Source of the DNA: Geosiphon pyriformis uo1
Lineage: Eukaryota > Fungi > Glomeromycota
DNA length: 64,000 nucleotides
Direction of reading: 5' to 3'
Assembly: GCA_016748015.1 (NCBI GenBank)
Contig: JAAOMT010000175.1
Span: forward strand, 470,212-534,211
Part shown: piece by piece, positions 1 through 64,000 of the stretch
How positions within the stretch are numbered: the first letter of the stretch is position 1
Layout: every line of letters begins with the position of its first letter
Notes under the pieces: model-generated
Database searches by the model: none
Seen by the model: the letters and a program-made list of their open reading frames with translations, nothing else
What the model was told of the DNA's origin: nothing
Program-made: the position numbers and the translations under genes

Positions 1-313
1 GTCTTCTCTGAGGCTATCTTTGCAATTGTCTGATGTGTTTCTCTAATTTAGAAACACAGAATGTTAATGGTCTTTAGCGCTTTTCTAATTCTTACAATAA
101 AGCTTTTATCAATTAGTAACAACGTGAATAATCTTGATCAAAGATTATTCTTCCAAGGGATTCAGTTGATGAATGATAGTTTCATTCAATAAATAATACA
201 AGTAAGTTTCTTAATACTTTGAGTTGTGATAGTTCAGTTTTAAATATTCTTTTTCATTTCTTTTTGATTTTAAAGTTTTATGATTCTTTTTGCTAAATTC
301 TTAAACCATAACA
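1..313 (+). repeat. Possible 3' end of an LTR, truncated by the window edge, abutting a LINE ORF1 tail
   Basis: Non-coding, T-rich and ends in ...CATAACA, like the other LTR termini here (TAACA). LINE ORF1-like codons resume immediately after. Confidence 0.3.
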
Positions 314-765
314 GTGTGCTTGGATGGTTTGGCTTTGGCTGGTGGTGCTCTTCCTCTATCTCATTCTCAATGAATGGTCTGGTATAGAAAATTGCTATGT
401 GTAATGTTTGTGGATTGAACAATCCTGCGAAGCAAGATGATGTCATTTATTGGCACAGAGATATGAACAATTTGGTTTCAATTGTTACTGAGACAAAGTT
501 AAAAGATAGAGTTCGGCCTTGAATTGCTAATAAATTTGATGGTGTTCAGGTCTTTGTTTCTGGTTTGGATTCTGGTTACCTTGGTTCTGGTGTGGCGATC
601 ATTATAAACAACACTCTGGCAAAACATGTATATAAAGTTGTTGAGGTTCCTGGATGACTTTTGTCTGTCAAGTTGCTCTTCAGAAATAAGCTCTCAGTGT
701 CGATTCTGGGTTTGTATGTGGGTGCTTTAGTGTTTACACACTTCTTGCAAGCGGATAAGATAAAC
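314..765 (+). mobile_element. LINE copy A, 5' piece: ORF1 C-terminus and start of ORF2 APE endonuclease (pseudogenised)
   Basis: ORF1 tail ..LPLSHSQ* ends at 373. ORF2 starts at ATG 370 (MNGLV*KIAMCNVCGLNNPAKQDDVIYWH..TETKLK) and is homologous to the APE at 23683-24750. It ends at ..QADKIN, the inversion breakpoint. Confidence 0.85.
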
Positions 766-2061
766 CATGATGGTTTGGACCAAGAGAAGGTGTTTTTTTC
801 TCTTCTTTGGCACATATTTTATGATCTTCTTTTGTGTGAAGTCAAGAGACAAAAAAGTGTATATGGATACAGATTGGACTCTCGCTTTGTAACCAGAACT
901 GGTTGCTTTAAATTTTGGACTGGTTTGATTTTTTTTTTTGCTGTAGGTGCTTTTGTCGATGATACTATTTGGGTTGGTAGCAGTTAGGCTGCTATGCAAC
1001 ATATTCTTAATGTTGCTAGTGAATTTTTTTGGATCAATAATATTTCAATTAATAATGACAAAATGGTAGCCATTTCTATTAATTGCAGAGTCTCTGAGCC
1101 TTGTTTGCTGATCAGCAGTTTGCCTATTTCAATAGCCAAAAAAGGAGAGTCTTATTAGTACTTGGGCATTTTTCTGTTTACTTAAGGTTTGTCGAATCCT
1201 AGCTTGGCCAAGACCCATCTAAATGTTTAGTTTTTTACCAATCTCGTGCTGAGGAAGACTGTCTCTAACAAACAGTTCTCGTATTTGGTGTCAGCAGTTC
1301 TTCACTTCATTATTACATACAAAACTCAGTTCAGTTTTGTTTCTATTAATGTATGTGCGAAATGAGACACTATGATTTGCAAGGGTCTGAAATCCAAATT
1401 TGGCTTGCCATGTGACTTTTCCAATGATGTTATTCACCACCTTTCTTTATATGATTTGAAGTCTTTTGAACAGATTCAAGCTGAAAACAAGTCAGCTTCT
1501 GTTGTTGGTTTTGTCAATTCTGTTGATATCTTGAGCCATTTGTTTGTGCATAGATTATATAACTTGCAGGTTTTCAGCTGGCACCCTTGCCACCTCCTGT
1601 TTTTTTCTTTACATGTTAATATCAATCCTTCAAATAACTTTTTGGCCAGCATTATCTGGATTTTTTTGGGGTGCAACTTTTCTCTGAATGGTCTTGTGAC
1701 TAATGCTTTTTGTTTTCCAAGTGAAACTCTTATGTCTGTCATTCTTGGTAAGCCCACCTTTTATAAATATGTTTTTTCACTTCAGCATTATGGAATTGCT
1801 TTGTTGAGCAGCTTTGCAGTCATACTGGTTCTGTTTTCGAATGGAAGACTTTCAAGCAGTGGAAAAGATTGGACCCTCAGAACCCAGTTTCTTATTGGTT
1901 TGATGTTTCTGTTTGCTATCTGAATAATTCTGGGCTGTCTTCTGTTTGCAATTCTCTGTTGCCATGCATTGGTTTGTCTAACATTCTTGAGTCTTATAAG
2001 TTTGAAGTTGTGTGCAATTGTCTGTTGAGAGTTGATTCTGGTCATCTTTTTTTGTTTACAA

Positions 2062-2857
2062 TGTTACTTATAGAAAGAAAACATATATAGGGAAATAGTA
2101 GACCAATAAGCGAATAGTATGTAGTATGTGAGCACATTGCTCAGCAATGTGGAGCAATGTCAGAAAACATGGCACATTGTTCAGCAATGTGAAGCGATGT
2201 TAGAAAATTAGGGCACATTGTTTAAAAAATCATAACACATTGCTCGAGAATGTGAGCAATCTCATAGAACATCAATTATGTATATATAGCAATAATATTA
2301 GAAGTAGAAAAAGCAGAATCTATCAGTTTGAAACCTTCCATATCACAAATATCAATAAATAATTATTCACTATCTCAATCTACTCTCCACTATCAACACT
2401 TTATGTTGATAGTAATTAATACTTAATCATATTGGAACAATAGTTCTTGATCATGGCTATTGATGGGATACTAACTTGCAATTGCTTTTGTTATTTCTTT
2501 ATTTTCTTTTATTTTCTTTTATTTTTTTTTGTTATTTCTTTGGTTTTACTAAATTGATTAAGGATTAAGCGCTAAGATACAGACGTTATAGGAACTGGTA
2601 AAAGACCTGTGAAACAAGGGTAGAACACTCATAGATTTGAAGATAGCTTACCAGGAGGATTACCAGCCATTACACTGAGAAAAAAATTCGACAAAATTGC
2701 AATTCTGGAAGGCTACTGAAAACAACTATTAAATCTCTGTCCATTATACAAAGAATTCCACAACCAAAACCTTCAGATATCAACACTTGAGTACCAACCA
2801 AGCACCAAGTTATGGATTTGTTATTTGACTTGAGACCCCAAATAATTATCTGTAACA
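2062..2857 (+). repeat. 5' LTR (796 bp)
   Basis: TGTTAC start and TGTAACA end; direct repeat of 11257-12111; TATA-like 2281-2288; AATAAA 2354-2359. Confidence 0.95.
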
Positions 2858-2859
2858 TT

Positions 2860-2875
2860 TGGTGCTCCTTGTGAG
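2860..2875 (+). promoter_or_regulatory. Primer-binding site, tRNA-Ile(UAU)-like
   Basis: TGGTGCTCCTTGTGAG lies 2 nt after the LTR. TGG is the complement of tRNA CCA; the rest resembles the complement of eukaryotic tRNA-Ile(UAU) 3' ends (from memory). Confidence 0.7.
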
Positions 2876-2917
2876 ATATAATCCTACAGAGAACCAGCAT
2901 CAACAAATAAATCAACA

Positions 2918-5900
2918 GTGGCAGAATCAGAAAATATAGGAGCAAACCATTTAGGATTCACGAAATTTTTATTTCAATACTACTGTCAACACTTGAGATT
3001 GAACCACAATCAGATATTAGCAGAATTAGCCTTCAATTTTTACGTCAACAAAAAAATTGCCTATTTGTTAGGAACACTAGTAAACACTGAATCAGTGAAA
3101 GAAACTTTTTACCATGAATTAATCCAAAACACCAGCTTACCAACAAATTATAATTTTGCATTCATTATCATTGAGATTAATAAAGAAATTGAACATTACA
3201 CACAACAAAGATACCCAATTACTTATGCCAATAAAAACAAAAGAAAATTACAAACATCAGCAGTAACACCTTAACAGATCCAACCACCCACTTGGAAGAA
3301 ACACAGAATTGAATTACCAACAAATTCATCATATCACTATACACTTGGAAGCACCATCAACATCACAGCAACAGATGTGTCCACATCACATGTGACATCA
3401 ACCTTTGGACAATTTCCATTTTAGAGTAAACAAAGGAAAAAAGATCTTCTAGAACCATATGGTGCATATTTCGAAGGATTTAAGTCACAATCTTTAATGC
3501 TATCAGGACTTCAATCTCCACTACTGCAACCAGATTTTGGAACCACAAGTCCCTAGGAAGTAATGGATTCGAAAGAAGAACAAAAAAAAAAGGAAGAAGA
3601 ATCTGAAGATAAAGAATTTACATACCAGAACCCAATCCCAGAAAACCCGAACATTGAAATCCCGAATTTTCAGACTTAGCAAAATCCAAATTTGGAAAAT
3701 CCAGAAATTAAGACTTCAAATTTCCAAATACAGCACAATCAGAACAATCACAATCCCAACATTAATAATCAACAACACTTACCTCCAGTAATCGTGATTA
3801 ATCCAGCTCTACCAATTGATGAACAGCAACAGCAGCTACTTCAACCACCTCAACAACCACAGCAGCCACTTCAACAGCTGCAACAACAACTGCAATAACC
3901 AAATGTCAATCCAATGGCCTATGCTCTGATAGCAAAACTTAAGAAATTCACCAGTGAAAAAGACAATGCCCAAGTGTGGCTAAACAATATGAAGAAAGCC
4001 ATTGTAGCCAACAGCTGGAATGATGCCAGAGTCATGCAGGCCATTCCTTACTTTCTCCAAGATACTGCCAATTCATGGTATTAAAGCTTGACTAACAAAT
4101 CCCAAGATTTTGCTGTATTCAAGCTTGTATTCCTACAATACTTCAGCAACAATAATAGTATTATTTGGCTAGCAAACACTTTCACCACTATCAAACAAAG
4201 AAAAAATGAAGCAATCACTACTTATCTAAGATGCTTTTATAGGAATCTGCACCAAATTCAAGCAATCCAGGCTGACTATTTTACAGCACCCCAAATCCTA
4301 AACCAATTTATTAGAGACCTATGCAGTAGCATCCTCCAATGCATATGTCCAATGCATTCAGCAGACCTTCAAGCCACAGTTACCAATGCCTGAGATTTTG
4401 AAGCAGCTGAACTCAAAGCTAACCATGCCCAAACTGTTAATCTAGTGATGAATAGATTATCTGAATTGGATTCCAAATTGAAACAATTCAGTGATTCCAT
4501 CAATCAGAAATTAAAGGAATACTTAGTTGACAATCGCACAATTTATTAGCCACCCCAACGATACAATAATTTAGGAATCACAAATTGCCCACAAAATCAT
4601 TTGCATTCCTTATCATTATCCAATCAGCCATGGCAGTAAGAAACACATATCTGCTACTACTATGGTAAACAAGGACATTTGAGAATTAATTGTTGGTTAA
4701 GAATAGAAAACCAATGATTGGAAAATCAATATCAAAACCCCGATTGCAGATTTCCAACTCTGAATTATTAAGCAAGCTCAGCAACATATCAACTGACTTA
4801 CCTGCCAATGACGCAACTGCCAATATATCAACCACCCATATATCAACCTTCAGTTTATCAACCACAGCCACCAATAATATATCAACTGCCACAGCCACAA
4901 ATAATTTATCAGACACCCACAGCTCAAACACTGCCATCAAACCCAGCTCAAATAACATTAGAGAACTCTAAATCAAGAGTTACCCAAAACTGGAGATTGG
5001 CAATGGTTGTTCACCAACTGATTCCCAGTTCACCCAACCAGCTGTCCAGATCATGACAGTGAAGTTCAGGAACCGGGTATACTCAAAACCCAAGTTTCCA
5101 GAACTATTTAAGTCTTCTGGTTACCCCAGAAGGCACCTCACTCAACAACTGGGAACCCAAACAGAAGCAACCACTTACCAATATTCTGCCAGCTACTGTC
5201 ATGGAAGACGAGTCTCTAGTAGTTATATTTCTTTTTGAAATTAAGGAACTAACAGAAACTTCGTTGTTCAGTGGAGCCACACTCGAGGAAAAACCTATCA
5301 CAGCAATGTACATAGATGCCAAAATTAATGGTCAGTTCATTAAACTGATCCTAGATAGTGGATCAGCTGACAATATCATCACAAGACAGTTCATGGACCA
5401 ATTAGGTCGCCAAGTTAATTGAGCTGCCAGTACAAAGATAATTACCACTAATAGAGCCACTAAGACACCAATTGGTAAAATAGATGCCCTACCCATTGAA
5501 GTCAATGGCATCATTGTACTGATCAAGATATTAATTATAGAAGCCACTTAGTACTAAGCACTTGTTGGCAATGACTGGCTGTTCAAAACCCATGTGATAC
5601 TCGATTGGAACACCCAAGAGCTTCAGTTTAGTCAAAACGGTCAATACACATGTGTACCAGCCACATGTGGCCACTTCAAACCCATCACCATGCCATCAGC
5701 ACCATTCATCGAGTTTGAAGAAGAAAAAAAGAAACCTACTTGAGAAGCATACCAAGTCTTTTGGGCTGATGAAGACCACAATAAGTTGCTGTCAATACTC
5801 TTCTGGGATGACAACAACAAAGGAAAGCAGGAAAAAGAACTTACCTAGAATATCAACCAAGCCTGGGAAACTGATAACAACCAAGATAAATCAGCAAACT

Positions 5901-8900
5901 GGGAGTGGAAAAAAACAGACAAGGGAAAGGGAAAAAAGAAGAAAAAAGAAACCACTTTCACCAGCAGTACTTATAGTTCATATGCTTACACCTCATTACA
6001 ACCACCCAATTATCATCGACCAAAATTAGAATGTGTCAATTGTGGCAAGAAATTGTCATCAATAGGTGCTTGCTGTGGCAACAATGAAGAATATGCCATG
6101 GCCACAAAATTTTATTGCCATTCATGTGTCATAGAACACTTTGGATGACCGAAATGACAAGAAAAGTGGAATAATCAACCCTGTCTTACATGTGAAATTA
6201 TCTTACTGGACAAAAGAATGTGGAATAACATTCCTGGACATGGAGGAATATGTGACAAGACATACCAGTACACCATTTTGATAAACAACTGGATATGCAA
6301 GGGAACACCAATTGATGATGCATGGAAAAGAGCATTGTAACAATTAGAAGGATATTTCCATGATGAACATAAACTTTGGAGAATGACGTATGTGAAAACA
6401 GAAGGTGTGACAACTAGTGAACTACTGGAAATTAAAAACAACCCTCTATTTCTTCCTGAACCCAAATATGTCCAAACTTTTAACATCTTTGGCAACATTG
6501 AGAATGACCCAAAGGAATTCCACAAACATTATCAGTGATTAGCATCTACTAGAAAAGAGCAGAAACAACACTTGGAAAAACTAAACACCCAATTATGTGA
6601 CCACTGTTTGATCTCATATAACTTCCAATATTGTAATAAGTGTGACCTCATTTACAATCCACCACCATGCATGATCTACACAATCCCAAAAGAAGACAAA
6701 CCAATGAGCAACTGCACATCAGAATTGGAATCAGTTTTTAATTCCGATTCAAACTCTGACAATGATAATGATGAAAACACCAGTTTCAGTTTTGCTCAAT
6801 ATGGCAATAAAAGTCTCAACAATTCAGACTCTGATTCAAACCCAGAAATATACATTGCACTTCCTGATCTCTCTAAAAAACAGGAACTTAAATGGTACAG
6901 CAATAATACTGAAGGTATTATGTCTAAACATGTGCATAATACTGATACAGGGTTTGATCTGAGATATTCAGGGAAGGATGTCATCAAATTGGAACCAAAT
7001 TTGCACACATGTATTGATCTCAAAATAGCTCTGGAAATTCTGGCAACAATCATGATTCAATTAGCATCTAAGAGTAGTCTAGTAAAAAAAGGAATTAATA
7101 TCAGAGGAGGAATAATTGACACAGAGTATGTAGAAAATATCATTATTATGCTACAAAATGACTTGGAAAAGGCCTATACTATAGAGCCAAATGAAAAGAT
7201 AGCACAGGCAATATTCCTATCTCTGGTGAAAATAGCTTAGTTAGTTTCAATAGGAAATAGAGAAGAATTAGGGATTACTGCTAAAGAGATACAGGGATTT
7301 GAATCAACGGATAGAATAGATATACCAGTTAATATGGCAGAGAAAGAGATTATTGACAAAGAAGAAATTATCTCAACTCATTAATCAATCTCCATTCTAT
7401 CATATGACCAGTATATGTTAGCCATAAAAAGAAAAGTAAAGAATCAAGCTCAGTTGTTTAAAGCAGAAGCTGCCATGTGTGAATTAGGAAAGGTTGGGCT
7501 CACCAATCTCTACATATCAGCCAACAGTCCCAAAAACATCAAAATTTCTATCTATAATACAACTGGAAAGGTCATCAAAATACCAAAGGAAACTACCATT
7601 GGATATTTAACCACTCAAGTTGAGGATCAACCACCAAACCATGTTCCAGATTTTCCACAGCTTTGCAGATATGTGGACATTACATCCCAAACCATCTATA
7701 AACAAAGTAAATGTTATCTGCTCCAACCAGAACAATTGGAACAGATGAATATAGAGAATCTAAACCCATTTCAACAAATGCAACTAAAGATATTACTCAG
7801 CAATTTCAATGACATTTTTGCTAGTAAAAATGAATTTGGCTGCACCAACATCATTCAGCATCAGATTAAGACTGGAGATGCAATGCCAATCAAGCAAAAA
7901 ACATACAGAATACCACCAGCTAGCCATAAGATTATTTGTCAAAAAATTAACCATATGCTTAACAACGGGCTAATTCAGCCATCCATGAGTCCCAATGGTC
8001 ATTACCAGTAATATTAGTCTGGAAAAAAAATGGAAAAATCCGTTTTTGTGTAGACTACTGGAAACTGAATAAAGTAACAAAAGGTAATAGCTATCTAACT
8101 CCAAAGATCCAAGAACTATTTGATGCTTTTGGAAGAAATAAATGATTCTCAACACTAGATTTAGATAGTGGCTACTGACAAGTAGCCATGAACCCAGCCG
8201 ACAAAGAAAAAACAGCATTCACAACAAGAGAAGGAAATTTTGAATTTGAAGTCATGCCATTTGGTTTGATGAATGCTCCAGCAATATTCTAATGGCTTAT
8301 GAAAATTGTCTATACTAGATTACTATAAAAATCAGTAGTTGTATACTTAGATAACACAAATGTATTCTCCAAGACATTTGATAACCATCTATATCATTTC
8401 CAACAAGTATTTGAAAGACTCAGATGAGCAGAATTGAAACTAAATGCCAACAAATGCTTCTTTGGCAAAACTGAACTCAAGTTTTTAGGACATGTAGTAA
8501 GCAAAAATGATATTAAAACAGATCCAAATAAAATTGCCATAGTAAAAAACTTTCCAGTACCAAATAATCTTATGGAATTGAGAGCATTTTTGGGATTTGC
8601 TAAATACTATTGCTGCTTTATTAAGGACTTTTCCAAAATAGCTCAACCACTACACCAACTCCAAACAAAAAATGTGAAGTATGAATGAACAGAAACTCAA
8701 CAAGAAGCTTTTAATATATTAAGAAGAAAGTTTATCCAAGCTCCAGTATTAATGTATCCAGACCACAACAAACCATTCATAATCACCACCGATGCATCAG
8801 ACCAAGCATTAGGAGCAGTACTTTTACAGAAAAGATCTGATAGAAGAGAACATCCAGTAGCTTACACCAGTAGAAGTTTAAGTTCAGCTGAGAAGAACTA

Positions 8901-10553
8901 TGGAACTCCAGTACTAGAACACTTAGCTATCTATTGGGCTGTCATCAAATAGAAAGAATACTTGAGTCAAAAGTTTGAAGTGTACACTAATCACAAGGGA
9001 TTGATTTCAATCCAGAAACAAAAATTTGCAGACAATTGCCATGTCAGATAGAAAATAGAACTTTCACTATTTAATTATACAGTACATTATAAAAAGGGAA
9101 AAAACAATGAAAATGCCAACAGACTGTCGTAAATGAGACAAATCTAAAAACATTCTAATCCAAAAAGAAAAAAAAATATACAAAAATACCAACAACTTCA
9201 ATATTATATAAATACCCAATTGTTCAAAAAAAAATTATATCAAAAAGAACAAAAGAACATAAAACAACAATCAAAATATTTCATCAACCATCAAAATATA
9301 CTTTACTAGAAGAACAAAAGAAATCCAGATCAACCAACTAGAGTAATCACAGAACCAGAGAAAGAAACACTATTATTCAACATACATTCAGACCCAACAG
9401 CAGGATATTTTCATAAAGAAATGACCATAAAAAGAATCAGAAAGAGATATTATTGGCCATTAATGTATTCAGACATCATTCAATATGTCCAGAATTGTGA
9501 TGCTTGTCAAAAAAAAGGTGGAACAAGACTAAGTGAATCATTAAGACCAATCAAAATGGGACAACCATTCGATCATATTGGAATTGACTTAGTCGAATCA
9601 TTAACAATTACCAGCAGAGGCAACAGATATATCGCAGTAGTCATGGACTATTTCACTAAATGGCCAAAAGCAAAAGCTATTTAAAAAGCAGATGCAGAAT
9701 CCATTGCCAAATTTGTTCATCAAGATTTAATTTGTCGACATGGATGTCTAAAAGAACTATTATTAGACCAAAGAACTCACTTTGTAAACAGAACATTAGC
9801 AGAATTAAATCAGAAATTTGGAATCAAAAGACCATTATCATTATCATACCATCCACAAACAAATGGATTAGTTGAGAGATTTAACAGAACATTATGTAAA
9901 GCAATCACCAAGATCAGTCAAGAAAATCAGGATGAATGGGATTTGTTTATACTGTCAATATTATTTGCTTATCGGACAATAAAGCAAGACACTACACAAG
10001 CAACACTATTTGAATTAGTATATGGTAGAACAGCAATATTACCAGTTGAGATAAAAGTCACCACTTATCCAACAGAACCAATAACTGAAGACAATTTTTA
10101 GAAAATGTTGCTAAAAAAAACATATAATTTAATGGAAACATTAGAAAATAAACAGCGAAGAGCAGCTGATAACATCCAGAAGTTACAAGAAAAACAAAAA
10201 AAAAGACATGATAATCAACTATCAGACAAACCAGTTGAATTCAAGATTGGAGACAAAGTACTTTTATATCATACCAAAGTGAAAAAACAATGGAGTGGAA
10301 AATTCGACCCCAAATGGAATGGACCATTTCACATAGAAGAAATTCTTGAAAATAGAGCTTATAAACTAAAATAGAACAACAAAATCTTAGCCAAAACAGC
10401 ACATGGTGATCGACTAAAACCATATCACCAGATAACATTATCATTCACCAATAACATTCTACAACTGGAAGTACAAAGAATACTAGTTCAACCAGATGAA
10501 ATTCTACAAGATCTGGAACCAATCATAGTTATTGAACCAAACACATCAAATTG
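2918..10553 (+). pseudogene. Gag-Pol polyprotein pseudogene: gag, CCHC knuckle, aspartic protease, Cys-rich region, dUTPase, RT, RNase H, integrase
   Basis: Gag AKLKKFT..AQVWLN..AIPYFLQDTA; knuckle CYYYGKQGHLRINC ~4652-4693; protease ILDSGS ~5348; RT YLDN ~8344; RH TTDAS ~8785; IN CDAC, IGIDL, LVERFN and GPF. ORF fragments at 2918, 4808, 5201, 6572 and 7415 share one frame. Confidence 0.93.
6920..7310 (+). pseudogene. dUTPase domain within the Gypsy pol
   Basis: All five dUTPase motifs are present in decayed form: DTGFDL, SKSSL (RSS), GGIIDTEY, EKIAQ, KEIQGFES (RGxxGFGS). Confidence 0.9.
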
Positions 10554-10609
10554 AACAACCAAAAGAATATATAAAGACACAGTACACACAACAAAAGCAA
10601 CCAAGAAAA

Positions 10610-11242
10610 ATGGAAATACCAGATCATATCCACACTATAGCTTAACAATTGTTCCAGGCCTTAAGTAAACAATAGTTAAACATGAAAATTATTATTAACA
10701 AACAAATAATTTGCTATTGAAACACAAAGAAAGACAAAGAACACACTATATCAGCGACCACCAAAGAATGATAAAAACTGATCAGATAACATAATAGAAA
10801 AAGTAAAGAACACTTTTGGGAAAATACCTATTATGGCACCAACAGAAAAACTTACAAAAGAGAATTGAAAGCAATAGACAGAACAACTTCTAATATCATA
10901 CTGTTACTACCAGTTAGGTCGAAAGTTAAATATTTAAGAATTGTATATCGACAAATCCAAGAGAATATTTAACCAAAACATAATACAGCAAATTGAAGAA
11001 TTTATTGGAAAAAAGACAAACTCAACACTACATGTGAGAACAATTTATTGACTGCACAACATATTTCAGAACTATCCAGAAATACTGTTACACTCTGATA
11101 TGGAAACCATAACCATTAATCAATGGGAAAGAATGAACAATGTACAAGTAGAAGACATGAAAAATAAAGTCGACAAACAATACTAGAAAAAGAAGTATTA
11201 AAGCTAATTCAAAATAAAGATTTCGATGGAGCTCAATATTAA
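10610..11242 (+). pseudogene. Additional 3' ORF (env position) of the Gypsy element, function unknown
   Basis: ATG at 10610 (MEIPDHIHTI..), decayed coding through ..QIEEFIGKKTNSTLHVRTIY..DFDGAQY*, ending at the PPT. Homologues at ~41855-42480 and 15650-16200. Confidence 0.6.
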
Positions 11243-11256
11243 AAAGAAGGAGATAA
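11241..11256 (+). promoter_or_regulatory. Polypurine tract
   Basis: AAAAAGAAGGAGATAA immediately precedes the 3' LTR. Confidence 0.85.
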
Positions 11257-12111
11257 TGTTACTCATAGAAAGAAAACAGATATAGGGAAATAGTAGACCA
11301 ATAAGTGAATAGTATGTAGTACATAAGCACATTGCTTAGCAATATAGAGCAATGTCAGAAAACACAACACATTACTCAGCAATGTGGAGCAATATCAGAA
11401 AACATGGCACATTGCTCAGCAATATAGAGCAATGTTAGAAAATTAGGGCACATTGCTTAGCAATATGAGCATTGCTTAAGAAATTATAGCACATTGCTTG
11501 GAAATGTGAACGATCTCATAGAACATCAATTATGTATATATAGCAATAGCATTAAAAGTAGAAAGGGCAGAATCCATCAGTTCAAAACCTTCCACATTAC
11601 AAATATCAATAAATAATTATTCACTATTTCAACCTACTCTCCACTATCAACACTTCATGTTGATAGTAATTAATACTTAACCACACTGGAACAATAGTTC
11701 TTGATCACAGCTATTGACGAGATACTAATTTGCAATTGCTTTTATTATTTCTTTATTTTCTTTTATTTTTTTTTATTTCTTTTTGTTATTTCTTTGGTTT
11801 TACTAAATTGATTAAGAATTAAGTGCTGAGATACAAATGTCATAGGGATTGGTAAAAAACCCGTAAAACAAGGATAGAACACTCATAAATTTAAGAATAG
11901 CTTACCAAGAGGATTACTGACCACCATGCTGAGAAAAAAATTTGACAAAATTGTGATTCTGGAAGGCTACTAAAAACAACTATTAAATCTCTGTCCATTA
12001 TACAAAAAACTCCACAACCAAAACCTTCAGATATCAACACCTGAGTACCAACCAAGCACCAAGTTATGGATTTGTTATTTGACTTGAGACCCCAAATAAT
12101 TATCTGTAACA
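11257..12111 (+). repeat. 3' LTR (855 bp)
   Basis: Direct repeat of 2062-2857, about 59 bp longer in the U3 tandem array. Confidence 0.95.
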
Positions 12112-13539
12112 ACGGATAATTCTTTAAGTAGGCTGAATACTCTTAGTATGAAAGCTGGTGCTGTTGCTTTTTTTGAGGATATTGATTTGGGTTTAAATGT
12201 GGAGGTTTCTGGGTTAGTTTCTTCTACAATGGCAGAGTTGCAGGCCATTGCTCTGGCTCTCGAATGTGTTTCTCCTTCTTGTTTGGTCGACTTGTTTTCA
12301 AACAACCAGACTGCTTTAGATGCATGCAAATCAGAATCCTTGTTGACTTGTCCGGATTTCAAAAATTGGTGTTGGATCAAGCATCGCCACATTGCTGATG
12401 TCATTTGACACAAAAATTTGAATGTTAATTGGATTAAAGTTAGAGGTCATTCTGGTGTCTTGGGAAATAAGCGTGCTGATGCTTTTGCTGGAGCTGCTGT
12501 ATTCTCTAATATGCATCTTCTTCACATAATTAATGAATATTTTCTCAAGACTGGTGGTACTGCAATGTCCAGCAATTCTAGGCATTTTGTTTGTAATGTT
12601 TTCCAATCTGTTTATCATGCATGCTGGGAGATTGGTTCTGATTTCTGAGTCTTGGTAAATAGCCTACATGCTAATGTTGATTGGTCTAAATCTTCTTTGG
12701 TGTGGCATCTGAACTTTCATTTGGCTGCTGGTTTCACTAGTGTTTGGACTGCTGGCTTATGGACATATTTTATGAAGGCATTGCATCATTGTCTTCTGGT
12801 TGCTGTGTGTAAGCATCTTTATAATAGAAGTTATTCCAGTATAATATGTCTATTCTGTGGTAATGTTGAGGTTTTGAACCATGTGTTTTCTTGCCCATTT
12901 GATGCTGCTGGTTGTGTTCAGTTAGTGAAGATTCATGCGTCTGCTTGGGAGGCATGCTCAGACTTATCTCGCTCTTTTTCATGTGTTTTGCAGTTGCTTT
13001 CTACTTGCTTCTCTGATGTTGGTATTGGTACAGCTTTGTGTAAGGGCTTTGTTTTCAAGGAGTGGTATTGTGAATCTGCTGCTGTTTTTAGAGACTCTAA
13101 GATAGCAGCTCAGAATATTGTGGCCTTTATGCATGAATTTTGTCTTGTGTTTTGTGATAATGTTTGGCTAGTACGTGCTAAGCACCAGGTGGTTATGGAA
13201 AAAAGTGGCATGATCTTGCATAATGGTTCTGTTCTTGTTTCTGTCTCTGGTCTTTCTTTGGTGCTTTTGGCTGGTGTGGTTAGATTGTTAGGTATTGTGG
13301 ACGCATTTGGTGTTTATTTTGGATTTTGTAAATCTTGTTTATTCTTTTTTGGTTTAGGTAACATGGTTTCAGTGCATATAAGCACCTAGTGTTGTCCTGA
13401 CTAGCCTGAGTGGCTGGTTATGTGTAGAAAACACATAATTCACACTTAGTTTAGATCACTTGTATGATGTATTATACTAGATAGTGTTTGGACCTTACTT
13501 GTTAAATTAAAAAAAAATAAAAAAAAAATAAAAGTAGAA

Positions 13540-13965
13540 TAAAAAACTATTTTGGTTTAAAAAAAAACTAAAACATATATATTCATAATCTAAAAAATTT
13601 GAATAAATATTTTAGAAAATTTGTTATTAAATCTGAAATTATAAAGATATATAAACTTCTAATTATAAATATATTAATAAGTAGTAATATATTCAAATAT
13701 TATTTCTAAGACAATAAAGCTAAAAGTAAAAATAAAATTATTAATAAGCTATCTGACTTAGAAAACTTAAAAAACATAATAGTAAAAAAAACTAGTTATA
13801 TTAATTCAAGTAGTTTAAGTAATAGAAAATTCATAAATAAAACTACATTAAAAAACATTTATACTTAATTATATTATTTAAAAAAGTCTTCTAAAAAGTT
13901 GTTTTTTAATATATTAAGTAATAATAATATTCTTGGTTTTTTATTTATTGGTTCTATTTTGTATT
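13540..13965 (+). mobile_element. Highly decayed LINE ORF1 fragment
   Basis: LSDLENLKNIIVKKTSYINS-like segment (~13750-13810) resembles the ORF1 EETS region, cf. ~58910-58970 and 26348. Confidence 0.45.
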
Positions 13966-14679
13966 TAATATTGTTATGATTGAAATTTATGGTTTTTATT
14001 AATTATCACATGTATTAGCCATTAATATTATATAATTAGCCACCCTATTTTTAGATAGTAATTATTAATCTGATCAATGATCTGACTATTAACTTGATTA
14101 TTGACTACTTTTAATCACTATATAAGTGATAAATTTCTTAGCTGTAGAAAAGCATGTAAGAATCAAAAGAAAATAAAGAAATAAAATAACAATTTTATTT
14201 TAATCCTTCTCTTTTTGCTAATTTCTCTTTTTTTACTTTTAAGTATCTGAATATCTTAAAATAAAAGGTTACTTGTTGGCATTTATTTACTTTTTTTCTA
14301 ATTTGTGTAATTGTAGCATTTAAAGATTATTGAATAAAATATAACTAAAGAGCATATCTGATATCTGATATTGAATTTTAAGAGTATCAATATAAGATAT
14401 AGAATTATACTAGTGTATTATTATTTGTTAACAATATAGACTATCCTTCTACTTTTAAATTTTTCAGTTATTTTTTGAAAAGAATAGCAATTAAGATATT
14501 TTATGAAACTAATTTTATACATTGAATCCATATTTATTTAATTCACTCCTTAAAATTAAATCTCTTTAATTAATTTTATTATTATATAATTTTGTTTTTT
14601 CTTGTTATCTATTAGCTTATTACTTTAACTCATAATAATATTTTAAATAGACTTAATAGAATATATTTGTAATATTTGG

Positions 14680-17600
14680 TGTTTATAATTTGGTATTGGA
14701 AACAAATTAAGTTTAAATAAATTGGTTTTAGTAGTAAAATCAATTATCAGTTTTTGAAAATTTTTCTGTTTAAAGTTTTATCTGTTGAGTTTTTTATTAT
14801 AAAGCACAAAAATATTATTTTTTTCAATTGTGTTATTATGATTGTATTTTTTTTTGAGTTAATAAACACAATTATTAAAGTTTAATATTGTTTTTTTGTT
14901 TTTTTAATAAGTTAACAAAATAAAGTTAATATTCAAACCTAAAGAAAACTTTTTTTTTTACCAAACTATTATAAAATCTATTCTTAAATAGTCAATTTTT
15001 AATATTGCTACTTTACAAAAAAATAAAAAAATAAAAAAAAATTAGTATTTTATTAATTGTTATAATTAAAAATAATTGGTTCTAGTTATTAAAATTTTAA
15101 AAATTTTATGTTAATTTTATTTGGTCTAAAATAAAGATAAACAAAACAATTAATTAGATTTCAATACTTAAAGCATTTAAAATTTTAAACTTGTAGATTT
15201 AACAATAATATTTTATTTAGTAAATTTAAAATATAAAAGATAAAAAAGAAAAAAAAATTTTTAAGACTAAAAATAAGATAAAAATATAAATTAGATATTT
15301 GTATATTTTTTTTTTATTTGTAAAAATTACTCATTTTATATATTTTTTTTAGTTTTATAAAATTGTTTTTAATTGCTTATTATTATTAACTATTGTTTAT
15401 TATTTTAACTATTGTTTTATTTTTTTGTATTATAATTAATTATCTTATATTATTATTAATTTTTCTGTGCTATTTTGTATTATTATATATTATTATGTAT
15501 TATTATGTATTATTATGTATTATTTTGTAATATTTTATATTATTTTATGTTATCATATTTTTTTTATGTTATTATATAGTAATCATATTTTTTTTAATAG
15601 TTTTGGATTAGTTTTTTTATTTAGATAATATTATTTTTTTCTTTTAAAATTAAGCTTTTACAAAATTTTTCAAAGTTAATTTTTGAGTATAATATTCAAA
15701 TATTATATTAAATATTGTTTTTTGTAATTTTTTAATGTTGTTAACTGTAATTATTTTTATTATACTGTTTGATAGTAGTGCTGAATAGTATTTAAATGTT
15801 ATATACAGTTTGTAAATTGCTTTGTAATATAATATTAGATTGTTTTTTTTAATAAATTGTTTTATTTGTTTCAAAACTTTTTTATTAAATATTTAGTTAT
15901 TATTATTAACATATAATATTTATAAATCCAGTTTTTTACTAATTTTAAAGAAATAATATGTTGATAAAAAATCTTTTTTCTATATTTTAAAGATCTTAAG
16001 TATCTATTTTCTTGTGTTTAGTTTTATTATTAAGTTGTTCAAAGCTTTTTTTACTTCTTTTATTATTTGTATATTAAGATTTTTTTTGTTTATTATTAAG
16101 TAAAATTGAAATATTTAATTTTAATTAAATTTTTGTTCTTTTTATTTTTGTTTACTGTTTTGTATTGTAATTCTATTTTGTCAATAATAATTTTTAATAA
16201 TGTTATTGACTATTAAATGGCTTTAAACAATTGTTATAAAAGCTTTAAAATAGTGTTTAAAATAGTGTTTAAAATATTTATAGTAAAAAAGTTTTGGGGT
16301 TTTTTTGGTTATTGGGATAGTGTTTATAACTTAAAATTTTCTATATCTTAACTTATAATTAATAAGCTATATTTAATAATAATAATTAATTTTAGATTTT
16401 ATGAAATATTTTCAGATATGACCAATAAAATTTGTGTTTTTAGTTGTAATATAATTGATAATAATTTTTGTATTGTATAATAAAGTTTTAAATTATTTTT
16501 ATGTGTGACTTTTTTAAAATTTTGTTTTTTAATTATAGTTTATAAGTTCTATTGTTAAGAATTTTGTATATATAAAATAGTTTATCTTATTTTAAGTTAA
16601 ATTTTTTATTTTATTGTTTTTTAGCTTAAATATGATATAATAATACTTTATTTTTAATCTTGAATTTAACTAGTTGATTTAATAAGTAATTATCATATCT
16701 TTTTTTTTGTTATTTTTAAAAATTATTAATATTGTTAATTGTTGTTTTATAATTATTTTTTAGTGTTTTTATAAGTTAATATGTTTTTTAATATAAGTTA
16801 ATTTTAATATTTTTTTGGTAATTGTTTTTATTAAGAAAAAAAATATTTCTAATTCAATAAACAATATAATTTTTTTTTATAAACTAGTTTAAAGAATGTA
16901 AATTAAATAGTATTTTGCTTTAATATTCAAAAAATTTAATTAATAAATTAACATGAAATTACTTTTATAATTTTTATTATTAATTAGCCTATAAATATTA
17001 TTTTAATTATTATTATTATTTAATTATATTATTAAATATTACTATCTAATTAATAATTTAATTTGTATAATACACAAATAAAATAATCAAATTATGCAAT
17101 ATTTTAAACTCCATAACAGTTAAAAATTTACTGAAATTTATAAAATTTTATAAAATAATTTAATAGTTTACTAAAATAATTTATAATTTGTAAAAATAAC
17201 TTGTAATTTACTAAAATATATTTTTAGTTTGTTAAAAAAAAATACAAATTTAAAAAATAGTATTATAATAGGTTGTATAAAAAAAGAGCTTTTTTTTTGG
17301 AAAAAAATGTATTTTAGCAGAAAATAATAATCTTATCTTCTATAGAATAAATTTCTTAGTACAAATTAATAAAATATTAAATATTTAAAAACATAATTTA
17401 ATTTAATTAGGTATAAATTAAAATCTAGAAAATTTTAATTAACATTTTGAAATTGATTAGCTACCAATTTCAATAATCTATTAGTAATTTTAAACTTAAA
17501 CAAAAAACAATTTTCTTAATAAAATTTTTTTTTTTACATTTTTTTTATATTTTTTATATTTTTTATTATAAATTATTAAAGTAATTTACAATCAAGATTT

Positions 17601-18231
17601 TTATATAAAAGTTTATTTTTATAGCAAAGTAACTACATATTTTTAATAAGCTTTTAGATAAACATTTTTTGAAAAAAGTTGATTTTTACTATAAAGTAAC
17701 TATATAAGTAACTAGTATAAAATTGGCTATTTTACTTTTAAGCTTAGCAATTTAAATTATAAAAAATAATTTAAAAATAAATTCAGTTATTTAAGATTCA
17801 ACTGCTTTTAGTAATTAAAATTAATAGCAAAACAATATTAACAACATTTAAAAAAAGAAACCAAAAACCTCTAATAATATCAATATATAAATAGTACTAA
17901 AAATATAAATAAGTCTTATTTTTGTGTATTTTTATAATTTATTTTTGTTAATATTTCACATAATATTTAGTTAAATTATTCTACCAATTTATTTGTCTAA
18001 AAATAATATAAGAATAATAAGAATTATTTTATTTTAAATTATTAACTTAGTTTTATAAAAATATTGTTAACAAAATAAATTCTTTAATTAAACAATAATT
18101 TTTTCAGATATTTATGTTAACAGATTAGATCTTGATATACAAACTTAGCTATTGTTTTAATATCTGCAATTTGAATAGTTTAGGCTTTTGGCTATTTGGT
18201 AAAATAGTTTATAACTATAACAAAATATTAA
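14680..18231 (-). mobile_element. Decayed Gypsy 3' remnant (integrase core and C-terminus, ORF3, PPT, 3' LTR ~14680-15630), interrupted by a solo LTR
   Basis: 17880-18230 and 16550-16920 align by eye to the integrase at 42760-43470 (NYFTK*PKA..AKFVYQDLIC). ORF 15650-15874 is homologous to ORF3. PPT-like 15631-15646. Left boundary approximate. Confidence 0.7.
16924..17879 (+). repeat. Solo LTR of the second Gypsy family
   Basis: Reverse-complement homologue of LTR 56647-57541 (e.g. ttttgaaattgatta.ctac.aatttca.taat). No adjacent PBS or PPT. Boundaries approximate. Confidence 0.7.
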
Positions 18232-21200
18232 TTTTTTTTTTTTTTATACATTTATTGAGTAAAGTCCAAACACAACCTAAAACCATACATCAAATAATTG
18301 ATCTAAATTAAGCATGAATCATGTACTTTCTACACGTGACTAGCCACTCAGGCCAATTAAAACAACACTATGCACCTATATAAACAGAAACTGCATCTAA
18401 AGTGCCTGAAACGAACAAACTAAATTTGCACAAACCAAACTTAATGTCCAATGCTTTATCAATACCCAACAATCTGACAACCCCAGCTGAATACAGGGAA
18501 GACAGACCAGAAATAGAAATCAGCACAAAACCGTCTCGAGGAATTAACTCATGCTTTTCCATAAAGGCACAATGTTTGACATAGACCAACCAAACTTCAT
18601 CTCTAAAAGCTAGGCAAAAATCATAGACAAAGTCCACAATTTTCACACCAGCAAGTTTTAGGTCACCAAAAACAGAAACCGTCTCAAAAAACCAATCATT
18701 AAAAACAAAGCCTTTGCATAGAGCAACACAGACCAAGGTATCAAAAATACATGAAGAAAGAGTTCGCAGCACATGAAAAGAAGGGCCATGAAGGCCAAAA
18801 ATGCCTTCCCATTTAACCACATAATCACCAAACAGCCAATCACGATTAGCAAAGTCAGAATCACAAGAAAAAACATGGTCCAAGACCTCCACACTTCCAC
18901 AAAACAAGCAAATCACACTAGGGTAACTCCTATCATAAAGGCATTTGCGAACGGCCACAAGCAGTCTATGATGTAAAGCTTTCATAAAATATGTGCTCAA
19001 GCCAATGGTCCAAATACTGGTAAAGCCAATAGCCATGTGTGAATCGGAATGCCAAACAGAAGAGGATCTGTGCCAATCGATATCTGTGAGCAATTCGCCA
19101 ATGACAACCCTATTATCCGAACTGAAACCCCAATGCGAACGGATAAATGTCACGCACAAAATGCCTAGAATTATCTGAAACCGGACTACTACCAGCCAGG
19201 ATAAACTGCTTGTCCAGCCGGGAGGGAAGAACAAAATCAGAAAGAGCTGCACGGCCAGCCAGATTATCAGCCCGGTCATTACCTACAACACCAGAATGTT
19301 CTTTAACTTTATACCAGCTAACATCCAACCTTTTAGCACAAACAAGACCAGCAATATGATGGTGCTCCACCCAACAACTATTTCAAAAATCCGGATGTGC
19401 AAAACCCAATTCCGACCTGCAAGCGTTCAATGCGGCCTGACTATCTGAAAATAAGCTAACTTTGCTAACTGCAGGAACACACTCAAGAGCAAGTGCAATA
19501 GCTTGCAATTCCACCAAAATAGATGACAACAAACCCGAAACCTTAACACCTAAACTCATATTAATATCATCAAAGAAAACCGCCACATCTGATTTAACAC
19601 TGAAAGTACCCAAACCAGCCAAGGATCCATCAGTATAGACCGAAAGGCTATCAGCACCCAATTCCAATAAATGATTACAAACCAAATCAAAATCAGTGGA
19701 TTCCAAGACACTAGGAGCAGAAGAAATACCCACCGAACAGTTATGAACAGAAGAAGATGACTCTGTACCACCAAGATAACCAACAGAGACACCAAACCAA
19801 TTAGGAATGGGACCATGTGGATCCAGCCTTTTCCAACACTTGAAAGTCTTCCAATTAAAAACACCACTATTGTGTTGATGCAGTTGTTCCACAAAGGCAA
19901 TTTTATACCACCAAAGTGAGGAGAAACACCTAAAGAATTTCACCTTCCCAAAAACCAAAGACATGAGAGTTCTACAGGAGAATCAGAATGCACTGGGGCC
20001 AGGACTACTAAAGAATAAGCTGCAGTCAGCAAAAATACAAACCACACCCGCCAGAAAATTGTTTGAGGGATTTAATTTTAAACAAACCAGGAAGACCAAA
20101 GGGTGCACAGAACGCCAGCTCAAAGTCTATAAGTCATGAGACCTATGGAAAAACAACTGACCCAGGATTTCAACAGCATTGGCAAAATACACTATGAATG
20201 CCGAATTACTTTCAGCCTGAATCTGCTCAAAAGTCTTTAAGCTGTAAAGGGATAGATGATGAAGAGCATCATTGGGAAAGTCCAAAGAAAGACCCGCCTT
20301 GGATTTGAAGCCTTTATGAATCAGAGCGTCCCATTTACAGCAAACACTAAGTGGAACAAAACTAAACTGCATTCTATAATTGACAATAAATTGCAGAACT
20401 ACTGAAACCAAATACAAAAACTGCTTATCAGAGATGGCCTTTTTCAGGACGAGATTGGTGAAAAACTGAATATCTGAATGCACCTTGGCCAAATTGGGCT
20501 TTGACAAACCATCCGTACACAGAAAGATGCCCAAATACTGGTAAGGTTCCTCTTTCTTGGCAATAGAAATTGGTGAACCACTGATTGTCAGAAAGGGGCT
20601 CACAACCCTACAGTTAATGGGAATTGTCACTGTTTTGTTATTGTTAATTGAAATATCATTAATTCTAAAAAATTCACTAGCAACATTAAGAATGTGTTGT
20701 GTTGCAGCCTGACTGCTACCGACCCAAATTGTATTGTCCACAAAAGCACCAGCTGCAAAGAAAGAAGAAAAACCAGCTTGAGGTTCAACACGGCCAGTCT
20801 TAGCAATGAAATGAGAATTCAACCTATATCCACAAAATTCTTCTTGCCTCTTAACTTCACACAAAAGAGAATCATAAAATATACGCCAAAGAAGAGGTGA
20901 GAACACTTTTTCTTGATCGAGATCATCATGGACTTGATAACCATCAGTTAAGTCAAAGTCAGTCATTATTTGGTTGACTCGGTTATTGTGAATGCCACCA
21001 AAAAATTGAATGAATCTGTCACACATCTTAATCCTAATTAGACTCTTTTTCAAATGCTCCTAGCCAACAGAATCATAGGCCTTCTTCATGTCCTGCAATA
21101 CCAGCCAAAGTTCATGGTTCTTTTCTAGAGCATCCTCAACCACAGAGCCAATAGCAAAGATAGGAGACTGTGTCATTGTGCCCTTCAAAACAGAAAAATT

Positions 21201-22652
21201 GTCACTGCGGAGAACATTGTGAGTACTGCATGCCAAAGAAATTCTGTCTGAGAGAATCTTTGAAAGAATCTTACAAGTGGTTTCAATCAAAGCAATGGGT
21301 CGGGTGTTCGTAAGAACTCCTTCCCACTCATAAGGTTTGGGGATCATAGACACCCAAGCTTCCCTCCAAGGACTAGGAACTAACTCACAGAGCAAACAAG
21401 AGTTCAAGAGCACCAACAACATATCCAGAACCGATTTGTCACAATGCTTCCAAAGCTCATTCGAAATACCAGACAAACCAGCAGCTTTATCATTAGGCAA
21501 GTCTGACACAACACTAAGCAACTCAACAGAACTAATAGAGTCCATTATTTTCAAAAATGCCTCATCAAATACATACTCCAAGGGTTGGTACTGGCGACAC
21601 CAATCAGCAGAGACATTAGCAACCAACTTGCGTTTTCTGGTCCAGCTTTCCATGATAACATCCACCTTAAATTTAACCAAACTAGGATCCAAAACCAGTT
21701 CATCATTGACAACCAAATAATCCAATACCACCTTGTGAAAGGAGTGCTTTAGCACACTCTTAATTGTATGACCCTTATCCACTTCAAAACTTTCCATCCT
21801 TCTACTAACTGCTGATCTGATACGAGATTCTTTAACACGCTTTGACTCGGACAATTTAGAGGAATGATACAACTTCCTGACTCTGAACAAGACAGATCTT
21901 ATGACCTCAAAATACGACCCCAAAAGAAAAAGAGACTCCACCACAAAAACATTTGTAGCGTCCAATGAATTCCACATACTTAGTAGTGCAACAAATTCCT
22001 TAAAAGAAACCAAATGTGATGCTTTAACTAGTTTAGACACCAAAAGTTCTAGCTTGTGAAACTTATAAGATTCCTTAGTAAACACATTATCATAACTTTT
22101 GAACCATTTTTTTTTGAAAATATCACTCGCTGATAAGCACACAATTTTGTGGACAACGTCCTACATAGCATTCAGATCCAGAAACAATAGAGCAGCATCA
22201 AACTTGCCCTTAAACATCACTGTGGTGGCAGTAGAAAATTCTTTGAATGCAGTCTATTTGGCAGTCATAGCATCTTTAAAATTGAACTTCCACCAATCCT
22301 TATTCGCCTGCTTATAAAAGGACATCAAATTAACATCCAAGAGACCACCCAGGCCCACGGAAACAGCAACAGCCCTATAATCAATATCAAAATATTCATT
22401 AACCCTGGCTACACTTCAATCTAAGATTGCGTTGACCAAGTTCAATAACACAAACACATAATCAATAACCTTAGCCAACCCTTAAGAATTGGTCCAAGTT
22501 GCATTCCTCCCAAACGAACTCCCTCCCAAGGCATTGACCAAACCCAAATCAAAACATTTCCTGAAACTAGCACACCTGTGAGAGCCATCTTCATTGAAAT
22601 TGCCGCCCAATATCACGAAAGATGACTCATTAACAGCTTTAGCAATCAAAGA
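18232..22652 (-). mobile_element. LINE 3' piece (APE C-terminus, RT, RNase H, CCHC, 3'UTR, poly-A); best preserved ORF2
   Basis: ORFs 21060-22142, 20127-21053, 19383-19964 and 18368-19279 carry RPIALIE, QDMKKAYDSV, GAFVDN, VYTDGS, LFSDSQ, CLFC..H..C. Poly-T at 18232-18245. Confidence 0.93.
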
Positions 22653-25600
22653 TACTTAATATCCATTAGTCAACCCAAAATCTATCATAACCCTGTTGAC
22701 CCAACTATTATGAATGCCACCAAAAAACCAGATAAACTTGTCACATATCTTTATTCTGACTAAACTCTCCCCAGCCAACAGAATCATAAGCTTTTTGCAT
22801 ATTCTACAATACCAGCCACAGTTTACGGTTCTTTTCCAAAACATCTTCAATAACTGACCCAATAGTAAAAATAGGAGATTGTGTGGTCATACCTTTTAGA
22901 ACAGAAAAATTATCCCTTCTAAAAACATTAAACTTACTGAACACAAAAAAAATTCTGTTCGAAAGAATTTTAGAAAGAATTTTGCAAGCTGTCTCAATCA
23001 AAGCAATAAGACAGGTGTTCATGAAAACACCTTTTCACTCATACAGTTTGGGGATCATTGACACCCAAGTCTCCTTCCAAGGCCCAGGAACAGATTCACA
23101 ATCCAAGCAAGAGTTCAAAAGCACCAAAAACATATCCAAAACTGACCTGTTACAATGTTTTCATAACTTATTTGAAATACCAAAAAGACCAGCCACTTTC
23201 CCATTAGGCAGATTTGAAATAACACTAGACATTTTATCAAAATTGATTGGGCACATCACATCAGAAAAAGTGTCATCAAAAACGTACTCCAAAGGCTGGT
23301 ATTGGCAATGCCATACACTAGGAACAATAGAAACCACATTGTGCTTCCTAATCTACTCTTCTATGACCATATCTACCTTGGTTTTAATCAGATTAGGTTC
23401 CAAAACCAATTCATTATCCATGACCAGATGATCCAAAGTCACTTTGCAAAAGGAATGTTCCAGCACATTTCTAATAGTATGACTTTTGTTCAATTCAAAA
23501 CTTTCCATCTTCTTATCTATTACTGACCTAATTCTAAATTCCTTAACACATTCCACTTCTGATATTTTGGAGGAGTGATATAACTTCCTAACTTTGGACA
23601 AAACTGATTATATGGCATCAAAAGAGGAATCTGACAAAAAAAAAGACTTCACCATAGAAGCATTAACTAAATCCAAACTCTTCTACTTGCCAAGCAAGGA
23701 CGTAAATTTCCCAAAAAAATCCAAATAAAACGTTTTAACTAACTTTAACACTAAAAGCTCCAGCTTGTGAAATTTGGATGACTTCTTAACAAAAACATGA
23801 TCATAGTTCTTGAACCATTTCTTTTTAAAAACTGCTTCAACAGACAGACATAACACTTTACAGAAAGCAACCCATATTGCATCCAAGTTTGAGTGCATTC
23901 TAGCTGCAAAAAAGTTGTCATGTAGCATAGCAGCATTTGCCACCATATCATCCTTAAATTTGGCCCATCTAATACCATTTGCACCTTTGCAATTGTACTT
24001 ACAACAATCCTTATTTGCCTGTTTGCAAACAGAATTCAAGTGAACATTAAGCAAACCACCCAAACCTACTAACACTAAGACAGCCTGATAATCAGTATCA
24101 AAGTATTCCTTAATACCAAACACGCCATGACCCACTATCACATTGACCAAGTTCGAAGAAATGAGCATATAATCTATTGTCTTAACAACACTTTGAAAAT
24201 TGGACCAAGTTGGTGATTTCTCACAAGAGCTTCCACTCAAGACATTAACCAAACCAAAATCCAGGTATTTCTTTAAACTAGTATACTTACAAGAACTGTC
24301 TTCATTAAAATCATCTCTGAAAATAATAAAAGAAGATTCATTAACAGCTTTTGCTATAAGAGAATTGATATTGCTAGTCTGAGAAAACCAGGCCACCAAA
24401 GAGATGTCAGCGTAAAGCCCCAAAATTGACACAGAAAGATTATTTTTGAAAAGCAACTTGATAGACAGGAGCTGACTAGGCATTTCTGAAATTTTGCATA
24501 CATGTTTTGCCAAAGAAGAGTTCATGACAACCACAACACCAGCACTCAGATAACCAGATTCTAAACCAGAGATAAACACCTGCATACCATCAAATTTATT
24601 GACAATCCAGGGGTAAACTTTCTCTTTCAATTTTGACTCTGTAAAAATAGAAACTAGATTGTTCTTTTCCTTATGCCAATGAATAATATTATCCTGTTTC
24701 GCAGGATTGTTTATTCCTCTAATATTACAAGTCACAACTTTCCATATCATATCACTTATTGAGAAAAAAGAGGAGAAACCGAACTAACATTGTCTATTTT
24801 AGCTAAAAAACTCATAACTGTGATCAAAAAATTGTTCAATGTTTTTTCCAATCTCAAGATAACTGTAGGATTGAAAACCACCACTCCTGCAACAGTCTTA
24901 CCACCAGTGGCCACACCCAAACTCTTACTTATCACTATATCTGCCTCTTGATTTTGTGATGAAGAGGTCACCAATAGCTGACATTCAGGACTAAGCTGGG
25001 AAACCATTGGCTCAGATGTGCTCAATCTCATAGTCAACATGTCAACATGCTCTGTAAAGTTGGCAATACTGCACTCAAGAGTGACAAACCTATTATTCAA
25101 TTCCAAAGATACCAATGGGGTAGGCTTCATCTTTGAAGAGAAGCCAGCTCTTAACAAAACATTCTGAACAGGAAGAGGAAGAAAAAAAAACCCATCAGCA
25201 ATTTGCACCTATAAGACACCATCAAAAGAAACAGGACGAGCAACCAGAGCTGAATGTTTGGCATAAATGGCAGCCAGTCTGCTTTTATCCGAGTTCAAGA
25301 AAGTTTTTCGCAATGAAGCACCAGAAGGAACACTCTTTTTTTCACCAACAGGGCAAGCCAATGATGTATGACCCAATTTTCCACACCCAGCACACTTGGC
25401 CGAAACAAGACAAGACCAGTGCAGATTGGCCCCTCTCAGTACTGGCATGGTTTCTATGACAGCATTTAATGACTCAACAGAATCAAAACAAACAGTAGCA
25501 CACCTGGCCCAGACATAAGAAACTGGATGATGGTCAATTACACAAGTTTTCTCATCCACTGAAGTGACATAATTCCAAATATCATGTACATTGGTTCCCA

Positions 25601-26686
25601 TTGGCAAAGTGTACAAAAGAGCTTTATAAACATTACATGCATCCCATAATTCTTTGTTCATATTAGATCTAGCAACATGCACAGCATCCTTCCCAATTAG
25701 AATAGATCAGCATACTGTGACCAAATCAGCATGCTTAACCTGTTCAAATTTAATCACAGTTTTCTGCCACAGCCCCACCAATTGCATCTTGATTGACTTA
25801 ATAATACCAAACTTAGATAGCACAGCATGCACAGCCTTAGTTGAAGTACCAATTGGAATCTTCATCAACACCACAGCCCGATCTGAACACCCAAATGATT
25901 TCTTAAGATCAGAATTTACCATAATTTTTGCTTTTTCAGCCTTTTTAGAAGCCTGCACCCAACTTAATTTGGAAGTGAACGTCACTCTGATAATTCCAAC
26001 AAATTTTGAAGGGGTAGAGACCCTCCCAAAACCATTAATTTTTGAAAACAACTTTCTGACTATCTGAAGCTTTTCTTGAGAAAATTTTCCAACCACTTTG
26101 TCCAAACCAATATCCAAAATGAAGGATTTACAAACAGAAATGTTGACCAGATTTTTTAAAGGTAGGGAAAATTCCAATGGAGCATTTAAGAAGACATTAT
26201 CTTCATTGTTGCTTAAAGAGAAATCAATTTTTCCCAAAGACTTGCCCAATGCCTTCTTGGTTTTAACTTTTAAACCAGTAGGTGTTTGATTAGAATCACC
26301 AGCAATAGCACCACCTTCACCATAATCAAAACTGGTCTTTTCTACCAAACACTTCTTTTTTATATCAATGCTATCAGACTTAGTAGTGTTACCAGTCTCT
26401 GAACCTCATGAGTGACTAGTTTAGATCTTAGAACCAACAATATTACCACTAAAACCATTCTCTAAAATACTACCTCTTTTTTTTTCTTAGAAGAACAGGC
26501 CTAAAGTCATTATTAGAACCAGAAATCTTAGCAGTTTTTTTCATGACAGCAATACTACAGCCAACAGTGGCCTCATAGTCAAGAATAAAGGGTTTAGATT
26601 TATCATACTGAATTGTAAAAAAAACTTCTTTCAAAAAAAACTTTGACTTTTTTTTGGGAATTTGGATGAAAAAGAGAAAGAAGTTT
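22653..26686 (-). mobile_element. LINE copy C, 5' piece: 5'UTR, ORF1, APE, linker and RT N-terminal half
   Basis: ORF1 ~26544-24756 with knuckle CAGCGKLGHTSLAC. ORF2 APE 23683-24750 (TCNIRG, TESK, DFN, IDY, DTDY). RT runs to ..DFGLTNGY*V at 22653. Confidence 0.92.
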
Positions 26687-27293
26687 TTTTACTTTTATTA
26701 ATATTTATAATTTTGTTTAAACTGTTAACTAATTCTATAGGCATAAATAAATTTATGTTGAAAAAAATAATTAAAAATATATATAAAATAAAGCTTTTTT
26801 TCGAAAATTTTTATAAAAAATTAATAAGGCAAAAAAGTATTGTTTTTATTAATTTTAATAGTATTTTAGATTTTATATATTTATTTTTTGTTTATTAATA
26901 ATTATTTTAATTTTTTGTATTATTAAATATTAAATATTAAATATTAAATTTGTTTTTTATTAAAGTTTAAATTATTATATATATATATAATCATAATATA
27001 ATATTTTTTTTTATTTTAAAATATTAATTAATATTATTACAAATTATTATTATAAATTAATATTATTATTATAAATTAGTACTTTTTATTATGTAAATTT
27101 TTTTTATTTTTAAATTATTGTTGTGTTATTTATGTATTTAATTATTATTTATATTATTTATAATTTGCTATTTTCTAATTAATAATATTTATTTAAATTT
27201 ATGTTTAATAATTTAAAAACAAATTTAATATATTTTTAATATTATTTAAAAAAATTATTTAATTAATAATTATATTTATATTTAAAACAAGTT

Positions 27294-29949
27294 GAATCAA
27301 GAAGAAATCTTTTCTCCACTCCTTTGAAGGATTTTTTATGATCCATTTTTGTGTGAAATAAAGAGACATGAGCATTTGTGTGGATACAAAATAGATACTA
27401 GATTTGTGGTAAAATCTAACAGAATTAAAACAATTAAAGGGAAAACTTTTTTTTTGGCTGTTGGTATCTTTGTAAATGATATGATTTGGGTTGGGAACTA
27501 TTAGGTTTTTATGCAGTATATTTTAAATATTGTTGAGTTTTTTGAGGTTAATAACATTTCTATAAATAATGATAAAACAGTGGCTATTTTCATTAATCAA
27601 GATATTAAGAATGTTTTGTTGTTGTTCAATAGCTTGCCAATTTTAATTGCTAAAAAGTGTGAGACATACCAATATTTGGGTATCTTCTTATTAACTAAGA
27701 ATCTCTCTAAATTCAGTTTGGTTCAAGCTCATATGAATGTCAAATTTTTTTTAATGTGGTATTAAAGAAGACTATTACAGATAAACAATTCTGTTACTTG
27801 GTTTTAGCAGTTTTATAACTGATTATTAGCTATTACACACAATTTAGTTTCGTTTCTTTAAGTATGTGTCATAAGTAGGATATGATGATTAAAAAAAGTC
27901 TTAGAGCCAAGGCTGATTTACTTCGTAATTTTTCCAGTAAAGTTTTACACTACTTATTTTTGTATGGTTTAAAGCTCTTTGAACAAGTGCAGTTTGAAGG
28001 AAAGCTGGCTTCTCTAATTTCATTTTTTAATAGCCATGGCATTTTTGAATATTTGTTTAATCATAAATTTTTGGATTTACAAGTTTTGGGTTGGTCCTCT
28101 CTGAATCTTCTACAATTTTTTGTTAGATTATGTGTTAGTCCTGTAAATAATTTTTTGGTAAAAGTAGTGAAAATTTTTTTGGTAAATAAGTTGTTACTGG
28201 CAAACAATTTGTCTTGTGTCTTCCATGAGTTTGGTATTTTTCTGATGTCTGGTATTTTGGATCAGTTTTTGTACTACAAATTTGTTTTTTTATTGAAGCA
28301 GTTTGATATTGCATTTGGTGACAGACTTCTTGACAAGAAAGACAAGATAATAGATTGGAAAACATTTTGGCATTGGAAGTGGTTGAATCTAAGAGGCCTT
28401 GTGCTTCACTGATTTACATTGGTATCTGATTTCATGAACAATTCTACTTTTTCAAAGATCAGAACTGCTGCTGTCTTTAGGGAAGATGTGTTAAATGTTT
28501 TGAATTCTAAAAGATTTTTTTTTGTTCATGATAGTTTGTTGGAGATATGGTCTGATTGCATCAAGATCTACATATATGAGTTTTTAAAAGGTGCTGGTTT
28601 CATTAAGATAGTAGGTGGGGCAGCTATGTACTTTCTGGCTGTAAATATGAGCATTGAGATTAAAATAGCTAAGCTTCTGTTCTCTATTTTGACTAAACTA
28701 CAGGCTGTGGCTTTGGCTTTAGAGTGTATTTCACCTTTATGCTCTGTGGTTCTGTACTTGGATAGCCAATTAGCAATTGATGCCTACATGTCTGAGACTT
28801 CTTTTATTGTGCCTGACTTTTACAACCAATGTTGAATTAAAAAATTGCAGATAGTCAATTTTCTTAAGAATAAAAACATTTCAATTAAATGGGTAAAAGT
28901 TAAGGACCATTCAGGTGTGCCTAACAATATTAAGGCTGATGTATTGGCAAGTAATACTACTTTTTCTTTTTTGGTTGCTGAAAAAACTGCTGTATTTGGC
29001 AATGCTCATTATTTTGTTTGCAATTTGCACCAATTAATTTGCCATGCCCATTGGAAGGCTGGTCCTGGTTTTAATATAGTTTTAAGTATTATGATTAAGA
29101 AGATAAATTGAGAGCCTACTGCAATAGTTTGACACCCTAATTCACACATGTTTTTAAAGTTTACTAGCAGGAAATCAGCCAATTTGCATACTTATTTAAT
29201 AAAGGCAGTTTATAGATGACTACTGATTGCAGTTAGGAAAAAATTATATGACAGAGGTTATCTTAAAGTATTATGTTTGCTGTATAGTGAGATGAAATTA
29301 TTTGATCATGATTTTATTTGTTCTGGTAACTCTGGTCTCCATAAGAACATTTTGGTTAAGACTGCTGAAAAATGGATGTTATTGTTTAGTTTTTTATGTT
29401 TATCTAATTCTACTGTTTTGTGTTTGTTAGTAACATGTTCTTTGAATATAAGTCTGTATACTGCTGTTTGCAAAAGTTTTGTGATGAGGAATTGGTATGC
29501 TAAAACTGTTTTGGTTTTTAAGAAAAAAGATAAAGCTGCTTTGGCCCTTGTAAAATACATTAGATTTATAATAAAGTTGTATTGAATTAAAGTATAGATT
29601 GTTAGGGCCAAACATAGAGTAAATATAAAAAAAACTGGCTTAGTCAGAGATGTCAGTGTGACTTTAGGCTTATTTTACTGTGTAGTATCTATGTTGTTAA
29701 TTGGGGTTGTCTATATTCTTAGTGTTATGGAATCTTTTGTTATTAGGTTTGGTAGATGCAAATTGTGTTATTTTTTTCTGGTTTAGGTAGTAATGTTTTT
29801 GTTAGTATAGAGTATAGTATTGCCTTGTCTGGCCTGAATAGCTGGCCATATGTAGTTAGTACATAAGCTGCATTTAGTTTGATCTATTTAGTCTGGTTGT
29901 ATATACTAGATAGCAATTGGGTTTTACTTGTAAAATTTATAATAATAAA
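27294..29949 (+). mobile_element. 5'-truncated LINE copy (RT C-terminus, RNase H, CCHC, 3'UTR)
   Basis: Begins within the LDQGE motif; contains FVND, LQAVALALE and KVKDHSGV; family 3'UTR. TSD AAAACAAGTT at 27284-27293 and 29950-29959. Confidence 0.88.
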
Positions 29950-31733
29950 AAAACAAGTTAAAAAACAAATTTAATATATTTACAATTATTAAATTATATT
30001 ATTTAATAAAATAATAAAAATAATAAAAATAAAATATGTATATTAAATTAAAATTAATATATAGTCAAATCTAAGATAATTTATATTCTTAATAAATACA
30101 AATTACTATAAATTATTACAAATTATGAGTTTTTTTTAGATTTAAGTATATATAGTATACATATAATAAAAATAGATATAATATTATTAAAAATTAAATT
30201 TATTTGCATATTTTTATAAAAATCTTTAAATAGTTTATATAATATTAAAGAAACTTATAAGAATTATTTGTTTTTGTTTATTTTGTATTCTTTTATAAAA
30301 TATATATTTAGCATAAACAAGTTTACTAATTATATTATAAATTTTTTTGTTATTTTTAAGCTCCATAAACTATTTAAGATTTGTAATAACAGTTAGTATA
30401 TCTTTATTACTTATTATTTTTTGTATCTTTTATTTTTTATTAGAGTTATTATACTTTGTTTTACAATTTGTTATAATATAATTTGCAATCTTATTATTAT
30501 CTAGATATTCCAAAATAATTGTATTGTTTTTTTCAGATAGATTTATCAACTTTTTAATTAATAAGTATATATATAATTAAACTCTTTATAACAATTTTTA
30601 ATCTTTTTTAATACTATTTTTTGATTATAAATAGCTATTATTTTCAAGTTTGTAGTTTTATTCTGAAAGTTTTTATTTGTATTGATTAAAAGAATATTAA
30701 CTTTGTATTAACAATGAACAATTATTTTAATTAAAACATTTTTTTATGTTTTATAAATTAGACACATTGCTTAAAGTTAGTTAATTGCATAAATATTATT
30801 AATACCATCATCAAAAAAATCCAATGCATAAAAAAAAAAATAGTAACAATAATATGTTTTAAAACAATAAATAATTCTAATATTTATAGATTAAATATGT
30901 GCTATTAAGTTAAATATAAACTGTTTTATATAAATATTTATAATAAAGCTTGTATTATAGTTGTAATTAGCAAAATTGTTTACTAATAACAATATGTTTT
31001 GGTTTTTTTTTATGTAGCTGATAGTCTTAATTAATAAGTTACTATTAAAAAATATTATTAGTTATCTAAGTGTAAATGTTTAAATAATATTAGAAACTAA
31101 ATTTTTTTCCTGTTTCTTTTAAAAACAGCATAAATGTTTAGTATAATTAATAATAAGTGGTAATATAATATAAAATAGTGCAATTTCATTCATGTTAAAA
31201 ATATTACATAACTTCTAATCAGCAAAAAGTGTTATTATATTTACTTATTTATCTTTAATATATTTAATATTGATTGATAATATATTATTATAAAAGTGAA
31301 GTAAATACAATTCAACACAGTCTTTAAAGCTTTTAAGCCAGTTATTAATTAGTTTTTGGTGCTTATTTTCTGAAATATCTAATTAATTATAGAATTTTAT
31401 GTTAGTAGCTTAAATTATATTTTCAGTAAGTATTATTTTACACAATTCTGTTTTTTGAACAAAAATTTGGTTTATTTTTAATCCAAACTGAAATTAGAGA
31501 CTATTTTATGTATAAAAAACTGTTTTTCTTAAAGTGCTTTGCAGTTTTTGATTGGTTTTTATTATTTGTATAATATTAATCAAGCACTATAAGCTTATTA
31601 TAAAATATAACATTCTTACAACTTTACAGAATATAAACTAAAAAGATAGCATGCTTTTTACTATTAGACATAATAGAATTAAAAGGCAAAGAAAAAGTAT
31701 AATTAAGACTTTGATTAGATAAAACTGATCTAA

Positions 31734-32390
31734 AAATCCGACTTGATTATTTACACAATTGATAATAATTTAAAACTTGAAACAATTTAAAACTCTGATT
31801 TGATTACTTACATAATTGATAATAATTTAGAACTTGGAACAATTTGAAATTCTGATTTGATTATTTATACAATTGATAATAATTTAAAACTTAAGACAAT
31901 TTGAATTCCAATTTAATTACATATACAATCAATAATAATTTAGAACTTAAGACTATTCAAAATTTTAACTTGATTATTTATACAATCAATGATAATTTAA
32001 AACTTGGAACAATTTGAAACTCTGACTTGATTACTTATACAATTGATAATAATTTAAAACTTGAGACAATTTAAAACTCTAACTTAATTATTCACAAGAT
32101 TAATAATAATTTAAAACTTGGAACAATTTAAAACTCTGACTTGATTACTCATACAATTGATGATAATTTAGAACTTGAAACAATTTAAAACTCTGACTTG
32201 ATTATTTACAAGATTAATAATAATTTAAAACTTGGGATAATTTGAAATTATGACTTAATTATTTACAAAATTAATAATAATTTAAAACTTGAAACAATTT
32301 AAAACTTCAACTTGATTACTTATACAATTGATAATAATTTAAAACTTGAGACAATTCGAAATTCTGACTTGATTACTTACATGATTAATA
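31734..32390. repeat. Minisatellite, 57-bp unit, ~11.5 copies
   Basis: Unit ~AACTCTGACTTGATTACTTACACAATTGATAATAATTTAGAACTTGGAACAATTTGA repeated head-to-tail without spacers. Confidence 0.95.
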
Positions 32391-33237
32391 ATTATTTTGT
32401 TGAATAAGTAATGTTACATTATCATATAGCATTTTTAGTTATGGAAATATTGGTTTGCTTTATCGCAATTTTACCAAAACTAGCAGAATTTAAACTAAAT
32501 TTTGCATCTGAAATAACTTATACTAATAGTAAAAAGTTATAAGTTATTGAGTATTACAGGTATGAGTTATAAACATAGGAATTCTTTAACTACAAAATTG
32601 GTAAATTCAAAATGCTATGGCTTATTACAGATTATAAGTTATCTTAATATGAGTTATCTTAGATTTAACTGTAATATTCTGTGATATTAAAGTATATATT
32701 AGTTTTATTATTATTATAATTGACAAAAATATTTATATGTAAAAAATACATTATATAAATTATATTTAATTGTTTTAAATTTAAAATTTTTATTAAATAC
32801 ATTTCTTTGATTGTTATTTTTTAATTGATAATATTTTTTTGATCAAAAGTTTTTGGGTTTGAAAATTTTTTCTAATAAAATATTTTGAACTTTTAATTTT
32901 TAAAACATGATTTATTTCAATTAATTGGAAAATATTTCTCATTAAATTAATAATCTTTTTAATTTTCGAAGATCATAGCAAAAAGTTCTAGAACGGTTAA
33001 ATTATTTTTTCTTGCACATACTTTTGATTTGGTCACAGTCAGTCAATTATGCAAAAAAAAAAATCAAGTAAACTTGTATATTGATAATTAAATTTCAGGG
33101 AAAAATCAAAAATCAATTGTTGAAAGATATTTAATTAAAATAGGGTCTTTTTATAATAATCTATTTTATTTATGGGGCTTTCATATGATTGTTATTTTCA
33201 TTCAATCCAGAGTAAGATTCTTTGTCATTTGTTTTTC

Positions 33238-33279
<42 letters not shown>

Positions 33280-35232
33280 ATTCCTTCTTTAAATGTATTA
33301 TGTTGAAATTCTAACCCCAAATTATTAATAGAAAAGCAAGATAGAAAACATGTACAGTGATAAATTCCAAAAAAAAAAAAAAAAAAAAAACTCGTATCAA
33401 AGCTGGTAGCGATTACCAAGGGTAGTACCATACCAAAAAGAAAAACAAAACAATATCAAACGTAAAAACAAGTTGTATTATCTCATTCGATGAACATTTT
33501 TCGCATATGCAAATACATAGTATCGAAACTTTTTTTCAAAAGGTGTAAATCAAGAATCTTGTCAATCAGTTATACTTTTTTTGATTTCTTGCGTACCATT
33601 TCAAACGATCAAAAGAAGGGGTTTCAGAGTTTAGCCTATCATCGATATTGAAAAGCAAAATCCCAAATCAAGAAAATATTATGGTGGAGAAAAAAGATGG
33701 TGACGAACCTAATCATAAAGTTAATAACATCAGCAGAGATTAGTAGTAATTTGGTAACAACAGGAAAAATGATTAATAACGATCAAAAAAAGGAAAGAGA
33801 AGTAACAATTGCATATAACGCAATGAACCACATAGAAGACAACGGAGAATCAAAAAACTTAAACTTTGGTTCTCCCTTTACATTTGGACTAAATGAATTT
33901 AGGAACTAAACCGAACAGATTTCTTACAAGTTGAAGACTCGGCAGTTAATTATTCCTGAAAATAATTTTTTTATGGCTATGAAAAATAGGATTTTTGCGG
34001 GTAACACTAAATGATACCACATTATATATTTGATATGCCATATTTATTTGTCATCGGAAAAATGGTTAAAATATTTTTTCATTTCCCAAGTTCACCTGAT
34101 CAATGCAAAAGCACATCATCAAGAAAAAAATTTTCTTTATATCTATTTTACACATGTTAAAGGCGTGTAAATGCGGAATTCGTTTCATAAAGGCTGGTAA
34201 ACGTTAAAATACGTATTCCTTTTTCTACAATTTTGGCAAATTCTCCCTTAAGAATTCGATTCTAATTAGATCCATATTTGTTTAATTTTTAGTCGTCATT
34301 TGCAAATTTATAGTTTTTATCAAATTATCAACTTTTAAAAATTTGGGGGTTGATATTGATCACTAATATTGAATCACTAATATTTTAGATGTATTAAATT
34401 AAATTTCTAATTCATTTTTATAGAGCTTCAAATATGACGGAAAAAACTTTTTTTCGTGTGTGAAAATTTAACGGAATAATTTCAATGCAAAAAAGAAAAT
34501 GAGTTATTTTAATCAAAAATTATTTCTCGGTCAAAGAATTATCATTTATTTTAAGGATTTCAGTATGTTTTTTTGTCTGGATAAATGTTGTTTTCCAGGA
34601 GAAAAATTTAAATCGACTTTTGACTCGATTTATCAAAGTTCATTTTATCATGAACTTTTGAATTCTTATTGAGGATCTCCCTCTCGAAATTCTTTGTTAT
34701 CTAAATGGTCCTATTCAAATTTATTAAAGAATAGAGTGCTTGCATGATGAATCTTCCAATAACAGATTAACCTTAGAGCTTATAATGGACTAAATATATA
34801 TTTCATTATTCTAGACCCCCCCCCCCAAAAAAAAAAAAAAAAAAAAAAACTTCAAACGAATGTGACACACCGTAGTAAATTTTTGGGAGAGACATTTAGT
34901 TTCAAATACCTCGAGCAACAATCTTGAAACCAAATCCAAGGAAAATAAATTATTATTTAAGAAGCTTACATAAACTCAAGCCTATTAATACAATATTATA
35001 ATCAATCAAGAAATCTTTACCTTTTTACCCTTTTTAAAAATTGCTCAAAAAATCATTTTCCCCTTGGACGTTTCATGTGTTTTCCCGATTTCGTATTTTG
35101 ATGGTAAAGTATTTTCAGTTGATTAAAACGCGACTTCCGCGTAATAATGGGATTTGCGAATGGGATGGTCTGACAAGCCACGAACACAGATAAAGATCAA
35201 AGATAAATTTATAGGTTATCCTAATGCCAAGT

Positions 35233-35281
35233 AAATCAAAATCAAATCAAATCAGATCAAATTAAATTAAATTAAATTAAA
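35233..35281. repeat. Pentanucleotide microsatellite (AAATC)n->(AAATT)n
   Basis: Seen directly. Confidence 0.8.
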
Positions 35282-35585
35282 AATATTCTATTCATTTCCC
35301 TTCTCAATAAAGCTATCTATAATCTTTGCCACGAAGACTCTCATTAAATGAACAAAAATAGATGGGAAGAATATCGATGCAGACATGAGAAACTTGTTAC
35401 ACGAGATGGCGTAACTTTTCGAGGATCATTTAACCCAACTTGGGCGACGTGATTGTATGTCTATTGTATGTCCCTATGCATGCACTCGAGACACTCGACT
35501 TTTCTTTCTTTTTTTTTTTCTTTTTCTCTCATTGGAAATATCATGACCTTTCTATATGAACAACTTATTCTATTTTCATGCTCTT

Positions 35586-35630
35586 AATAACAACAATAAT
35601 AATAACAATAACAACAACAACAACAACAAC
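35586..35630. repeat. (AAT/AAC)n microsatellite
   Basis: Seen directly. Confidence 0.85.
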
Positions 35631-36031
35631 AAAAATATACTTAGAATGTTCAGCGGTCTGTGAGGATGTTCTTGTTTAAAGCAAAGTTTTAATTTTTCAT
35701 AATCACGATATCTGGCCATAATGGTTAGAACAATTACAATTAAATCATTGACACAATGAATGCGTAATATTGAATTTATATGCAACTCAGAGATCATGGA
35801 GAAAGAGGGTGAGTAAGATAAAAAAGGGTATGATATGGAAGAATCATTTGAAAAAAAAAACTTTAAAAATCTCAATTGATTGCTTTTTTTTTCTCTCAAA
35901 CTTCTTCCACTTTCACAACACAACACAACACAACCTAATCCAATCCTATCATTCTGTTTCAAAAATTTATCTTTCAAAAAACAACCTAATCAAATATTAT
36001 TTCTCCATCTTAATTATTGTTCTTCTTAAAA

Positions 36032-37509
36032 ATGGCTCCAGCAACAAGTAAACCATTACTAGATATTCAATTAAAACAAGTAAACCAAGTTGTAGAAGTA
36101 ATCAAACAACTCCCCAGTGACCCCTCTCACCTTCTCACCGGCAAACCTGAAGAAACGCTTACACTCTCGGTAACACTCGCCCCAAAAAGTCGTCTAGAAA
36201 TCGCAGCAATCTCAAGCATAATTCAATACTCATGTGATTTGGTGCTCACTAAACTCGTACATGACGTTCGACTCGACTTCTCACAAGTTAAACTCCCGTT
36301 CACCTTCCCATCACAAAAATCAATTCGTGATATTCTTTTCGCAAAAGGTGAAAATTCAATTGTGTTGGAACTTGTGAGTAAAGATTGTCGATTGACCGTT
36401 TTTCGACGAAATGATCATGCACATCGTGATGAGTGGTATGAGACGGTAAAGAATTGGAGACATGATCTGCCATCAAGGTTTCATTTGATGTTGAATGAAT
36501 TGGTTGAGAATATTTCCGCCCATGCTCAACTTCCCGAAGAACGGTTTTGTTTCACCGTCGGCTTATTGTTCTCCCAAAAAAAGGTAGATAAATGTTGATA
36601 ATGCTGACATAATTACAGCAAATTTGTCAATGATATTCATTGCATAAATTGATTGATTTATTGATGTTGTTTGTTTGGGATCTTTAGTTGTATTATTGTG
36701 TCGCCGATAGTGGAGTCGGCCTAAAAGGTTCCCTCAATGAAGCAATTGTTTCTGAGGCAAAAGATGTTGCATCACGAGCTTGTGCTTTACACTTGACACG
36801 GGCTCATTTCACATCAAAAGGTTTAGAGCGTGGTCATCAAGGTGTCGGATTGTTTATCACCAGTGAACTGTCTACTATGAACAAAGCCTATTTGGAAATT
36901 TTATCCGGCGTACAAGAATATGAGCAACGAGGTAAATTATTTTTCTAATTAAAAAAATTATTTTTAATTAATGAGATAAATATTTGCTCACTAAATAACC
37001 ATCTTTTTTATCCCCCTTCAAAAATTAAACCAGACACAACGGTAACAAGTGTCCGAGCAATGGCCAAATGGAAAGGAACAATGGTTCACGGTGCTATTAA
37101 TCTTGATCAAGAATTTAACTATCGCCACGCAATGAAACTATTCGCCGAACCATCCGCAATTAGTAAAGATCGCTTCCTCGTATGTCAAATAAGTCTCAAT
37201 GTGTACGGTCAACGAACTCTTCGTACACGAGAACTTTGCGAAGAAATTATTCAGGATTTAGAAATCGCTGCCGAACGATCATCCAAAATTATTCTAGATT
37301 TTAAAAATATCGATGAAATCAGTCAAGCGTTCCACGGGTTCTTACGAAGATTTGTTGCTAATCATAAAAAAATACGAATTATGATCATGGTTCCACCCGA
37401 GGCCGACGCTGATTTGAAAGAAGATTTGGAAGATTTGAATCGATTGGCGAATGAGAATTGGATTGAAGAAGGGTCGGATGAGTCGCTATCTGATCCTGAG
37501 AGTGTTTAA
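36032..37509 (+). CDS. Intact 3-exon gene, join(36032..36583,36688..36931,37034..37509), 423 aa: GHKL/HATPase_c anti-sigma-factor-type kinase domain + C-terminal STAS-like (DUF4325-like) domain
   Basis: GT-AG introns 36584-36687 and 36932-37033 join three ORFs in frame (1272 nt). N-box NELVENISAH, G1 VADSGVG, G2 HQGVGL, WKGT. C-terminal LRTRE..IILDFKNIDEISQAF. CpG retained; no internal stops. Confidence 0.9.
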
Positions 37510-39489
37510 AGGAATGAATAAATAAATGATGTTCCTTAATTGACCAAAAACATTCTGTAAAGATAAAACGATTAAAATTAGGGCTTAGATTCTTATTCAT
37601 TTCAATGCTTTTTTTTCTCTTGTATATTTTCTGCAATACCAATTCATTACATATCATATTTTCATTTCTCATACAAAAATACATACATGTTATTCATAGT
37701 GTTATATAATCTACATAGATAATTAATAAACATACGCCATTAACAAAGGAATTCAAAGTTTTTTTCTCCCAAAAATGGATTAATCGATTAACTCTTGATT
37801 ATAGAGTATTTTATGGTACACACTTATAAACAAAAACCAGACAAATGAAAGGTCATTTCTTCTTTGGTGAATTGTCACGTTTTCCATGGCTGGCCGGCGC
37901 CTTCCGCACGATTGTTATAGGCTATTCTTTTACGCGATTTGGAGACACCCACACGAACAAACTGGTTGATGGTAACCCGCCTTCATCATTGACTTTTCCA
38001 TCTCCTATTAAAAGACGTTAGTTTTTATTCCGATAGGCACACTGTTTAGACGTGTGATGTTCCAACTGCCTTAGTTATGAATTATTTTATTCAATAAGCA
38101 TTAAATATATTAGAGGTTGAGTTTTTATTTAATATAATCATCTAGAATACTTTAAAAAAGAAATTTACTCATAATTCAATTGTAAAATCATTTAATTAAA
38201 ATAAAATATTTGACCCTAATAATGAATTAAGCCAACAGCAACCATAATATATTTGCATATGAAATAAAAAATCTTTGGATATACTAATGTCTAATATAAA
38301 AAACAGACAAGCTTATTAAGTGGCACAAATTAAAAATGATTTTATCAAAAAAAAATTGATAAGATACTCGTCAATAGTAGTATTCAACAATTTACTAGTT
38401 CATGAACTTTACTAATTGTGCTAATTAAAAAAAAAGGAAAAATAAGGTTTTGTATAAATTATTAAAAGTTAAATGCAATAACCAAAAAAAACAATTATTT
38501 ATTAATAAATTAATATGTTAAATGTTTTTTAATATTAGATTTAACAAGTGATTATTAAAAAAAATAAATGATATTAGAAACAAAAAAAGTAGCATTTATT
38601 ATCAAACATAATATTTATAAGTTTAATATTATGTTATTTAAATTAACTAATATATTAACTATTTTTTAATGACTAATGTACATTATTTTTCGAAATAATT
38701 TATAAAAACACATTATTGTTTACTTTAATAATTTTAAAATTTACTTAACCAGTCTTAATAAATATTTGAAATAAAAAATATATTATATTTAAAACTTGGT
38801 ATTATTTTAATACAAAATAATAATAGTATTTAAAAAAAAATATATATATTATATAAGCTGTTAACTTAACAAGCCAAAAAACAAATATGTTGTTATTAAA
38901 TTAAAATAATTAAAAAGTTTTATTATTATATTTATAATACTAAATTTAATTTAATTATTAATTGTAAAACTGTTTATAAAATGCTTAATAATAATAATTT
39001 AAATATAAAATTTGGTGAATAAATTATAATTATGCAATTATATATTTATAATTATATTTATTAATTAAATAAAAAGCATTTAAATATTGATTTATTATTT
39101 AAAATTTCAATTAATAAACTAATTTAAATATATAATTAATATTATTAATTAAATAATTATTAAATTTTTTATTAAAAAAATAAAAATAATTTAAAATTAC
39201 CAAAATAAAGTTCAAAAAAAAGTAACCAGGAATAAAAGTATTTATATAAATAAATGAAATCAAAATTAATATATTTATATAAATTAAATTTTTTTTTGCT
39301 TGAATAAGTATTATTATTAAAATTATTAAAATAAAAACAATTTAATTTTAATTATATAAATTTATTTAATAAAAACAATATATAATAAATTATATAATAT
39401 ATATTAATAAAAAACCAATATTAATTAAATTATTATTATTTAAAAAAATCATATTAATCTATTTAAACTATTATTAAAACAAAATAAAA

Positions 39490-41011
39490 AAAACTTTTTT
39501 CTTTTTTATATCCAAAATTTTTTAAAGAGCATAATTTTTTGAAAAAAAGTTTTTTGTTTTTATACTTTACAATTTCCTAAAAAACAAACTTTTTTGTTGT
39601 TAAATTAATTGTCATTATAAGTAAGTCTACAGCTAAAAAAAACCAACCAAAATTTTGGCTTCAGATTTAATTAGTAAAAGCTTGGCTCAAAAACAGAAAG
39701 CTTTTTTTAACAAAATAAAACATTTAAATAATAAGACAAATTTAAGTTTTAATAGTTTAAAGCATGTTGTTTATTAGTTTGCTAAAATAAATACAGATAA
39801 AAATGTTCCTAAAGTGGTCTTTTTAAAAAATAATATTGGTTATAAAATAAGCAAAGAAGATAAAAAGCAGTTTAATTTTAAAAAATAATACTGGTTATAA
39901 AGTGAGCAAAAAAAATAAAAAGCAGTTTAATTTTAAAACAAATATTCTTAAAATTAAATAAATCAATATTAATTCTGTTTTTAGTTCTCTAATTAGTTCT
40001 TTTAACTATAACATAGATAATAATGAGATTTTTTTTTCTTTCTATCTCATTATTTCTCTGGACAGAAAATAAATTGATTTGAAAATTACAAAAATTTAAG
40101 TGAAAATATCTGTTAAGAAATTTTTTGCTTTAGATATTAATATTTCAGCAATGGATAACAAATTAACAATAATAAAAACTCAGTTTATCAGAAAATTTTT
40201 TTCAATAATCAATGGTTTTAAAAGGACTATTACTTTCTTAAAATTTGAAAAAATTATCAAATTAACATTTACATTAAAAAAAAGTATTAATAAAATTGTA
40301 TTATTGGCTGAGAAAAAAAATCAAAATAAACATTAATATTAAGAAACAAAAAATTAGATCAGATTAAACTGTAATAATTAAAAAATTTTTATGAATATAC
40401 TAAAGGATATAATTATTCCCACAATATTTAAATTTGATTAAATTATGTTAATTTAATTACAACTAATTAGACTATAGCAAAAAGCTTTAATAAAATTTAT
40501 TGAATTAAGTTAAACAAATCTATTAACAGCTAAGTAATTATTCTTAATTAGAAAAAATTTAGTTCAAATAGCTAAGACTGTAGGTAATTGTAATACATAA
40601 ATGTTTAGAGATTAGTATATGGCTTTTTTATTTACCTTTTTTGTAAAAACAACTGCATATAATCTTGGCATTTTATTAAAAGAAGTTGGTAAAAAGACTT
40701 GTTTTATTAATTAATTATTTAAGACAGATAACAAAGTTTACTATGCTATAGTTGGTTTTAAATTTAAGAAAAATTTGAAATCCGTTTTTTATATTGAACC
40801 AATTTTTAATAATGTAAAGCTTTTTTGAATTAGGCTTAATTTGGTTTGTTGTAAAAAATATAGACATCTTAGATATTTGGCAATAAAATATAGAACATCA
40901 GATGTGTCTGTTTACTGGCTTTGAAAACATATAAAAAGATTGTATTAAATAAGAGTTATCTTTAGTTGGCCAAATTATATGCTAAGAAAAGTGTTTCTAT
41001 TTAATGTTTAG
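39490..41011 (+). mobile_element. Decayed LINE 5'UTR + ORF1, truncated by a Gypsy LTR
   Basis: 5' end resembles the reverse complement of 26640-26686. VKISVKKFFALDI..IRKFFSIINGF and LAKLYAKKSV are homologous to ORF1 at 25209-26348. Confidence 0.75.
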
Positions 41012-44000
41012 TATTACAAATAATTATTTGGAATGTTGAAACAAATAAAAAACTTATAACTTAATATTTAATAACTGTTAATAATAGTAATTTCTAAAGG
41101 TTTTGTGATTTGAAAATTTGTTTGAGTTTTTTATATAATAAACAGAGATTTAATTAATGATTTTTTTTATGAATTTTTTTTTGTATAATAATTGATTTAA
41201 TTTAACAGTTATGTTCTTTTGGTAAACTATTTTTAAATTTTCTATTCTTGTTTTATAAGCCTTTTATTAGACTATTCTTAATATTAATCATTCAGTACTT
41301 AATCTTTAAATTAATTAGTAAACAACAAAAAAATAAAATAAAATAAAATAAAATAAAAAATAAAAAATTAGTATCTTATTAATAGTTATAATTAAGAGCT
41401 ATTGATTCAATATGATTAAGTATTGAATTTTATTAACATAAGTTGTTGATAGTACAGAAATGATTAATATTTTTTTAATTAAGCAATAATAATTTGAATT
41501 AGATAGTAATGAATGATTTTATTTCAAGTTATAAAAAATTATTTTTTAAAAAGAAAGATATTTAATAATTACTAATCTTTAGCTACTGTTCTGTCTTTTC
41601 TGTTTCTAATACTTTTACTATATATACATAATTTGTATTATATGAAATCTTACATATTTCTACTCTTTTTTTATACTATTTCTTGAAAATATGCTTATTT
41701 CTGAAAATATGCTGTAATTTTTTAGAAATGTGCCATAATTTCCTCAAAATTTACTTATTTATTGAATATTATTTTCCTATTGATATATTTTATGATCTGT
41801 TTTTTAATCTTTTTTTGGTATTTTTTTTCTATGAGTAATATTATCTTCTTTTTTAATATTGAGCTTCATCAAAATTTTTATTTTAAATTAAGTCTATTTT
41901 TTCACTTTTTAATATTATTTGTTTAATTTTGGTTTTTATATCTTTAAATTAAGAGTTGATTATTTTTTTCCACTGGTTAATAGTTATTGTTTCTATTTTT
42001 TAATATAATAATATTTTTGAATAATCTTAAAATATGGTATATAATTAATAGATTGTTTTGATATATAATATAGAATTTGTTTTTTTTTTAATAAAGTTTT
42101 TAATTTGTTGTACTATTCTTTGATAGAACATTTTTTTGGATTTGTTAATATATAATTTTTGAATATTTAGCTTTTGTTTTAATTAATAGTAACAGTATGT
42201 TATTGAAAGTTGGTTTATTTATAACTTTTAGTTTTTTTTAATTAGTTTTTTTATTAAAACAGTAATTAGTATTTTTTTAAAAGTGTTTTTTATAATTTTA
42301 TCTGACTAATACTTTATTTAATTCTGTAGTTGCTAATATGAAATAATTTTTGTTTTTCTTTCACTTTTTGTGTTTTTATAATAAATTGTTTGATAATTAA
42401 TGATAATTTTTATGTTCAAGTGTTGTTAATTTATAACTTAAAACAATTGTTGTATTATTATATAAATATGATTTAGAATTTTTATCTTTTATTGTTGCTT
42501 TTGTTGTATATATTGTCTTTTTATATACTTTTATCTTAATCTATTGTTTGTGTTTTTTTTAATAATTATGATTGGTTTCAAATCTTATAAAATCTTATCT
42601 GATTTGACTAATATTTTTTGTACTTTTAGTTATAGAATATTATTAATAAATAATAATACTATATTGTAATATGATTTCAATCAATTATTATGTTCTGCTT
42701 TGATTAAAATTTTGTTGTTTTATCTTAATTTATAAGCTCTGTTTTTTAGAATTTCTTTAATATAAAATAGATTATTCTATTTGGAATCAAACTTTTTATT
42801 TCATTGTTTTTCTGTTTTAGTATAATATAAAAGTATTTTGTCTTTAATTTTGAATTTGACCAGTTTATCTAATAACTAGTTGTTATATTATTTTTTTTGT
42901 TTTTTTTGTAACTTTTGTATATTATTAGCTGCTTTTTGTCTTTTGTTTTTTAGAGTTTTTATTAAGTCATATGTTTTTTTTAGCAAGATTTCTTGAAAGT
43001 TGGCTTCTGTTATTGGTTTTGTTAAATATGTATTAATATTTATTTTAATTGGTAATGTTGCTGTTTTATTTTAAACTAATTCAAATAGTGTTGTTTGTAT
43101 AGTATCTTGTTGTATTGTTCAATAAGCAAATAATATTAATAGTATATACAAATTTTATTCATTCTAGTTTTTATAACTAATCTTGACTATTACTTCATAC
43201 AATGTTTTGTTAAATTTTTTAACTAAACCATTTATTTGTAAATGATATAAAAATAATATTGGTCTTTTAATTTAAATCTTTGACTTAATTCTGTCAATGT
43301 TTTATTTACAAAATAAGTTTCTTGGTCTAATAACAATTCTTTTAAACATCTATGTTAACAAATCAAATCTTAGTATACAAATTTAGCTACAGATTTTGTA
43401 TTTGCTTTTTGAATAGTTTTAGCTTTTGGCTATTTTGTAAAATAGTCTATAGCTACTGCTATAGATTAATTGCTTTTGTTGAAAATAGTTAATGATTTTA
43501 CTAAGTCAATTCTAATCTGATCAAATAGTTATTTTATTTTAATTAGTCTTAATAGTTTGTTGAGTCTTGTTCCTTCTTTTTTTTGACAAGTATTATAATT
43601 TGAACATATTAGATAATGTCTAAATATATTAATGACCAATAGTATTTTTTTCTAATTCTTTTTATAATTGCTTTTTTATAGAAATATCTTGCAGTTAAAT
43701 CTAAATATATATTAAACAGTATTGTTTTTTTTTGATTTTGTAATTATTTTAAGTAATTGGTCTGAATTTTTTCTGTTTTTTTAATATAATATATTTTAAT
43801 AAGTAATAAAATATTTTAATTGTTGTTTTATGTTGTTTTGTTCTTTTCAAAATAATTTTTTCTTAAACTGTTGAATATTTATATAATGTTAGAGTTGTTA
43901 ATATTTTTGTATATTCATTTTTTGTTATATTTTTGGGTTAAAATGTTTTTAGATTTGTTTTATTTGTGATAAACTGTTAGTATTTTCGTTTTTTTTCTCT

Positions 44001-47000
44001 TTTTATAGTATACTATATAATTAAATAGTAATAGTTCTATTTTTTATCTTATATAATAATTGTTTCCAAATTTTTGTTTCTGAATTAATATTAATTCTTT
44101 GTAATCTGTATACACATTAAATTTTTGTCTTAAGTATTTCTTTTATTTTATAATAGTCCAATAGATAACTAAATATTCTAATTTAAAAACTCTATAGTTT
44201 TTTTCAGCTGGATTTAAATTTCAATTAACATATATTATTGAATGTTCTTATTTATCCAATTTTTTTTGTGATAGTACAGCTTCCAATATTTGATCTAATA
44301 CATCAGTAGTGATGATAAATAATTTATTGTAATCTAAATAAATCAACACTAAAGCTTAAATAAGCTTTCTTTTTAATGTATCAAAAGCTTTTTGTTGTTT
44401 TTTAGTTCATTTATACTTAATGTTCTTTGTTTAAAGCTAATATAGTTATTGAGCCAACTTAGAAAAGTTTTGAATAAAACAGTAATAGTATTCAAATAAA
44501 TTTCAAAAATGCTTTTAGTTCTATTAAATTGGTTGATATTAGAAAGTTTTTAACTATTTCAATTTTATTTGGATTTGTTTTGATGCCATTTTTGTTTATA
44601 ATATGTTCCAAAAACTTGAGTTTTATTTTTTCAAAAAAACATTAAGTTATATTTAACTTTAATTCTGTTTTTTTTAATTTCTTAAATATTTATTAAAGAT
44701 AGTAAAAATAATTGTTAAATGTTTTGGAAAACATATTTGTATTATCTAAATAGGCTATTACTGATTTCTATAATAATCTAGTATAGACAATTTCCATTAG
44801 CCATTGGAAGATAACTGGAATGTTGATTAAGCCAAAAAACATAACATTAAATTTAAAATTCTTTTTTCTTATAGTGAATGTTGTTTTTTTTTTGTCAACT
44901 AGATTTATGGCTACTTGTTAATAATCACTATTTAAATCTAATATTGAAAACCATTGCTTTCTTCCAAAAACATTGAATAACTTTTGAATTTATAAAGTTG
45001 AGTAGCTGTCTTTATAAATAATATTGTTGAGTTTTTTATAATCTATACAAAAACATATTTTTCTATTTTTTTCCAAATAATTATTACCAGTAATAATTAT
45101 AAGCTTATTAATAGTTAAATTAATTTATTATTTAACATATGATTGATTTCTTAATAAATAATTTTATGATTAACAAGTAATATTTGATATGTTTTTTGTT
45201 TGATTAGCATTATATCTCCAGTTTTAATTTAGTGCTAAATGATATCAGTTTTATTAAATTTATTTTTACTTGCAAAAATCAATAAAATTGTTATATAGCA
45301 GTTTGATTTGCATATATTAAAGTAAATTTAAATTTTCCAAGTTTATTTGCTCTAATTGTTCCAGTTGTGACAAATAGCATTTTTTTCATCTATAGATAGT
45401 TTATAATATAATGTCTATATATTCACATAGTTGTGAAAAATTTGAAATGATAGTTGATGTTTAATTTTTAACTTCAGTACTTAAGTATTTAATAATAATT
45501 TTATTTGGTATTTCTATTGGGTCTTCAATTGTATTGTGTATTGGAATCTTAATGTGTTTATAATTTTTGGCTAGTATGTAGAAATTAGTAATAGCAATTT
45601 TTCTTAACTCACAAATGATAGAATCTACTTCAAAAATCTGGGATTAATTTTTTATTTTTTTTTAATAATTAATATATATTGGTTATATAATAAAATAGAA
45701 ATTAATTAATAAGTGAAGATAATTTTTTTTTGATCAAATGTTTTCTTTTCTATTATATTAATTAATATTTTTATTTTACTCATGAATTTAAATTCATTTA
45801 TTTTTTTGCTGTTATCTTTAATTTCTCCTTTGTTTCTATTAATACTAATTAAGTTATTTTTATCAAAGACAAAAATATTGTCTGTGCTATTTTTTTATTT
45901 GGTTTAATTGTATATGTTTTTTTCGACTTATTTTATAATATTTTAATAATATTTTCTATATATTCTGTATTAATTTTTTTTTAATATTAATTTCTTTTTT
46001 TATTAAACTAGATCTAAATACTATTTGTATTATTGTTATTGCTAAAATTTCCAGTATTAATTTTAAATTTATGCTGGTATGCAAATAAAATTTAAATTTA
46101 ATGACCATTTTTCTAAGATATTAAAAATTAAACTTTATATTAGTATTATATATACATTCTGACATAATATTTTTATTGTTATTGCTGAACTATTTAAGTT
46201 CTTGTTTCATTAAAAAATTTAGAAATGCAATATATTGGAATTTTCATTAAAATTTGAATTATTATTATTGTTGTTGTTATTTTGGACAGTATTAGAACTA
46301 TTTTTGTTATTGTCATTAGAGTTTAAATCAGGATTAAGTTCTAATTCCAATTTTAAAATGCAATTGTTGATTGGTTTTCTTTTTTAGAGATTAAATAAAT
46401 TATATACAATAGTAAATTGTAAATAAGATCATAATTGTTATAATATTTAAAATCACTGAAAATTAAACAATATTTACAAAATTTAGTGTTTAATTATTTT
46501 AAATACTGTTTTTGCTCTTTTCAAGTGAATGTTAAATCTTGGTAATATTCATAGAATTGTTTTGAGTTATTTATAATATTAACAAAAATATTTGAATTTG
46601 GAATAAGAATAGTTTTAATAAGTTCTGGTAAGTTGTTTTTGATTGCCAATATTTCATTAAGTAAAATACTTTTAACTTTAGTACTTATTATTTGCTAAAT
46701 TTTGTTTTTGTTATGTAAATAGCCATCTAATTGTAAAAAAATTCTGTTCCACATAATATTAAAAGACATTTTTCTGTTTATTTAGTTATTAATAAGTATC
46801 ATGTATTGGCATAATATGTTATATGTTTTTTCATAATTAAGAATATTATTCCATATTTTTTTATTGAGTAGAGTTTCCTCATAAATAAGACATAGTTTGT
46901 TGTTTTACTTGCCTTGTCTTTTTAGTTATTTAAATTATTTTTAGTAATATGTTTTACAATAATAACAAATGTGTATTTTGTATTTTTTTTGAGATAATAT

Positions 47001-50000
47001 ATAAGTTCTTATAAATAAAAGCTTTTTTTTACAGTCTATATATTTAAGTAAAATAATGAGTAAATGTTTTTTTGATACTGGTATTGAATATAAAATATCC
47101 TAATTGCTTGCTAATTTTTTTGTAAAGGTAATAACTTGTGGTTTGTCTTTTTTTTTTCTTTGTCTTTATTGTTTTATGTAGATATTAATAATAACTTATT
47201 GTGTTTGTCTTTAGTTTATAAGACTTGATAGGCTTTTCAAATAAGTTTTTCCTTTTTTTTCTCTAGTTTAATTAATGATTGCTCTTTTGAAAAAGTTTTA
47301 AAGTATCTGTAAATAACAAATACTTGAGTATATTGACTATCATATATTAACTAGAGTTCTTGGATGTTTCAGTTGAGCACAGTATTGGTTTTGGTTAGCT
47401 AGTTATTACCAATAAAAGCTTGGTATTATATAACTTCTATTACCAAAATTTTAATGAATATGATAATACTATTAACTTCAATTGGGTAGTTGTCAATTTT
47501 GCTAATTAAAGTTTTAATTGCTCTATTAGCAGCAATAATTCTAACACTAGTAGTATAATTAACTTGGCAATTTAATTGATTCATAAGTTGTTATGTGATA
47601 ATACTATCTGTTAATCTATTATCAAAGATTAATTTGATAGAATAGTTATTAACTTTGACATTAGTATACATTGTGATAATTGGTTTGGTTTCAAGAATGG
47701 CTTTACTAAATAAAAATTTTATTGATTTTTTTTTTAGTTTAAATGGGAATATGATAACAAATAACTTGTTTTTATTAATAGTTATTAATAAAATATTATT
47801 AATAAGTAGTTTTTGGTTGGTTTCTAATAAGTTAAATATAGTAATTTCTGAAGTTACCAAAAGACTTAAATAATTCTAAAAATTTGGGTTTTGTGGATAC
47901 TTATTTCTTGAATTTTTTGGACATAATTCTGATAACTGGTTTGATAAATTAAAGATTAGTTAATGTATAACTATTATTAATCTCCAATTTTTTTGAATAT
48001 AAATAATTTTCGGTTTTTAATTTCTATTGGTAATTTAAATAAAAAGTTGGAGCTGTGCTTGAATTTGTTGGAGTTGGTAAACTATCTGTGGTTGTAATAG
48101 TTAATAAATTATTGAAACTGGTGTTTAATAAATTGAAAGTAAATATATTAGTTGTTGTATTATTGGTATATAATAAAACTGATATTGGTATAATTCTAAT
48201 AATAAATTGTTGGCATAGTTTGGAATTTGAAATCTGTAATTAGAATTTTGATATTGATTTTCTGATTATTGGTTATTTAATTTTGTTTTATAGTTTATTT
48301 TTAAGTGTTTTTGTTTACTACAGTAATGACAAATACATATTTTATACTATTATAATTAAGTTGCTAAGAATGATAATAATAAATACAACTAATTTTGAAA
48401 CCAATTAGAGTTTTTTTAATGATTATGGCATTGGACAGATTGACAAATTATCTGATTGTTAGTTAAGTATCTCTTAATTTTCTGATTAATTGCTTCTTCA
48501 AATTGCTTCAATTTGGTATCCAATTTAAATGATCTATTTATTATTAAATTTACGACTTGAGTGTAATTGGTTTTAAGTTCTGTCAATTTGAAATCTCTGG
48601 TATGTGTGACTGTATCTTGAAGTGTGTTTAGATGTAATGAGTGTACTTATTATAACAAATTACTGTATAATTCATAAATAAATTGATTCAAAATCTGTGA
48701 TGCTGTAAAATAGTCAGTGTTAATTGCTTAAATTTGATACAAATTTCTGTAGAAGCATCCCAAATAAGTAGTGATTGCTTTTGTATTATCTTGTTTGATA
48801 ATAGTAAAGTCAGTTAATAAACAATTAATGCTGTTGTAATTATTGAAATATTGTAGAAACATAACTTTAAATATATTAAAATTTTGTGGTTTTTTTACTA
48901 AGCTCTAATATTATGAATTGACAGTATTTTGTAAAAAGTATGAAATAACTTGAAAAGCTTTAGTATTATTTTATCTGTTGGCTGTAATGGCTTTTGCCAC
49001 ATTGTTTAGCCATGCTTAGACATTGTCTTTCTTATTTGTAAATTTCTCTAATTTAGTAATTAGTACATAAGCTACTAGTGTAAGTATTTGTTGCTATTGT
49101 AATTGTTAAAAAACAGCTATTGATACAATTGGTAGTGAATTAATCCTAATAATTGGCAGTATGTTTGTTTGAATAATAAAGATGCAATTTGAATTGTTTA
49201 AGTTTTGCTGAGTTTGAACAATTGGAGTTTAAATTTCTAGGTTATTTGAAATTAGGTTTTGATTATTAATTTTCTAATTATTATTATTTTTTTCTGATTT
49301 GGTTTTTGTCTAATTACTAGTAAATTCGAAATTTGGTTAAAATAACAGTAATTAAAGTCCTAATAGGGTTGTTGATTGTAATTTAAATCCTTCAAAAAAA
49401 TTATTATAAGTTTCTAATAATTTGGTTTTTTCCTAATGGTTTTGAAATATGATTTGGTTTATAAGTGTTTTTACAGTTGCTAATAATATAAATCTTAATG
49501 ATATGTTAATAGTACTTCTAAAAATATGATAGTATAATAAATGTATTAGAAAAACAATTTTGGATTTTTTTTAGTTAGGCAGTTATATTGTTTTAGATAT
49601 GTTTGCTAGTATTTGTATTTTGTTTTTGTCTGCAAATATGATTGAAAACTTTTGCTAAGTGTATTTTTTAATTTCGTAATTGATTTTAATAATGATTATA
49701 GCAAAATTGTAATTCAGTAGTAAACTAGTGTATTGAAGTAATTTATTATAAAAAATTTCTCTTGTTAATTTAAAATCTGTTTGTCTTCCTAAAAAATATA
49801 CAATCTTTTTATTAACATAGAAATTAAAAACTGATTTGACTGAAAAATAGTTGCTGATTAATTCCAACTGTTTTTAATATTGTTAAAATAAAAATTTGGT
49901 GAATTTTAAATAATTTGTTTCTATTATTTTTAATTCTGCCATTTTTCTATATAGATAATATTAGTGCTAATTTTTTGTTAAATTATATTTTACATAAAGC

Positions 50001-50835
50001 ACCAAATATTATAGGTAATTATTTAAAATATTAAAACAAATAACAAATCTGTAACTTGGTGCTTAATAGCTATTAATTATAGTAATTTCTAAAGATTTTG
50101 TGATCTGAAAGTTTGGTTGAGTTTTTTATATAATAGATAGAGATTCAATTGATGATTTCTTTTATGAATTTTTTTTTTAATATAATGGTCAATTTAATTT
50201 AGCAGTTATGGTTTTTTGGTAAACTATTCTTAAATTTTTTGCTCTTGTTTTACAGATTTTTTATGAGACTATTTTTAATGTCAATTACTTAGTGCTTAAT
50301 TTCTTTAATTAATTAATAAACAACAAAAAAATAAAAAAATAAAAAAGAAAAAAATAAATAAGAAATTAGTATTCTATCAATACCTATGATCAAGAGCTAT
50401 TGGTTTAATATAGTTAAATATTAAATTTTATTAATATGAGTTATTAATAGTATGGAAATAATTAATATTTTTTTAATTAAGCAATAATAACATAAATTAA
50501 ATAGTAATGAATATTTTATTAATATAGATATAATTCCACTTTAAGTTATAAAAAACTATTTTTTAAAGAAAAAAATATTTGATAATTATTGGTTTTTAGC
50601 TACTGTTTTGTTTTTTTTGTTTTTAATACTCTTATTATATATATAATTCATATTATATAAAATTCTATCTATTTTTACTCTTTTTTTATATTATTTTCTG
50701 AAAATATGCTTAATTCTAAAAATGTGTTATGATTTTCTGAAAATATGTTTACTTATTGAGTAATATTTTTTTATTAGTCTATTTTATAATCTGTTTTTCT
50801 TATTTTTTTCTTGTACTTTTTTTCTATAAATAACA
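41012..50835 (-). mobile_element. Second, more decayed full-length Gypsy copy of the dUTPase family (LTRs 41012-41840 and 50007-50835)
   Basis: The LTR pair matches each other. PBS remnant TGGTGCTTTATGTA at 49991-50004; PPT 41841-41856. Colinear gag (49655-49867), PR, Cys-rich, dUTPase (~45770-46170), RT, RH, IN, ORF3. Confidence 0.9.
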
Positions 50836-53800
50836 ATACTTTTTGATTAAAAATAAATTTTTTAGTATAGTAAAAGTCTTCCAGTAATTTTTAATGTTGT
50901 TTTAGTTTTTGAAATCTATTATTTGTTGATTGTTTATTGTTGTTAAGCTGGTAAATTGTAGTGTTAATAAATTGTTTGTATTAATTTTAATTTTGTTTTA
51001 TTTTGAAAAGATTATTAATGTTAGTATGTAATTTTTTGGTTTTTAATAGATAATATATTTATAGTCAACTAGAAAATCAGTTTATCAAAATTGTTTAGTA
51101 TTAAGTTTGGAACTTTTTTTGCTAAGTTATTTAAGGCCAATATTGTTAATGATCATATCAAATTTTTTTTTTATAAGTATTGTTAAAAGTGTTTAAAAGC
51201 CTATATAATAACTGTTGTTTTTAATTTGGTTAAATCATATTTTGTTTCAGTGGATTTGAGTGTTCTGCTGGCATAAACAATTACTTGCTTATTGTTATTG
51301 TCATTTAATTATAATAGAATAGCATTAAATATTATATATAAAACATTAATGACTAATTAAAACTATTTATTAAAATTAGAATAAACAAGAATTAAAACTG
51401 TTGTTAATTTTTCTTTCAAAGTGTTAAAGACTTTTTGTTGAATAGAAGTTTATTAATATTTAACATTTTTGTTAATCAAATAATTGAGTATTTTGGCAAT
51501 TTCTAAGAATTTTTTGATGAATTTTCAATAATAAGAGCCTAATCTTATGAATTTTTTCAATTTAATAATATTGTAGGGAATTTAAAAGTTTTTCACAGTA
51601 TTAATAATTTTTAGATTGAGTTGAATTTTATCTTTGTTAATAATATGTTCAAGAAAAATTAAACTTATTTTTCCAAAATAACATTTTTTAATATTTAACT
51701 TTAATTTTGTTTTTTGTAATCATTAAAAAACTTTTCATAGATAAATCAAATAAGTTTAAAAGTTGGGAAATATAAATTAATATTATTAAGATAAATAACT
51801 ACTGATTGCTATAAAAGTTTTTTATATATAATATCTATGAGTTGTTAGAATATTGCTAATATATTATAAAGTTCAAAAAACATAATATTAAATTCATGGT
51901 TTTTTCTTAAATAGTAAAAACTGTTTTAAATCAGTTTTTTGAATTTATTTTAACTTGTTAATATTTGCTTTTTAAGTCTAAAGTTGAAAAAAACTTGGCT
52001 TTTTTTAAAGCTTTTAGTATGTTGTTAATTTTGAGTAAAGAGTATATATCTTTAATTGTAACATTATTTAATTAACAATAGTTGATACAAAATTAAATTT
52101 TTTTATTTTTTTAATAAAAACTACTAGTAAGGCCCAGAAACTTCTGTATAATTAGATGAGGTTATTGTTGAGCATTTGTTGTACTTTTTTTTAATGAATT
52201 AATAACTAGCTAGTAGAACTTGATAAGTTTATTGTTGTTTTAATAGAGTATCTTCTGTATAAATTTGATGTTGGACAATAATAGTTTTTTTTAAATCATT
52301 GTTGTATCCAACAAATATATTAGCATATTTAGTAATCAGTTGTTTTAATTATCTTTATTGTTAAGGTTTTAAAGAATTTATGTTAATTTTAGCTAGTTTT
52401 TCTTTTATGAAATAATAGTTTTTGGTGCTTAAAATAATGTTTGAATTTAAAAAAAAAGTGTGTCTTACAATTTCGATAAAATTAAAAACAATTTAAGAAG
52501 TTTTTTTTTGAAAAATATTATTATGTATAATTTTAATTTTCAATTTATTTAATAAAATAAATAATTATTAAGATTGTAAAATATAACTTAGAACTTTTTT
52601 ATTTTCTTAGAAATATAAACATTTGGAATTGAAATTTTATGCTTTAAACAGATTTGTTTATTTGATTTAAATATTTGTTGTGTAATAATAGGTTTTGAAC
52701 AAGTGTAAATTTTTTAATATTCTCTAAAAAATAAAATAATAATTGGTTATAAGAATTAAAGAATCTGGTAAGATTCATTCTGTGTTTTGAGAACTAAGTT
52801 GACTAAAACTATAAATCATTCAGTTAAGCCAAAATCTTGTGTTTTTTTTCTTTTTTGCTTAATTGTTCTCTATTGTTAACTGATTACAAACTCAAAATAT
52901 TAATTAAAGATAAATAAATGATTTAAACAATTTTTTGACATACTCAATTTTAAATGATTTATTTATTTTATTTTGTAATATGATTGTAATGTTTTTTGTA
53001 TATTTGTATTAATAATTTCTCTTTTAATGTTGATTTTTTTGCTGGCCAAAAATAATTAAAAAGCAATTTAAATCATTGCTTCTGGTAGAATTTTAAAAAC
53101 AATTTTTAAATTGATTTTTGTTAAGAATTTTGGTTAAAAGACCAAATTATTTTTGCCAGAATATTGTAAATTATATTTTATATTCATTTTGTGTGTTTTT
53201 TTTGGCTTTATTTTTTGTCTATTGTTGTTAAAATATTTAAGTTATATGGCAAACTGACTTTTGGTGAGATAAATTAGAATTGTTGCAATTTTTTTTTTTG
53301 GTTCAAGTTTTCCAAATTCAATTTTGTATTCATTACTTTTATTAGACAAGAAAATACTAAGTGCATAGTATTCTATACACTATTAATTATTATAAAACAT
53401 AACACATTTTTTATATAGTCCAATGTTTATTTGTTTTAATTATTAAATTTAAGCTTTTTTGGTCAAATAAACATAACTTGTAATTTGAGTAGGCTTTTAC
53501 TTTATTTTTATAATTAAATTTAGCTAATTTCATAGTATATTTAATATATTTTGTTTTTTTTATCTGGCAAAAATCTTTTTGAATTTTTCTATTAATTAGA
53601 ACCATGGCTAGTTTATAGATTATTTTTATATTATATGAATAATAATATAATTTGTTAAAAGCATTGTTGTATGTTACATCAAAAAGTGTTTTTTGTTTGA
53701 TTTTTTTAGAAATTAATAAAGCATATTGGCAAGTTTAGTTACATATTTTTTCTTTTATTGCTATATTAATCTTATTATATTCTTTAGGCAATAATTTTCT

Positions 53801-56800
53801 ACATATAAAATAGGATGTATTATCTTATTTTCTACTTTATTTTGAACTACTAAATTGTTTTCTGTAGTAGATTTTATAGTAATAGCAAGTATAAATTTCA
53901 TATTTTTTTTTGGGCAATATTTAAGCTCTTATAAATAAAAGTTTTTTGTTACAATTTCTGTATTTAAGTAAAATATAAGACAGTTGTTTTCTTGGTTTTG
54001 GTTTTAAATATAAAACATACTAATTATTAACTGGTTTGATTGTAAAGATGAATTGTTAACTGGTTTTTTCAAATTATAATAATGTTAATTATAATATAGA
54101 AGTTTTAAATAGCTGTTTTGTTTCTTTAACTTAATTGAATGTTAATTTAAGAGTTATGTAAGTTTTAGTAATCAGTTTTTTTTCTTTTTTCTCAAATTCA
54201 AACACTGAAACTTTTTTGGATTATTTGTTAAAAATACCACATATAGCAAATATTTAATTATATTGTTCTCAATATAAGATTTTAAGTTCTTGGATTTTTC
54301 AATTTAAATTTGTATTGGCTTTAATAAGCCAATTATTTTAATTAGAGCTTGGTATTAGAATACAATTATAATTAAAACTTTTACTGTAATAATAATTTTA
54401 TTAATTGTGAAAAGAAAATTGTCAATTTTTTCTACTGAAAATTTTTTTATACTATTAGCTATAACAATAACTGTTTGAGCTGGTTTATTCACATTTAATT
54501 TGAATTGTTGTATCAATAAGTATGTAATAATACTTCTAACAGATCTATTGTTTAAGATTAAGCAAATTTATTTATTTTTTACTTTAGCTTTAATTTATAT
54601 AGCTGTAATTGCTTTTTGTTTGCTGACTGCTGTATTATTAAGCAAGAATAGTAATTTGTTTGGTTCAAATTTAAAAGAAAATATATCTGAAAAATTAACA
54701 TTTTCGACAATCTTGGTTGATAGGACAGTGTAGTTGTTGCTAAAAAAATTTTGTTTTGGTATTATAGCTTTATCTTTAAAAAGTACAGTTTAATAAAAAT
54801 CCGATTTTTTTGATATTGTTAAATAGCTAAGTTGGATGTAAAAATAATTGAATCTTTATTAAATTGTATTACAAAAAACTAATTAATTGTTAAAATTAAT
54901 TCTATTGTTGTTTAAAAATTAATTTTGTGATGTAAATTGGTTTTGTTGAATCAATCTTTAAACAAATACTTAATATTATTGAATTAGTAGTAATTAATAT
55001 TATTAAACCTGTAGTAATTGCTAATATTGTTGTTGCATTGATTGTAGAACAGATTGGTAATAGTTGTTTTAAGATCTTAATAGATAGTAAGCTGGTAGTA
55101 ATTATTAATAATATGACTGTTAAGATTATAAAAAACATTAATTATTCCTTTGCTATTGGTTTTATTGTATTTTTTAACAGTCTTATTTCCAATGTTCTGA
55201 AATTTCACAATAGTAACAGCTTTGAGATTGGTTTTTTGATAATAATAATAAGTTGTTTTGGTTTTGTTATTATAGTAGTTAATATCTCTGTTATTGTTGT
55301 TGTTGTTAATTTGTGAAATAGTTTTCGACTTTTTTAATAAGTTGGTCAATCTTTTTTTTTGCTGTTAAACTGGTTTTTTTAATGACTAAGTTAATAAACT
55401 TGGTATAGTTTGCTTTTTTTATAACCATTTTGTAATTTTTTATATGTTAAATAGCTGTAATTAAATTTGCTAAAGCATGAGGATAAACTTTTTTTAATTA
55501 ATTTATCTTTTAATTTGGCAATAAATTGGTTTAAAATTTGAGTATTAGAATAGTACTTATTGGTTTCTAATTGTTAAATTCGTCAAAAAAAATTGTTGAA
55601 CTTCTTAAAATAGATTATAATAGATTTAGAAAGTTTTTGTTTAATGTTTTGAAACTGATTTCAAAGAGTAATAAAAGTGTTGTTATTAATAAATTGTTCC
55701 AAAAAAGCATTTTTGACTGCTTTAAGTTCTTAAACTATTCTTTTGCTGTTTTCTAAAAAAAGTAAGAAATTACTTTTAACATTTTTACTGTGTTCTAACC
55801 ATTTGTATTTCTTGCTTTTAAGACTTTGTCAAGCTATTTTTAAGGATTAATGATAATATTTTTTTTGTAAATTCAGTGATTTTTGCAATATAAGTGGTTG
55901 TCATTTTTTTTGTATCTTTGTTTTTAATAGTTTTGTTCTTAATGAATTCAACAATGTTTTCGTTATTATTGAAGTAATTATTCTGGTTTTCTGCTAAAAA
56001 ATCAAAAAAATTTGTATTGGTAAAAATTTGTTCAGACTGTTGTATTAGACTTTTTGGTAATATAAAGTCTTTTGGTTTTAAAAAATGGTTGAATGATAAA
56101 TTTAGTGTCTGGATTTATGCAAAAAAAGCTAGAAAAAGTGTAATTAAAAGTGGTAGTTTAGAACTAGTTTTTTATTTTGGTGTCTGCAAATGTTAAAAAG
56201 TTGTTTTTGGTGTATTAAGTGTTGTATAAATTGGTTAAATATATTTTTATTTGTTTTGGGTTTAGATTTAAGTTCAAAAATAAATTGTGAATTAACAGAG
56301 TATTTTTTTTACAAAATTTAATAATATTGTAATTAAGTTTTTTAAAGTAAATAGTATAATTATTAACACTAATGTTTTTTGAATCTCTGTTTGAATAGTG
56401 TATAAAATTTTTAACAAAATTTTGCTTGACTTCTGTAATATTGTAATTTTTAAAAAAACAATTATTAATTTAGTTTTTAATATATTAAAGAAATGTTTTC
56501 TTAAAAATTGTAATTCTGTCTCAAATTTCAAATTGTTGTTTGTAATAAGTGTAAATTGATTAATAGTACTTTAGAGTTATTATGTTTAATATGATTACCA
56601 CTTTGATTTAATTGTTGCTGTATTATTTTTGTAAAAGAGCACCAAATATTACTGAAGGTTTTTGGTCTCTTTTCTGAATATTATTAATGTTGTTTTGCTG
56701 TAAATTTGCTATTATTGGAAGTTGTTGAATAACTAATAACTGAATTTATCTTTATAATTTTAACTATTAGACTTATAAGTAAAATGACCAATTTTGTGCC

Positions 56801-57541
56801 AGTTATTTATATAATTACTTTGCAAGAAAAGTTAACTCTTTTTCAGAAATTGTTTATCTGAAAATTTACTAAAAATGTGTAGTTACTTTGCTGTAAAAGT
56901 CAACTCTTTTATAAGAATTTTGTCTGTAAATTATCTTAATATATATAATAAAAAAAATATAAAAAAATATAAAAAATATAAAAGAAAGAAATTTTGTTAA
57001 GAAAATCATTTTTTGTTTAAACTTAAAGTTATTAATGAATTACTGAAATTAGTAGTTAATCAATTTCAAAATATTAGTTGGATTTCAGAAAATTTCAAAT
57101 GTAAATAATTAAGAAAAAGTATTTAATATTTTTATTACTTTTGTAGATATATAAAAAATAATTAATTCTAACTTTAATTGATAATTTTAAAGTAAGATAT
57201 ATTTTTTCGAAAAAAAAAACTTTTTTTTATATAATTTTTTGTAATACTTTTCTATAAACTTGAACTTTTTTTTTGCTATAATTTCAATAAATTATTTCTA
57301 CAAACTATGAATAATTTCAGTAAACTATTAAAATATTTTGCAAATTTCTACAAATTCTTGAATATTATAGAGTTTAATATATTCTATAATCTAATTATTA
57401 TAATTTGTGTATTATATAAATTGGATTATTAATTGAATAATAATATTTAATAATTAAAATAGTAATAATATATGTTAATTGATAATAAAAATTATAAGAG
57501 TATCTTTATATTAACTAATGGCTAAAATTCTATTGGTAATA
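50836..57541 (-). mobile_element. Third Gypsy element (different LTR family), 5' LTR 56647-57541, gag-PR-RT-RH; integrase and 3' LTR missing
   Basis: The LTR end is followed by PBS TGGTGCTCTTTTAC (56631-56644). Decayed protease LILNNRSVRSII ~54520-54565; RT/RH ~50900-52300. Confidence 0.78.
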
Positions 57542-60500
57542 TTATAAAATTAAGAAGACAAAGAGTTTTTTTTCTATATTTTATTTATTTTTGTTTTATT
57601 ATTAAATTAATTAAATAAAAAATAAGTATTAAAATTATAATATTAAAAATAATTTGATAAAAAATACAAAAATAATATAAATTAATTTATTAATAGATAG
57701 ATAACTTACTAAAAAAAGTAATTAACTTTAAAATAAACTAGTTATTATGCAAAAAAAATAAATTACAAAATATTGTTAATTATTAATATAAAGTTTTTAT
57801 TTTTTATACAAAAAATTCAATTATAAAAATTTTTAGTAATATTACAAATTTACAATATTAATTTATAGAACATAATTACTTATAATTTTTGGTGTTTTTT
57901 ATTAAATATAATCTACAAAAAATAAAATATTATTAATAAAAATAGCAGAATTAGAATATATAAAAACAAGTTATCTTAAATTTATAAAATTTTATATAAA
58001 TATTATTAAAAATACTTGAAATTAACCAATGACAATTATTTAACTAAAAAATTTTCAATTTTATATTAATAAAAAAATATAATCTTTTTTAAAAAAATTT
58101 TTATAAAAAATTTTATTAATATTTAAAAACAATAAACAAAAATTTAACTATGAATATTAGTAATTATTTTTAAAAAAATTATTTTATTTATTTAAAAAAC
58201 AACAGTTTATTTTATTAAAAAAACTATTTTAATATTATATATTAAAAAATATAATCTAAATTTTATTGAAAATTATATTGTTACTTATTATAAAACCAAA
58301 AAATTTATATTTTTTGTTTTAAAACAATACAAAAAACAATAAATTATTAAAAAAATATAAAGCTTATTTCAAAAAATTCAGATTACAATTTTTTATGTTT
58401 TTATTCTTATAATATTTATTATTATTATCAAATTTTAGATTATTAATAACTAAAAAAACAATTATTCAAAAAAATTTAAAGATTAAAAAAAACTTAAAAC
58501 AAACTTAATTTTAAAATCAAAAAAATTAATATTATTATTGATCTTTTAGTTATAATAAGAATATAGAATTTTATAAAAAGATAGTTTTTTTATTTTTATT
58601 TTTATTTTTCAATTATTTCTTTTAACACACTTTTGTTTATAACTATAAAATCAATGGATTTTTTTACTAATAAATTTGGCTCTGGTTTGAGTAAATTGAA
58701 AATCTAGTCTAATATTAAGAACTAGTGTTTTGAAAGTATTTATTTTTATGATATATCTTATAAAAAACTAAAAAAATCTGTTGTTAATAATAAAGTTATC
58801 AAGTTGTTTGCTGGTTTTTTGGTTATTAATAATATAAAAATCAATAATATTGAACTATAAGGTCTTAGAACAGTAAAATTAATAATAAAATAAGCAGTAT
58901 TAATAAAATCTTGAATATTAAAAATATAAAAAACACATTTGGTAAAAAAACTAGTTATATGGATTTAATTGGAAATAAATAATATGATAAATAAAACTAT
59001 ATTTAGAAAAATACATATCAGGATATATGTTTTGAATAACAAGCAAAAATAATTTCTTTTAATAACTTAAATAATAATAATAACAATATTTTAATACTTT
59101 TAAATCTTAAGTTTATTGGCTCTAAACAATTATTATTAATTAAATTATGTATTTTGAATAAATAAAGTTTTAATATAGTAAAATTTTTTATATTAAATAT
59201 TAAGCTTTTTGTTATATCTAAAAAAACTTCTAATAATAAATTAATAACAGTAAAAAAAAATTTTTATTATGTTAATAATTTTGAAAAAGTATTCACTTTT
59301 TTAAAATTTCCAGAAATTATTAAATTATTTTTTATTATCAGAACTTAATTTGAATATAACAAAGAAATTAACTATTAATAAGAAAATTTTGGTGAATGCT
59401 AATGTTAAAAAAGTAAACAACCACTTAAATTAAGAAGTAATTATCAAGAAAATTTTTTTTAATCTTTTTAAATTGGCTATAGAATTAGTTTTTTCCAATT
59501 TAACAAAATTATTTCTGTTAAATTGTAGCTTATTGGTCTTTGGTAAAAAACTCTAGTAGAATTTAAATTAATTAAAATTGCTGATTTGATTGTAGTTAAA
59601 TAATCTGTTTTTATAAATAAAAATTTTATTTATATAATAAAAGCTGTAAATAATAAATAAACATAAATATATAAGAATTATTATTAGACTTTACTCTATA
59701 TATTGCTAATTGGCATCAATATTTATAATTTTTTTGATTTTTTGGCATTTTATAATAGAAAATTTTGTTTTATTGGCTACAATCCAAAAATATATAAGCA
59801 TAATAGATATATTATTATTTGTTTTATTAATAAAACTGCCAAAAAGTCTGTTATTAGTTCTGTTTTAATTTTCAAAAATGTAAATTTACATTGAACTGAC
59901 TTGTTTTGGCTTGTTATGTTTAATATAAACAGTTTAGTTATATTTTTGATAAGTATTTAACTAGTGAGAATGTGAATAATTATGGCAAAAAACTTGTTAC
60001 TCTTTATAATCAAGTTTAATTGACCAATATATGTATGAGAAAGTAGATTTCAATTGCCTATTCAGTTTTGTTTAATAGTAAAATATAAACACAAGTTGTT
60101 AGTAGTTTTCTTTTTCTTATAATGTTTTTAATTTCTGCTGATATTAATTTATCTTCAAATATTAAATATTTTTAGCTAATTTTAATAGAAGTAAATAACA
60201 GATTTGCTGTTTTTAAGTGCAATCTTATTAGTTTTATTAGTTTTACAAAGCAAGTTAATAAACTGGCTAAAAGATTGAATGCACTTAGACCAACAGTTTT
60301 TTAGTTTAGTTCTGAATATTAACTATTAATAACTTTTTTATTACAGAATTAAGAGACAAATATAATAATAAATAAGAATTTAGATGTAGCTATAAGTAAT
60401 AAAACTGTTACAAAAGTGGTGTTTTTTGATTTATTAATTATCTTAAAATTAAAAAATAATATAAACAATTTATTAGTTATAATTACAAGTTTAATATTCA

Positions 60501-63386
60501 AAATAGATAATATTGGTTTATATTTAAACAATTTTTTTGCTCTATAACTAATTTTGTTTTAAAAATAGTAACATATAATATTAGAAATATAAACAATTTA
60601 GTTAAGCAAAAAAACATTGTTTGTTGATATATAGAGTCTAAAAATATGGTTTTAATTATTACAAAAACAAAACTAAAAGAATAGATTAGGTTTTAAATAA
60701 AAAACAAGTTTTTTAATTTGAAAGTTTTTGTGTTTGGTTTGAATTTTGGTTATTTGGGTTCAAATTTAACTATAATAATAAGTAATAAATTGGCTTATTA
60801 TGTATACAAAGTGTTAAAAGTTTCAGATTATTTTTTGTTAATTTGTTTTTTGTTTGATAATAATTTCTTAATAATAATTTTAGAAATTTATACTGGTATA
60901 TTAACAAATATATGTTTTGGTTAGGCTAAAAATATTAATTTTTTTATTGTTAAAGTAATTGGTTTTAGTTTTTATGTGGTGCTAAAGAGTAATTTTAATA
61001 AAAATAAATTAAAAAAAAATGTTACTTTAAAAAATGTTCTGATTTAAGTTTGTAAAACTCATTTTTCGGAAATTTTTTGTTAAGTTTTCTATTTAAAGCA
61101 ACTCAAAAAAAGTAAAAAAGACTATTAATTACATTTTGTAAGTGACTATTTTTTGTCAGCAGTTATTGGTTACAAAGTTTCTAATATGTTCAAATTTTTT
61201 GATATTAAGCATAAAACTTTATTACTTTTTCTTAAATTGAATAATCTTTTAGATATTTATCTAAATTTTATGTGCAAACAAACTAATTGAATTATTGGAA
61301 ATTTGGCATAAAAATTACTAATAAAGTAAAATAAACATACTTTAAAAAGTGTTTATTATTGAATTTGTTTTCAAATTTACATAAATTTTAAGATGCAAAA
61401 AAGTTAAATAAGTTGGATATAATATAGAATATTTTGAAAAAAATAATAGTAAATTTAGTAAATAAAGTTTTTTATAAACATTAATATAATAAGTTCAATG
61501 TTTTAAAAAATAAACAGTCTTTTAAATTTTTTAAATAAAAATTCTGGTTTCTAAAATTATTAAAACTTTTGTTTTTAACAATGCTTTTAATTTTGATTGT
61601 TTTATAGGTATATAGTTAAGACTTGATAATACTAAAATTTTTAGTATGCAATTTTTAATTAATTATAAAGTAAAATCTAAAAAAGTTTTTATCATTTATT
61701 TGAAACCAGAAAGAAATATTATGCTTCAAAGTTTCGAAAATCAAAGTTTATTAAAATTTTGGCTATTAAGAAAGTTATTAATAAAAAAATAAAAAATTTT
61801 TGTATAAACAAAGACCATTGTTTTCAGATTGTCTGTATCAGATGTCTTAAAATCTGAGAAGTTTTCTAATATAAATAATAGTTTAATGGAAATTTGGTTT
61901 AATTGTATCAAAGTTTATACAGATAGATTCTTAAAAAATATTGGTTTTGCTTTAGTAGCAAGTAAGACAGCTGGTTACTTTCCAGCTTTGAACATAAATA
62001 TTGGGGTTAGAGTAAATGGACTTTTGTTTTCTACTTTGGTTGAGTTACAAGTTCTTGCTTTGGCTTTGGAATGTGTTTTGTTTTCATGTACTGTGATTCT
62101 GTATTTGAAAAGCCAATCTGTAATTGATACATATGTGTCTAAAGCTTTGTTTTCTGTGCTTAATTTTTACAGTTAATGTTGAATTAAAAAAAGACATGTA
62201 GCTAATCTTATTAGAAATAAAGATATTTTAGTTAAGTGGGTAAAAATCAAAGAGCATTCAGAAGTTTTGAACAATATTAAAACTGATGCATTGGCTGGTA
62301 AGGCCACTTTTTCTTTTTTTTTTGCCAATTAAGATTTGGAAATGGTTTTTGGTGGCCGAAAATACAGCTGTGTTTAATAATGCTCATTATTTTGTTTGTA
62401 ATCTGTACCAGTTGATTTGCCATACTTGTTAGAAAGCCAATTCTGATTATGACATAGTTCTAAGTATTATGATTAGAAAGATAGATTGGGCTGCTACTAT
62501 AAAAGTCTAACAACCTGATTTGTACATGCTCTTAGAGTTTACTAACAAAAAATTGGCTAATTTGCATATGTATTTGATGAAAACAGTACATAGATGACTA
62601 CCAATAGCAGTTAAGAAGAAATTATATAACAAAAATTATTCTGGAATGCTGTGTTTGCTGTATAGTAAAGTAGAGATGTCTTATCATGTTTTTATTTGTG
62701 CTAATAATATTAGTCTCTGTGAAAATGTTTTGGTTGAGACTGTTAAGAAATAAGTGTTATTGACAAACTCTTTTTGCTTATTAATTTCTATTATTTTACA
62801 TTCACTTTTGTTGTATTTTTCAGACATAGATCTGTATACTGCAGTTTGCAAAGATTTTGTGTTAGAAGATTAGTATGTTAAAGCTGTTTTGGTTTTTGAT
62901 AAGAAAGAAAAGACTGCTTTGGCTCTTGTCAAATATGTATAGTTTGTAGTAGAGTTGCATTATATTAAGATATAATTTGTTAAGTCCAAATATAGAGTAG
63001 ATATAGAGAAAACTAAGTTGGTTAAAGATAATAGTGTGATTTTGGACTTGTCTTATTGTGTAGTGTTTTTATTGTTAGATGGGTGATTTGTATGCTTAGT
63101 ATTATAGAATCTTTTACTGTTAGTTTTGGTAAATACAAAAGGTGTCATTTTTTTTCTGGTTTGAACAGTATTCTTTTTGTTGGCATAGATGTGTAATGTT
63201 GTCTTGTTTGGCTTAAATGGCTAGCCACATATAATAAATACATAAGTGTGTTTAGTTTGAGCCACTTAGTTTAGATCTATGTATTAAATAGCAGTTGAAC
63301 TATACTTGTAAATCTTATAATAATAATAAAAAATACAAAAAAAACAAAAAACAAATTAGAACTCTTTGTCTTCTTAATTTTATAAT
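57541..63386. repeat. Perfect 27-bp inverted repeat pair (57541-57567 and 63360-63386)
   Basis: ATTATAAAATTAAGAAGACAAAGAGTT and its exact reverse complement AACTCTTTGTCTTCTTAATTTTATAAT. Confidence 0.85.
58540..63350 (+). mobile_element. Decayed LINE with ORF1, APE, internal deletion of RT, RNase H, CCHC, 3'UTR and A-rich tail
   Basis: ORF1 remnants (59703 ORF); APE from ~60545; junction ~61820 joins the linker to pre-RNase H sequence; VYTD..ELQVLALALE; 3'UTR 63197-63310. 5' boundary approximate. Confidence 0.82.
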
Positions 63387-64000
63387 TACAATTAAACAAA
63401 GAATAAAAAAGCTATATTTATTATCTCTTTTAAGATATCTAATAAAGTTTTAATTAAAAAAGTTTTTTCTGTTATAGAAGCTGTTAAACAAAATGTCTTA
63501 AAAGTTTTCTCTTTAAATATTAATAGTGAAAAACTGTTTTTGATGACCACTAAAACATTATTTTTATCTTTGGCTGGTTTTTTTTCAGTTAAAGTTTCTT
63601 TGAAAAGATATATTTAAATTAATTTTAGTATTGTTTTCATTTTTTCTAAGAGCCCAAAAATTTTTAATAACAAATTAGTTAACAAACTGATTTTTTTTTC
63701 TATAGCTTCTATATCTAATATTGTTAATATTATCTTTTTAAAAAAAATAGTTAAAAAGACCAAAAATTCAAAAAAGTGGAAGCAGTTTTTTATCTTTGCT
63801 ATTGTTACACTAAATTTTTTTGTGATTTTTAATAAAATCTTAAATAAAATCTCTGTTGTATTGTTCAACATATTATCTAAGATAAGCCAAAATCAATTAT
63901 TAGTTGTGTTGCTAAATATAATATTTTTTATCAGATTTTTGTTAGTTTTAGAAGCAAAACAATTATTTTTTGTAAAGTCACTTGTTTTTAAGAACTAAGC

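Follow-up and report, generated by a model that had tools for sequence, protein, structure and literature searches.

The phospho-acceptor in SpoIIAA, CapS and VapS is the serine or threonine at the start of the second helix of the STAS domain. In the presence of single-stranded DNA, CapK and VapK have been shown to phosphorylate CapS and VapS, which are STAS proteins (Chambers et al., EMBO J 2026, PMC13373217), and the same work experimentally defined S48 as the phospho-acceptor of VapS and placed an aromatic DNA-stacking residue in both kinases (W68 in CapK, F54 in VapK; PMC13373217). A coupling of VapC-group PIN genes to DUF4325 genes had been described earlier (PMC5499597). An earlier note on the DNA analysed here had pointed to such CapK/CapS kinase-STAS pairs; they are the subject of the 2026 paper, and its VapS is the best PDB sequence match of the C-terminal domain of the protein described below (E 3.8e-4 and 4.2e-4). 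That protein is encoded in a window of 64,000 nt (the whole stretch of DNA that was analysed; contig JAAOMT010000175.1, 470,212-534,211 of the forward strand, Geosiphon pyriformis uo1), to which all positions refer:

35898-37602, + strand: transcribed span in one public-run contig, with 5' UTR 35898-36031 and 3' UTR 37510-37602
36032-36583, + strand: exon 1 coding sequence, ATG at 36032, 184 codons, residues 1-184, 100% identical to KAG9302948.1 1-184; N-terminal alpha/beta domain (~1-140) and first part of the GHKL domain, including the N-box
36266-36289, + strand: VRLDFSQV segment in the N-terminal region
36494-36523, + strand: N-box N155-E-L-V-E-N160-I-S-A-H164; E156, N160 and H164 invariant in 144 sequences
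36584-36687, + strand: intron 1, GT..AG, 104 nt, phase 0, after codon 184, skipped in the transcript
36688-36931, + strand: exon 2 coding sequence, residues 185-265 and the first base of codon 266; G1 box, ATP lid and G2 box
36706-36720, + strand: G1 box D191-S-G-V-G195; D191, G193 and G195 invariant in 144 sequences
36832-36849, + strand: G2 box G233-H-Q-G-V-G238; G236 and G238 invariant in 144 sequences, G233 in fungi
36932-37033, + strand: intron 2, GT..AG, 102 nt, phase 1, skipped in the transcript
37034-37509, + strand: exon 3 coding sequence, residues 266-423 and stop, 100% identical to KAG9302948.1 267-423; last part of the GHKL domain, including the G3 box, then linker, DUF4325/STAS-like domain and acidic tail
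37072-37080, + strand: G3 box K279-G-T281; G280 and T281 invariant in fungi, T281 in at least 90% overall
37165-37458, + strand: DUF4325/STAS-like domain, residues ~310-407
37228-37230, + strand: Arg331, where the first STAS helix begins; identical in all 144 sequences
37288-37332, + strand: STAS signature IILDFKNIDEISQAF
37321-37323, + strand: Ser362, invariant among the fungal sequences, bordering predicted helix 363-375 on its N-terminal side

This locus is a functional, spliced and transcribed gene of G. pyriformis. The three exons encode a product of 423 aa that is identical to the G. pyriformis hypothetical protein KAG9302948.1 of GenBank; the translation of exon 2 equals its residues 185-265, aside from the first TTG being read as Met. 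One transcript contig of 1510 nt from one public run is 100% identical to the locus (0 mismatches), crosses both junctions and lacks exactly the two introns. Its aligned pieces (35898-36581, 36686-36929 and 37032-37602) give GT..AG borders after a 2-nt shift of the joints. The two GT-AG introns and the spliced transcript that had been proposed from the sequence are thus present, and the same intron sites are found in other orders of Glomeromycotina. Similarity searches were done with the translations of the three exons and then with the identical database protein. The gene is single copy in the 128-Mb Geosiphon genome. The gene is surrounded by AT-rich retroelement debris on a fungal contig of 639 kb: among the ten longest other ORFs of the window, four carried retroelement-type domains (RVT_1, below the Pfam cut-off, dUTPase and an A9-like protease) and six had no match, and no fungal output partner was evident in these ten neighbouring ORFs.

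The protein is divided into three parts, an N-terminal alpha/beta region (residues ~1-140), a Bergerat-fold ATP-binding domain (~145-292) and a DUF4325 STAS-like domain (~310-407). The GHKL motifs follow the order of the superfamily (N-box, G1, G2, G3), all at the positions given in the earlier note. In the conservation alignment of 144 fungal and bacterial sequences, Arg331 was the sole invariant residue outside these boxes. The N-box has the pattern E-x-x-x-N-x-x-x-H, which we take to be that of SpoIIAB/RsbW-type kinases. An AlphaFold2 model built on the family alignment (pLDDT 85.1, pTM 0.85), which replaced a single-sequence model of P0001 (pLDDT 36.6), predicts a Bergerat alpha/beta sandwich for the ATP-binding domain and a STAS alpha/beta fold for the C-terminal domain. 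Foldseek matched the model to SpoIIAB (probability 1.0, TM 0.61-0.66 by target), and the best four rows in VIA-align were serine kinases of the SpoIIAB/RsbW/UsfX type, with SiaB at rank 6; GyrB, Hsp90, MutL and histidine-kinase CA domains were also among the fold matches. In Pfam, the expected HATPase_c and DUF4325 profiles both matched, but all scores of the fungal protein lay below the cut-offs: 18.8 bits for DUF4325 (PF14213; gathering score 23), 18.5 bits for HATPase_c (PF02518; 26.4) at the correct location, with 20.7 bits for P0001, and 14.2 bits for HATPase_c_2 (PF13581; gathering score 27.4). Scans of single exons against Pfam, NCBIfam and PADLOC gave one sub-threshold DUF4325 match and noise (YbaJ, TomB, MkoA). 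Together, sequence comparison and predicted structure support the fusion of two domains, a GHKL domain like that of anti-sigma serine kinases and one of the DUF4325/STAS-like kind.

The fusion did not arise in fungi: the same domains stand in the same order in a large family of bacteria, where at least 484 proteins of ~410-430 aa carry PF14213 together with PF02518 or PF13581. By hhalign, the fungal and bacterial profiles align over 217 collinear columns (98%, E 2.4e-13), which together with the predicted fold and the VapS match sustains the earlier assignment of the C-terminus as DUF4325/STAS-like. Additionally, bacterial members among the best 40 listed reach 37-48 bits with the fungal profile, in one continuous domain. 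The bacterial relatives P0029 to P0031 pass the DUF4325 cut-off (41-52 bits), and P0030 and P0031 pass that of PF13581 (32.5 and 29.3 bits). A split version, two adjacent genes coding for the kinase and then the STAS protein, is present in Alicyclobacillus. In the eight contexts read, the bacterial fused genes were solitary and mostly within defence islands or mobile elements, including a type I R-M system with DarTG, a zeta toxin with SIR2, ThsA-Macro, ToxN, SLFN/SNF2/DUF1156, serine-recombinase islands and a conjugative element. The fungal and bacterial N-domains show no significant sequence similarity (7% in hhalign), and PDB sequence searches with the N-domain profiles gave no match. Comparison of both N-domains with STAS (~1-2% in hhalign, no similarity) leaves the second, degenerate STAS that had been proposed as possible for the VRLDFSQV segment without sequence support. 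As a larger unit, residues 2-305 match bacterial ATP-binding proteins of ~300 aa in the ESM Atlas (TM by target 0.65-0.71).

Orthologues were found in every Glomeromycotina order, with 65-88% identity. All matches at E < 0.01 belonged to Glomeromycotina save one row, which bears the name of the plant Anthurium and has 84% identity with a Glomeromycotina orthologue; we read it as fungal contamination of a plant transcriptome. A phmmer search of exon 3 against 1.84 billion representatives returned the family's own cluster only. Searches of 5.8 billion and 1.84 billion proteins yielded no homologue from other eukaryotes, which does not point to a family spread across eukaryotes, and the relatives detectable outside Glomeromycotina were bacterial only. 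Genomic loci of orthologues were matched to their proteins by script; intron 1 recurs at an identical position and in identical phase in Rhizophagus, Paraglomus and Gigaspora, and both introns share position and phase across four orders. In the phylogeny, the fungal clade (support 100%; Geosiphon plus Ambispora 99%) stood beside and not inside the sampled bacterial family, on a stem of 2.8 substitutions per site. Because the clade is un-nested and its stem very long, no donor is identified and the direction of transfer is read from the distribution alone; distribution and shared introns together fit an ancient transfer followed by vertical descent. The earlier picture of a horizontally acquired, intron-domesticated gene is therefore retained as to the domestication, with two introns carried and a spliced transcript present, and in part as to the acquisition, which the exclusively bacterial relatives favour but the position of the clade outside the sampled bacteria does not. 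An origin from Nostoc, the Geosiphon symbiont, was considered and rejected: a Nostoc plasmid carries a fused homologue (62% against the fungal profile, E 7.5e-5), a weaker match than Clostridia proteins, and the gene predates Geosiphon. In this regard, the Rhizophagus irregularis protein ESA12330.1 ('ATPase, DUF4325') was published in 2018 as a highly expressed bacterial transfer (PMC5982333) and is probably the orthologue of the Geosiphon gene. The gene is thus already known to this extent, as an annotated hypothetical protein in GenBank with a probable orthologue listed as horizontal transfer.

The earlier note had also pointed to a serine near the canonical phosphosite. The column of VapS S48 is occupied by Gln363 in fungi, whereas Ser362, one residue upstream, is invariant in the 22 fungal sequences and aligns with the first serine of an invariant Ser-Ser-Ser triplet of the bacterial family, where fungi have Ser-Gln-Ala; the serine is adjacent to the canonical position and not in it. 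In the HTH-type fused relatives P0030 and P0031 the site reads Gly-Gln and lacks a serine, which suggests that STAS domains of this type may not always be phosphorylated. A complex prediction of the kinase part with ATP against the STAS part scored 0.01 in a run with no controls and is not evidence either way.

Several other readings of the locus were weighed. The one that comes nearest to the data takes the protein as an ATP-binding or ATP-hydrolysing GHKL clamp or sensor with no protein kinase activity, in which the STAS-like domain would be a pseudo-substrate or a ligand or partner module gated by ATP. The glutamine at the canonical phospho-acceptor position and the serine-free Gly-Gln of the HTH-GHKL-DUF4325 proteins are in line with it, as is the fact that many GHKL proteins are ATPases, with GyrB, Hsp90 and MutL among our fold matches. 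However, the best structural matches are specifically serine-kinase anti-sigma factors, with the ATPases lower, the N-box has the form presumed for SpoIIAB/RsbW, and Ser362 is invariant and lies opposite the first serine of the bacterial triplet; we consider this reading possible, if rather unlikely. A fungal hybrid histidine kinase that has degenerated and no longer carries DHp and receiver domains would account for the weak HATPase_c matches and the histidine-kinase CA domains among the fold matches, but it is extremely improbable: Pfam finds neither HisKA/DHp nor receiver domains in the fungal protein, as the earlier note had observed when setting it apart from typical hybrid kinases, anti-sigma serine kinases match better, the protein is collinear with the bacterial GHKL-DUF4325 family, and no fungal histidine kinase appears among its sequence relatives.

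With respect to origin, the position of the fungal clade outside the sampled bacterial family, its very long branch and the age of the introns could also be expected of an ancient eukaryotic or fungal gene that was vertically inherited and lost everywhere but in Glomeromycotina. We regard this as very unlikely, since the large searches returned no homologue in other eukaryotes, the superfamily, fused and split, is otherwise bacterial, and many independent losses would be required, an argument also made in PMC5982333. That Geosiphon harbours bacteria, and that a Nostoc plasmid has a fused homologue, might instead suggest an assembly contaminant from Nostoc or another endobacterium, or else a dead pseudogene. 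The spliced transcript and the introns shared among orders refute both: two spliceosomal GT..AG introns are removed in the transcript and are common to three other orders, the gene sits between AT-rich retroelement DNA on the 639-kb fungal contig, the Nostoc protein is a weak match, and the reading frame is intact in a protein whose identity is 65-88% across orders, so that practically no weight is left to this reading.

Given the gene model, expression, domain folds, motif conservation, bacterial homology, distribution and shared introns shown here, the best overall explanation, which we favour with moderate confidence, is a bacterial-derived, single-copy Glomeromycotina GHKL-DUF4325 orthologue that works as a self-contained kinase-STAS switch. 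A single transfer from a bacterium into the Glomeromycotina stem lineage would have been followed by the gain of two introns before the orders diverged, and by strict vertical descent under strong purifying selection. We only infer that the protein is active as a kinase, which residue accepts the phosphate, what signal is sensed and which partner receives the output. The switch would be driven by ATP: a signal, perhaps single-stranded DNA as with CapK/VapK, would trigger the kinase domain, which would phosphorylate the STAS domain tethered to it, or the one in a second copy of the protein, at or beside Ser362, and phosphorylation could alter which fungal partner the STAS surface binds. A further idea, on balance improbable, is that all arbuscular-mycorrhizal fungi have throughout their history kept a bacterial anti-phage-type, ssDNA-activated kinase-STAS damage sensor as a stress or innate-immunity switch. 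If true, it could act against mycoviruses, transposon bursts or endobacteria, for example, in multinucleate hyphae, and would represent a eukaryotic reuse of CapK/VapK signalling logic.

Glomeromycotina have very few lineage-specific, universally conserved genes with recognisable biochemistry, and this one is single copy in Geosiphon and conserved in every order across the subphylum. Its bacterial relatives lie mostly in defence islands and mobile elements, and sensing of DNA damage was demonstrated in 2026 for their split cousins, VapK-VapS and CapK-CapS. This combination of conservation, bacterial defence-island relatives and DNA-damage-sensing cousins makes the gene a candidate, concrete and open to test, for a bacterial signalling module taken up by a eukaryote and retained for hundreds of millions of years. 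Furthermore, the fungal protein could help to reveal the role of the uncharacterised bacterial fused family.

Lastly, the known systems differ in how closely they approach this architecture. SpoIIAB-SpoIIAA and RsbW-RsbV are pairs of small, separate proteins that control a sigma factor, whereas fungi have no sigma factor and the Geosiphon protein scores below the HATPase_c_2 cut-off of Pfam. Mycobacterium tuberculosis Rv1364c joins RsbU-like phosphatase, RsbW-like kinase and RsbV-like STAS domains in one polypeptide, but it also has PAS and PP2C phosphatase domains, while the fungal protein has no phosphatase and another N-terminal domain. VapK-VapS and CapK-CapS resemble it in the GHKL anti-sigma-type kinase, the extra N-terminal domain and the STAS substrate, and a further likeness is the association with R-M and defence loci; the bacterial split pair, kinase then STAS gene, resembles them as well. 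In these systems, however, kinase and STAS are separate proteins in place of one fused protein. A STAS domain precedes the GHKL domain of CapK/VapK; at this place the fungal protein has an alpha/beta domain of ~140 aa, for which sequence comparison found no similarity to STAS. The VapC/PIN toxin, the wHTH output domain and the downstream immune operon of VapKSC/CapK-CapS are also absent from the fungal locus. The bacterial fusions of ~420 aa, which carry no annotation beyond 'DUF4325 / STAS-like domain-containing protein' (for instance in Pseudoflavonifractor capillosus, Anaerovibrio lipolyticus and Oscillospiraceae), are only ~17-21% identical to the fungal proteins, which form a clade on a long separate stem, and they lie mostly in defence islands or mobile elements, whereas the fungal gene carries introns and lacks neighbours of this kind. 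Nevertheless, they have equal length and the same order of N-domain, GHKL, linker and DUF4325, and the N, G1 and G2 boxes, Arg331 and the L-D-F strand are invariant features of both; it is these solitary bacterial genes of defence islands that the fungal protein most resembles.

The gene consists of three exons:

36032-36583, + strand: exon 1, from the ATG, ending in phase 0
36584-36687, + strand: intron 1, GT..AG
36688-36931, + strand: exon 2
36932-37033, + strand: intron 2, GT..AG, phase 1
37034-37509, + strand: exon 3, with the stop codon at 37507-37509

The two GT-AG introns proposed in the earlier note are both spliced out in a 1510-nt contig of a public run, which is 100% identical to 35898-37602 minus exactly these introns, and counting codons from the ATG showed that all of its motif coordinates were right. 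The run is labelled 'RNA? (probably DNA)' in the database, and the transcript reading leans on the clean GT..AG joints; exon 1 matches the 128-Mb genome in one place only, so the intron-less contig is a transcript and not a retrocopy. Eleven letters that precede 35898 in this contig have no match to the genome and may be a cDNA adapter remnant at the 5' end of the transcript. The three exon translations are identical to P0016, a 423-aa protein deposited as GenBank KAG9302948.1 ('hypothetical protein G9A89_022365 [Geosiphon pyriformis]', from a 639-kb contig), and therefore GenBank already contains this gene model.

The gene is an isolated island within very AT-rich DNA, its G+C content being 36.5% and that of window positions 14001-18000, 30001-32000 and 38001-62000 being 13-22%. 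It is flanked by what look like decayed retrotransposons:

5652-8011, + strand: broken ORF run with retroelement domains
6572-7240, + strand: dUTPase
7415-8011, + strand: spumavirus-A9-like aspartic protease
18368-26348, - strand: broken ORF run with retroelement domains
20127-22142, - strand: two RVT_1 fragments, both under the Pfam cut-off

A phmmer search of 1.84 billion cluster representatives with exon 3 gave a single match, the fungal protein P0001 (406 aa, 70% identical), which in turn recovered 25 proteins including P0016, all of them from Glomeromycotina except one entry under the plant name Anthurium. That entry (P0008; UniRef, 'Dedicator of cytokinesis protein 7', from an Anthurium amnicola plant transcriptome) is 84% identical to P0001 and is most probably a mycorrhizal-fungus transcript mislabelled as plant, that is, fungal contamination of the transcriptome. 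Orthologues are found in Glomerales (Rhizophagus, Glomus, Funneliformis), Entrophospora, Diversisporales (Acaulospora, Diversispora, Gigaspora, Cetraspora, Dentiscutata, Racocetra), Paraglomus and Archaeosporales (Ambispora, Geosiphon), with identities of 65-88% and a mean column identity of 75%. When proteins were mapped onto their genomic loci, both introns lay at the identical codon and phase in Geosiphon, Rhizophagus, Paraglomus and Gigaspora. The fungal sequences form a single clade with 100% support, within which Geosiphon groups with Ambispora (99%), as expected from vertical descent. Neither the exon 3 search nor those with P0001 and with a fungal profile found the protein in other eukaryotes.

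The fungal profile, built from 22 sequences, picked up the bacterial proteins P0029, P0030 and P0031. A search from P0029, a fused GHKL-DUF4325 protein, brought in at least 484 further bacterial sequences of about 410-430 aa with PF14213 plus PF02518 or PF13581. The fungal and bacterial profiles align with 98% probability (E 2.4e-13) over 217 collinear columns, from the N-box to STAS helix 2, and among the best 40 matches listed the bacterial members score 37-48 bits against the fungal profile as one continuous domain. Gut and rumen Clostridia account for most of the 31 loci that a one-genome-per-species scan yielded; single ones come from Paenibacillaceae, Anaerolineae and a deltaproteobacterium. 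Thus the bacterial-type kinase-STAS fusion described in the earlier note stands, but it was not made in fungi, the fusion being older than the transfer. Nesting of the fungal homologues within bacteria, which the earlier note proposed to test, was not seen: in a tree rooted on the HTH-type proteins, the P0029 family is monophyletic (95%) and the fungal clade falls outside this sampled family, its stem measuring 2.8 substitutions per site. Horizontal transfer from bacteria is supported by distribution instead of nesting, because all relatives found outside Glomeromycotina are bacterial and the searches returned no other eukaryote. These data support an ancient acquisition of a bacterial-type GHKL kinase-STAS fusion, with introns gained later. 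The idea of a transfer is not wholly new, as it was flagged in 2018 for a putative Rhizophagus orthologue: R. irregularis ESA12330.1 ('ATPase, DUF4325') was listed as a bacterial acquisition and as one of the acquired genes with the highest expression (Li et al., Front Plant Sci 2018, PMC5982333). Among the matches listed, all R. irregularis entries named 'DUF4325 domain-containing protein' belong to the Glomeromycotina family studied here, and ESA12330.1 is probably the orthologue of the Geosiphon gene. The symbiont of Geosiphon is a Nostoc, and a fused DUF4325 protein (414 aa) is encoded on the conjugative plasmid pANSO36B of Nostoc cf. commune SO-36 (locus L048, 1914-3158). Its match to the fungal profile is weak (hhalign 62%), and it was rejected as a donor lead since it matches less well than the Clostridia proteins.

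The anticipated HATPase_c and DUF4325 domains were correctly placed in the full-length protein, at 147-270 (HATPase_c), 145-246 (HATPase_c_2) and 336-365 (DUF4325), but all below the Pfam threshold. In a merged alignment of 144 sequences, E156, N160, H164, D191, G193, G195, G236, G238 and R331 are invariant, and conservation reaches 90% or more for Ser362, Phe365 and the L-D-F strand. AlphaFold2 on this alignment gave a confident model (pLDDT 85.1, pTM 0.85), for which Foldseek returned GHKL proteins, with SpoIIAB on top by target normalisation. In the ESM Atlas, residues 2-305 find models of bacterial 'ATP-binding proteins' about 300 aa long (TM by target 0.65-0.71), and residues 6-412 find clusters of fused DUF4325-HATPase proteins; the N-terminal domain and kinase are therefore a bacterial unit too. 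The degenerate STAS proposed for this N-terminal domain in the earlier note is putative, the domain showing no significant sequence similarity to STAS in profile comparisons.

The best PDB sequence match was Escherichia VapS (9z7o_A, E about 4e-4). VapS has 116 aa and the PDB chain 134, so that chain Ser66 is native S48. In both profile alignments S48 falls on the middle Ser of a bacterial Ser-Ser-Ser triplet, a column occupied in the fungal proteins by Gln363. The serine that the earlier note saw near the canonical phosphosite is thus adjacent to it but not at the site itself: Ser362, invariant in fungi, lies one residue upstream, directly before a predicted helix (363-375). HTH-type fused relatives have Gly-Gln at 362/363. 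Ser362 may still be the phospho-acceptor, because a one-residue loop shift is within alignment error.

The earlier note was right about the CapK/CapS pair, an ssDNA-activated kinase with a STAS partner. CapK (HTH-STAS-GHKL) and CapS (STAS-wHTH) were characterised together with the VapK-VapS-VapC system; single-stranded DNA switches on the CapK/VapK kinase, which phosphorylates a conserved STAS serine (CapS S54, VapS S48), whereupon the STAS protein dissociates from DNA or the VapC toxin (Chambers et al., EMBO J 2026, PMC13373217). By homology, we infer that the Geosiphon protein could act as an ATP-driven, self-contained kinase-STAS switch, for which single-stranded DNA may be the signal.

A split form occurs on plasmid pAACI02 of Alicyclobacillus acidocaldarius (locus L049, 540-1748), where a 298-aa kinase gene ('hypothetical protein', matching the fungal profile at 95%) precedes a 103-aa 'STAS-like' gene by 7 bp; the pair adjoins a sigma-factor-like HTH gene and IS elements. 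No recurrent partner gene emerged from eight independent bacterial contexts, one of them uninformative. The relatives were found in a serine-recombinase island that also encodes a zeta toxin and a SIR2 protein, in a second recombinase island, adjoining a ThsA-Macro gene, between SLFN-type helicase and SNF2/DUF1156 genes, in a conjugative element, next to ToxN and an SLFN-AlbA protein, and, at 7001-8281 of locus L011/L012, within a type I R-M operon. The start of this last gene overlaps the end of hsdS, hsdR begins 14 bp after it, and a YgjP-like gene accompanies DarT-DarG downstream. Its position in a type I R-M operon resembles that of capK-capS, often found beside R-M systems.
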